DNA of 64,000 nt from Trichosphaerium sp. ATCC 40318 (GCA_038496445.1 JALMLS010000207.1:54490-118489), one strand, 5' to 3'. Positions 1 through 64,000 are shown, counted from the stretch's first letter. Program-made: numbers and translations. The notes: generated by a model not told the origin, from the letters alone.

Positions 1-699
1 TAAAACGTTTAACACTTGTAGAAAGACCGTAATTTTAAGACAAAGTGTCTTGCCACTAATCACTTTTTGAATAGAATATTGTCAATCAAAAAATATTAGT
101 TGCCTTTAGTTGTAGTGCATCACGTTAGAAATCGCGAAAAAAGTATTTAATTAGCTGGGTAATACACAACAATGGTGCAACAACAAAAAAGACAATTTTG
201 TGATTGAAAGCGAATCGAAGGTTGATTGAATTGTGGAACTAAAGTTATTGCAAAATAGTTCTAAATCGCTTTATATTGTATGCAATGAGCATGTAAACGT
301 ATCTCTACAGACCACTTTTTTTTTGTGAGCAAGAAATACGAACTGAAAAGCGAAAACGGTTGTGAAATATTTCAAGGAGTTGTAGTGGTTACACATCCGG
401 TGGGAGCGCCTGCTGTCGGCTTTGGGAGCTGAAAATAACACCTGACAGATTATTGTGCTAGCCTTTGATCATGGCTTGTACTGTTCTTCAATGAACAAAT
501 AGTTAGTCAGTAAACTTTTTTTATTTTTTTCTTTCAACGACCAAATTGCCTTTCAATCAAAAACAATAATCCAAAAAACTATTTCCCGGTTTTAGGTTTC
601 TCCAAAAGCACGTTTTTGTTGATGGATCCATTCATAATGGAAGAACATAAGGCATGTTCTTGCTTAACGTCATGTCATTATTTGTGCTAAAAACAAAAC

Positions 700-2787
700 A
701 TGAAACTACTTGTACTTTTCTCAGTACTCTTATTTGTTACAGTACATGTACATGGCGCTTATGAACCAAATTGGGCTAGTTTAGGTAATCACGTGATTGT
801 TAAACACAAAATGAATAGTTTCTAAACCAAATGTTGTAGATGCAAGGCCTATACCCACGTGGTATGATGAAGCTAAATTTGGTACGTTGGAAAAAGTGTA
901 GTAAATGTAAGTTGACAATGTTTCTTGCTTATTTTTGTTTAGGCATCTTTATACATTGGGCGTTTATAGGTACCACTAATAAATTACTTACTCTTTACTC
1001 AACGAGAGGTTATCAATAGTGTACCGGCGTATGGCGCAGTAGGTCATTACAAGTTACCTGACCAGGGCCTTGCAGAATGGTACCAGTACAACATGCGTCA
1101 AGTCAACAGCACAGGTAACCTCCTTTCTTTCGTTTGTTTTTGGTTAATTCTTTGTAGTATGGCGTTTCCATCGTGATACCTACGGTAGCGCGTCTTATAC
1201 TGACTTTGCGCCAGAATTTAAGCCTTATCTCTGGGACCCTGAAAGGTATATTGGTTCATACTGCCGATAATTAAATATAAAATAGGTGGATGGATACTAT
1301 TCAAAAAGCAGGTGCAAAGTACGTTGTTCTTACGTCCAAACATTGCGATGGATATGCTCTATGGCCTTCTCAGCAGAAACAACATTGGAACGCCATGGAC
1401 GTCGGCCCACGTGCGTGAGAAAAGTATATTCAAGGATTTCTTTGTTGTTAAGTTGAAACAGAAAGAGATTTGGTTGGACCTATTATGGATGCAGCAACAA
1501 AGCGTGGTATACATAGAGGGTTGTATTATTGTAACTATGAATGGTATAACGATGATTTACTTAGTAGTCAACCGCATAATTACATCACAAACGTATGCGA
1601 ACGCTTAATTGTTTGACCAGAAAATTAACCTTTTTTTAGACGTGGCTGCCGATGTACAAGGACGTCATTAGTACATATAAACCTGATGTTATTTGGGCTG
1701 ATTATCCTATTAATCACCCGTCTTCTTGGTGGAATAGTACTGATTTATTGGCGTGGATGTATAACGAATCACCAGTGAAAGACAGCATTGTAACAAATGA
1801 CAACTGGGGCACTGACACTCATGGTAAGCATGGCGGTTTTTACGTTAGCGAGGTAAGTCCATAATTACGGAATACTTCATTCTAAGCTAACATGTACCAG
1901 TCTGGTCGCGGTCATGAACCCTTGGATCATAAGTGGGAGTATAACAGGTACAACTTTTTATAAAACAAAGTATTTTTCTGATGATTGTTTTTAGAGGACT
2001 TGCTTTGTCTTTCGGATACAACCGTCAGGAAAATGTGTGCACCTCTCTGCTACAATTCGATTGTCTATTAGTTTACGTTATAATTAGGTGACTCTTTATG
2101 CAACAGCACAAGAGCTTATAACACTGCTTGTTAATACAGGTAAACTCAGATATCCAGTAATAGTTTTTTCTTAGTTCTGCTTAGTTGCTCACAACGGGAA
2201 TCTGCTTCTAAATGTTGGTGAGATCTAGAAAACGGTTATTTTATTTACAAGCTTACGTTTATCTCCAAGGACCTACTGCAGATGGTCGCATAGATGACTT
2301 ACAAGCTGAGAGAATTCTCGAAATTGGATCTTGGTTGAAAATAAACGGCGAGGCGATTTATGGAACAAAGATTTACTCTACTCAAAAAGAATTGAACCAA
2401 AATATTTGGTACACACAAAAGAAAAGTGAATCAACAGTATACGGGTTTATACAGGAATGGCCAGAAAGTGAGTGACATGAACAAAACTGTTTTTCCTTTT
2501 CAATTCTCAAACTTTTCTCATTTGCCTTCTTCAATGTTGTTGACTGTATAAACTTTAGGCGGTATTGTTTCCTTTCCTAGCATAGAAGAAAAACCAACCC
2601 AGGTATTATTATTTGGATACGAGAATCCACTTGAATTCAAGATTGAGTCTAAAGGTATGTTCAAGTAGACAGTTGTTTCCACTCAACTAGTACATTTATC
2701 TTACTAATAGGTATCTCCGTCTCACTACCTCCTTTTGAACCAAGCCTTTTATCACACATGTGGGCTTTTTCAATTAAATACGTTTGA
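700..2787 (+). CDS. FUCA: Secreted/lysosomal alpha-L-fucosidase (GH29), multi-exon
   Basis: Spliced translation gives a signal peptide [19 protein letters not shown], then [80 protein letters not shown] and [12 protein letters not shown]. These are classic GH29 motifs. One G appears to be missing at ~958-960. Confidence 0.95.
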
Positions 2788-2988
2788 TTAACTCAACAAT
2801 ATACAGTGGTGATAAACTGTTGATAGCTCTTTGTAATAAAAGTATAAAGATAACACTGAGAATCAATTGGAACGTTTTTATTTCTTAACTTGATGACGTG
2901 TATTAAGTTTGGCATTTGATACAGTCTATTGCTTATCTTGTGATCGTTCACTTTGAATACAGCAATATATTGTTTGCTTTTTGTGGTG

Positions 2989-4172
2989 TTATGCTTGCTC
3001 TGGTGGCTTGCAATAATACCCCAACGGAACATCAAGTAAGTATACATTATATCCGCGAAAATACCTATCAGTGACAAGTGCAGCGTCCTCACCAATTCTA
3101 AAGTAAGGCGAATCTTCTCCAGAACCCATTGCCTGCCCAGAATGCTTTTGTAGAAACAGTTGACCATCCATTGGCCAAAATATTGTTTGCTGGTCCTAGT
3201 ACATTATATTAATATCACGTGGTGGAGTTACATCAAAAAAACACCAGCACCAGTAACAACTCTTCAATCAATTTTTTTGGAACGAACAAAATTTAGGCTA
3301 CTGTGCTGGCACGTGCAAAACGGTAAAAAGGCATAGGAAAGTCTTATTAATACTGATAATAATAGTAATACCTGGATCATAAAAATGCCACGAAAACGCG
3401 TTGTAGCATCTATCCCAATCTTGGAGAGTACCATTACAAAACTGTTTTATCAATTCATTCAAATGTATGATACAATTTGTTTGCACAGTTGTAATTGATT
3501 GCGCAAAGAGCGCTTTTAACTTTACCACGTCTTGTTCTCTATTACCTGAAAACTTGGAGAGTAGTTATTCTTACACCCCAATTTAGTCAACCCATGAATG
3601 ATAACACCAACATCCCAAGAGGTTCCTTTCTCTGTAATAAAATCTGATAGGACTTGTATTCTTTGTGGAAATTGCAAGTCGTCTATATCAAAAAAGATGA
3701 TCCACTTTACTTCTTCGTCATCCCTCAGTGTTGTAGCCGCCTTATTCCTATTTTCTCCAGCAGTGTACCCTTGTTTATGAACCAAAACATTTATAGCTAC
3801 TCCAGAAATTGAACGGTTAAACGTTGACAAGATTTCCGTAAAATCCTCTTGGTTGTGAATGCACGTGTTAAGGTGAGAAATACTAAAGACTATTCTACCT
3901 GGTAGTGTAGTAGATAACGTAGTGATAGTAAAAAGTACTCTTCTGAAGTAATACAGAGTACTATCATCACATTTTGCGCCTATTATTTGGGCAAACATGG
4001 TTATAACTGTTTTTTCTGTTATGACCATTGGTTTTTCTTTTACCTTTGTAATAATAGTTGTGGTTGTAACTGTATTGTTGGGAATTTGTACCATGATGTA
4101 TATAATAAAGAAAACGTTCAATATCAGGCACAGTATACCAGTTATTTTTATTGATAAGATAAACTTTGTCAT
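2989..4172 (-). CDS. Type II membrane GT-A-fold (GT2-like) glycosyltransferase, with frameshifts
   Basis: N-terminal TM segment (ITGILCLILNVFFIIYIMV), Thr-rich stem, AGENRN motif, FFDIDD DxD motif, and a C-terminal GEDA motif in the 2989..3171 ORF. The frame is split across several ORFs by frameshifts and/or an intron. Confidence 0.6.
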
Positions 4173-5121
4173 GACAGATGATTTGGTTTGTAGTTCGTTT
4201 GAATATTGTTGAAAAAACACGTGATGTCTGGCGTTGCACATTAGAGTGTTTCGAAGTTTTGGCCAGTAAAACCGTCTTAGCAAAGAGATCAAGGTGTGTA
4301 GGCAACTTTCAAACTTGAGGAGATAAAAGATCTTACTAGAGTTCATATATGTGGCAGATCCAACCATCATCGGAGTAGTCTGAATAAGACCGATATTCAC
4401 TAGCATCATGTTAAAGGGTACTGGTCTAGCAGTGAGCGTAAAGGTGTCCGTTAAGGTATTTTAGGTTCCTAAATCGTGGCGAAGATAATATCTTTGGTGC
4501 GTGAGTATATCTCCTTTTCTACATTATCTAATTACTTGTGTAGTAAATCACTACCTTTATAGATGTATTAGGTAACGATAATACTGTATTACAAGTTGCA
4601 GATGTCACACCAGAATCAGTACACGATTTCGTAGTCTATACCTTGGTAAGTTCTTTTAGACAATCATTCACGCTAATGTTCTCCGAATCTGTCAGTAAAA
4701 AATACAGCCAAAGTTACCGTTGAAGAGGGCCAAGTGGCAGATTACTATACATGTAACGTACCAGTACGAATAAAAGTATGTTTGGACTTGCATACTATAG
4801 CACAAGGGCCTACACCAACTGATTCTGGCTTCTGGGTAAGCTGTTTAAGAAAATTAAGAAAACAAGAAAGCAATTCTATCACTTGTTCTCGTTTGACGTT
4901 GTTGTTCGCCTGGATGTGAGGTAAAGATTTACATTAAAAAAAGAAGGATTAAAGAATTAAATCAATAAAAGCTTAACTTCATAACGTGGACACTTTTTGC
5001 CTAGCTAAAGTTTGTTTTATTTTTTTTTTTGAGTTTTTTGGTAAAAGAACTTCGTTCTTCTTTTTCTTTCGCTTTGTTATTGTTATACCAATAAATATTC
5101 GTTAAATAAGTCCTCCCGTTT

Positions 5122-7701
5122 TTACATGCCTTGAGGGTTTCCACGTTGAGGTCTAAACTCAATCTCTTTGTCTGCTGGGAAGTCAATACTGTAAGAAATC
5201 TTTGCGCGTATTTCTTTTCCTGGAGCGATTTCACAACGGGTCTTAAGTAAGCTGTATGCGTCAATACTGACGTTTGGATCGGATTTAGAAGGCTCTTCAA
5301 GCTTTACTTTAATACCATTTGTAGATGAGAAAGGTAATTGGAAGAAAACCAATACAGCAACCTGTAAACAAAAGTAACAATTAAAACTATCGCAGCTTTG
5401 GGATTTTTATACTCACGTCTTCTGATTTGCAATTCTTAATCACTGCAGTTCTCGTAGTTGTTTCATGTTTAGTCTTTGTAAACATACCACCCTTTCCTTT
5501 GTTGGAGACAGTTGGCTAAAATGGTGTTAGCATTGACATGGCATAAAACCTTAAAATAGCAATTCTTTGAGTAAAATCCTTTCGGTTAAAGCTGGGACCA
5601 GCAGTCGTCTATCTCGATTCTTACCTTGCAATCTACCTTAATACCATTGTCGACTCCCAGGTATAATTTAAATGTTGCTCCGGGTTGAGTGTTCTTAAGA
5701 GTAGTGTAAGCTTTGGCGTGATATAAAAGTGACGAACCAAAAGCCTCGAATTAGCAACGAAAAAGTTATCAACGAATACGTTCATCTTGCCATCAAGTAA
5801 TTGGTATGCACTCATGTTGGTAGCTACAGCTTTGTAGTAAGCATTATTACTCTTAGTAGGAACCTATACACAAACCATTAGAGCCACAAAATACCAGAAC
5901 ACCCAAAAGGAAAATAATAAGAAAGTACAACTACTTACCACAACATATTCAAATCTAGCGTCTAGCTCGATAAAAGCAACTGTTACTTTATGAGGTTTAT
6001 TATCAGACTCAATAGTAGACTTTCTAACAATCCAGGTTAATGCAAGCACAGGATAAAAATAAAACTAATTTCTTTGATTACCTTCTAATTTGATATGTTG
6101 CACTAGTAGCGCCAGCTTCAACGCCAGCTGTGAGCAGGTTTGGTTTCTTTTCTTCAATTGCTTTCCCTCTTGCTTGTGGAGGAGGTGCTGCCGCAATAGA
6201 TGCTTCAGACATGCTGTCCATCGATGATTCATCGGAGTACATCTCTACTACGGAGCTTCTTCTCTGAAGTTGTTTGCTGGCAAAGAAATCACTCCTTTCA
6301 GTCTTCCAATCTACCTTGAGTGGTACCAACAAAGGAGGCTCGCCGCCAATGGAAGGTACAGCAGTAGAAAGGAACAAATCAATCTGTAACAAGCAGGTTA
6401 AAATAATTTTAGAGGATTGCACTTTTCTTACATTGTCCCAATTTTCTCCTGTTGTATTTGTGATCATTGCGTTGTATACAAGTCCAATAGTTTTTTGTTT
6501 ACTATCCACTCTAGCATCGTATACACTTTCCCAACTTGCTCCAAGTATGACGTAGGACAAGAGTAATGATACCTATTGCGTTGTAAGGCTCTAGGAAACT
6601 TTCGGTTCACGTACTTTTCCGGTTTTCTGAGCAGCAAGAGAAATGGTTACTTGAGACTTATCTCCTTCGGCGATAGGTCTCTTTCTTTTAATCTCATCGT
6701 TAATGTCCTTTATTTGTTTATCCAAATCTATAGCGGGTATGAGAAGATAATTTTCTTAGTAAAACCAGAAAATTCACAAATATTTGTAAAAAAAAGTACA
6801 AAGTAAGTTAAAGAGACAAGTACCTTCGTTCTTAGCTTGTAGCGCAAAATCCAAGTTATCAAGACGTTCTAACTCAGTCTTGTAAAAAGCCATAAACTCA
6901 CGTGCTGTTTCAATAGAAATAGGAGAAGATGCGACGACACCATCTTTGGAAGTAGGACTAAGAAGATTGGTTGAATAGCTTTCAACCCATTTTTTTTCTT
7001 TCTAAGGTTTTTGTGTTAACACAAACTGACGTGTTTATATTTTATCTCTGGAGGACGAACCTTGATGCGATTGCTTTCAGCTGAGAGTTTTGAACGTGCT
7101 TTCGATAATTCTTTTTTCTTCTCTCTGAGTGGTAGGTTTTCTGTGTTTATTTGGTCTTTAGGCACCTCCACGCGTTTTGATCTCTCATAAGATACCTTTT
7201 AAAGCCATCAGAGAATAAACCGTTAAAGACTTTAACCAACCAACGTACCTCAAGAATAATCCTCTTCTTATCTCCCCCACGCACGCTGATACTATCCTTT
7301 CTTATTATAGCTAGTATTGATGAGTTTTGGTGACTTTAATCTATAAAAGCCAGTACCTTCAGTCAGCATGTTATGAACTACGATATCTTGGATACCTGAG
7401 CAAGCGTAAGCGATTGCCAGTCTGAAGAAAGAGAATAGTACAACGCACCTTCTTTCTCAATGTCAATGTCTATTTTACGCGTTATCTCTGCTCTGTCGGC
7501 GTATACGGTGACTTTGCTAATAGGGCATTCATCTGTGCTTGTTTTATGAATAATGCCTGTTGGTTCTTGATCCCATAGGTTGTATTCTTCGCTTGATTGT
7601 TGTTTTACTTTTGGAGTGTCACCAGAAACGGTATTCTTGCGAGAACTCTTTTTACGCTTGCTATGCTTCTTATCACTCTTTGTGGACTTGGATTCGGCCA
7701 T
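5122..7701 (-). CDS. DUF4140/DUF4139 domain protein (MuiA/F37C4.5-like), multi-exon
   Basis: ISKVTVYADRAEITR (DUF4140), a coiled coil, then LSYVILGASWESVYDARV...NTTGENWDNIDLFLSTAVP, STIESDNKPHKVTV and AYQLLDGKMNVFVDNFFV (DUF4139). Confidence 0.9.
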
Positions 7702-8862
7702 TGTAACTCTTGTTGAATACAAATGAGACTGACTGACGGTGGAATCTTAAGTCAGTTGAAAACCGAAAAGTTTGGCGCTCAAAATCCTAGCGAAAAAACA
7801 GGCCAAACTCACTTGATCAAATACAATAATGACGTCTCAGCAGGTATACGTTGGGGAAGGGAGTAATCTGACAACCATTGGAAAATTTCAATGCACCAGA
7901 AACGTCACATCTAAAAACCAAATCTCGCGTTTCTTAAAACCAGGTTTTCAAATAAAAGCTACGAACCATTATAAGTATCGTTGATTTTTGTTCCGCACGT
8001 CACCTTTCACGTCAGTATAAAAAGCCGTAAAATGTTGATGCTCAAAAGGAAAGTTGCTTCGTTCGCCTAACCAAACTTGTGTGAGAAGTTTAAGGACTTA
8101 AAAAATGAAAAAATCACTGATACTTTTTGCCATTTTTATTTATGGGCGCAGGACTTCACTGTAATAGTAGCAGGAAACCAAGTGGTAAAATGTGGTCCAT
8201 AAAACAGCTTTTTCTCGAATATTGTTCGAACCACTGCATGTTCTGAATACATACACTGCTACCGGAAGTAGAAATAATCGATTAGGTTAGGAAACATACT
8301 TACAACAGCTTTGTTTCGTGTATAAAATCCACGCTGAGGTTCATATGAATTTTGTTTTGTGCACTAAAATCAGTAACTCCTTTGGCAAAGGTTAGCGTTG
8401 TGTAACAAGTTTATGTTTATTTTTCGCTAGTAGTTTACTTTGGTATGTGTTTTGAGTCCAGTAATCATACCTTCTGTTGTATTTTACCAAGTTGAATGCC
8501 TCATTCTTGGCTGAAAAACCTCACCAACGCAACTGCTATTTTACAATAAGCACTGAACTTGTTGCAATCGCATAGATGTAAATAAGAAGTGAGATATTAG
8601 AGATATACTAAAACACCTACCGAGCATTTTTTCTACAAGAACTCAGGTTGAGGTCTTGGCCTGACGGAAAGCGAAATGTTCTACTTTCCTTCCGCTCTTC
8701 GAATCTTTTTGAACAAAGGCAAACAAATTCGAATATTACAGCCTGAGGAATAATTGTTTAGACCTAAGCCAGTAAAGGGCACCTGAAAACCAATGCAAAG
8801 AGGTATCAGTCTGTTCAATGCGATACTGGACGCCGGAATATTTGTAGCAGTAGTAATTTTAT

Positions 8863-9678
8863 TTACTTTTTTTTTGTTAGTTTATAGTTTTTTTTACAAT
8901 GTAGCGACAACTGTTGAAAACTTTGGTGAACATTTCTGCTATCATAAGCACTGACTTCTTTGTATAATACTTTATTCTTCTTTGCCCATCTCTTAGCCTG
9001 TTTTTTCGTCACTCGCCGTATATCTTCTTCATCTGTTTTATTTCCGACAAGAATAATGGGAACTTTTCGTCGTGATGCCTGTGCTTGAAGTATAGAATAA
9101 TGCAAGTACTTAGCTTCTGTAAAAGAGGAGTAATCTGTGATATCCTAGGAGGAAAAAGGATTAGAACATGTGAACTTCATATGAAAGAAACGTGACAGGG
9201 CAAATGTTTTTTTTTTATCACGTGATATTTTTCATTTGAGCTAAGGTTTTGAAAGGATAGGCTGTACTTACGTAGACAATCATGAAAGAACAACCACAAG
9301 AAATAGCCGCTTGTCTTACATTCTTTAAGTTTGAAGAGCTCGGTGTATCCCAGATATCCAATACGTGATGATCGCCCTCTTTCTTTGAGACCTTTATTTT
9401 AACAAGGTATTGTTTACCAACTGTAGGTTCTAATGAAAAGAAACTGTTAGAACATTAGAGTAAGTACACGGGATGATTTCAAGCGGAAATTAGAAAATAA
9501 AGATTAACACGTACCATGCTCGGAAGGAAACTCTGAGCTATAAACACGTTGTATAAGTGCTGATTTTCCTGCAGAAAAAAGTTAGCCGCGTTCTACATTC
9601 TCCATAGTTTTCCGAAAACTTACCTACGCATGTAGCACCTACGACTACTACTCTATTACGGAATAATTCTTTGGACAT
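8863..9678 (-). CDS. Atypical Ras-superfamily small GTPase (4 exons, no CaaX)
   Basis: Spliced: RVVVVGATCVGKSALI (G1), EPTV (G2), LDIWDTPS (degenerate G3), IILVGNKTD (G4), EVSAY (G5). Ends KLTKKK*. Confidence 0.9.
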
Positions 9679-10762
9679 CAGGATATGTTGATTGTGTGTA
9701 GAATGATGAAACTAAAAATTGTTTTCCCCTATTAATTAATTAATTACAAGTCGGTTTTCTGAATCGGCGAAACCCCGTAAATCTCGGCCCTCTTTTACAC
9801 GATTAAACTATATTGAGGTATGTTACTATACTTTTTTACTAAAATTTGTGATTTCACGTGAACATGAGAGGCAGGGAGAGGAAGGGAGATAAAGGTAAAA
9901 AATCACGTGATACCACTTAGCACCGGTCAACGTGAATCGTTTTTATGAACGTAGGGCATGGTGTAAATAAAGACATAGTGTTGTCAGAGTGGTACCTTCG
10001 AGGAAACAAACCACAAAGAGGCGCGGATTGTTGGTCGAAAGTTTCTCGGCAGCAACTTAATGTTTTGAGATAACGCCACATGCTCTCATGAAGCAAAACT
10101 TTCAAAGTTGTATTGTTGCCCTTGCTTCATTAGGCTCTTGGAGAATCAAAGGCGGTTGGCAGAAATAATTTTCTTTGATTCTATCTTCACACAAGTGAAA
10201 GAAAAAATAAAAAAAAGGCAAAGCGAAAAGTAACCAGAAAACTTTTGTTTGTTAATTCTAAGCTATACGCACGTGTTTACAAATATGTCGTAGTCGGCTT
10301 TTAGTTGAACTAGTCTATGGTTTTCACGTCGTATTATTCTGGCCTACAATACGCTACAGGTCTATACTACTGCTATTTAAAATGATTTCGCGACACGTGG
10401 CCAAGGTGTCAATCTACGAACTCACACATTAAGCCATTTTTTTTGAGCTATATTTTTACGGTAAACGAACAACTGCAAAAAAGTCAAACTTGGCTTCTAT
10501 AGGTAATTGTTGACCACCAAAACAAGTTCTCTTGTAGGTACATCGCTACACCGTGTTAAACTAATTCTGAAGATTAAGTCTTTACTATTTCTTGTAATTG
10601 AAGTGGACATTTTGTTACACCGACAGTGTCTTGTGGACTCATCAACTATTGCTTAGAACACAAGATAACTTGATTGCGGTGAACTCAACTTTTTGATTTG
10701 TAATTTAAAGACACGCAATGTTTCCGCCACTACAACCCAATAACAATTTTCTCAATTTGAAC

Positions 10763-11593
10763 CTATCCAAAAAATCCACCTGACTCGTCTGAGTCTACCT
10801 CTAGAGGCAGATCCCATTCTCCAACATTGGATGGGTCAAGCCATCCTAGCATATATGTTCCTTCAGCATAGTTTGCATAGTCATAACATAAAACCTCTAG
10901 CATCTCAGCGTAGTGTATTTCTGAATCAAACATCCTATCATAATGATCTGGCGTTCTCCACCAACCATCCTCAAAACCACCCCAATAATAGTCAACAGCA
11001 ACAAAACCAGAGTTGTGAACAACGATACCCAGTCGTTGTAGTGGTTTAGGAGAATCAAAACACTTTCTAGAGCAATCGAAGCAAATCCTCTCGACATCAA
11101 GTCCACGAGATAAAGGATGATAAAAATGTGATTTCTCAGCGTTACAAATAGCGCATGGGTCATCTTCTTTATAGACTTCAGTTTCTGAGACATCTACTAT
11201 CTCTTGTAGTCTTGTAGACATATACCCATCTTCAGACGCAAACTGGTCCCATAGGGAGTCTGTGTACTTCATTTGGGTGCCATAATCATAACACAGGACG
11301 AGTTTGTATTGTTTACGTCTAACGCTCTCCAACAACCTTGGCCTGAGCTTTTGCATTACGTACAGTACTACAGCGTCTTTTAAGAACCATTCTTGGCCAA
11401 GTGTTGATTGTTTGATGGTATTACACAAATGGTTATTTACACAAAGCATACGCACAATCGCAGGCGGCTCGTCTTGTACCAACAAGTCTAACAGCAAGAA
11501 AATGATATCTGCTGGAATATTTCCTAAACTCCATGCTTCTTCTTCTGTACACTCTTGTCGCATTTTAAAATGCGTAGAACTAGTACTGGACAT
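10763..11593 (-). CDS. Intronless F-box-like / CxxC-CxxC protein, paralogue A
   Basis: 276-aa ORF with F-box-like LGNIPADIIFLLLDLL...RMLCVN and CAIC...CFDC. Paralogue of 25398..26237. Confidence 0.75.
   Translation of the reverse strand: MSSTSSTHFKMRQECTEEEAWSLGNIPADIIFLLLDLLVQDEPPAIVRMLCVNNHLCNTIKQSTLGQEWFLKDAVVLYVMQKLRPRLLESVRRKQYKLVLCYDYGTQMKYTDSLWDQFASEDGYMSTRLQEIVDVSETEVYKEDDPCAICNAEKSHFYHPLSRGLDVERICFDCSRKCFDSPKPLQRLGIVVHNSGFVAVDYYWGGFEDGWWRTPDHYDRMFDSEIHYAEMLEVLCYDYANYAEGTYMLGWLDPSNVGEWDLPLEVDSDESGGFFG
11372..11555 (-). repeat. 184-bp inverted repeat arm (partner 25454..25637)
   Basis: The reverse complement matches 25454..25637 with two synonymous mismatches. Confidence 0.9.
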
Positions 11594-11990
11594 GGTGTTT
11601 ACGTAAATAGAACAATTTAAACTAAGAAAAGACCGCTACTTTCACGCACAGTTTTAACATTATTCTCTGAACTTGTGTCAACTTCTTTATTGTTCGTAGT
11701 ACCATCGTAATGAACCTAATGCACCAATCATTGTATTAAGGCTTGCGACTAGTTGTGAAATATGTTATGTGAATGAGACTATTGACAATAAAACGATTGG
11801 TTCTCAGGAATATGGTTTTTTTCTAACTACGCCGTTTAGAACCTTTAATGAAACTGTCTTCAGTATATAACATTAACAGTATTTGTGTGGCGATATCTGC
11901 AAACAAGGTGGTAGGCTACAATAACTCGGTACATCGTAACACTTCAAATCATACATTTATTCTCTAAGAACCTAGGTGCTTGACAAACAT

Positions 11991-14900
11991 TCACATCAAA
12001 TGACCACAAAGGACATCAAATGTCTCAGAACCTGAGCAAATAGCGCTAAAATCTTTTACGAGAGAATAAAATCGACGTTCTGCAGAAACTCTAAAAACCA
12101 AATTAGTACGTATTGTTTCTACAAGACAAATTTTTTACCTATACAGTGCAGCAGATAACATTTCTCTGTGTTGAGCACCTCCACTCCTTGATGTAGTACC
12201 ACTCCAAGAAGAATCAAGGAAACCAGTTTCATTCAACAAGCTGTTAATGACACTCTGATGCAAGCCATACCGATGTACTATAAACAAATGTGAATTTGTT
12301 TTTAAGGAATTTCAAAAAGACAAAAAGACAAAATAGCCACAACGTACTAAGACCATATAATAAATTAGATAGCTTAGGTCTTGCTCTAAAGCTATCTTGA
12401 CGAGCCAAGGACTATTAAATCGTAAGTATATAAACAACAAGGCCTCCATTAAAATATTTCCTTCACAGTTAACCACTTACCAATAAAATAGCTCTTGTCA
12501 ATCGTGCTGCATTGTCTCCACTCAAGACTTCCTTAACAAATGCTACCCAAGCACCACTAGTTGAATGCTTTCCAAAAAGCAGTGTGTTGAGGCAAAGAGA
12601 TATGCCGGTCAAGACATCCGGATCTAAAGAAAAACTAAGCAAAAAGCACCAATGTTTTGGAGTACAATCGTATAAAGAAAGCGCAGATGATCCTAGTGCC
12701 ACCGCTGTTGAGGCTATAAACCGTGTATTCTGCTGCACAAAGAATAAAGGATCTATCTTTGTTGTGTTTAATAAGAATTCAAAAAATCCAGCCACTAACG
12801 GCACATTGTGTTCAAGGTTACCTCGAAAAAAAAATTACTAAAAACAGACAAAATGTACTAAGTTTTAATGTATGTAGCTCGTATAGATAGAGGAAGGTAT
12901 TGTATACGTACTTTGTTGTAGAAAAGCAACTGTTTTGTTGGTAATTTGGATCAGTAAACTTGACAACTCGGTCCGAGCAGTTTCAGCTCTTCCAAAAAAT
13001 TCTAAGAAGATGTTATCACTAAAAGTAGTCGAGTTGAAACATACGCATAAGCAAGGATATTACTTGCAAACACACTGGTAGTGGGTTTACATCATAACAA
13101 GCTAATAATCTAGGAATAAGACCAAATGCAAGAGGAGTACTTTGTTGCTTCATCTGTCCAATAGCGACTGAATAAACTTCATAAAGTTTTTCAATTACCA
13201 AACCATCTTTTTTAGAAACATACGAATTTTGAACGCGTTGAAGCAGTGCCCAGAGTTTCTTAATGTTTATCAGTACGTGTAAAAAGGAGAGAATACATGA
13301 AGAGAAAGTAGCTGACCTGAAGTATTACTAACAAGGCATGTGGTTTCGCTTTAATGAATGTTGAGTGTAGAACACGAAGTTCTCTGAGTACTATAAACTG
13401 CATTTGTTCTGAAACACCTTGGTCAATAGCACGTGTCAAATTTGTATTTATAGGAGCTATAATATGTTCCATAACACTCAACATTTGTGACTGTTCCATC
13501 TGAGATGTTAACACTACTATACCCTCGGATATATCCATTCTATCGTCTACCTACAAATAGTGTAAGAAATCAACAAAAAAAACTGCAGCAAGCTCAGTAC
13601 TTTGAGAATATCGTTCGCTTTTGTGAATGTTGACACTATTTTCTCGACAAGCCCTGTAGGCACTAAAAGAGGTCCACAACGTAAACATAAATCGTGTAAA
13701 GCGTGTGCTAAATTAGTTTAACTAGATACGCAACAAACCTCAGTGTGTACCTGCTGCTGTATTCACAGCAGGGTGTCTCCCAAATGAGGCCAGAATGAAT
13801 TCAATGATTGGTGTTATTAGCTTGTCTCCATTGCTACTATGAGCCAACCACTTTCCACTATTACCTGCACAAGCTATTGTTAGCGCATTGAAAATTGATT
13901 GGTAATTACCGATTAATTTTAGTGAAGCTTGTCTTAGTAAAGGATGCGCTGGATATTGTAATACTTTTACAACTAATGGTTCGAGCATATGACTATGTTC
14001 TTTTGTGACATATCCTGAGCACAACATTAAAAAAAAAAAGTAGGAACAGGAAGGTAAGCGATTGAAACAAAAAAACAATAAAAAATATGAGAATATAAAA
14101 AACTCTACCTGTTGTGGAAGCTAATGTGAACACTGTGGCTTCAAGTTCATACCAAGTCTTAAAAGAATCAAGAGCATTTACCAATGGTAAAATAAAGTTA
14201 GGCACATGCATAAAAAGCATGATTGCTCTGAGCGCTTTAGGCAGTTCACTCCTAAACTCTTCAAATGATAGTTGTAATTCTTCATCTTTTTTTGAATCAT
14301 CAGTAAGACTGTTGCCAATAGTTAGTGTGTATACGTACCTTGCCACTTTGTAAAATCCGGTGGATACGAACATTGGACAATAATAGCTTGTAGAACCTGA
14401 TTAAAAAGAGGTAAAAGCTGCAATAGACCATTAGCTCTTCAAAAAAAAAGCAATTGCACTTCTTACACGTTGTCTAGCATCCTGATCATTCTCGCTCATA
14501 TGTGATTCAAGAATTCGCCAAACAGGAAGACATAATGATATAATCTAAGTGATTTAGGTGGTTTCCGAGTGAGAACTCTTTGATGTACCCTTTTGTCTTC
14601 ATTACGCATCAGCGTCAACAAAAAGACTAACAGCTGTTGAATCTCTGTGGCTAATTCAGATGTTATCCCACCAATAATAAGAGCGGTATCTGCTTCGGCA
14701 ACACCAGTAATAAGTAATGCAATTGAGTAGCAGTAACCTTGATTTCGAGCTAACAAATAAAAAGTCAAAAAAAAAGAAGCGTGTTTACGGAACGCATACC
14801 AGCTACTGCTTGACTATAACTGCCTTGTAGTTCCGAGAGTTTTTGAAGAATTCCTCGGACCGCATCTACATTATCAAGCCCAAAACCAAGGGTACGTTGA

Positions 14901-16151
14901 TGAAGAGATTTGGCAGACTTTAATACAAGTTAGCATAAAAAAGGGTAGCAAAAAACGTGCCATAAAATTCTGACCACTTGTGCGTCTTGTCAAAGCGTCC
15001 AGTAGCACCTCACATGCAGGACTGTATAGATCAGGTAATAGAGCGCAAGAAAATACAGTGTATAGGATATTTGATTGTAATAGTGTCCTACAAAATAGTC
15101 AAAAAAGGCATTACAGTGATGTGTACGTTAAAGGAATCGAAAAATCAAAAGTCGGACAAATCCAGTTCTTGAGGCACTCTAAGGCAGCTGACTTTGTAGT
15201 TATAGCATCGAGTGTATTTTGTTGTTGTAAAACTGCGAGTATAAGGCGTAATAATTGGTCTACATTGGCCATGAGCATCTTTTTTATTGTAGATCTAAAA
15301 ATTCAATTATTTCCAGAAACAAAGTAGTAAAATACCTCCTATCGTATCCCATTTGAGCTGAATCAAGCTCTACAGGCATCATACCAAATATCTCAAGCAC
15401 AAGCGTCCTTATGGGTGTAAATTAAGAGCTACAAAGAGTAAGAAGTTAAAAAGACGTTATAACTGATAAAAAAAAGTAACATACCATAGTTTCTAGCGTG
15501 CTGCTGCTAGCAGCACCGCATACCTTGTTGCGTCTGGAGACGTTGCTGTGCATAGCGACAGCAAGCGCTGGGGAAACTCCACACTTGCAGTTCTAACGCC
15601 TAAATGAAGGGTGAGGATTTTTTTGATTTGACTGATGTTACCGGCTGAAGCCGTCGCCATCGCCAAGCGGTTGCGTATTAATGGCGTGTGGCTTTGTTTC
15701 ATGCATAGGTCTAACATTTGAGCTGTCATGTTTTGTTGGTCTTGAAATGATAATTTAGTTCTACAACGCGTTAATATTATGAACAAAGGCTAGTTACGCA
15801 CAAATCAGACCGTATTTTGGAGCATAGTATTTGTGCGGCGCAAAAGCGCACAGGAAGAGCCTGTAACGATTATAAGTATTGGTAGCAATGGGATACAACC
15901 ATACCTGCTCGTTCAAAAGTTGCACTCCAATTGCCCAAGCGTTATTTGTTTGTATAAATGCGCGTAAGTACTCATTAGCTTCTTTAATTTGTGCGTGGTT
16001 CGATGTTTGGGAAGTAGTTACTATTATGGCCTATCGTACATAAATTCTCGACCATCGTTCTCAGTTGGTACCTGTTTAACAGTTGCTAGCATCGGTAGTT
16101 GTTACGTATCAATTTGTACTTTATTTGACAGTTTCCATTTTCACTGGCCAT
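11991..16151 (-). CDS. Importin-beta family karyopherin (importin-13 / transportin-3-like), multi-exon
   Basis: IBN_N-like KEANEYLRAFIQTNNAWAIGVQLL and VRFCAAQILCSKIR; HEAT-like helical exons (TWYELEATVFTLAS, LLRQASLKLIG); C-terminal RRFYSLVKDFSAICSG. The start codon is approximate. Confidence 0.85.
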
Positions 16152-16192
16152 GGTTGTACACGTCACTACTACGCAAGGGTGTTCCATATAAC

Positions 16193-19100
16193 ATGGAAAC
16201 AAAAGAAACAAAAGAAAAGCCTGTTAAAGTGGTACGATTGGTATAAAAACACTGTGTTAACTTTTTGAAGGTCGTAGTAGGTGCAGAGCGCGTGGGCAAG
16301 TCACAACTGGTTTCTACATTTATTAACGGCGAATACTGGGATGATGAAGATTTCGATAGCTTTGGTGATGGTACGCTAACTGATTAAAGCTCTAGACCAT
16401 TTGTAGAACCCCAAAAATTGTTTTTATTTACTACAAATTATAGAAGCGATGTGGGGCTTTCCACCACCTGCAGAGGAGGACGAAGAAGACATACCGTTCG
16501 TAGTTGATGGAAAAGACGCTGAATTAAGTATACTCGATACAAAAGGCACTACCAAATTTAAAGCAGTGCGTAATCGCTTCCAGTAGTGGCAAACAAATTA
16601 CTGACGTATTTATTTAAAGTGGTTTTCTTGGGCTGACATAATTGTCGCTGTTTACAGCGTTAACGACAAGTCATCCATTGATTTTATTCGTAACGTAACA
16701 AAGGCTTTGTCTATTCACAAAACATACTACAGAGATTGCGTACCTCTCATCATTGTTGGCGCGAAAGGCACTTTTATTTTCTCTATTAATTTTTAGATTG
16801 TTTATTTGTTACGTACTTACTGACACCTTAAAAATAGCTGATCTACAACAAACAGTACAAAAGAAATATGCGCTAAGAGTTGCTCAGAAAATCAATTGCG
16901 ATCACGTGTTCTGTAGCTCACTAAAAATGCAAAACGTTACCCAAGTTTTTGAACAATGTATAAAATTAGCGCGTGTTATGCGGGCGCCGTCATCACTAAG
17001 AGTACCTAAATCAAGACACTCAACAAGATCTGTATGGAGCCTGATGTACTTTATCAGTACTAATACATTGCCTAGTTCTCTAGCGAATCCTCCCATTCAA
17101 GGGATACAAAAGATGTACTTCGAACACCTCGTACACCACGAACAGCACGTTCTACTAGCTCTCAAGCCATGATAGTGGATGAAGCTTCCTCTACTGTAAG
17201 TGGCTTGTTGGTACGAAAGTATATACCTTATTTTTTTGTATAGGAAACTACAGCTAGTAGGTCATATCAGAGCACAGTGAGTGAAGTTATGTTGTTTTTA
17301 TCTAAATCGCCAATTAGAAAACCAGCTCTCCGAGTCAAAGTATAATTCATTGGCATAAACTAAATAAGGAAGCAGAAGCCACAATTAATACGTTTGCGCG
17401 TACTGCAGCATCAAATCCCTATGGAATACGCGAACTGAGGTACTAGCTTAAGCTCTTTACCATCTCATTTAACACAATCTAGAATAACAGATTCAGCATT
17501 ACCTTTAGCTTCATCTACCAAATTATCGTCAATTCTTCCAACACTAGCCAACTTGGGTACTGTTATGATATTCAGTGCGAAGATTGGTGATACAGATGAT
17601 CAATGTGAAGCATTTTACAAGGTGCGAGTTTGAAAGACAAAGGTTTGTGCTAACAGTTGACTAAGGCACTTGGAGTACTTCCAGCACTTCAGCACTTAAC
17701 ATTAGTCAATATCGGAATGAACGATCAAGGAGCTATGTACCTTGCCGAACATGTTTTAAGATGCTCAAACAGTCTAACATGTCTTGATATTGGATCTGTA
17801 AGTGGCAAACAGCGCTTCGAAAAGAATAATATTGGTGATGAAGGTACTACAATGTTGTTAATATTCTCCAAGCTGTTCCTTTGTTTATATCCTTTTTGAC
17901 TCCTTTCCAGGATGCTCAGCTATATTTACTGCATTGTACGGTGCTCAACCATCGCATGTTAGTCTTCGGCGTATAGCAAGGAAAACAAACTCCATACTAT
18001 CAACACTGCGTATGGCAGAAAGTATAGATGGTGCTAGTATTACTTTGGAGAAGGGCTTTGATGCATTGCTGAGTATGCTTGATACAAACGCTACTCTAAA
18101 AGTACTGGATATCAGAAAAATGAATGCTTTCAAACGAGATAAGAAAAAGAGGCACCCAGTAAGGTACAACGTTACTTCTGCGAGAAAAATATCTCCTGTG
18201 CCTTGTTTCTTGTTCTAATGTTTGGTAGGGAGATAATGTTTTCTCTTCGCGATAAGAATACCACATTGACTAACCTACATATGGGAAACGTGATGACGTC
18301 ATCAGATCGCAAAGTAATCACTATCGGCGTAGTAAGTAATTACTTTGCAATCAACTAAATTCTTACAGTAACTTAACACGGAATATAGGAACATACTTTC
18401 GATAATGGTGCATTACAGCTTGCTAGCATGCTACTTCAAAATACAACCTTGGAAATTCTAAATGTTGAAAACAATCAGCTTGGTTTTAATGCTGATAAAA
18501 AGCATGTTGAAGAGATTGGCAAGGCGTTAAAGTTGAATACTACAGTGACATATCTTAATCTATCATGTAACCAACTTGATGATACTGCTGGCACGTGTTG
18601 GATTATGTTCTGTATACTAGCATTCCACACTAACATTGCTTAAGGTATTGCGTTGTTCGATGGATTATCGGAGAATACCACTCTTAAAGAGCTTCACATT
18701 GCCGATAATTTGCTTACCGATAAAGTTGGAAAGTCGTTACAAAGATGTTTTAGTCAGAACTCTACTTTACAAGTACTCAACTTGAACTACAATCAAAATC
18801 TTGGCAAGGTGTGCTTTCATTATTTGTAAGGTTCGCTTATTATGTTGAAAAAGGGTATTGGATTCTTATGTGATGGTCTTCGAGACAATAAAGGATTGCA
18901 AAGACTGTCTATTGACTTCACAGGCATCAAGACAAAAAGTACTTTAGAGTCTATTGTAGGCATGCTACAACATAATGCAGCACTTGAAGAGTTGTTTATG
19001 GGTATCAATGACAACATTCAAGGCACGTCAAAAATTGTTTATTGCATCAACTTCTTACTGACTGTTGTGTTGCTGTAGATGATGATGTCGGTGTCATTTG

Positions 19101-22100
19101 TGAGGCGTTGAGATATAACTGTACTCTATCAAAGCTTAAGTTGAGTAGGAGTAAGAATATAACTTCGAAGGTTCGCTTAGTAGTACACTTCGAAAGTACC
19201 TAATTCTGATGTTAAGGCGCTTTATCACTTTTCTTATTTATTCCAATACAACATCTCACTGAAGTATATTTATCTTCAAAAGACTCAAATAACTGTCAAC
19301 ATTGATGATGAAGCTGTTGAAGAGTTTCTTGAAGCATGTCGTAGACATACGCCTATAGAGGCTGTTTATATTGGCACGTGTTTAGGAGCCTTCTTTTCAG
19401 AAGTAAAAACGAGCTTAACATTTTTAGGTAAAGAAGAGCGTTCGACTGCATATGCACGTGAGATGTCAATGACAAAAGAAGGGAATTCTCCTATAGAAGA
19501 AAGGATTAGAAAGTATTCTGAGATTGTTAATAGCAAAATATATCCAAGAACAAAGCTAGGACCTTCTTTAGAATCACAAGCTTTATCAAAACTAGAGTCT
19601 TATGATTTAGATCTTAGTTATCTTCCCCTAACAACCTTACCAGAAAAACTACAGTACGTCTTTGTTCTATTTATTCTGCTTCTCTTATCCTTATTCTTAG
19701 GATGTTATCTGAGTTGTTACAAGCTACAGAGTTGAATATCTTTGGATGCGGATTGACTATCCTTCCTGAATGGTTTGGTGGCGTATTTCCAAATTTAAGA
19801 TATTTAAATCTATCCAACAACGATATGTCTAATGAAACTGTTCGTACCTTGAAGCCATTATGTAATCTACGACAATTAGAGTATTTGAACATCTCGTACG
19901 AGATTAGTAGTAATGATCCCTTTGAACTAACAATTTTTTTTCTAGTCGTTGTAACTTGGTTACTATCCCTCATGATGTCAGCAAGCTTCAAAAACTTAAA
20001 GTGTTGAACGCTTGTTACAATCGGTTAACAAATTTCTACGTGGTTAAGGATTGCTTGGCACTAACAGATCTTCTTCTGCGAGGAAACTTATTCAATCACC
20101 TTCCAAAGCAGCTTACAGAGATGGAAAATCTTAAAGTTCTGGATGTAATGGACAACACCTTGGAGTACGCATATATCATGACTGTGGCTGCTACTAATAT
20201 CTCCTTAGTGGCCTTTGGTTTGCAGCTATAATACAAGGTGTTGAACCACCGCCTAAGCAACAGAGTGACGAATGGAAGTACTTTACTCGTGGCAATAAAT
20301 GTATGAAGAATTTGCTTGCTTTACTATCAGAGTATGGTAATGAAGCTGAACAAGAAGAGTACAACCGTGTTAAACTCATGTTCGTCGGAGATGGAGGTGT
20401 TGGTAAGCTCAAATTTTATCACGTGATATTCCACGTGATAGGATTTGTCGCAAGTACCTACTGTAATTTTTTTTGTAGGAAAGACAAGCTTAAAACGTTA
20501 TCTCATTGACGATAAACCTTATCACACAAAGAAGAGTATTGCTACAGATGGTATTGAAATTGAAGAAATGAGATTTAAGGATAAGACAAAAGCCAAGATA
20601 TCGTTTGATTGCTGGGATTTTGCTGGACAAGAGATATACTATGCGACACATTCTATTTATTTATCAGAGAATGCTCTTTATCTTGTTTGTTTCAAACTTG
20701 TTGATACAAACTTAAACGTTTTGGAATACTGGTTACGTAGTATAAGATTACGCGCTTTCTATGCTCCTATTGTTATTGTCGGTACACATGTAGATGAAGC
20801 AGAGAAGAAGGGAACAAAATATGTGAGTGATACGCTGAAGAAAGTCAAGAAAAGATGCAAGAAGTTTAGAATACATAATGTTATTTTTTCTATCAATAAT
20901 ATAAAGAAAGGCAAAGATATTGCCAAGTTGAAGAACTCTTTATGTCAGATATCTAGAACTAGGAAGCTTATTGGGTTTAAGATACCTAAGAGTTATGGTA
21001 AACTCATCGATTATGTTGTTAGGCTAAGAAAGAGGTACGCAATGAATTTTATGTATTTTATTGGTATTTTTTTTATTCATCATTTTTACTAGTGGAAGTC
21101 GACCGTTTATGGATCAATCAGAGTTCCTTGGCAACTGTGAAAGTTTTGGAATATCACAACAGCATCTTGCGTTAAAGACACTCCATAACGTAGGACATGT
21201 TATGCATTTCGCAGAGGACAAACAGATTAACGATTTGGTTATTGTTGATCCTCAATTTTTGGTTAATCTCATGGCTGAAGTTGTCAGTGTAAAACAGAAT
21301 TATGTCAAAGCAGGCAAAATATCTGGTGAGGATATAGTACGCGTATTTAGGCGTAAGAATTTCCAATTCAAGGAGTCATTCAATGTACTACTTCAAAAGT
21401 TTGAAGTGATTTATAAGCTTCCTGCACAAAAAGAAGGAGAGGCACGAATATTTTTTTTTCAGATACGATTCTTTGTTACTGACAAGTCTCATAGCAAGAT
21501 GTAATTTTGGTACCGTGTATGTACCCAGCACAACCGAACAAGGCTTTTCTGAAAGGGAAACATGATATTCTAAACTCAAATAAGCAAAGCACGTTTAAGC
21601 GCATCTATGAGTTTGACTTTTTGCCTTTCGGGTTTTTTTCGAGGCTTTTATGTCGTATTTTGGCATTACAACATGTTGAATACGAGCACCCTTGGAAGTA
21701 CGGATGTATAGTATCACGGTACGTTCGAAATCCATCCACCCTAAATGTGAGCTTAAATTCTATGTAGAGGTGATCAAAAAGCTGTAATGGAATATGACAC
21801 AGACGCAAGAAGACTTGACTTAGTTTTAATATCAGACACTTCCCAGTCATACTTGTTTTCGCAGTTGATACAATCTATAGACTCTCTTATTACTGTATTC
21901 TATCCTGGTAAGAGTGACATGGTTAAGATAACAGTACCAATAGTACAAACTGAGTTGAAGAGGCTTGAAAACCTACAAAACTATCAATCGGCAGAAATAG
22001 AGGCTGTTACAAAAACTTATGATGAACTGGTTTCTGTATTCATGTCAGGGAATCCTATTGTGTATGTAAACGAAATACCAGTTCCTCTTGAAGAGATTGC

Positions 22101-24757
22101 ACCGGATATAGCTCTAAGTCATCTTCCAATAATCGAAGATTTGACTACAGGCAAAAAAATTGGAGAAGGCGGGTTTGGTGTTGTTTACAAGGTAAGAACG
22201 CTTTCGTTGTATGTGTTTATCATGGTTCTTAACAATCTCTAGGGTACCATGGGGAAAGATGTCATTGCAATTAAAGAACTTAAGCTACGCCAAAATGACA
22301 AGGACGAAGATGATGCTGAAGGAAAGGAGCACATAGAAAAGTTTAGAGAATTCCATCATGAGGTAGCACCCCGCTTTAATCACGTTGCTTGTGATCATCT
22401 AACATGTTATTTAGGTATATCTCATGAGTGAAATGAATCATCCAAATCTTGTGAAGTTATACGGCATTGCCTTGAGTCCATTAAGAATGATTCTTGAATA
22501 TGTTCCTAAAGATGCTCTTTCTTCTGCACTTCACAACAAAGAACTTGAAATGACATGGACGTTACGACTACGTATTGCACTTGATGTCGCAAAGGCAATG
22601 TGGTACTTATCTAGTATACAGCCACCAGTACTGCATCGTGATTTAAGGTCTCCAAACGTTTTTGTACGTATTTCTTTCTGTGCTGCAAGTATTTTAATTT
22701 TCTGCAATAGATGCAATCCCTTGATCACAACGATCCTGTTGTCGCCAAGGTAGGTGATTTTGGACTTGCTCAACATGCTAGTCCTACTTTGAATGAGTTA
22801 CTACCAACGTGGCAGGTAAGAAAATGAAACATTACAACATGTGCTTATTTGTTTAGTGGTTGGCACCTGAGGTTGTCGATCCTGAAGCAAGTTCTTATGA
22901 TGTAAAGAGTGATACATACTCGTATGCCATTGTAATGTGGGAAGTGTGTTCAAGAGAATTACCATTCTCAGAGTATGATGGAGATAGATATGTTCAGCGT
23001 ACAACACAAACTCTAACAATGGCCCAACTGGCGTACGTTAAATTTACGTTTTGGATTGATTCTTATTAATTCTATCAGAGATACCACCTTGATGGATCAG
23101 TTACTTCACACTGGTTGTCAGCTTCAAGATGATGGTAAAACTGTCATACGCGAAGAGTTTAAAAAACGTGAAATGATAGACGACATTATCTACAAAGACC
23201 TGCGCCCTACTGTCCCTTCAGGCACGTGATAATGTTTATTTCAGAAGCTTGAATATTTTGAGACAGCAAATTTGTTCTTAAGTTGTTAATAGATGCACCT
23301 AATTGGTTTGGAAAACTCATCGAAAGATGCTGGGTTCGTGACCCAAGAGCTCGCCCTGAATTTGACATAATTGTCAAAGAACTAAGTCAACACGTTGGAG
23401 AGACTATAGTACCTCTTGAGCTCCCTGATGCTCTAGTTGTTCAGCAAATAGAATCTTCAAAACCAGTTAACACAACACGTTTAAGTGCACCAAAAGGATT
23501 GTACGCTTGTCCTTTTGTTGAATTATCTTACAGCTCATTAGCCTCCATTTTGGTGATACGTTTGTCGTATCTGCGTGCGTTGTTGAGAATTTTATTTGGG
23601 CTGGTTGCAACAATGGGAGCATAGTAATTATTGATCCAAACGCAAGTGCAGCTTTTATGTGCTTAGAATACACCTTTAATATTATGTACAGGATATGACT
23701 ATTACCAAGAGTACATCTGTTACTGTTAAAGTAAAAGGTAAACGCGTTAATCAAATAGCATACTATGGTGATAAAGTATGGATTGCTTCAGAAACGTCCT
23801 TGACATTATGGCATCCAAAAAAAGTATGTTATCAACAAATTGCTTCTATTTGTGTACTAACGTTTTTGAAAGCAAACTGAGATTAAGACTGTAGATACTG
23901 GACTTGTTCTTTCTATGGCTTGTGTAGGAGATATTGTATTATATGGAAACAGCCGTGGTTTTGTACATTTTGCTACGGTAAACCTTGTGGATGCCTCTTA
24001 TTTCTAGTAATTCTAACAATTTTAAAGGCTGCAGATGGTCATGTATTACCTGAAGCTATTATGATAGGTAATGCAGTTTTATGTTTATGCGTTGTCCCTA
24101 TAGACAACAAGAACTACTTATGGGTTGGTAAATATGGCGGACTTGATGTGTATGACTTAGAAACAAATGTTTTGGTTCATAGCATATCTGTACGAGTTTT
24201 TTTTTTCTTTCGTCGATGAAAAATTCTGTTAATCTTTTTATAGGAGGGTCTCAGCGGGATGCTCGTTAGTCTGCTTGTAGCCAATAATTGTGTATGGTGT
24301 GCTGACCACAAAGGAATCTCCATTTTTGATATACAGGCACGTGACTTATCATCTTCATTGAAATTAACGCTTCACATAGACATTTAAGCTATTGCGCCAG
24401 CTTAGAGCTCATCCAAGCCACATTACAGGTTTGTACTTACTTGACATAAGTAGCTTTATTTTCTAAGTATATTTTATAGCTATGGCTGTAGTTGAGGGAG
24501 TCAAAGGCAGGCTCAATGTTTGGTCAAGTAGTTTTGATAATCTTATCCTCGTGTGGGATGTCGAGGTGCGTTGAAGTTTGTTTAATAGTGCAATATTGAT
24601 ATGTGTTTAATAGACTAGAAAATGCCTTCAGGCACATCGAGATATCCACAAGGATTATATTAGAACTATCCTAGATTGTGGTGAAACAATAGTACTCACA
24701 GGTTCTCGAGATCGTTCTGTAGTATTTTGGACATACAATCCACGTACGTTGATTTAA
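16193..24757 (+). CDS. Roco kinase: N-terminal small GTPase - RI-type LRRs - LRRs - Roc - COR - TKL kinase - WD40; ~38 introns
   Basis: N-terminal GTPase: VVVGAERVGKS, ILDTKG, IIVGAKAD, FCSS. LRRs include LEILNVENNQLG and LRYLNLSNN. Roc: KLMFVGDGGVGKTSL, WDFAGQEIYYATH, VGTHVD. COR: DLVIVDPQFLVNLM, FLPFGFFSRL. Kinase: IGEGGFGVVYKG, IAIKEL, HRDLRSPN, DFG, WLAPE. WD40: VWSSSFDNLILVWD, LTGSRDRSVVFW. Confidence 0.93.
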
Positions 24758-25397
24758 AGTCGTCGATTCAACTGTATGATTGTGCATATGTGGATCACGT
24801 GATAATTATTCTAAGTTAGCTAACTTTTTGTCAACACAGAGGAACAGCTCAATCAAGAAGTTATAAAAGATCGTTCAGCTAAGAACGAACGTGATGTTGC
24901 TCAGTATCGTTTTTCTGATAATCTACGATTACAGCGTAAGCTTGGTTCTTCAAGACTCGGTGGATTAGTTCATGATAGTAATAATAACAGTGGAGGAACG
25001 ACAACAAAGAAAGAGAATAGTAAAGAGAAGAAGAAGGATAAAAAAAAGAAAAAAAAGAAAAGTTCAGGTAAAATAAAGTCAAAGAAATAAGGACTTTGCA
25101 AAAAAGGATGTAACTTCCCATATTTATTAAAGATGCACCCGATAACAATAAAAAAGGGTCATATCTTGTTATGCAACTAAGATCCTCGTATGTCCGACCA
25201 CTCAAATCTAAAAAAATGCCACGTGACATTATTTTTGTTTATCAAAATTTATTCGTTTTGTGCCACTGTAGGGAAGTGGTCTTGACCGCCTTTTTGGTGT
25301 AGCTGTAAGCTAGACTTCCTTATACCACTTGACATGGAGCCTAAAACTAAGTCTTTGGAAGTCAGTGGCTGAGGTTGTCATAAAGTTCTCAACACCA

Positions 25398-26237
25398 ATG
25401 TCAACCGATATTGGTGTACACGGTAGTAAGGCTTTACAAAATCGTAGAGTAACAGAGTGCACAGAAGAAGAAGCATGGAGTTTAGGGAATATTCCAGCAG
25501 ATATCATTTTCTTGCTGTTAGACTTGTTGGTACAAGACGAGCCGCCTGCGATTGTGCGTATGCTTTGTGTAAATAACCATTTGTGTAATACCATCAAACA
25601 ATCAACACTTGGCCAAGAATGGTTCTTAAAAGACGCTATGGTGTTGTACTATTTTTATATGCTTGATCGACGCACTTTAGAGAACGTCAGACGTAAACAA
25701 TACAAACTCGTCGTGTATCATGGAGATGGCCCCACCATAAAGTATTTAGACTCTCTTTGGGACCGATTTGCATCTCCTGGCGGTTTGATGGCAGAAAGAC
25801 TTGATGCAATACTGGCTCAGTCAAAAATCAATGTCTATGTACAAGATGGTCCATGCAGCATTTGTAAGGCTGAGAAAACACGTTTCTGTAACCCTTTACC
25901 TCGTGGACGTAAATATGAGAAAGTTTGTTTTGATTGCTCTAAAAAGTGCTTTGATTCTCCTAAACCACTACGACGACTGAATATCATACTTCGTAACTAT
26001 TTCACTGTTGTTATTTATCACATGTGGACCTGTCGGATGAAATTGCCAAAGGCTGTGGAGCAGACTTTTGACAAAGAAAAACAATATTGTGCTGTTATGG
26101 AGTTTTTACCTCATCAAGGTTCAGTGTTGTTTGACAATGGAACTTTCTTTTTAGGATGGTTGGATCCACGTTGTGGCAGTGAATGGGAGCTACCCTCAGC
26201 TAAATCGGATAATGACTCTAGTGCGCCCAAAAATTAG
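25398..26237 (+). CDS. Intronless F-box-like / CxxC-CxxC protein, paralogue B
   Basis: Homologous over its length to 10763..11593. Likely ATG is 25398: context aacaccaATGTCA versus aacaccATGTCC in the paralogue. Confidence 0.75.
   Translation: MSTDIGVHGSKALQNRRVTECTEEEAWSLGNIPADIIFLLLDLLVQDEPPAIVRMLCVNNHLCNTIKQSTLGQEWFLKDAMVLYYFYMLDRRTLENVRRKQYKLVVYHGDGPTIKYLDSLWDRFASPGGLMAERLDAILAQSKINVYVQDGPCSICKAEKTRFCNPLPRGRKYEKVCFDCSKKCFDSPKPLRRLNIILRNYFTVVIYHMWTCRMKLPKAVEQTFDKEKQYCAVMEFLPHQGSVLFDNGTFFLGWLDPRCGSEWELPSAKSDNDSSAPKN
25454..25637 (+). repeat. 184-bp inverted repeat arm (partner 11372..11555)
   Basis: Direct manual alignment with the reverse complement of 11372..11555. Confidence 0.9.
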
Positions 26238-26534
26238 CAGTTCTGATGAGGATTCTCAATGTGCTGTGATATCTTTATAAAGAGTACTTGTTTGTTGCCA
26301 TTACTTTATAAGCAATTAAAAGTGGGTTGTGGTGATATGTGCTTAAGTGTAAACACCCTGCATCAAATATTTGGTGTAACGGCCTGTGGCAGATGTACTT
26401 CTCTCATATGCTTCTTTAGGCATGCAAGTACCTCATGTTTCATATTGTGCTTATAAAACCAGACTTTTCAAGAGGCAACAAGGATATGTATAAATTGTAA
26501 AATACAGAAAATTTTTTTTTTTACTTCAAACATA

Positions 26535-28270
26535 TCACGTTTCTTTTTTTTCTTCTTTTTTTCCTTCTTCTGCAGGTTTATCTTTCTTTACAATTTTTTT
26601 GAAGAACGTAAAAATCTTTTTAATACCTGAAGTATCAACCTTTTCTAACTTTGCAAGAGATGCTGACTTACGCGGCTTTTTCTATAAAAAGCGTCAAAAA
26701 AAGTCTGCTCTGTTGCCATTCCCGTGCAACATGTAAAAGAAAATCACGTGCCTTTGGTTTTTGTATCTCCTCGTCAGAGTTATCATCAAAAGCATCTCTT
26801 CCTCTCTTCCTTGTTGCAGAAGGATTGCTGAAATTAGCGAAAAATTGACGTCTTGTTTGTTTGATCCTAATGTAGAGAGTATGAACAACCAACTAAGGTA
26901 AAATTTACTCTGTGTTACGTACCCTAAACTCTCTCGAAGCTTTGCCGTCCATTTAGGCTGTAAATATTCTGATAACATCCCAATACCAATACTGAGTTGT
27001 TGGTCTTTTTTTTCAAAAGTTAGGTTTTTTTGATAGCTAGAAAAGTCAGGCTGCTTCATATGTACCTCTTGTTAAACTATCTTCTGCTGATTCTTTATAT
27101 CCCATAGCTTGTGCACGAACAAGTGAAAATCCACCATCTGGTAGTTTCGGTACATAAGCCGAGATTTTGTTTATTTTTGCTTTTAACCACAAAAGCAATT
27201 TCTTTTCTGAAAATCTGTAATACTTATCCTCGCCAATTTCTATCACAACGTTAAGATCACAAGATATAAAAACAGGTTGGTAATATATCAGACCTTTAAT
27301 GTCACATATAAGAGATAAATTAAGTGAAGGATTGTCGTGTAAATCACGTAACGCAGGATATTTCTGATCAACAAAGATATCAAGGTAGTCAATAAAAACA
27401 CCCTCTTCTTTCTCCTAATAAACGTAAGATACTAGATTGAATCTTGCGCCCAATCAAGAGCTATCACGTTTTTATTGAAAAAAAACTATCACGTGAGTGT
27501 CACATGATGTGAATGAAAAAAATGTAAAACTGTAAAAAAATGATTTGAGACTTATTTTTTGAAGAGTAAAGATAACGTACAGCTTTACAAAGCTTAGGTA
27601 GTATTGGTATAAACATAAATATAGGATCAATAGGTGTCACAATGTACATACAACCATCTAAACAAAATAAAATATTAATTATTATATCGTGTTAAAAACA
27701 ACGCTTATAATACGCTCTAATACGAATATACGCGAAACGCATTAGTTATGAAGTTGTGTATTCAATTAAAAGCGCGTTTCAATTTTCTCAACAATAAAAC
27801 CCGTAACAGGCTCGTTTTGCGTTTATAGACATGTACACGCATTTACCTGATTTAATACTGTCGTCTACAAACCAAGAAGCTGCTTCAGGCTTGGCGCGGG
27901 AAATTTCAAATAGTTTTTTGTCTTTACTCTGCCAGTACTTGCACAGGTCGCCTGTGATTGCGCTTAGTACATTTTGTTTAAAGTTTGCTTGTGATCATCT
28001 TAAAATCGTTCGTTTTGGCTGCATTATCACCACAACGCGTATGAGTACCTGTTTTAGGGTGTGGGAGGGATATAATTTTCGATCCAACGCCATTTCCTTT
28101 AACTGTGTCAAAAACAAATACAAATATCTCTTCACTGTACCAGGATGTATGAAAACGTATTCTTTATGTCTTTTCTTGGCTGGAGTCTCTGGTGGAGGTC
28201 CAATATCTATATCGACGTTTTCTTCGCCTGAATCCTCACCATAGTCTGTTTCTGCCATAGATTCTTCCAT
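26535..28270 (-). CDS. RNASEH2B: Ribonuclease H2 subunit B, multi-exon
   Basis: Spliced motifs ISLPHPKTG, SWFVDDSIKSDGCMYIVTPIDPIFMFIPIL, YYRFSEKKLLLWLKAKI and C-terminal LEKVDTSGIKKIFTFF (PIP-box-like). Confidence 0.9.
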
Positions 28271-28523
28271 CGTTTGCAGTAATCAGAAAGGAACCTTCAC
28301 AAAAAAAAAACGTTAACTTCTGGGTCAACGGGTAGCTTTAGTATTACCTTCGTAGTGCGCGAATACGTCCTAAATGCTACCGCTAGTACAGTCCGTTGAT
28401 TGTATTTATGCAACGCGAGCACGTTTTCCACCAAATCGTCACAAGATACGCTCAATTACGTAAAACTAATTGTAGTTCTACATTTTGTCACACTGCACTT
28501 ACTGCCAAAGAAACACCATAAAA

Positions 28524-31500
28524 ATGCCACAAATCGTTCCATTTTTGTCGTGTATGCTAATGACACTCTGCATAAAATCTTAATTAGTGCTTGCAGAAGA
28601 GCAGGTCACGATAGCAAGGAAGTTCTCCCTTCAAACTGTGTTTTGTCATCCGCGGAAACTCCCGCTTGTTCTACTACTCGCCAGGCGTCAGCGAGCATCG
28701 CTGCCAGGAACATCTTTGTTCCCAAGACTCATACAAGCGTGCACACAGCTTCACTAAACTGTAATTCATAATCACTACAGACGCAAGAGCTCAGGTCCAG
28801 GCGAAGATAAAACATCCCTGTAATGGACTTTAAGCAGAACGCAGTATTCCTAGTTGCTGTTCCTGTATCCCATCAGTCAGAATTAACCTCTTATCAATAC
28901 CCATTACTATTTTCTTAACTTACAAGGTCTACGCAATCGTATGCGCTTCAGTAGCATATTTAACAGCTTCATGGGCTCTGGTCGCTGTATTCGCAACTGT
29001 AGGTGTTGGCGTAGCAGCAGAAAGGAGCGTGGCTATAGCTAAATCGCGTCATGTTGCCATACGTGCCGTTGAAGCCACTAAAAAACTCGATGAATCCAAG
29101 TCATTAATTACGAAGTTACAAGCAGAGATTGCTATGGAAAAGAGAGAGCTACTTATAGCAAGAGAAGAAACTGAAAAAGCTAAAGCTAATCTAGGTACTA
29201 CTTTTTTTTTTCTTCACGTATTTTCGTAAAATATCACGTGCGCTTTGGATAATCAAAGCAGTTTTTCTCATTTAGCTTTTTTTTTCTGCTTTTTTGTTAC
29301 GCCGCTAGTTGACGGATATTTTTTCCGTTGTGCATTTTTTTTGTCGAACCACGCATTGTTGTTTATGTAAAAGTTAAAATCACGTGATTAGAAAGCAATA
29401 CTCCGCTTAATTTTTTTTATTTTTTTCAATCGCGTGCAGTTTTCTGGTATCCCTTTATTTAGCTTTTCTAATTATTATTTTACTTCTAGAAGCATTGAAA
29501 GTAAATCACGAGGAGCTATCTGTCAGCTTTGAAGGTACGACGGAAGTTCCAGCCGGACTTTTTTTTTTCTTTTTCTTAATTAGTTTAATAGAACAGAAAG
29601 AGCAAGTCAGTAGAATTGAAAGAGATAATCACGCTCTGACCACTAAAGTGAGGTATGTAACCTCATTTTCAGATGTTTATATCTCGGATAATTGTATACT
29701 GCACGTCTTAGACGTTGTACAAATGCACGTTGAATGCAAATAATGACAAGGTTTAGTGAGCTAGTTGAGGGCACAAAATTATTGACTAGCGAAAATGCAG
29801 TATTGAAGCAACAGTGTGCTGTACTCACTCAAGATGTTGCATCTGCCAGACGAAAAGGTTACGAATCTGACAAGAAAACAAAAGAAGAAGGAACTGCATT
29901 GAAAGAATTCATGGTAGAGATGCAAAAGGTTTCAAAAGCGAGACAAGAGAATCAATCAACTAAAGTAGAACAGTTAATGTCCAAAAACGCACAACTTGAA
30001 TCGAACCTTGAGAAAGCCCGAAGAGAATTGAAAACTATTAATGAGAAACTAAGAACTGTTGAGTCCGAAGCTACTACGTATAAAACGCAGCATGAAAAGG
30101 TTCGTTTGTAGTTTTTTGGAAACTTTTTCTTGACCTCTTCGCTGGCTTCTTATTCTCTCTTCAAGGCCACAGCCGATGCTGTAGATGCAAGTGATTTGAC
30201 TAATCAATTAGAATCTTTAACAATTGAAAAAAGAAAGATGGCCATGCACGTTGAACAGTTAGAGTTTTTGTTACGAAAAAAAGAAAAGGAGGTATCACAA
30301 GTTGAGAAAGAAAAGAACGATGAAGTATCAAGAGTAGCAAAGGAAGCTGAAGAGAATGTTTCTCAATTAAATCAAGTACGTGTCTTATGTCCCTTTCTTT
30401 ATGACGTCATATTATTTTCTGACATTATTTAATAGGCACTCGACGAGAGAGACAGTCAGTTACAATTTCTTTTACAAACAATAAACGGAATTGAGAAAAA
30501 ACTCAAACAAAAAACAATCGAAGCAGAGTCTCTTCAACATGACGTCAACGAGGTACTTCCGCGTTTCATTCCAACTAGATGCTATTTGTACCCTTCCCAG
30601 TATTTTTTTACACCACGTGGAAATCACGTGATATATTTTTTCCCTTCTCAATAATAACTGTTGGTGTAGCTCCTTGAAGCAGACAGTGCAAGCCAAGAAC
30701 TCATTAATTCTTTGGAATCAAGAATTGAAGGACAACATGAAAGTATGCAAGCGATTTACGAGAGCGCAGAAGCGTTAAAAGAGGAGAACGATGCACTTGA
30801 AACTAAACTTCTTGATACCATGGATAGAGCCGGAAAAGCAATAAAGAACGCTTCAATGTATGAGATAAAGTACAAAAAAGTGAACGATGTACGTCTACAT
30901 TCGGCTAAAACTTCATTTACTAAACCAGAAATAGGAGATGACGCAAATGAGTAACCAACTCAAAGTGATGAACAGTGTTGTAAAGCGCTTACAAGCACCA
31001 AAACCAGAGGGCGTATGTTCTTAGTTTTATCTTGATTCGTTCTTGCCTGTTGACAAACGTACTTATTTGGTTATTTAGCCACAAAGATACAAGAGAGTGA
31101 GAAGGCATAAGCGTACTTCAGTACAACTTACAGGATCATTGCGATCAGGTTTTAGCACAGGAACCCCAAAACCTCGATCAAAACGTGCACGAGCGAAATC
31201 ACTACCAGCAACTTACTCTGGTATTACTCTTAGCGAATGCTGCGTACGCTTACCTAATCCTATGTAGGTTCTATATTTTCCAGACTTCATGTCGTGCAAG
31301 CTCTATTCAGGCGTAAGATAGCGATGGATGCGTTGGCTGCTAAAAAACAGAACATTGTTTTCGTTCAAGGTCTTTTCCGTCGTTTATTTGTCTTTAAGCA
31401 TAGGAAGTGGGGAGGTACTTGAATTTTACTTTAAGTGATATATTACGTGCTTATCATGTATTTTATAGTACGTGGTATGGAGTTGAGAGGTAGAGTGCTT

Positions 31501-33101
31501 CAAGAAATTATTGATACTGAGAAAAATTATATGGCACAACTTCAATCACTGCTACAGGTACCCACACTATGTGCTCACTTGTTTACTAATTATTTTTGTA
31601 AAGACTTACAAACGTCCTTTGGAAATAACTCAAACCTTAACCAAGTCTCAAATTGCCAAGATGTTCTCAAGGTACGCCTTGACTTGAGGGGTGATTTTCT
31701 CTTACTTTTTTGACGTAGCATTGAAACGATCTATAAGATTCATAGAGAGTTCCAAGCAAGCCTCGATGAGAGGTTTGGTCGTAGCAAAGCAACCAATAAG
31801 GCTGTTATTTGTATTGCTGATATTTTCCTTTCAATGGTGTGTTAAGACGACAAACCTTTAGTGTATTTTGCTTACGTTGATAGGTTCCATACTTGAAGTC
31901 TTATACGACGTATGTAAATAACTATAGTACTGCATTACGCACTCTACTAGAGTGTCGTAGAGCCAATCCGCAGTTTGCCAAGTTCACAGAGGTAAATCGA
32001 CAAGAAACACAATCCATTTCTCACTTTTTTCTAAACTTCCAATTAGGCTCCTGTTGGTGGTGTTGGTCTACCTTTGAAAGATATGTTAATTGTACCAATA
32101 CAAAGATTACCAGTACGTATTTGAGTATAGTAGATAAAATTTACTAACTATTTTGTGAAGAGATATTTATTGTTGTTTTCTGATCTTCAAGAACATACAC
32201 CAGCTTTTCATGCCGATTTCAAAAATATTAAAGAGGCATTAGGAAAGGTAGGTTGTTTCCTTAGGCAGACGGTATCAGTGTAGATTTATTTGTGCAATTT
32301 ATGGTAAATAATTATTGAAATAGGTTGGAGAAGTAACTAGACATATCAACGTAATGCGTCGGGATTCTGGTGAGCTTCTTATTTTTTTCTCAGAAAAATT
32401 AGTTCAATTGATGATGTTTCTAATACGTCTTAGAGAACTTTAAGAAAATGACAGAGTTAACAAAGAGGATGAAGCTTAAAAAGCGTCCAAAGGGTGGAGA
32501 GTACTGGCCTTTGCAGGTACTAACAGGATACTGGGTTTTTGGCCTTCTTTTGCTAATTGATGTTTTTTTAGAGTCGAGATGAACTTATTCAACCACATCG
32601 CAAGTTGTTGTATCATTTACCTCTACCTTCACTACCGTATGGCTATTTTTTACACGTTTGCATGGTTTCTAAGCTGATTTCTTTTATAGTAAAGGACCTG
32701 ATGGATTGGAGATTGAGAAACATATTTTTGTGTTTACAGATATGTTAATGATTTGCGAAGCAAAGGAGAAGAATTCTCGTCTTTTTGGAACTTCTATTGA
32801 GTACGTTTTTGTTTTAAAGAGAGGTATATTGCGCTGCGTTTACTCATTTCAATATAGGTACAGAGAGCTTGTTTTTATTAAGATCAGTCATTGTAAGATA
32901 AGAGAGCAATCAGAAAGTACGTACCAACAATGTTTTTTTTTTAATGATTTAATTTTTTTATTAGGTGTTATTGAGATAATGGGACCAGGACAGTCGTTTA
33001 TGTTCAAAGCAGAGAACGATGTATCAAAAGACAACCTTTTTTCTAATATACTATCAGCGAAAACTTTTTACTTGCGTAATGAGAGAACCACTAGCACGTG
33101 A
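28524..33101 (+). CDS. Dbl-family RhoGEF: hydrophobic N-terminal segment - long coiled coil - IQ-like - DH - PH, multi-exon
   Basis: DH: RGRVLQEIIDTEKNYMAQL, LKSYTTYVNNY, LIVPIQRLPRYLLLFSDLQEHTP. PH: EKHIFVFTDMLMIC. Coiled-coil exons at 29030-30950. The start is uncertain (28524 or 28823). Confidence 0.85.
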
Positions 33102-33297
33102 TTATTCTCAGCACGATTTAGAAAAAAACCTTTTGTAAATAAAGTACTTTAATGATAATGTTCTTTCTGTTGTACACCCAGATGTATGTGCATTACAAGT
33201 AATATGATTACTTTTATGCAAATAAACTGCAAAAGTCAGATCTACCTCGATACCATTATCCAAACTAGCATAAAGCAGTGTGTCTCTGGTTATCAAC

Positions 33298-34076
33298 TAC
33301 ATCAAATTACATTTATTTATACACCTGTTTTTCTTCTTTTTTGCTTTGCTTTCTTTAGTGCTCTCCTTGTCCGTGAGTTCTGGAAACATATCATTAAAGC
33401 TTGACCATGAACAGTATGCTTCCTCACGTGTAAGAGCGGACATTTGCGGTATTTCTTCTTTTCTCTTTCTAGGTAACGCTTGTACTTTTAGGGTGGTAGA
33501 AATGAGCCATTATTTCGTCACTGTAATAGTTGTTGAGACTAAGAATAAGGTCATACGTACATTAAATAGTAAGGACAATGAGATATGCTATTATTAAGTA
33601 ATATTACAGTATAAGGCAGTCAATAGTTTTCGCTTGAAACAGCTGTAGGTAAGGTGACATGATTTTATCGAAAGTGTTTTGCGGAAAAATAAATGAACGG
33701 TATGAGATAGAAGAAGCATTTGTTTCAACGCTTCAGAAAACAGTGACAAGTTAAAGAAATATAGTAAACACGGAAAGCTTATTACCTTCCTAAGCCAAGT
33801 AAATTATACTTTCCATATTTATTTAGCAAATGCAAATTAAACCTACAAGCGCATACAGTTCAATGCCGCTTGAAAATTGCTGTAGGTCACACTTGCACTT
33901 GGGCTTGTACACCAGTACTATTTAAAGCACTGGTAGGCGTTGCAGTTTGTGGTGAAATGGAGTTGTTGGTGACATCTGTAGGCGCTACTGTTGGTATTGT
34001 TGTAGTACTACTTGTTGGAGGTGTGGTAGCATTGTTGGGCAAGTTGGTTGGTGAAGTAGGAGGTGGTGGAACACGC
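33298..34076 (-). CDS. Possible small spliced gene, Pro/Thr-rich, ending in a polybasic + CaaX tail
   Basis: Pro/Thr-rich frame at 33890-34076, GT-AG-bounded segments, and a last frame ending KAKKKKNRCINKCNLM*. I could not assemble a continuous model. Confidence 0.3.
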
Positions 34077-34984
34077 TAAACAAAGTTATAACTGTAACAG
34101 CGGGATAAAAGAAATAGTTAAGTGTCCTCAGTTTATGCAAATTCTAAGGTAAATATCAACCTATTGATGCCTTGAGATATCAACTAAAAAAAGTAAAGGA
34201 TGCAAAATACTTCTGTTTTGAATTTGTGTTGAAGCTTACAACTTCGTACAAGACTGAGCCGGAAAGACCTGACCTAGTAGTGGTAATTCACGGCGTTTCC
34301 TGGGGTTTTGGATGTATCAGCCCAGATATCAAACAATTTAATTGTTGTCAGTTTCACTTTTTTGTAGCGACGGCACTTTTCCACATAGTGACGGAGCAAA
34401 CGACCTTAAAAACACCTTTGCTACGCAAATACACCAAACTTAACTCACCTTTGCTCAACGAACTCAAACTCAACTATTTTGCCAAGAGCTCGAATCAACA
34501 CGCGCACCAAATCTTATACACAGCATTGTTTGACCTTGTTTAATTAAAATCTACTAGTGACGTATCTGGTTGCTATAGGTCACTCTGCGCGTATTGCTAG
34601 CGTTTACACTGCAATTGCATAGAACTTGACTTGGAAACGCGTTATTGCTGCATGTTATTATGTGACTATGTTCGTAGAAATGTTGCAAAGCTAACTTAAC
34701 TGCATTTTCTGAAATTGTTTAAACGTCCTCTAAATACGCTTGTTGTATTCTACGTGCACTTGCACATATAAAAATGTTATTTTTGTTTCTGTGGGTAGTG
34801 CTCTCGCCGAATACGAATACCATATCTAATGAACGATATTCACTGAAATATTTTTCAATAAATTCTTATTACATGAACGCTAAACCACAATAAAATTGTT
34901 TGAGATTTACATTTTCTAATTGGGTTTTCATTTATTTGCAACAATTTTTACTCTCGTGAACACTGCCATCTCTTACTCTTTAAA

Positions 34985-35827
34985 ATGCAAACCTACAAAA
35001 ATTATACAGTTACTATTGCTCAGAATTCAAATGTGTTACAACGCCACCCACGCCAATCAAACACACGATCAGCACAAGCAACTACAGCGCTTGTTAATTT
35101 TCAAGTTGGACAATTTTCATTCTGTGTCAAGACTTGCATTGACTCTGGTGTCGGTTTGAGTATTTTGCCTTATGAGTTTCATACTATGTTTTCAATTCCA
35201 CTAAGTCCAACAACTCAAAGGATACGTACTACCAACAGGAGAATAGTAGACGTTGTCGGCGAGCTCATTGTAAAAGTAAAGATCGGCGGTACTGAAGCAA
35301 AAGCAATCAAGATGATTTGCTGCAAAGGTGTTTCCTGCCCTATCCTCGGTGTTGATGCATTGAGAGCACTACATGTTGTGATCGATCGCCCTAACCAAAG
35401 GATCATTGTTCACGACAATGATACGAATACGGCTCAAAAGATAATAAGAAATGCTCCTGCCGCTCGCAATAGTAACATACCTCTTCGTTTAACCAACTCA
35501 ATCGCTCTTGCCCCACGCACTAGAGTTGTTGTACCTATTGCCGCGCCCAATCCTATGAATCAAAGGAATGGTATGCTACGTGTTAAACGGTCAATGCTTT
35601 CTAGACAGATACCAAATGTAATGACATTGGGACAAGTCACACAGGTAAGAAATGGAAGAGCCCTACTTGGTATCCAAAACAATAGCCAAAGGCGTATAAA
35701 AATACGTCAAGGAAGTAGGGTTGGATCTGGAAAATGGATTTCATCTGGTGCTATTCCAGCACGTGTACCAGCTCGTAGGCCAAATACCCGCACCAGAAGA
35801 TCTCAAGCTTCATTTTCTCATCAATAA
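34985..35827 (+). CDS. Intronless retropepsin-like aspartic protease with a basic beta-rich C-terminal region (LTR-retroelement-like, no RT)
   Basis: CIDSGVGLSIL (DSG catalytic motif) and PILGVDAL (ILGxD motif). The downstream IALAPRTRVVV...IQNNSQRRIKIRQGSRVG resembles the post-protease segment of Ty3/Gypsy pol. Confidence 0.75.
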   Translation: MQTYKNYTVTIAQNSNVLQRHPRQSNTRSAQATTALVNFQVGQFSFCVKTCIDSGVGLSILPYEFHTMFSIPLSPTTQRIRTTNRRIVDVVGELIVKVKIGGTEAKAIKMICCKGVSCPILGVDALRALHVVIDRPNQRIIVHDNDTNTAQKIIRNAPAARNSNIPLRLTNSIALAPRTRVVVPIAAPNPMNQRNGMLRVKRSMLSRQIPNVMTLGQVTQVRNGRALLGIQNNSQRRIKIRQGSRVGSGKWISSGAIPARVPARRPNTRTRRSQASFSHQ

Positions 35828-36023
35828 ACAGAAACTCATTTGTTTAAGGATACATCTTGTCATTTAAAAGCTTTGTAAGCATTAACTATCACCACTGTGA
35901 TATCAAATAAATATCCATTCAGGAAAATTTTTATTATTTTCTGTTTGTACAGTTCTTCTATTGTTCATTTTTGTGCTATTGGTTGCACTCCTTCATCGAT
36001 ACTTTTTCTCATTACCTTTTCTA

Positions 36024-36902
36024 TCAAAAATACTTACAGTCTTCTTGTTTGCCATCAACATAACGACAGAAGAATTTCAAATGGCCATTTTTGGCCCATT
36101 TTCTATACTCTCCAATAAGTTTATCGTTGACATAATGACAATGTGTATCTTTATGAGGAAACCAGTTATTATAAGGGCAATAATCATTGCAAGAAGTATA
36201 GTACCATCTTGTGTACTCTCCTTCTAGTTTGCCATTGAGATAGATACAACGATCTTGCTTTCCACCATCGTCGTACCAGCTCTTGTACTCTCCTTCAAGT
36301 TTGTTGTTGACATACTTACAATGCTCTTCTTGTTTACCATTATTGTACCAGCTCTTGTACTCTCCTTCAGGTCTATCATTGACATACGTACACTGTAGAC
36401 GTATTTGTCCATTTTTGTACCATTGCTCGCAGTAAGTTTCGTTTTCACTTTTGAATACAAAATGATTGTATATCGTTCCATCCTCGTACCAATATTTATA
36501 TTCTCCATGCATTTTCCCGTTAACAAAATGGCACGTTTCCTTCAATAAACCGTTCATATACCACCCTTCATACTTTCCTTGCTCTTTTCCATTGACATAG
36601 TTGGCACGTATCATCAGCCTCCGCTCGTTAGGGTCTCCTTTACAGTAACTTGACTTAACTGCCAATTGGTCATACCATTTTAATCTCTTTCCGTGACGTT
36701 TACCATGACTGAAATACTCTTGTTCTAAAATTTGTGATGTTGCTGTGTTGATTTTAAGCCATTTTCCATGTTTTTTCAAGTCGTAGTTGAACCGTGTTGT
36801 CATTGCGGCCTGTTTTGATAGCATAGGGAGCTTTATATAAATTTCGTGGTCTAAATCAATAATATCAAGTTGTAACTCAACTGGAAGTTGTAATAATCGC
36901 AT
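36024..36902 (-). CDS. Intronless F-box-like + MORN-variant (YwqK-like) repeat protein
   Basis: LLQLPVELQLDII N-terminus, followed by ~23-aa repeats of type YVNGKxEGEYKSWYxNG. Confidence 0.85.
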   Translation of the reverse strand: MRLLQLPVELQLDIIDLDHEIYIKLPMLSKQAAMTTRFNYDLKKHGKWLKINTATSQILEQEYFSHGKRHGKRLKWYDQLAVKSSYCKGDPNERRLMIRANYVNGKEQGKYEGWYMNGLLKETCHFVNGKMHGEYKYWYEDGTIYNHFVFKSENETYCEQWYKNGQIRLQCTYVNDRPEGEYKSWYNNGKQEEHCKYVNNKLEGEYKSWYDDGGKQDRCIYLNGKLEGEYTRWYYTSCNDYCPYNNWFPHKDTHCHYVNDKLIGEYRKWAKNGHLKFFCRYVDGKQEDCKYF

Positions 36903-37443
36903 TTGAGGCCAATCGTCTGTAATTGTGTTTACGTATCTATTGTTAGTCTTTTAGCATAACACAATTTCACTAGCGCGTACGTAGCGTTTTCTTGGTTGTT
37001 GGTGATCATTTTTAGCGTTCTACAATGCAGCACGTGCAAAATGGTAGAAAAACAAGGACTGAACAGGTTCTTTTACTTCCGTAATCGAGCTATGAATGGC
37101 CTAGTGCGCTCCTAAACAGTGTCAAGCTACACTTTCCGACACTGTCACTTTATTGGTGGCGATTTGTTTCGTTTTGAATGAAAAAAAAAAAAAACGTTTT
37201 TTGAAAATTACGGCTTTCATTTATTTAAACCAACCTCACATGCAACGAACAGATGGATATCATTGCTTAAAGTAAAGAACAGCGGACTCATTAAGTAACA
37301 ATATCAATGAAGGCCATTCATTTTACAAAACAGTAGGCAACAAAAGTAGATTGGGTTTTATTGTGTAGTTATTATACATGCTTGCGCTGTACTATCATAA
37401 CACGGGTCGTAAAGGTGCAGTGATTCAAGAAATGAATGCAAGA

Positions 37444-37743
37444 CTACTGAGGTACTAGTTGATTCTTGACCTTGGTGAACCCAGAAACAAAGCTCGATGT
37501 ATCAGTCTGTCCTCCACGAAGCCTGAGTGCCAAATGAATCGTAGCGCCATCCCTAGCCCCAATGGAATGAAACGTATCAGCGAAATACCTTGGGCTTCCG
37601 AATACAAACCTACAGGATCCAGCAGGAATTCTATTATAATGATCCAGCGCCAATGCAATGTAAGCAAGAGGCCAAGTTGGTTCTACCATGAATGTTGTTC
37701 TTTTACCGGTAGTAATAGCCTTTATAGTAATTGTTATTGGCAT
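37444..37743 (-). CDS. Divergent ubiquitin-like protein with LRLRGG and a 21-aa C-terminal extension
   Basis: Aligns to ubiquitin (IKAITTGKRTTFMVEP...IP...RFVFG...TIHLALRLRGG). Intronless. Confidence 0.85.
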   Translation of the reverse strand: MPITITIKAITTGKRTTFMVEPTWPLAYIALALDHYNRIPAGSCRFVFGSPRYFADTFHSIGARDGATIHLALRLRGGQTDTSSFVSGFTKVKNQLVPQ

Positions 37744-37748
37744 TTGTT

Positions 37749-37758
37749 GTCACGTGAT
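37749..37758. promoter_or_regulatory. E-box/CLEAR-like GTCACGTGAT just upstream of the ubiquitin-like ATG
   Basis: The motif lies 5 nt from the start codon. The same core recurs throughout the window. Confidence 0.4.
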
Positions 37759-39064
37759 AAACAGTGTTACACAGAACTTACTTTTAAAGTTATAAAAGCT
37801 CATTAAGTCAACATAGGTTAAGAAACAATTTTCAACAATTACTTTTCTCTTCAAATCTTACCATAAATATTTTCAGCGATTGGTTTTCACAGTCCAATTT
37901 ATTACTAGGTTCCTCTGTTGGTGGCGAAAGTGTAATCGCTTTGCCATAAATATTTATTGATTTAAAGAAGAAGTACATGACACATTTTTCTCGCAAACTC
38001 TGACATTTGATTAATGTAACTTTAGGCTTCCAATGCAGCACGCAATATAAGGAACTCTAGCCTACAGATACGTCAGACGGCGTATGATAACTTGATAGCC
38101 TCGCTGGTTCCAAATTGTTAGCTAAATACTGAACAATTGTAAGGTTGCTAGTCAGCAACAGGTGAGCAATTACGACCCGCTTTCATTGCCAAATATCAAA
38201 AAGTCACAACTGAAAGTATAGTACGCAGCTATTGTTGAACTAGTACTCTTTGTGTGGACTTTTGTTTCGGTGTTCTAAATGCCGCTCAAAAGATGCTGTG
38301 GATAATTTAAAGTCACTAATTGTTGTGTGCAACATATTCAACAACATGAGGGATATTTGCAGCAAAAGGTAAGGTGAAACTTCTGTTCATAATTCAATCA
38401 ACAGGCCAAAGCCATTTTTTCAAAACACAACACTAATAACAACTACAAGAATCGATTGGTAATGGCTGCAATAGGTCAACAAACAAGATCCTTTATTCTA
38501 GGAGCCGGCGTATGGAGCATACCTCTATGTAAACTTCTTCAACTTTACAGAAACCTCTTTTTGTGCGAAGATAAGGTACTAAACAAAGTGCACAAAGCTT
38601 AGAACATCTCCTGAAAGTATTTCTAGCTACAGTATTCGATATGCAACGAAACGAAGAGTTTGTATCTTGTGTGGCCGCAACCTAACGGTAACGAAAACTG
38701 TTTTGTAGTGGATAGAAACGTCATAGTTGAGTCGGCAAAACATGAAAGGAATAAAGGCACGTGAATCAATCAACAAATAGTTGATGTTGTTTTTTTTTAA
38801 GCGACATTCAATCTGTACAGATTCTCATTGCCTGCTAGGTCTTTTCTATGTCAATGCTTTCGGGACTAAGTTCACCCTCCAAACGCTTTACTACATTGGA
38901 ATGAGAGGCGAAAGACCTCCTCTAGGAACCTACCTGGTATCAATCAAAGGTACGTAGTACTCTACAGCCTCTAAGACTCACATGAAACTCCAGGAGATGC
39001 AAGTTGCATCAATCACGTAGAACCAGCGACTCGCCAACAGAAAACAGCTTCTGGTCTTTGTCGC

Positions 39065-39496
39065 ATGACTATTACCGGTGGAGAAATTGAAAGATTGTGC
39101 GTTTGCAGAAGAGCACGAAATCACTGTCAACCTATCAACACTATCGACAACTTGAACGTTAGCGAAGATGAGAAAACAGCCCACAAAGCAAGTTCAACCT
39201 CTCAGATGCTTCAAGTGTACCTTTTGCCAAAGTACACCGACAACGTACTCATTAAGTACTTGGACGGAGATATGACATCAAAGCTAAAGCGAAGCTCCGC
39301 TTTCAGATGTGCTTTTTGTCTCGAAAAGTCCTTCTTATTTGATGATCTCATGTTGCATACTAAACAAGTGCACAGTTATCCTCAGGCAACGGGAACTATA
39401 CCTCAATTCGAAGATCCTGATGATGGTCCAGCTAAATGGGTTGATAATCCTTGGTGGGAAACTGCATTGGAGAATTGGAAGAAATACTGCATGTAA
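39065..39496 (+). CDS. Small intronless protein with one C2H2-type zinc finger
   Basis: FRCAFCLEKSFLFDDLMLHTKQVH. Confidence 0.55.
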   Translation: MTITGGEIERLCVCRRARNHCQPINTIDNLNVSEDEKTAHKASSTSQMLQVYLLPKYTDNVLIKYLDGDMTSKLKRSSAFRCAFCLEKSFLFDDLMLHTKQVHSYPQATGTIPQFEDPDDGPAKWVDNPWWETALENWKKYCM

Positions 39497-40046
39497 GATT
39501 AAAAACACTTATGAATCCTGCAGATAGCATTGAATAAAAATCGCAGCATAATCATTAATCAGTTAAGCTTAGTCGTTCATTCAAGTTGTACACCCTTTTT
39601 TTGAGTGAGTATCTATGGCAATAGTTGAGATTACAATGCGTTATGAGCAGCTGGCTTAAGGCGAAAAACACTACGTAAAACTAAACAAGACGCTTACTGC
39701 TGTAAGCTACACAAGAGCTTACTCTAGAACTTTTGTTTTTGTAAACTGATAGTATGCTGTCATCGTTAAAATAACTATCGTTAGGAACTTCAGGCGCTAT
39801 CGCTATCGGCACATTTGGGTGTTGTTAATCACCTCGATTCTAAAAGTTGCAATGGCTTGTACTTGTAGATAGTTTAGGCATTGTAATACTATGACTGACG
39901 CATACAAATGACGTCATTTAAACGAAAGATACAATTTTCTGGTTTTTTTCCTGTTGCTGAGCTAGCTAAGTATCGTCGTTCTGCTAGAAAACCTAGCCAA
40001 TCGTTACCCTAGAGACTTGAAGATAACTTGAGACAGTTGATCTAAC

Positions 40047-40260
40047 GTGGACGTGTTTGGCCTAGAATTGGTACACACCAAGAAGGACCAGAGCCAGACT
40101 ATCTACCCCCCAAGAACTAAAGAGAAGGAGATGGGGAGCGAAGCGGCGGTGGTGGGCTATTCGGTATGACAGGTTTATTGGTTTGGTTTGTCGGATAGTA
40201 CACAAGAGTTGTGTACGATGTTGAAAACGAAAGTGACTAAACGGTCCACTCTTTTCTTTT
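40047..40260 (+). ncRNA. Candidate structured non-coding RNA of unknown class
   Basis: GC-richer island with a closing stem (40047-40060 with 40237-40249), internal hairpins at 40157-40198 and 40198-40216, and a T-run immediately downstream. Confidence 0.4.
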
Positions 40261-40482
40261 TCACCCGAAATAAACGTGAAACATTTATTTCGCCGTTAAT
40301 TGCTCAAATATGAAGGCAAAAAACTGACAGACTGGCGGCGTTGTCACAACATCTGGAAACGTACGTTTGGTTTTTTAGAGCGTCTGGTTATGTACATGGT
40401 CCATTAAAGAAAAATAGGAGATATCTATTAACTTAATCACGTTTCTAGGCTACAATGTTTATTTTGTTGACACAAATACTAT

Positions 40483-41076
40483 CTAGTACAAATAAGGTAT
40501 CAACCTTTTTGACGATTGCATGTATTGCTTGTACTCATCCCCAAAGTTCGCTAACATCATTTTTTCTTCTTCATTAACTCTAAGAAAGTACAATGTTCCA
40601 CTCGTCACTAGACCAGAGAAACCCGCTACATAATTTTGTAGTACCAACGCTTGTACAATCACCCATATCCAAATAGAGGTATACATAGGATGTCTGATAT
40701 ACTTGTATACACCGCCTGTAACAAGACTGTGCTTTTCTCGGATTTCAAGTGAAACACTCCAATTCGTACCAAGGTCTTTATGTGATCTATAAAACAGCCA
40801 CATAGACAATGGCATTAAACAAATGCCAATGAAACCAGCTTCTGGGCAATCGGGGTAATTGGCAAACTCAAGCAAGCTTGGGAAAATCATGTTCAAAGGA
40901 GGGAGTCCACCCATGCCAATTGAAACTATAACCAACATACATTTTTCCACAAACCCTTTGTTGTCCTGCACAACTTTCTCATTCTTACTTTTTCTTTTAT
41001 GAGGATAACGGATTATTGTCAATGCCGCCACAAAGAGAAAATATGATATCTGCATTCCAATCCTAAAGTACTTCAT
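40483..41076 (-). CDS. Isoprenylcysteine carboxyl methyltransferase (ICMT/Ste14 family), intronless, bacterial-like
   Basis: Multi-TM protein with SHKDLGTNWS, HSLVTGGVYKYIRHPMY and RVNEEEKMMLANFGDEYKQYM. Confidence 0.9.
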   Translation of the reverse strand: MKYFRIGMQISYFLFVAALTIIRYPHKRKSKNEKVVQDNKGFVEKCMLVIVSIGMGGLPPLNMIFPSLLEFANYPDCPEAGFIGICLMPLSMWLFYRSHKDLGTNWSVSLEIREKHSLVTGGVYKYIRHPMYTSIWIWVIVQALVLQNYVAGFSGLVTSGTLYFLRVNEEEKMMLANFGDEYKQYMQSSKRLIPYLY

Positions 41077-41734
41077 CGTTTACAGAAGGTATTGCTATCT
41101 CTTGAATGTAAATTCGTGTTTGATTTTCCACGCGACCCTTCTTTCCTGTTTTGCTCTCCACGCGACAACTCATTCCGAATATAGAATCACGTCATATCTT
41201 TGTTGCAATATTCTAGCCTAGGTTGTGGACAACTTATGCGTTGAAGGTGAACACAAGGTTTTAAGCCAATATTCTGTTCGTTGTAATAATTTGACCGACA
41301 CTGTACTTAACACAGCTTGTTTGTAGTCATTTGAGCTCTTTTTGGTAAATAGCTAAACCGTACAACCGACCTCTAAACGACATTCACTACTTGTTTGATC
41401 TACACCATAAAAGCTGAGGACATTACATTAAGATAATCAAACTTCCCAATATGCTTTTCTGGTAAAGACTACATAAAGTATAAAGGACATACGAAACGTT
41501 GGCTGGATGAGGAAGATAGTGGTGTAAGGGTTTAATTATTCAAACATACAAAGGGATTTTGTAGTATAGTCATAAAAATAAATGGTTGTTTGCGTGTGCC
41601 TTGGCCTTGATTACAAATTATTGTATTTGTTTTTTATTTACATGATGTTGTTTTACAATAGCGTATTCTGTTCAGAGTGCTAGTACTAGTTTGCGATTTT
41701 ATGTTGTTAGTGGAAGCAAGCAGAAAAAAAAAAA

Positions 41735-44657
41735 TCAAGGATTCGCCTTGGAAGATGACGTAAACGAAGAGAAAATAGAGGACACTGTGCTGATTCCAGC
41801 ACGAACAATTGTACCCATAGTTGTTACAGGCCTATAAATGAATCAGAATAAATAATAATTTGAAAAACAGAAAATGTGACTAGATACGATGTCTCACGTG
41901 ATACAAGAAAGAAAAAAGCGTTGTTACTTCAAAAAAAATTCGTTTGTTTGACATACCATTGTGCATATATCTTTCCTGATTGGCCATTGAATACTATTAA
42001 ATAGTCTTTAGATTCAAATGTATATGATCCAATATATACTGGTAAATATACAAGCATATGTTGTCGCTGTTGAAGCTCAATGTGAACGTTAACATTCTTC
42101 ACATTTTGTGCGTTATTTTCTTTTTTAACAAGAGCTGTACATTGCTTTAATTCGCTGTCACGAATTGTAGCCATACCTTAGAATAAAGGTTAATTGACAA
42201 ATAATTACAACGAAATAAACAAGTACTATATGTAAGCACGTTTAGTCGTAGAACGATCAAACTAATTGTTTTTCGAAAAAATCTCACCTTGACCATCCCA
42301 AGATTCTTCAAGTGGTTTATGTGAAAGTGGTTGTATATCAGGTGGCTTATCATCTTCAAACTTCTCCTTACGTGTGCCAATGAACAATGTTATCTGATCC
42401 ATTACCCATTCAAACGTATTTTGAGCCTAACAACGCTTATTAAAAACCATTTCAATCGAAGCCAAAAAATCCTAGTGAGAAAAAAAAAAGAAAAAAAAAA
42501 AGAAGCGAGCGAGACAAGCTACAGAAAAATTACGCCTGTTGACATACAGATACTATACGATCAAGATCCCAATCTCCATCTTTTATACTATCTTTTAATA
42601 ATTCTATATGTGACAACGATTCCAAGGCACCACAAACCAAAACATTCTTATAAGTAGCAGTCCTTGTACCAACATGTGTAACCCAAGTTCTTAGCGTTGT
42701 ATTCACCTGTTCAAATATGTTAACACTTTAAATCAGTTAAGCATAGTATAAACACATACCTGAGGTGCCATACGATCACACAAGGCTTCACCAGTGTACT
42801 TAACATCAATGTCTGCCTTAAACAGCCAAAAAGGAATGAAAGTTGGCTTCACTCTCTTCAACGTTGCATGTGTTACAAACCTACATAAACACACTGAGCT
42901 CACTGGTTTTGAGTGAATTTGATCCTAACGTACTTTGTAGGTGTGAAGAATAGAGACTCGCACCACTTTCTAAACAGTTTTTCCAAGTGTGACTGTTTGA
43001 TTTCAAACTTTCCATATTTCATAATATCAACTGACTGACGAACTGGATGTCTTTGATTATCTTCATTATCAGTCGCTTCAGGGTCATCTTCGGAAGGTGA
43101 TACAATATCCATAGACTCTCTTCTAGGTGATGGAATAGTATTTGACGCTTGTCTATCGCCTTGACATGAAATCAGAACAAAAATTGATTCAATCAAATTA
43201 TACAAAATTCTGGCGTGTTCGCATTTTGTGGCGTACCTGTTGATGAATTGCTGTTGGTTTGTAAAATTACTTCTGGTTCATTAAGAAGTGGAGAACGACC
43301 TCTATTAGGTTGCGTTAATATAGGAGGCGGTGGAGAACTGCTTGGTTCATCAAGAGATCTAAGAGAAGGCATCCGTTGGGCTATTTGATTTATTGTAGGT
43401 GCGGAATGTTCTAAACACATTAGATACCTACAAAACTATTTCTACACGGAAAGTAAACAGTCCAAACTAATGTGCTTCTCTTTTCCTCAACTCCTACGCC
43501 ATCAGTGTAAAAAATTGTTATCACCAGAATAGAACCTTGAGGTATTTGCTCTTTTGTAGAATGACTGGAGTTGAGGAAAAAGAAAACAGAGTATGGATGA
43601 TGTAATTGTTTCTCCTTTCTCTAAATTTTCTGGTTGTTCTAACTTACTGATAAGCGTACCTCCAATACCAACTGCCCTTCCTAAATACCCCAACACTGAA
43701 GGAGAATTCCCAGGACGCTGTGAAACAGTAAATAATAAAATTCAAAAAAAACCAAAAAAAATGTCAAACTCTAGAACCAAATGATCCAAACGTTGCCTTG
43801 AGTTTTTTTGAAACACAAATTGTTTCACACAACAAACGCAAAACAGTTGCCACCATCAACCAAACAAATACCGAAATAACCATATTTGGGAACTCTCAGG
43901 CGGTTTTTTCGCAACTTGTTTTTTTTTATCCTGTTAGCGTACCAAGAACAAAGGTTCCACTGGACTATGTGACCGGAATGGGCTGTTTTGAGAATGATGT
44001 GTGTCAGGCGGAGAGCGTGATGAAGGAACTTCATGTAGTAGCTCGTCTTCATCGATTGGAGGTGCTGAAGGAGCGTATGGTGAAGGTGGTTGATGTATTT
44101 GTGAGTGGTATTGACTGAAGAATTCTACCAACGTTAATATCTCACTGATGAACGCGTTGTTAAATGCAAGGTCATTCCCGCGAAAGAAAGCAAAACGGAT
44201 AGCAATTTAGTTGGAAATATTTCAAAAACGCGTACCATTAGTCTTTGGACGTTCAGGGCTAGCTGGTATACGCGTAGGTTGACTTGACGCAAGACTAATC
44301 TTTCGTTTGTTATCCTTGAGTTTGGTTACAATGCTTTGAAGGCTTGTGTTCTTCCGTATGCTTAGAACGCCTTCAGGATAGGAAGAGGGTTCTCTAAAGT
44401 AAACGTTACATAATAAAAAGTCTGGGAAACGTACATACCTGCACAACGGGCAATCAATCACGCAGTTATCGCTCTGTTTCCCTAAACACAGTGAGTCAGC
44501 CGTTAGAATTTACAATTTACGTACAAATGTCGATTAAACACATTGTACAATACGAGTGCATGCACTTTAATGTTCTGGGTTCTGTAAACAGTGATAAACA
44601 TACTGCACAAACTAATTCTTCCTCCAAATCAGCTACTAGCTCTGTTTCCTTTGCCAT
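41735..44657 (-). CDS. RING (C3HC4) protein with a Pro/Ser-rich linker and a C-terminal domain of unknown function, multi-exon
   Basis: LEEELVCAVCLSLFTEPRTLKCMHSYCTMCL...IDCPLCR; C-terminal FIPFWLF and LVYLPVYIGSYTFESKDYLIVFNGQSGKI. A single gene is inferred, not proven. Confidence 0.75.
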
Positions 44658-44808
44658 TGTTACAGAAATGGCATAGGCAAGTGGATAAACAGGCCAGAGA
44701 GTCCGTTTTTTGTAAGTCAAGTAAGAACGTTAAGTGAGTAGAAACGATTTTCTGAACGCAAATTTTTTTTCTTTCACAAAAAATCGTCTCTACGCTGGTA
44801 ATGAAGTC

Positions 44809-47318
44809 ATGGAAAAGAAGAATCAGCTTGTAAACTTATCAAAGAACGTAGCAGGATTAACTAGAAGTGCTTCGTTACGTATAAAAGCTAAACGAATATC
44901 TAAATCTATTGATGATGCTCTTGGTATTAACGCATCGCTGTCATTTCGCGAATCAATACAAAAAATGGAGGCTGACGTTAAACGTTCGTCTATTGACACA
45001 GATGAAAATACAAACTTCTATCTTGCAAATGCTGTAACGCCTGAACGTGTGGGCCACTTTTACGAGTATTTCGTAATTTTGGGTGCGTCAGACAAGGTTG
45101 CTAAAGAACCAACTGTTCAATACGTATACCCTGCACGAGCCTATGCGTAAGAAATGCTATGTTGTTGTACCAAAAACCTAATATTGTGTTTAGAAAACTA
45201 CTACCTTCTTTAGCTCAATTCTGCTTCCCAAAAGGATACGCAATTAAGGAAGTACAGCGTACAATGAGCTATACTGCCGTTAACGAGGTATGTATTTTTA
45301 ATTATAAAAGCGAGTTTATTGTTGCTCTGTGAGCGCGAAGCCGCTCCAAAACGCGGAAACCGGCTTACATATTGAAATACCTTTTTTTCTGAAAAAGCGA
45401 AACCAGACATGCCTAAAACGCTATTAAAGTACATCTAACACGTTTATTCACTAGGTACTGTACGGAAGTTTAAACGAAGCTGAAGATGCAGCGAATTCTT
45501 TTGTATTTTTACTATCAGGAGGCGAAGAGTTGCTCTATGGAGTATGTGTTACTACTACTGTAATGCTTGAAGGTTTTGGCGGTTCAGTACGTAATTTTTA
45601 ACCGTTTTGTCGTTAACGAATGGTAGAGTGGTGGATCTTCATCTGCTAGACGTCATGATTACGCTCAGAGTCAACCAAATCAAACAGCAGTGTTTGCTCC
45701 AAGATGTTATTGTTTTATTACAAAGTTTCCCTTTTTTCAACTTCATTTTGAAGTACTTTACAGTTTGGTTGGTATGTCACTTTTCCAAGTCATTTATTTC
45801 TGTATCTTATTTCTTCTAAGCTCAACAACGCTTACTTACTGTGAACGCCGCACTACTGGAGCAAGGAACGCCACGGATGGACAAACATGGAATCGAAGAA
45901 GGTATGGCTGAATTTATTCAGTTTTTTTTTATCTTCAAGTGTTTCTTTAATCCCTCATGTTTGGTGTACTTTATGAACTCTTAAGTAACTATATTGTGTG
46001 TATTAATATTTAATATTGTTGTAGGTTGGTTAGAAACGGCAGGAAAGTTACTGGAAATGTATTTTGCACATGCTGTTCCAAGAGAAAATAGGGGTATTGA
46101 TTTTCAGCTTCCAGGTGATCTAAGAAACGTCAAATTCAATTGTCCGGTACTAAAACTTATAAATTATATCTTTGATATTGGTTTACTTACACCATGATAT
46201 TTAGACAGGTGACGAGAATAAACTCATTGCACAATTTTGTCAGGTATTGATGGAGTTTTTTTTTTCGAATGATTTTGTTGTTGTTTGTATTAAATCATTA
46301 TTTAGGCTACTCTTTTTCGTCTTCTTTCACTTCCTAATATCTTACAATTGGTTGGTTGTTGCTTGCTAGAAAGACAAATACTTATAGTTTGTCCTGATCC
46401 TGGTATATTGTCAGCAATAACGTACGTTGCTAAGCAACCTATAATAGCACTCATTCCTTTTTAACTTGTTGTTTTAGACTTGGGTTAATACCAATTATAC
46501 GTCCTTTTACTATACAAGGTGCTTTTATACCAGTACTTCCATATGATGATATTTTTGTAACATGCCTTGATGCACCTGGTATGTCATGACTTGGTTTTTT
46601 TATTATTTTCTTTTTTGTTTACCACTGTCTCATTGTTGACATATACTGCTTAGTACCATATATTATGGGATTAACGAAGCTACCTGATATTGTCAATACT
46701 GAAAAAAGATTTTCAGATCACGTGATTCTAGATGTCACAACAGACAAGTTTAGATTACCCAAAAATTTTAATGCTTTTAAAATGTTACCTGATTATGGAC
46801 CGCTGCAACGTAGCCTCAAACCTTTCCATCAATCAATACATAAGGCTGTATCTTATGCTAAAAAGTTAAAAACTCCTTTTAAAAGCTCTACAGCAGAGTT
46901 ACAAGCAGTACAAGGTATCACTGATGTCATGAATACTTATAGTGTGAAACTGATAGAAAAGTTCGCACAAGCAGTTCCACCAAGTCTTCATGGTTCGAAG
47001 TACGTACTTGGTCATTTTTCAAATTGGTCTAATGTATTTATGTTTATTAGACGTTTGTTTGATGGTACACCAAACTCTACAATGATTGGAAAACTGCCGA
47101 GGCAGTACAGGAAGTTTTTTAAACATTTTATGAATACACAAATGTTTGTTACATACATGGAGAAATTCATGGATGTTGTTGCTGAAAAAGAACGTACAGC
47201 AGAGGCTTTATTGAATAAATTAGAAGAGATTATTAGAACACATAGCGAACATAGGGTTCGTGGTAAATCATATGCGGTATCACCTATGGGTCAAGTCTTT
47301 AATCGTATGAAAATGTAA
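44809..47318 (+). CDS. DENN domain protein (putative Rab GEF), multi-exon
   Basis: uDENN: FYEYFVILG, LAQFCFPKG, SFVFLLS...LYGVCV. DENN: APRCYCFITKFPFF, LLERQILIV, FIPVLP...CLDAPVPYIMG. dDENN: FFKHFMNTQMF. Confidence 0.92.
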
Positions 47319-47508
47319 AAAAAGAAGGAAAAAAAAAAAAGAAGGAAAGAAGGTCACTAACTTTTTTTGTAAATAAATTGTGACAGTTGATTGTATTTAA
47401 AAAGTATGTTTGTATATTTACTTGATAAAACATTACATATTAAGTAACCTCATTGGTGTTTCTTAGTAGTAATTCAGATGACATAGAAACAGACCTTAAT
47501 TTTGATGA

Positions 47509-48886
47509 TCATGGAGCTGATAAGAACGCCAAACAATTTTCAAGGCGACGATTACATGTACTTATTCGTTTCAAAGGGCACGTTTCTTCTTCACAGTTTA
47601 CGTCAACATCAGAGCCAGCACGAACGCAGCAACTAGAAAAGTGTAAAGAAACAGGATTATTTGCATGGAATTTTTACGTATCAAACTCTCCAGAGTTTCC
47701 TGAAATTCGCCCATCTACCATTGTGTTTTTGGTAATACTTTCTATAAGAATTCTATCATTTCCATCGCCACCAGCAACAATGGTATTCGCTGCTGATGAA
47801 GGTTCTGCAAAAAATTAAACAAACAAAAAAAAAAGTATTGTTTGCATACGAATGACAACTTCTGATACTATGATAACATCGTCATCGCCCTCACCAATTA
47901 TACTTTCTACAAAAGAGCACTTTGCACTGATAACATCATTACCACTACCGCCTTATGCACGTGTAAGCAGTTTGCTAGCAAAATACAAACAACTTTTTTC
48001 TGTTGAGAAAGTACCTGCAATACGCTGAACATCACTGTTTTGTACATCAATACAATCGTCATTAGAACCTCCAAATACGTCCCCTACAAAACTGTGTACG
48101 AATTCATAAGGCAGAACTTTAATACAGTCATCTCCATTTTGTCCACTCAAGCGGTCCCTATTTTGATACAAAACATTAAATGCGCAGGAACACTTTGCCA
48201 CTTACGGTAATATACCACGTTTTTTTTCACTGCCGATAGCCATACTACCTTCGAAAATGATATCATCATTTTGGTTTCCTCCATTAACTGCTTCGGTAGT
48301 AGATTGGGTGACTCTGATACAATCATTGCCATCGCCTGGTGTTGTAAGTAAAAAAAAATACAACTAATCTCACCTCCTACTATTCTAGTTGTAGTAGCTC
48401 CATCGATTACACGAATGCAATCATCACCTTCATTACCACTTATCTGACCAGTTTTTGCACTTGAGCCTCTGACAAGGATACAATCATCACCATCAGTTCC
48501 AATAACTAAATCAACAGTAGTCTCAATAATAACGCAAGTGCCAATATCTTCGAGCCTCACTTAACAAACTCTTTTAATAAACACCAAATGTACTAAATTG
48601 ACAGAAAAGTATAAAAATATCAAAGTTCTTCAAACATAAAAAAAAAATAGGAGCTTACCGAAATTTGAGCCATCAGGTGTTGCTATATTACAATTATTTT
48701 CGAAATCGCATGTAGTACACGCCATACACCTACAATCACACCCAGGCACTTCAGGTAAGCCTGGCTGCGCGTAAAAAAGGCTTGGAACTAAGTTGGTGTA
48801 AACGCTAAGATAATTTGTTATTAATCTTGATTGGTACAAAAGGAAAGCCAAAGTATGAATATCTTATGAATAGATGTTGTTTCCAT
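47509..48886 (-). CDS. Secreted Cys-rich protein with RTX/hemolysin-type Ca-binding GGxGxD repeats, multi-exon
   Basis: Spliced signal peptide METTSIHKIFILWLSFFPSLFYAQP; repeats GTDGDDCI, SGNEGDDCI, GGDGNDCI, SGQNGDDCI, GGSNDDCI, GGSGNDVI, GGDGNDRI. Confidence 0.75.
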
Positions 48887-49449
48887 TGTTTTAATTGCTG
48901 TATATCTCTGTGCGCTGAATAGGCTACAAGTCCTTTTTATGAGCCCCACACTGTCTCAATGAATATTTTTACACAATGTGATGCTATACAGAACGGTTTG
49001 AGGTTAAACAGATGGCCACATTGTGTTGTAGGGTTTTCTGTAAAAGTCCGAAAACTCATATTTTTTTTGTGCACTATAGAGTAAATAACATAATTCTCCA
49101 CACAAACGAGTAATTATTACGTCTTTGGCAATGAGCGCACGCTACGATACTTACGGTATGTTTTAATACAGCAATAATTAAGTACAGCCTCAACCTGCTT
49201 TAAAAGCACCTACCAGGCGTTAATAGCGCTGTTGTATTTATTTGCGATAGTTTTTTCACCCAACACAGGTTAAATAGAAGAAGCATACGCAAATGGTGTG
49301 CGTAGTGTAGATTTGATATCTGTGCGCAGCAAGACAAGCTCTTGTCGTGGCTAGAACTCTTTTTTTTTTCTTCAATTTCAATCACGTGATTTTCTGTTTG
49401 AAGAAACCCAAACATGCTAATGTAGTCGTAGGAAACTTGAAACCCCACG

Positions 49450-50388
49450 CATGTTGGAATAATCCAGCTGTCCCTGGGATGCTGTTTTCACTGGTTTACA
49501 GTTTGTTAGTGATATTTGCGTATGTGTTGTTCTATACACAAGTACTAAGAAAGTTTAGGTGATTCCCAACAACCCGACAGTACTCACATCTAACAACATA
49601 GATGGAAGTAGAAACACATTTATTCAGTTGTTTTTACAGCATTGCTACACAAAATATCCAAAGAGGAGGAAGGAAATAGAACATAACTATGAGGAGCATC
49701 GCTGTGGAAAATATAGCCCTGATTTTAGTGTCTGTGAAATTCACAGCTACGTTAGAAGTGTTTGTGTTTCATTTCATGCATTTTCTAACTATAACAGCGG
49801 TTGCAAATGTGAAGGTGAGCATAATAAACTATTGCCATCCGTGCTTCTGACACATCCAGATTACAGAGTGTTGCATCAGTTGTGCATTTTTGGAGAGCAA
49901 GATATTGAAGCAAAAATATGCAACTGGCTTAATAAACGTCTTTCAGTTTCAAACAACTGTCTGACTTGCAGTGAGGGAGGGTTTAAGGCTGCTAAGGTAT
50001 GTAGCTTTATATTATTTTGAAAACAACCTAATTTGATAAAGAGTGTGACATTACCGGCTTTGATTACAGTGTATCCAAATCCCAATGTTGTTCAGGACAT
50101 GGCCAAATTACCTAAGACTTTAAACTCCATGGAAGGTATGTAAAGACAGTTAGCATTTGCACTTACATAAGCAGAACTTGGGAGGCAGCTTACATTTTGA
50201 TGTGGCAGCCTAAACCGCATCCACATTTCGCAACATATGTGAATAACAATGGAACTTGGTGGTTTATTGATTGTATAACATCACTTCCTGTGGAATCTAA
50301 TCCTTGTACGCTATATTCAAATATTGAACAAACAAACAGCGACAGAAGCAAAAAGAAACAAAAATGGCAATCACAAGTGGCTTCTTGA
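49450..50388 (+). CDS. Putative papain-fold (USP/USPL1-like) cysteine peptidase, possibly a pseudogene
   Basis: Cys-box-like WNN/SSCPWDAVFTGLQF (Cys at 49469, frameshift just before it), a CxxC, and His-box-like PHFATYVNNNGTWWFID (His at 50224). Segments are separated by GT-AG introns. Confidence 0.45.
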
Positions 50389-50729
50389 AGCAACAGTAAA
50401 CACAAAAAAGGGTTCTTGTAGGTGTTTTGTGTGGGAATGCTGTAGGTAAGTAATCTATTTTTTAAACCTCACATCTTGTTTTTCTAACCAACAATAGGTT
50501 TTAACAAAAAGTTATCTTGTAAGCTGTTAAAAAGACACCACTCATTGGCAAACAAATTTCCAATATCTGAAACACCTATAGTTACAACTATAAAAGGGCC
50601 AACTAAACTTCCAAGGCTTGTTGTACAACGTACAATGTTAAAACTGAGGCACCAAGTACAAAGGCCAACAAAAGAAGGTTCAAGACAGAAGGATTACTGT
50701 TGATGATACGTTGTCTTAACTTCTGTCAC

Positions 50730-53700
50730 AGAAACACCTTCTACAAGCTCATCAACCACTGCTTCACAGCCAACTGTTGCACCAACAACGGATGCTCCAA
50801 CTATTGCTGCACACAACAACAGATGCACCTAACTGGTACTTGCTTGATATTTTTTAGCTTTCTTTCTAACTGTGATAGATGCGCCAACTACACCTACAAC
50901 TGCAGCCCCTACCACAGCCACACCAACAACTGATGCTCTTACTGCAAGTACTCCAACAATAGAACTGCTAACAACAGCTTCAACTACAGATGCTCCTATC
51001 ACCAAAACCCAGCTCCAACCGCCAATGTACCTACGACTGAAGCTCCAACAAAAGCACCAACCACAAAGGCCCCTATAACTGATGCTCCTACCACTGTGGC
51101 ACCTACTACAGACGCACCAACAACTGAGACAATAAACTATAGATGCTCCAACCACTGATGCACTGACAGCAGAGGCTACAGCGAAAGCGCCAACTACTGG
51201 CACTCCAACAACCAAGGGGCCAACAAAAGCTGCGCCAACCACAGTAACACCTACTACAGATGCACCAACCACCGAAGCCCCAACGACTGAGGCTCCTACA
51301 ACTGTAGCGCCTACTATAGAAGCACCAACAACAGAGGCTCCAACTACAGATGCACCTACCACAGAGGCACCAACGACTGAAGCTCCTACCACGTATGCGC
51401 CTACAACCGAAGCTCCAACGACAGAGGCTCCTACCACTGAACCACCAACGACAGAGGCACCAACAACAGAGGTTCCAACCACTGTAGCGCCTACTACAGA
51501 GGCACCAACACCTGAAGCACCAACTACAGAGGCTCCTACCACTGTAGCACCTACTACAGATGCACCTACCACCGAAGCACCAACGACAGAAGCACCAACA
51601 ACTGAGGCTCCTACAACTGGTACTCGATCGATATAATTTTTACTTTTCTCCTAACAGTGATAGATGCACCAACTATAGTAGCACCAACTACAGATGCACC
51701 TACAACAGATGCTCCAACAACTGAAGCTCCAACAACAGAGGTGCCAACAACAGAAGCACCAACTACTGAGGCTCCAACAACTGAAGTGCCAACGACAGAA
51801 GCACCAACAACTGAGGCTCCTACTACAAAGGCACCTACTATGGAACCTCTAACTACCGAGGCACCAACAACACAGCATCCAACTACAATGCCACCAATGA
51901 GATCTCCACCAACTACAGAAGCGCCAACTACTGTAGCGCCTACCACAGAGACACCAACAACTGAGGCTCCAACTACTGATGCTCCAACTACAGAGGCACC
52001 TACAACTGTAGCGCCAACAACGGAGGCTCCAACCACAGAGGTTCCTACAACTGCTGCGCCAATAACAGAAGCGCCAACAACACAGCATCCAACTACAATG
52101 CCACCAATGACGCCTCCACCAACTACAGAAGCACCTACAACTGAAACTCCAACTACTGAGGCACCAACAACTGGTACTTGATTTATATTGTTATCTTTTT
52201 CCATCTAACAGTAATAGATGCACTAACTACACAAGCACCAAGCACAGAAGCTCCAACAACTGCAACCCCTACCACTGATGCGCCAACAACGGAGGCTCCT
52301 ACAACTGCAGCCCCTACTACTGAGGCTCCAACAACTGAGGCTCCTACAACTGTAGCACCTACTACTGGCTCCAACTACAGAAGCACCAACTACTGAGGTA
52401 CCTACCACTGAAGCTCCTACAACTGTAGCACCTACTACTGAAGCCCCTACTACGGAAGCTCCAACTACAGGAGCTCCTACAACCGAAGCTCCTACCACAG
52501 AGGCGCCTACAACTAAGGCACCAACAACAGATGCACCAACAACCGAAGCTCCAACTACTGCTGCTCCTACCACGGATGCACCTACAACCGAAGCTCCAAC
52601 GACAGAAGCACCAACTACAGAGGTTCCAACAACATTGGCGCCAACGACAGAGGCACCAACAACTGACACACCAACAACTGAAGCACCTACAACTGTAGCG
52701 CCTACCACTGAAGCACCTACTACATTGGCGCCTACTACGGAGGTTCCCACGACTGAGGCACCAACTACAGTAGCTCCTACGACTGAAGCTCCAACGACTG
52801 AAGCACCAACGACTGAGGCTCCAACCACTGTAGCGCCTACTACAGATGCACCAACAACTGATGCACCAGTGACAGATGCTCCAACAACTGAAGCCCCAAC
52901 GACTGAGGCTCCAACTACAGAAGCACCAACTACTGAAGCCCCAACTACAGAGTCGCCTACAACTGATGCACCAACAACTGAGTCACCAACTACAGCTACT
53001 CCTACAACAGCAGCACCAACAACTGAAGCTCCTACAACTGTAGCACCAACCACTGCAACCCCTACAACTGTAGCTCCTACAACTGACGCTCCAACTACTG
53101 ACGCTCCAACTACTGAAGCTCCAATTACAGAGGCTCCTACAACTGAAGCTCCAACTACGGAACCTCCAACGACTGAAGCACCAACTACTGATACTCCAAC
53201 TACTGATGCTCCTACAACTGAAACACCTACTACTGACGCTCCAACTACTGATGCACCAACTACAGAGGCTCCTACAACTGTAGCACCAACAACTGAAGTG
53301 CCAACAACTGAAGCTCCAACCACAGATGCACCTACTACTGAAGCACCAACAACAGTAGCACCAACTACAGATGCTCCAACCACCGAATCGCCAACTACTG
53401 AGGCTCCAACAACTGAACCACCTACAACTGATGTGCCTACGACTGAAACTCCAACTACTGAAGCACCTACAACTGTAGCACCAACAACTGGTACTTTGTA
53501 TTTTACTTTCCAAAGCAACTAACTTTCTTTGTAGATGCACCAACTACAGATGCCCCAACAACTGTTGCACCAACAACCGAAGCACCGACTACTGAAGTCC
53601 CTACTACAGAATCGCCTACAACTGATGCGCCAACAACAGAGGTTCCTACCACTGAAGCTCCTACAACTGTAACACCTACTACATTGGCGCCTACTACAGA

Positions 53701-54540
53701 GGTTCCCACGACTGAGGCACCAACTACAGTAGCTCCTACGACTGAAGCTCCAACCACAGATGCACCTACGACTGAGGCGCCAACAACCGAAGCACCAACT
53801 ACTGTAGCCCCTACTACAGAGTCGCCTACAACTGAAGCTCCAACTACAGCGGCTCCTACAACTGATGCACCAACAACAGAGTCACCAACTACAGCTACTC
53901 CTACAACAGAGGCACCAACAACTGAAGCTCCAACTACTGAAGCTCCTACTACAGAGGCTCCTACAACTGTAGCACCAACCACTGCAACCCCTACAACTGT
54001 AGCACCTACTACTGACGCTCCAACTACTGAAGCTCCTACTACAGAGGCTCCTACAACTGTAGCACCAACAACTGAACCTCCTACAACTGAGGCTCCAACT
54101 ACGGAGGTTCCTACTACTGATGCTCCTACAACTGGTACTTTTTATTTGCTTTTTATGCATACTAACTTCGCTTGCAGAGTCTCCTACAACTGAAGTTCCA
54201 ACAACTGAAACTCCTACTACAGAAGCACCAACCACTTTAGTGCCAACCACTGAAGTACAACTACAGCTTCTCCAACCACCGAAACCCCTACAACTGTAGC
54301 GCCTACTACTGACACTCCAACTACAGAGGCTCCTACAACTGTAGCTCCTACAACTGCTACCCCAACAACTGCGGCTCCAACAACGGAGGCATGAAACTCC
54401 AACAACAGAGTCTCCAACAACAGAAGTGCCTACAACAGAAGCTCCAACTACTGAGGCTCCTACCACGGAGGCATGAAACTCCAACGACACTTGCAACTAC
54501 AACTGAAGCTCCTACTAAATCTCCAACTACAAAGGCTCAA
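50730..54540 (+). repeat. Mucin-like coding tandem array, 15-nt unit encoding T(E/D/V)APT, interrupted by introns
   Basis: Long (TEAPT)n ORFs at 51657..52181, 52635..53522 and 53684..54193. Phase-1 introns at 50836-50878, 51620-51663, 52174-52217, 53491-53534 and 54135-54177. Frameshifts and stops occur, mostly at the array edges. Confidence 0.9.
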
Positions 54541-55129
54541 TAAATGGTACTTCCAACTTTACTTTCTAGAACTAACTTTATTTACGGAGGCAACTACAAT
54601 AGTACCTTCAAGTGCTTCATCAACTGCTGAGGTACCTTGTACAGATGCATCTACAACTGATGCTTGGCTTCAACTAAATAAACTACACCAAAGACGCCTA
54701 CTGCATCCAAAGAAGCTCCAAGGCTTTTACAAGGCACTATTTTTATGGCTACTAAAAAAGCAATTTGCTAATTAAGATGATGCCGAAGATGGGTGTATTT
54801 ATGTATTGTTTTAAGTGTAATTGTATATTTACATACTCGTTGGAGCCCTTTGTACATGGGTACCCAATATGGAAAGTGTGTTGGACGTGTAACATTGTCC
54901 GAAAATAAAATATGGTTTCTGTGAACACGAAAAAAAACGCTGCGGATGCTGCTCAAATTTGTTTAAGATTGTGTACGAAAATAGGAGCGCTATGGACCAG
55001 TTAACATAGTCGCCTGGGTGTGGAGAGCAGGTTTAGACAAGTTTTAGACCAATTACTAAGACTGGCGACTATTCAGCGCATGGAGATATGGTACAGCGGT
55101 GGTGACTTATACCATAAGAAGGCAGCTGC

Positions 55130-55699
55130 CTATTTCAAGGTAGGCGCACTTGTAATATTAGTAAAGATTGTAGAGCGCCTTAGAGCACTCAGGTGCTTCA
55201 ATACTGAGCCTTTTATCATGTTACACCGCTTCAAGCATAGATCATTGACGTGTATTAATGCTTTTCCTTCATCTGAAATTGATTTCCCGTCAATTATGTC
55301 AACTTTTCTAGATTGCCAACAATGTATTTGATAGTATGTATTCCTCCATCAAGCAAAGCAAGAACGCCTACATCTGTTATTTTTGAATATGAGACATCTA
55401 TTGAGTTAACACCAGAAAGACAAGAATAGTCCGCTTCTGATAGAGCTTCGGGTTTACAAATAATGCGAGTGTTTTTAAGTAATGGATTGCCTTTCAGAAC
55501 ATGACAATCTGTTGGTACATACAATAATAGTTTGTCAAAGCCAAGGTTATTGCGAATGATGTTATTAAATAAATGACAAACTCTTGTTGTGCTTATTCGC
55601 TCCCACTTGTCCAAGTGACTCAGTATCTGTGTAAGCGTCTCTGGTGGCACGTGTTGAATAGATTTAATGGCGATCACAATGGATATGTTTTAGCGACAT
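55130..55699 (-). pseudogene. Truncated F-box/LRR pseudogene, inverted copy of 59597..60799
   Basis: 55320..55669 matches the reverse complement of 59629..59978 with about 7 mismatches. There is a frameshift near the ATG, an internal deletion of ~165 bp, then diverged LRR remnants. Confidence 0.85.
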
Positions 55700-56140
55700 G
55701 GAATAGCGTCAGAGATGTGCTTGTTTGAGATGATTTAGATAAGCTAGTTTGATATTGCGAATGCTATTGTATCTCAGGAGCCTTACTTTTCCGGTTACAA
55801 GAAGGCTCAGTTAGGTTTTGATAGCCTTCCTTGTACACCAAGAGACCCAAACTTATCCTAACATAGCCATAACGCTTCTTAAATGACTGTGAATAAGAGA
55901 ACAAATACAACATTTTAAGGATGAGTAGAAACATTGAAGTATTGACCTTTTGGAGAATCCACCTACGTGTACCTTATAATGAACCTCATACCCCATTCAT
56001 ATATTAATACATGAACTTGTTGCATGACTGTACTCTTTTTTTTTTAACATGCGTTTGAAAAGTCAGAATTTGCTGATAAACTCAGTAAAGTCATTGGATT
56101 CTTTAGAAATTTCGTTTCTTTTCACAAAAACTTGCCAACA

Positions 56141-58855
56141 ATGCACCTCTTCCTGTGTCTTATTTTACTTGTTTTATCTACAAACGTTATATCACAAACT
56201 ATAACTACGTTACATCATGATCTGACGGTTGAAGAGCGTACTGAGTGTGATTCGTACTCATACTTTTCTTTCGAAGTAACCGAATACTGCTCTGACCTTC
56301 GTATACACATTGAAAGGATCGAAGGTATTTGTTGTCATCATATAACGTTGAAATCCTTAAAACTCTTAGGAGAACCCGATTTATACGTCAGTAAAGCGCC
56401 TATACGTTATCCCACGTTAGATCATTTAACGTGGACGTCTTACGGTTAGTTAAAACGGTTTGGACTCTAAAACGTTTGCTGACGTTATGACCTTAGAATG
56501 GGGTGATGATGATATGATTATAAGCCACTGGGATCCTGAATTTGATATTGGCACTTTCTATATTGGCGTTCTGAGCTACTGTGGCACTGAAGTAAATGGT
56601 ACCTCAAGTCTATTTTGTTTTCTTGGTCTTTTTCACTTTAAACTTACTGTCTTTAGATGGTAGACCCGCCATTTATAACATAACAGCTAGCTTAGTACCA
56701 CCAACATGTACGCCATTGCCTATAGTTTGTTTCAACTGAGCGAATAGCTGTTGTTTAACACTTACAACTTTGAATAGATAATATTTTACATGCCCCTATT
56801 GTGAATAATCCTCTTGTTGCCAACGGCTACACCCACCATAAGTTCTGTGTTCCAAAACCTGCTTCTGAAGGTATGTTTAATCTATGTTTACTAGTGACTC
56901 TTTGCTTATTATTGATTGTAGACATATGCACAGACATTCGTGTTACTCTTGATAACGATCTATCAATATCGTTTCCTGAATTGCTTGTTTCGCAATCTCA
57001 TGTTGAACCACTATTGAAAGGTCATAGTTGGAAACTCGCTGATATTGTTAGAAGGCATGTTGATATCAAACATAATGACCCTGACTTTCGATATGGACAC
57101 TATTTTGTATCAGGTAAGATATCAAAAACCAGCACCTAAATATTTTTCCTATTTTTTTCTATCCTCTATCTTGAGCCCACGTGTTCTTAAAATTGAGATG
57201 TAAAGTCATTTTAACGCTGACATTGTGGCTGATTTTGTTGTAGTGTTTGGATGGTGTACTCCTGTTGGTGAGTGTGGCGTTCCTGATGAAAATTGTACTT
57301 CAAGCTGTACAAGAGTTTCTGAAGACGCCTACAACTTGACTGTTTCACTCACACAGATACCTTGTGAAGAAACACCAAAATTAGTACCTAAAAGTCAAGA
57401 AATCCTCTTAAACGCAACAGCAAAAACAGGAGAAGCTGATGTACGCTACAGTTAAGTCATCTAAGCCTTAATTATTTTGTTTTTTAGTGTGACACCTATA
57501 CGTACTATAAGATTAAAGTATTGGAAGAATGTCATGATCTACGTATTCAAGTCAATACTATAGAAGGTCAGCCAAACTTATATGTAGGAAAGTACCCTGT
57601 CAAGTACGTTGAGGCGAATTTAGTTGTTTTTTCTTAACTTTTTCTTACATACTCTAGAAACCCTACCTTGGATCATTTAACATGGACTTCGTATGATTGG
57701 GGCGATGAAGATATGACAATATCTCATTGGGACCCTGAGTTCGAGAAGGCAAGGCTTTTATGAGCTCGCTTGTTTTAGTACTAACCCAAACAACTAGGGA
57801 GACTATTACATTGGCGTTCATGCGTATTGTGGTGAAGACATTAATGACAGACGTCCCGCAAAATATAATATTACAGCTTCAATATTACCTGGTGCGTGAA
57901 TACATTATCGATTGGTTGCGGGATATTCCTGTTGAGGCGCTTTGGATGTGTTCTTGGCAAGGGATTTTTTTAACTCTTTTATTTTTTTAGCACCATCAAA
58001 TGTACTGTTTGAACCGGTTGACAACAACCCTCTTGTAGCCAATGGTTTTGAGTACCATCAATTCTGTGTAGATAGATCCGATAGAGATGTTTTAATTACT
58101 CTCGAAAATGATCTCACAAAGTCCTTTCCAGAACTTCTTGTATCCAGGTAAAAGATTGTTCCTTTTTGTTTCTTTATTTAGCTCTGTTCTATTAGAAGCA
58201 TTGTCAAGCCTAATCTGAATTCGCATTCATGGAAACTGGCTCAAATTGAAAGAAGACATGTTCTGATCAAACACGACGATCCAGACTTCAGACCAGGTTT
58301 GTCATAAACCTTTTGTTTTTTATTCTTAAAACGAGTTCAAAGGACATTTCTTTGTTTCAGTGTACGGTTGGTGTACGCCTATAGGCCAATGTGGTGTACC
58401 AGATGACCAATGTTCTTCATCTTGCAGACATGTTGAAACAGATTCCTATAACCTCAAGGCACGTGATATTTTACTAGTGAAGTTTCTTAAATTTTTCTTG
58501 TAAAAAGGTAGAATATGTCGAACCAGGAATGACAACGACCATTGCTCCAGTTGTAGTTAGTGAACCCGTCACTCCTCCGACATCAAGTTCGCCAGAAGTT
58601 ATAATATCACCACAAGGCGATAGTTACAAAGGTACATCTATTTCTTTGCCAGCTACTTACGTGTATTGTAGGAGTAGCAATAGCTGCGATAATTATTGCT
58701 TTGATTGTATGGAATTACTTGAAAATGTCTCGTTCTCTGTGTTATCTTACCAACTCTTTTAGGCTGTAATCTTGGTGGGTTTTATGTTAGTATTTATGCG
58801 ATTCCACTACATGAAAACACCTGCGAAGAATGTGGCCAGCATGCACGAAGTATAA
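56141..58855 (+). CDS. Type I membrane protein with an internally duplicated Cys-containing (PPC-like) ectodomain, multi-exon
   Basis: Signal peptide MHLFLCLILLVLSTNVIS. Two copies of DLRI...EGxPxLYVxKxP..PTLDHLTWTSY.WGD.DM.ISHWDPEF..G.(F/Y)YIGV..YCG and of NNPLVANG...FPELLVS...VxGWCTP. Pro/Ser/Thr stalk, TM GVAIAAIIIALIAVILVGFMLVFM, short tail. Confidence 0.85.
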
Positions 58856-59596
58856 GACACTCAAGGAACAAGAACACTCAACTTTTGCATTTCTTTTAAA
58901 TTTTTTTTTTTGCAAGTCTAGAGGTGCTCTTTTACTAGCTTGTCAGTGATGATATCTTTTATCACCTGTCATAGTATTAGTAATAGGGCTGAGATTATAC
59001 TCTTTAAACCTGATCGTCGTAATTGGCGCGAAGGGAAGGCTTGCAAAGAAAAGGAAAACCAAAAAAAAAAAAACAAAAACAAAACAAAAAAATAATAATA
59101 ATAAAAAACCTGTTGAGTGTTACGCGTGTTTCAATATCATTGTCAAGTATTGTCGCTAGATATATACGGTTATAGATATATAGTTTAGTATATAATATAG
59201 TATATCTATATATGTTTAGAAAAAGTTTTACTCGCTTCTAAAGCCACGTTTTTGAGGATTATTGAAAAAGATTCCAACGTTTTGTTCTTTGAAAGCTGCT
59301 TAACTTTTTCTCAAATCTCGAACTCCTTTACAATACTTGCTCAACCCTCGCTGTAACATGATGCTAAAGGAAGTTTGTAGTAAATTGCGTCTAACTAAAC
59401 GCTTACACTACCTCCACATTCCCAGTAAAACAGTCATGTTGTAGCTCATTTTAAATAAAAATAAGCGCCATAAAAACCATAAAAAGCACATCACGCATTG
59501 GGCGAGGTGATGAATAGCACACGCGAAAATTCGCGACCTGATTTTCCATTTTACCCCATTACGTAATATATCGTAGACACGGAAATAACAATTGCT

Positions 59597-60799
59597 ATGT
59601 CGCTAGAACATCTCCAATGTGAAGAATACATTAAATCTATTCAACACGTGCCACCAGAGACGCTTACACAGATACTGAGTCACTTGGGCAAGTGGGAGCG
59701 AATAAGCACAACAAGAGTTTGTCATTTATTTAATAACATCATTCGCAATAACCTTGGCTTTGACAAACTATTATTGTATGTACCAACAGATTGTCATGTT
59801 CTGAAAGGCAGTCCATTACTTAAAAACACTCGCATTATTTGTAAACCCGAAGCTCTATCAGAAGCGGACTATTCTTGTCTTTCTGGTGTTAACTCAATAG
59901 ATGTCTCATATTCAAAAATAACAGATTCAGGCGTTCTTGATTTGCTTGATGGAGGAAGACATACGATCAAATACATTGATTTGACAGACACACAAATAAC
60001 AGATGTTTCATTAAAAGCACTCAGAGGTGTAAAGGAAATTCACCTTGCGAGGTGTACGAATATTACTGTTCAAGGCATCAAGCACCTCAATAATGCACGT
60101 GATATTACACTCCAGAATCCTTTGGATTCGTGGCTTCAACACCTCGGCAATCTAAACAAAGTTGACATAAATAAAGGGGAATCTGTTTCAGATGAAGGAA
60201 TCAAAGCATTAATACATGTCAATGATCTAAGCTTGAGATGGTGTAAAATGATAACAGACTCAGGCTTGAAGCAATTGACTGATGTACGGCACCTTGGAAT
60301 CTTTCGCAGTTCTATGATTACAAGTATACCTTTGGCTAATCTCAGACACCTTAAAATATTCATGTGTGGTAATATCACGGATGAAGGTTTGAAGGAGTTG
60401 ATAAATCTTGAGACACTTCATGTCGTTGATTGCCCGAAGATTACAAGCATAACATTGGCTAATCTCAGACACCTTAGAATGCGCAAGAGTGATATTACAG
60501 GTGAAGGTTTGAAGAAGTTGGACAATCTTGAGACACTTGAAATCAATAATTGTGATATGATTACAAGTGTACCATTGACTAACCTAAGACACCTTGACCT
60601 ATTCTTTTGTCATGAAATTATGGATGAAGGTTTGATGAAGTTGGTCAATCTTGAGACACTTAACGTCGTTAATTGTTACTATATTCATGGTGATTGTTTA
60701 AAACACTTAAAATCTCTCAAGCATATTTCTGCCTCTCAACAAGGCCATACTAATTCTATAAAATATGAAGCTGAGAAATTGGGTATCACTGTAAAATAA
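59597..60799 (+). CDS. Intronless F-box / leucine-rich-repeat (FBXL/AMN1-type) protein
   Basis: IQHVPPETLTQILSHL...RVCHLF F-box, then cysteine-containing LRRs (LRHLKIFMCGNITDEGLKEL) with recent ~43-aa internal duplications. Confidence 0.9.
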   Translation: MSLEHLQCEEYIKSIQHVPPETLTQILSHLGKWERISTTRVCHLFNNIIRNNLGFDKLLLYVPTDCHVLKGSPLLKNTRIICKPEALSEADYSCLSGVNSIDVSYSKITDSGVLDLLDGGRHTIKYIDLTDTQITDVSLKALRGVKEIHLARCTNITVQGIKHLNNARDITLQNPLDSWLQHLGNLNKVDINKGESVSDEGIKALIHVNDLSLRWCKMITDSGLKQLTDVRHLGIFRSSMITSIPLANLRHLKIFMCGNITDEGLKELINLETLHVVDCPKITSITLANLRHLRMRKSDITGEGLKKLDNLETLEINNCDMITSVPLTNLRHLDLFFCHEIMDEGLMKLVNLETLNVVNCYYIHGDCLKHLKSLKHISASQQGHTNSIKYEAEKLGITVK

Positions 60800-61159
60800 T
60801 AAGGAGATCATAAACAAAAACATGTCAAGTAAACAATTATCAGCAAAAAATCAGTCTGTTTCTGTTTTTATCACTCAATAACCTACCTCTAGAGGCGTAA
60901 AAAAAGTTGACGGCAATTATGCAATGACTACAATGTACTCGGAAAAGGTTGTGGTTTTATCGACTTTTAATGGTCTCAGGCTTCGTGACCCAGCGGTCAG
61001 AGCCAAGAGAAGGTCATCCTCCAATCAGATGTAGCTTTTATGTGTAGCACCCAATGGGCGATAGGGATGTAACGTTTGAAAATTAACCTTAACGTCAACT
61101 CTGAACTTGCTAGATTGATTTTATTTCGATGCAGTTTCAAAAGCGGAACTTTGAGAAGA

Positions 61160-61400
61160 TGTGATGATGAAGGAATCAAAGCATTAATACATGTCACCCA
61201 TTGCTCCTTGACATGGTGTGAAAACATCACAGGCTCAGTTTTTAAGCTCTTAACTGAGCTATCGCACCTCATCTGCACTGTTATACGATTATAAAAATGT
61301 GTTTGGCTACTCTCAGACACCTTCAAATACGCGACAATATAACGGATGAAGGTTTGAAGTAATAGGTTATTCTGGATACTGCAATGAATCAAAATCAGCA
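61160..61400 (+). pseudogene. Degenerate LRR fragment related to 59597..60799
   Basis: gatgaaggaatcaaagcattaatacatgtca, ttggctactctcagacacctt and aatataacggatgaaggtttgaag match parts of 60190-60395, but contain stops. Confidence 0.75.
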
Positions 61401-61513
61401 TTGGTAGTGCTTCCATTGAAGAAGTTGCTTCTTTGTTGTTGTAGCACAAGGAAAGAACCATTCACTTCTTTTGATATCTTTATTTGTTTAAAACTTTACA
61501 TGACACTTAAGAC

Positions 61514-62176
61514 TCACAACTGGTTTAATCTCTTGTCCAATAGCAAGACGCCATTCTTTAATTGATTTAGGAAGAGCCAAGTTTTCAAAGTATTGAACTT
61601 ATCTTGATAGAACTGTAGGATACTCTTATTAAAATCTAAAGTCAAATACAAAAGAATCCCAGAAAAAGTAGAAGCTTGAGAGAACCCACTTATATGCTTA
61701 GACAAAAAGCTATCATCACAAGAAAGAACACCAAATAAACATCCTTTTCTTAAGTTCTTAAGGACCCACGTGATACTACCACTTCTGAAAGGTTCTCCAA
61801 CCCAAAATTTATCAACTCTGTTTCCACCTGGCCTTATGCTTTGAAGACTTCTGTTTTCTATAATCTTACGAGGTAGTAGATTGTATCTATCTATAACAGA
61901 CGCTAGTAGAATGTCTTTATGGCAATGTATCAATAATAGTGGTTCAATAAGCTGTTCTTGTATGCCTACTCCTCTGAGACAGTTCAAAACGGTGTTGAAC
62001 AGCTTTGGGTCAACATCTAAGAATATTCGGTCTTTATCGTCTTTTGGAAGGGTTTCGTCCCATCTACCACTGAACATTGATGATAAAAGAGATCCTGGTA
62101 TTGCGCAGAGAGTAGTACGCGTTGTTGTAATAGTTTTACCACCAACGTTCAGTTCTACCAGCTCTTTGTTTTCCAT
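61514..62176 (-). CDS. Intronless KCTD-type BTB/POZ domain protein
   Basis: VELNVGGKTITTTRTTLCAIPGSLLSSMFSGRWD...IFLDVDPKLFNTVLNCLR. Confidence 0.9.
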   Translation of the reverse strand: MENKELVELNVGGKTITTTRTTLCAIPGSLLSSMFSGRWDETLPKDDKDRIFLDVDPKLFNTVLNCLRGVGIQEQLIEPLLLIHCHKDILLASVIDRYNLLPRKIIENRSLQSIRPGGNRVDKFWVGEPFRSGSITWVLKNLRKGCLFGVLSCDDSFLSKHISGFSQASTFSGILLYLTLDFNKSILQFYQDKFNTLKTWLFLNQLKNGVLLLDKRLNQL

Positions 62177-63021
62177 TGAATTACCCTTTCAACAAACCCA
62201 CGTGTTCTGGAGTTGCCCGAAAATATACGAAATCTGTTGTACTACGACTCTTTTAACTTACGTATTCATAGAACCCAACAAGATAGATTGGACAACTTTG
62301 TTAATATAAGGGATACGCGCTTTAGAGGAAAGGCGCTCAGTCTTTGGTGGCTCTAGCGTAGCCACACGAGCGGATTTATTCTACATTTAAGATTACTCGT
62401 GTTTGAAGACAAATTTTTTGAAGAAAAAGAGAAAAGGATTTTGGGGTGACTCGCCATTGTTTTGTTGTCTATTGTGTCCTTCGATATTGAAAGTCTTGCC
62501 CAGTCCAAACGCTTGAAATGTTCCACATCTTCATTACAGCATTGGTACTACACATTCCTATGTTTTTACAGAGTAGTTCTGGCTCGATTCATATTTCAGC
62601 TACCCAGAATAAAAAGAGAAGTATTGGTGGTTTTATAATGCTCAAGTGAACAGGAGAAAGTTAGGCCTTGGGCAATTATTGAACACCATCAAATGATTCC
62701 TTTGCATAGATATTAATCCAATAAATTGAAGAAAACCTGTTTAAAACCCTCAACCTTCACTATTCTATTAATAGGAGAAAACTAGTTTTCAGGCTCATTT
62801 TCTTCGTTTTATTTGCAGCCCATTTTCGCCTAATGCCAATTGCTTTTTGAATCTTTCGAAACAAACGTGTAAACAGTCATTAGCATGAGTGAGGCAAAGA
62901 GCAAACCAAATCAAATGGTGACCAACAAAACACTAGAAAAAAGAAGCTATCGTTTAGTTGCACGTTTTACGTAGATAAGGTTCCTATGCGTGTAAATAGC
63001 TATTGCAAGCGTTTGCGAGCC

Positions 63022-63249
63022 TTTTGAAATTTGCATTATCCATATTTGAGTAATTGCAATAGAATTTCAGTGAAGTGGAACAATGCAACAACCAAAAAAA
63101 GAAGTTCTCGCTTACAAACACGTTTTTTGAACCAAAACTTTGCTGCTATGGTTTCCAAGTGCTTAAATAGCGTGCACAAGCCTTCACTAGCGTTTTGAAA
63201 TGTGCATTATCCATATTTGAGTAATTGCAATAGAATTTTCAGTGAAGTG
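63022..63249. repeat. ~56-bp direct repeat (63022..63077 and 63193..63249)
   Basis: ttttgaaat(t/g)tgcattatccatatttgagtaattgcaatagaattt(t)cagtgaagtg occurs twice. Confidence 0.9.
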
Positions 63250-64000
63250 CAGTCTGTATCCCACAATTTATTTCTGAGTAGTTTTTATGGGTATAAAATG
63301 AAACGAATATATCGTGTAAATTGTAGTAGTTGCAGTGTGTGCACCACGCGTGGGGCTTCCTAGCCATTTGGTCGAAAATATTTAAGGGAGTCCTCCGTCT
63401 AGCTTAGTGGGTGTATGCATTGCGAGGTGGAGTTGTCAAAGTTCCATCTTAATCCGACGTAGTGTGAAAGCTTGAATCGTTACATTAGCCAGCATGTCCT
63501 CGTAAGTAGCACGTAATTAACTTAGGAACTCGGTCTGGGCCAAGAAAATTATAAGGTCCGATATAGAGGTGAGTTCTGCCGTTAGGGAAAAGCTCTATAT
63601 AAACTTTGATTAGGTGATAATGCCTATGATCGTTCTTTTTGTTCAACACCATTTTATGAATGGTAAGACAAGAGTTTTCTATGTATAAGCAGAACAATAC
63701 GCAGGTTTTATTCTTCAAAAATCTTATTATCTTTACTGCTTAATCTAAAACAAGTTTGCTAGTGATTCATGAGTATCCTTAAAGTGGTGCAGCTGTTTTG
63801 TGATACATGGCACAATCAATATAAGTGGAAATGTTTGGAATTTTCTTGATTTGCAACTTCATTTTACTAATTCTCACTCGACAACTCTTCTTTTCTTTAC
63901 TTTTTCTTAATTAGTTCACTATGCTATTTTTCCTTTAACAAAACATGGAGTAACAAGACTATCTATTGACGACAACAATATCGAGAACAAAAACAATATT

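Follow-up and report, generated by a model that had tools for sequence, protein, structure and literature searches.

The locus at 16193–24757 in a 64,000-nucleotide window of the genome of Trichosphaerium sp. ATCC 40318 (positions are counted from the first letter of this window) was predicted to encode a Roco kinase that carries, in addition to its Roc domain, a second, Ras-like G domain at the N-terminus. This raises two questions: whether the exons of the G domain and those of the kinase belong to one gene, and whether the G domain is a complete GTPase that could act as a built-in switch. A 37-exon model is open throughout from the ATG at 16193 to a stop at 24755–24757, with no internal stop in the joined coding sequence and a product of about 2,200 amino acids; the introns are typically about 50 nt long. 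The features are as follows (bit scores are from Pfam).

16193–16231, plus strand: exon 1, the first ATG of the open frame and 13 residues leading into beta-1 of the G domain, then a GTACGA donor
16271–16370, plus strand: exon 2, P-loop GAERVGKS (G1) and degenerate switch I (Ras 18.5 bits, profile 3–27; Roc 17.7 bits)
16444–16565, plus strand: exon 3, acidic insert, beta-2/3 and DTKG (G3) followed by Thr (Ras 13.4 bits, profile 40–65)
16620–16767, plus strand: exon 4, shortened switch II, alpha-3 and beta-5, ending at the 'GAK' of G4 (Ras 14.8 bits, profile 72–111)
16768–16837, plus strand: GC-AG intron of 70 nt required for an intact G domain (GCACTT donor, TACTGAC branch, AG at 16836–16837)
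16838–17031, plus strand: exon 5, rest of AKAD (G4), CSS (G5), C-terminal helix and start of the Ser/Arg-rich linker (Ras 16.8 bits, profile 121–159)
17032–17075, plus strand: predicted junction intron between G domain and linker (GTATGG .. TACTAAT .. CCTAG)
17076–17439, plus strand: linker exons (17076–17195, 17244–17276, 17318–17439), Ser/Thr/Arg/Pro-rich, containing ATG 17169
17483–19170, plus strand: exons with RI-type (ribonuclease-inhibitor-like) LRRs (LRR_6 30.7 and 26 bits)
19701–20164, plus strand: ordinary LRRs immediately ahead of Roc (LRR_4 33 bits, LRR_8 24 bits)
20209–21034, plus strand: Roc GTPase domain with GDGGVGKT, DFAGQ and THVD (Roc 72.1 bits)
21093–22100, plus strand: COR-A and COR-B (COR-A 66.5 bits; COR-B 26 bits, partial exon)
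22150–23400, plus strand: TKL-type protein kinase domain with GEGGFGVV, IAIK, HRD, DFG and APE (PK_Tyr_Ser-Thr 61.6 and 34.6 bits)
23542–24757, plus strand: WD40-like C-terminal exons (weak matches only) and the first in-frame stop (24755–24757)
24840–25090, plus strand: possible additional last exon with a polybasic tail, entered via intron 24744–24839

The downstream part of the locus encodes a Roco protein, in which Roc is followed directly by COR, and it has the arrangement of the group-2 Roco kinases (LRRK/Roco4 type), with LRRs before Roc and a kinase after COR. The closest solved structure to the Roc exon was human LRRK2 Roc (E 4e-19), tblastn was collinear with many Roco proteins, and the active-site motifs are intact in both the Roc GTPase and the kinase. 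Human LRRK2 and LRRK1 and Dictyostelium Roco4 share with this gene the order LRR, Roc, COR, kinase and, as far as its weak C-terminal matches indicate, WD40; they also share a Roc in which THxD replaces NKxD and a kinase of the TKL type that keeps every catalytic motif. By comparison, the gene has no armadillo or ankyrin repeats, and has an RI-type LRR solenoid and the N-terminal Ras-like G domain instead. The RI-type repeat pattern continues across introns 17622–17665 and 17844–17910, and its best PDB matches were ribonuclease-inhibitor-like proteins, DRC5 and LRRC34. A RanGAP-like identity of this block was unsupported, the best matches being generic ribonuclease-inhibitor-like and axonemal LRR proteins. 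The domain series given in the original prediction (RI-type LRRs, then LRR-Roc-COR-TKL kinase-WD40) was borne out by matches to LRR_6, LRR_4/8, Roc, COR-A, COR-B and the kinase, but at the WD40 end the matches were weak and all below threshold when exons were scanned singly (WD40 E 0.0095, Beta-prop_DCAF12 E 0.0004, WD40_2 E 0.051).

When exons 1–5 were joined, they gave 603 nt, or 201 codons, with no stop, and both G1 (GxxxxGK[ST]; GAERVGKS at residue 17) and G3 (DxxG; DTKG at residue 78) were present. Four exons matched the Ras family (PF00071) collinearly over profile positions 3–159; scanned singly, each exon stayed under the Pfam gathering cut-off of 21.6 bits, and the simple sum was 63.5 bits. 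The reported motifs GAERVGKS, DTKG, AKAD and CSS were all found in the exons, and the reported Thr at the place of the catalytic Gln after DxxG was seen as well. Nucleotide-binding motifs are kept (GxxxxGKS, DxxG, and xKxD with the Lys and Asp of NKxD), but several other residues that are canonical in Ras are not. Glu-Arg occupies the Gly12/13 positions, the switch-I stretch has no Thr35 equivalent and has a Ser instead (in DFDSFGD), and Thr and Ala replace the equivalents of Gln61 and Asn116 (AKAD, not NKxD), respectively. The description of these exons as a complete small GTPase holds for the motifs and the ordered Ras matches, but the catalytic and switch residues are lost and an intact domain requires the GC-AG intron.

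The signal for a subfamily (Ras, Rho, Rab, Arf or Ran) consisted of weak, mixed matches only, and there is no Rho insert. Exon 4 weakly matched RASL12, the N-terminal GTPase domain of Miro1 (E 0.06) and RAD/REM in the PDB, and exon 5 weakly matched Rac1 and ARAC7. Miro (mitochondrial Rho GTPase) and other two-G-domain proteins likewise carry two Ras-superfamily G domains per chain, one of them atypical; however, Miro has no Roc-COR, kinase or LRR, and the exon 4 resemblance is at noise level and not evidence of kinship. Sequence comparison gave no support for an origin of the N-terminal domain by duplication of the gene's own Roc or by trimming of a G-alpha. As judged from sequence, it is most likely a divergent, degenerate 201-residue Ras-superfamily G domain.

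The splicing of this domain departs from the original prediction, which had assumed canonical GT-AG introns, in that the intron creating 'AKAD' (16768–16837) is GC-AG. There is no usable GT donor for it, and if it is retained the frame hits a TAG at 16794. The GC donor context AAG|GCACTT scored 3.4, compared with a mean of 4.5 for confident GT donors; the TACTGAC branch lies 14 nt ahead of the AG, and the acceptor is poor and A-rich. Exon 3 is flanked by a GTGCGT donor and a TACTGAC branch. When only GT donors were allowed, splice parsing gave poor solutions at six places, which were resolved when GC donors were admitted, and GC-AG introns make up 6 of the 36 introns of the gene (five besides 16768–16837). 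Two of them, 21442–21494 and 23222–23292, have the backing of homologues that align contiguously (10 and 9, respectively), which lends credibility to the GC donor at 16768. The frequent use of GC-AG introns in this genome is relevant to its annotation.

Between the G domain and the RI-type LRRs, the predicted in-frame continuation was borne out by the DNA: the joined coding sequence runs through the linker to the LRRs free of internal stops, and the five predicted introns of this stretch have GT..AG ends and keep the frame (17032–17075, 17196–17243, 17277–17317, 17440–17482 and 17622–17665), the third ending at 17317 and not at 17316 as first given. The linker comprises about 90 residues, is predicted to be disordered and is rich in Ser, Thr and Arg, and no Pfam match was found in exons 17076–17439. 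Its intron 17196–17243 is strong (GTAAGT..TTTTTTTGTATAG) and is followed by a GTGAGT donor at 17277. By contrast, the junction donor GTATGG (17032) is near the median of all GT sites, that is, at background level, and is the weakest of the set, whereas the other donors of the N-terminal and linker introns rank in the top 1–15% of GT sites; the acceptors lie within the top 13%, and a YTRAY branch is present in most cases. Two alternative junction introns, 17046–17083 and 17046–17101, enter the same downstream frame as 17032–17075, so that the exact junction is ambiguous. If the junction intron is retained, the reading frame continues for 46 codons more and ends at the TGA at 17170–17172. The codon-usage log-odds did not tell the linker frame and this read-through frame apart.

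A weak junction could mean that the locus holds two genes, an atypical small GTPase (16193–17031, read through to 17170–17172, about 247 residues) and a Roco kinase starting at the ATG at 17169, the sole possible start for a separate LRR gene, with the in-frame join being an artefact of picking short GT-AG pairs. This would fit a junction donor weaker than all others in the set, the equal fit of three introns, the right frame of ATG 17169, and the ease with which a frame-preserving GT-AG pair is found among 40-nt introns in AT-rich sequence; moreover, databases often contain merged neighbours, such as LRRC45 models that include a Rho-family GTPase domain. However, the stop of the first gene would overlap the start of the second (ATGA), leaving no space for a 3′-UTR, a promoter or a 5′-UTR. 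Same-strand neighbours here are about 300 nt apart, as is the next same-strand gene from the Roco gene. No AATAAA was found 3′ of 17172, the read-through tail carries neither a CAAX nor any other motif for lipidation, the strong splice sites of 17196–17243 lie just 24 nt past the supposed start, and G-domain–Roco fusions are real elsewhere. The two-gene explanation is therefore considered unlikely. In addition, the closest upstream gene sits on the minus strand, opposite the Roco gene, so that one divergent promoter region (about 15730–16190) would serve the G-domain exons. It is quite likely that G-domain and Roco exons form one gene, which is more parsimonious than two, and all exons would then be carried on one mRNA.

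The same weakness of the junction donor relative to its neighbours, together with the 46 further open codons up to the TGA at 17170, would also be compatible with one transcription unit in which retention of the junction intron is regulated, the spliced form giving the fusion protein and the retained form a short GTPase ending at 17172. That reading is pure inference, and an mRNA of this kind, with 7 kb downstream of the stop, would normally be targeted by nonsense-mediated decay, as is established for retained-intron mRNAs with long downstream sequence; regulated retention thus appears improbable here. Still more improbable is that the G-domain exons represent a relic undergoing decay (an untranslated leader or pseudo-exons) and that the functional protein begins further downstream. 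The lost canonical residues, the need for a non-GT donor and the weak, mixed subfamily matches without an assignment would be in line with decay, but the five exons keep a 201-codon open frame that is collinear with the Ras profile and has G1, G3 and the G4 Lys and Asp in place, a leader would not be expected to share its frame with the main ORF over 200 open codons, and GC donors are normal in this gene.

Taken together, the order small GTPase, linker, RI-type LRR, LRR, Roc, COR, kinase and WD40-like in one reading frame is predicted as the most parsimonious reading of the DNA, and the locus is probably a single intron-rich gene with 37 or 38 exons encoding a Roco-family kinase of about 2,200–2,280 residues. 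The range reflects the 3′ end. The predicted end at 24757 does coincide with the first in-frame stop, but a perfect GTACGT donor at 24744 may bypass that stop: with a GCTAAC branch and a CACAG acceptor it defines intron 24744–24839, after which the model is open from 16193 to a stop at 25088 (to 25090), and an AATAAA lies at 25147, 57 nt past it. The gene may therefore extend by splicing to 25090.

Search of 1.84 billion representatives with the Roc exon gave 5171 relatives at E ≤ 0.001 and no orthologue; the best Roc relatives were 41–43% identical and lacked the N-terminal G domain. No domain like the N-terminal G domain was found by tblastn in the best 150 of these 5171 relatives. In an Arcella relative, a stray P-loop occurs at residue 33 but is not part of a G domain. 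Metagenome scans with the exon 5 protein and a 36-nt exon word gave no match, and exact-product look-up of one ORF gave no record.

The original prediction knew of no Roco with a second G domain in cis, and a review of Roco domain topology lists none (PMC6337361). The claim of novelty was overstated, as a second, non-Roc G domain in cis is already present in public databases in Roco proteins of a few other organisms, namely in examples from Clastostelium, Pelomyxa, Glandiceps and a JGI contig. The Clastostelium recurvatum transcript EP01113_P022441 (2206 aa) has the same layout as the product of this gene and nearly the same length, in the order N-terminal G-protein domain, LRR_6, LRR_8/4, Roc, COR-A/B, kinase and WD40, and as it comes from a (Trinity) transcriptome it represents one mRNA. 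However, it begins with a G-alpha-like domain (PF00503, 49.9 bits, about 300 residues including the helical insert) and not a Ras-like one, and this domain has no detectable sequence similarity to the G domain studied here. The Roc domains are 37% identical. In Pelomyxa schiedti, KAH3762641.1 ('Rho GTPase') has, as here, an N-terminal small GTPase followed by LRR, Roc and COR-A/B; a kinase gene annotated 8 nt further 3′ suggests that the locus may encode the full G-LRR-Roc-COR-kinase series. This protein, a predicted model from an intron-rich locus, differs in having a canonical Rho domain (Pfam Ras 148 bits) and no RI-type LRR block. Two further proteins, Ga0186032_101140 of JGI contig 3300016948 (an uninterrupted 708-codon ORF) and Glandiceps talaboti LOC144434207, combine Roc and COR-A with a full Ras-family domain on their N-terminal side. 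These two have canonical Ras-family scores (200 and 174 bits, respectively) but no kinase and no RI-type LRR, and their N-terminal domains are not related to that of this gene. Look-alikes of the Pelomyxa protein in the ESM Atlas were confined to clusters of ordinary MFHAS1-like and bacterial Roco proteins, and a literature search for a description of the G-domain–Roco fusion class found no paper.

The idea that the N-terminal domain is an upstream switch in a GTPase cascade within one protein was weakly supported: the nucleotide-binding motifs are kept, but the residues for hydrolysis and for switch-I sensing are lost. Comparison with Ras, in which the roles of these residues are established, suggests a different function. 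Because the equivalents of Gly12, Thr35, Gln61 and Asn116 are missing, the domain resembles a nucleotide binder that is slow or locked, and not a classic switch. It would hold its nucleotide permanently or cycle slowly, would not be a fast GAP/GEF-driven switch, and might dock on the adjoining repeats or on partners, helping to place or release the kinase. Rab partners reach LRRK2 in trans by binding its N-terminal repeats, and the G domain described here could be a hard-wired counterpart of them.

The N-terminal G domains differ in kind, being Ras-like here, Rho in Pelomyxa and G-alpha in Clastostelium. It is conceivable, and proposed only tentatively, that the capture of an upstream G protein in cis took place repeatedly among Rocos of Amoebozoa and a few other organisms, forming an undescribed subclass with a hard-wired GTPase-to-Roco-kinase relay in which the N-terminal G domain, docked on the LRR solenoid, would gate the kinase. 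The independent Rho and G-alpha fusions in other lineages suggest a repeated benefit of coupling a second G protein to a Roco kinase. Parkinson's research centres in part on how LRRK2 is controlled by its N-terminal repeats and by Rab GTPases, and a Roco kinase with its own N-terminal G domain beside a repeat solenoid would offer a compact model of this control.

A Pfam scan of the Roco gene was performed exon by exon, with concatenation in scripts used only for frame continuity and motif location. The matches obtained, all on the plus strand, were as follows:

16271-16372, Ras (PF00071), profile positions 3-27, 18.5 bits
16446-16571, Ras (PF00071), profile positions 40-65, 13.4 bits
16620-16765, Ras (PF00071), profile positions 72-111, 14.8 bits
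16849-17031, Ras (PF00071), profile positions 121-159, 16.8 bits
downstream exons, LRR_6 (RI type), 30.7 and 26 bits
downstream exons, LRR_4/LRR_8
downstream exon, Roc, 72.1 bits
downstream exon, COR-A, 66.5 bits
downstream exon, COR-B, 26 bits
downstream exons, PK_Tyr_Ser-Thr kinase, 61.6 and 34.6 bits
downstream exons, WD40/propeller, weak matches

The best solved relative of the Roc exon is human LRRK2 Roc (E 4e-19). The presence of Roc motifs (GDGGVGKT, DFAGQ and THVD) and kinase motifs (GEGGFGVV, IAIK, HRD, DFG and APE) predicts a Roco kinase in which both Roc and kinase are active. The four Ras matches are strictly collinear on the profile, yet each is below the gathering score by itself in the single-exon scan. 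The G-domain motifs of the original prediction (GAERVGKS, DTKG followed by Thr, AKAD and CSS) were all found. The Roco kinase gene is real, and its N-terminal Ras-like domain is credible but unproven.

The window, at 37% G+C, is eukaryotic; its exons are short and its introns measure about 40-80 nt. The gene was modelled with a splice parser combining codon log-odds, trained on the window's long open frames, with matrices for donors and acceptors built on introns that homology supports. When restricted to GT donors, the parser gave bad solutions at six places; with penalised GC donors, it produced a clean model of 37 exons, starting at ATG 16193 and ending with the stop at 24755. The CDS is 6609 nt long (2202 codons) and free of internal stops, and the introns have a median length of 50 nt. 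Six of the 36 introns in this best model are GC-AG (16768-16837, 18591-18644, 19023-19078, 21442-21494, 23222-23292 and 23642-23691), and the donors GCACGT, GCACGA, GCAAGT and GCACTT mirror the usual GTACGT/GTAAGT. The tblastn alignments of 10 homologues at 21442-21494 and of 9 at 23222-23292 stop and restart exactly at the intron, with contiguous protein coordinates. In addition, the GC donor at 23222 restores the canonical kinase spacing RPxxPxxxPxxxxxLIxxCW, whereas the GT alternative breaks it with 10 extra residues. Gene finders admitting only GT donors will mis-annotate this genome.

This support for GC-AG splicing bears on the N-terminal domain, since the intron that creates AKAD (16768-16837) itself has a GC donor and no GT donor, a feature overlooked in the original prediction. 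Left unspliced, the frame ends at TAG 16794; with the intron removed, exons 1-5 form a stop-free frame of 603 nt (201 codons). Its donor context scores 3.4, where confident donors average 4.5 (sd 1.6); a branch sequence TACTGAC lies 14 nt before the AG, and the acceptor is A-rich and poor.

The 3′ end offers a possible further intron: its donor, a perfect GTACGT at 24744, overlaps the stop at 24755, its branch sequence is GCTAAC, and its acceptor, CACAG, lies at 24839. Removing this intron adds exon 24840-25090, encoding a lysine-rich C-terminal tail, for a total of 2281 codons. This exon, together with an AATAAA at 25147, suggests that the form ending at 25090 may be the main one.

Two paralogous, outward-facing single-exon ORFs, 10763-11593 (minus) and 25398-26237 (plus; no Pfam matches), flank the Roco gene and an importin-like gene (minus strand, about 11900-15730). 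Elsewhere, a GC-rich, strongly skewed block at 51265-54134 is due to a 15-nt unit, CCAACAACTGAAGCT, repeated in tandem about 190 times; on one strand the unit encodes a Pro-Thr-Thr-Glu-Ala-like pentapeptide, probably of a mucin-like repeat protein.

Whether the G domain and the Roco kinase belong to one gene or two turns on the linker. The introns proposed there are all present and frame-preserving (17032-17075, 17196-17243, 17277-17317, 17440-17482 and 17622-17665). Those at 17196-17243 (GTAAGT .. TTTTTTTGTATAG) and 17622-17665 (GTGCGA .. GCTAAC ..) are strong; the weakest, 17032-17075 (GTATGG, background-level score), is the one that connects the G domain with the remainder of the protein. 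Two other introns, 17046-17083 and 17046-17101, compete with it, and all three reach one common downstream frame. Three results limit confidence in the join. Codon statistics did not discriminate the linker frame from the read-through frame, and two metagenome scans for the gene were both blank. In a library of 1.84 billion representatives, identity to the Roc exon exceeded 43% for none of the proteins, indicating that this genome's own annotation is absent from it. For a separate LRR gene the sole possible start is ATG 17169; this codon overlaps the unspliced stop TGA 17170-72 and would leave zero intergenic space, whereas the next same-strand downstream gene is about 300 nt away. Also favouring a single gene, no AATAAA was found after 17172, compared to one 57 nt beyond the stop at 25088, and the read-through tail lacks a lipidation motif. 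Again arguing for a single gene, the importin-like upstream neighbour is transcribed from the minus strand, which places a divergent promoter region immediately before the G-domain exons. On balance, it is quite likely that the G domain and LRR-Roc-COR-kinase are fused in one predicted gene, and the plain architecture, a Roco kinase with an N-terminal Ras-like domain, is predicted with similar or slightly lower confidence.

Thirteen residues separate the start codon from the G domain, an arrangement like that of free small GTPases. Comparison with Ras, based on established knowledge of that protein, showed that the domain retains Lys/Ser in the P-loop, Asp/Gly in DxxG, and both Lys and Asp in NKxD. 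However, Gly12/Gly13 are replaced by Glu-Arg, Gln61 by Thr (as in Rap), Asn116 by Ala and SAK by SSL; the Thr35 equivalent is missing (the stretch DFDSFGD has a Ser); switch I is followed by an acidic insert of about 20 residues; and switch II is about 4 residues shorter. The domain most likely binds nucleotide with little hydrolysis, judging from these residues. The terms 'switch' and 'cascade' originally proposed are therefore too strong, given the changes at Gly12/13, Thr35, Gln61 and Asn116. A subfamily search with single exons yielded no assignment, the matches being weak and mixed (Rac1/ARAC7, RASL12, the Miro1 N-terminal GTPase domain and RAD/REM), and the domain has no Rho insert. Its similarity to the gene's own Roc is limited to the P-loop.

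A second G domain in cis had been taken as undescribed, but database entries with one already exist. Of the 150 representatives nearest to the Roc exon, about eight have tandem Roc(-COR) units and two have a different G domain upstream. Pelomyxa schiedti KAH3762641.1 contains Rho (148 bits), LRR_8, Roc and COR-A/B; at its locus (positions 2001-8472 of the stretch analysed from JAHLWZ010000445.1), this gene is followed 8 nt on by a separately called kinase gene, and the two are probably one gene split by annotation. A Clastostelium recurvatum Trinity transcript (2206 residues) encodes G-alpha, LRR_6, LRR_8/4, Roc, COR-A/B, kinase and WD40, a layout like that of the present gene but with a different front G protein; its G-alpha-like domain is full and above cut-off (49.9 bits), and shows no similarity to the present G domain. 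A search seeded with the Pelomyxa protein also retrieved a Glandiceps talaboti protein with Ras (174 bits), Ank, Roc and COR-A, as well as a JGI contig with Ras (200 bits), Roc and COR-A in one uninterrupted 708-codon ORF.

The Roco topologies reviewed previously (PMC6337361) comprise LRR, ARM, ANK, kinase, RasGEF, cNB, myotubularin, DEP, GRAM, PTP, WD40 and death domains, and no second G domain is among them. No publication on a second G domain in Roco proteins, or on a G-alpha-like domain with a Roco kinase, was found in the searchable literature, targeted searches included; the database precedents seem undescribed in print. The joining of a non-Roc G domain to a Roco protein is thus real and recurrent, though rare, and the G domains involved are unrelated, pointing to independent events.

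A mechanism can be proposed, although as a whole it is speculative and rather doubtful. A flexible, phosphorylatable linker would tether the N-terminal G domain to the RI-type LRR solenoid, and the domain, constitutively nucleotide-loaded, would serve as a docking module for the protein's own repeats, or for a partner or membrane. Such docking might set kinase localization or autoinhibition, and the cis G domain would then take over the role that Rab GTPases have for LRRK2 in trans.
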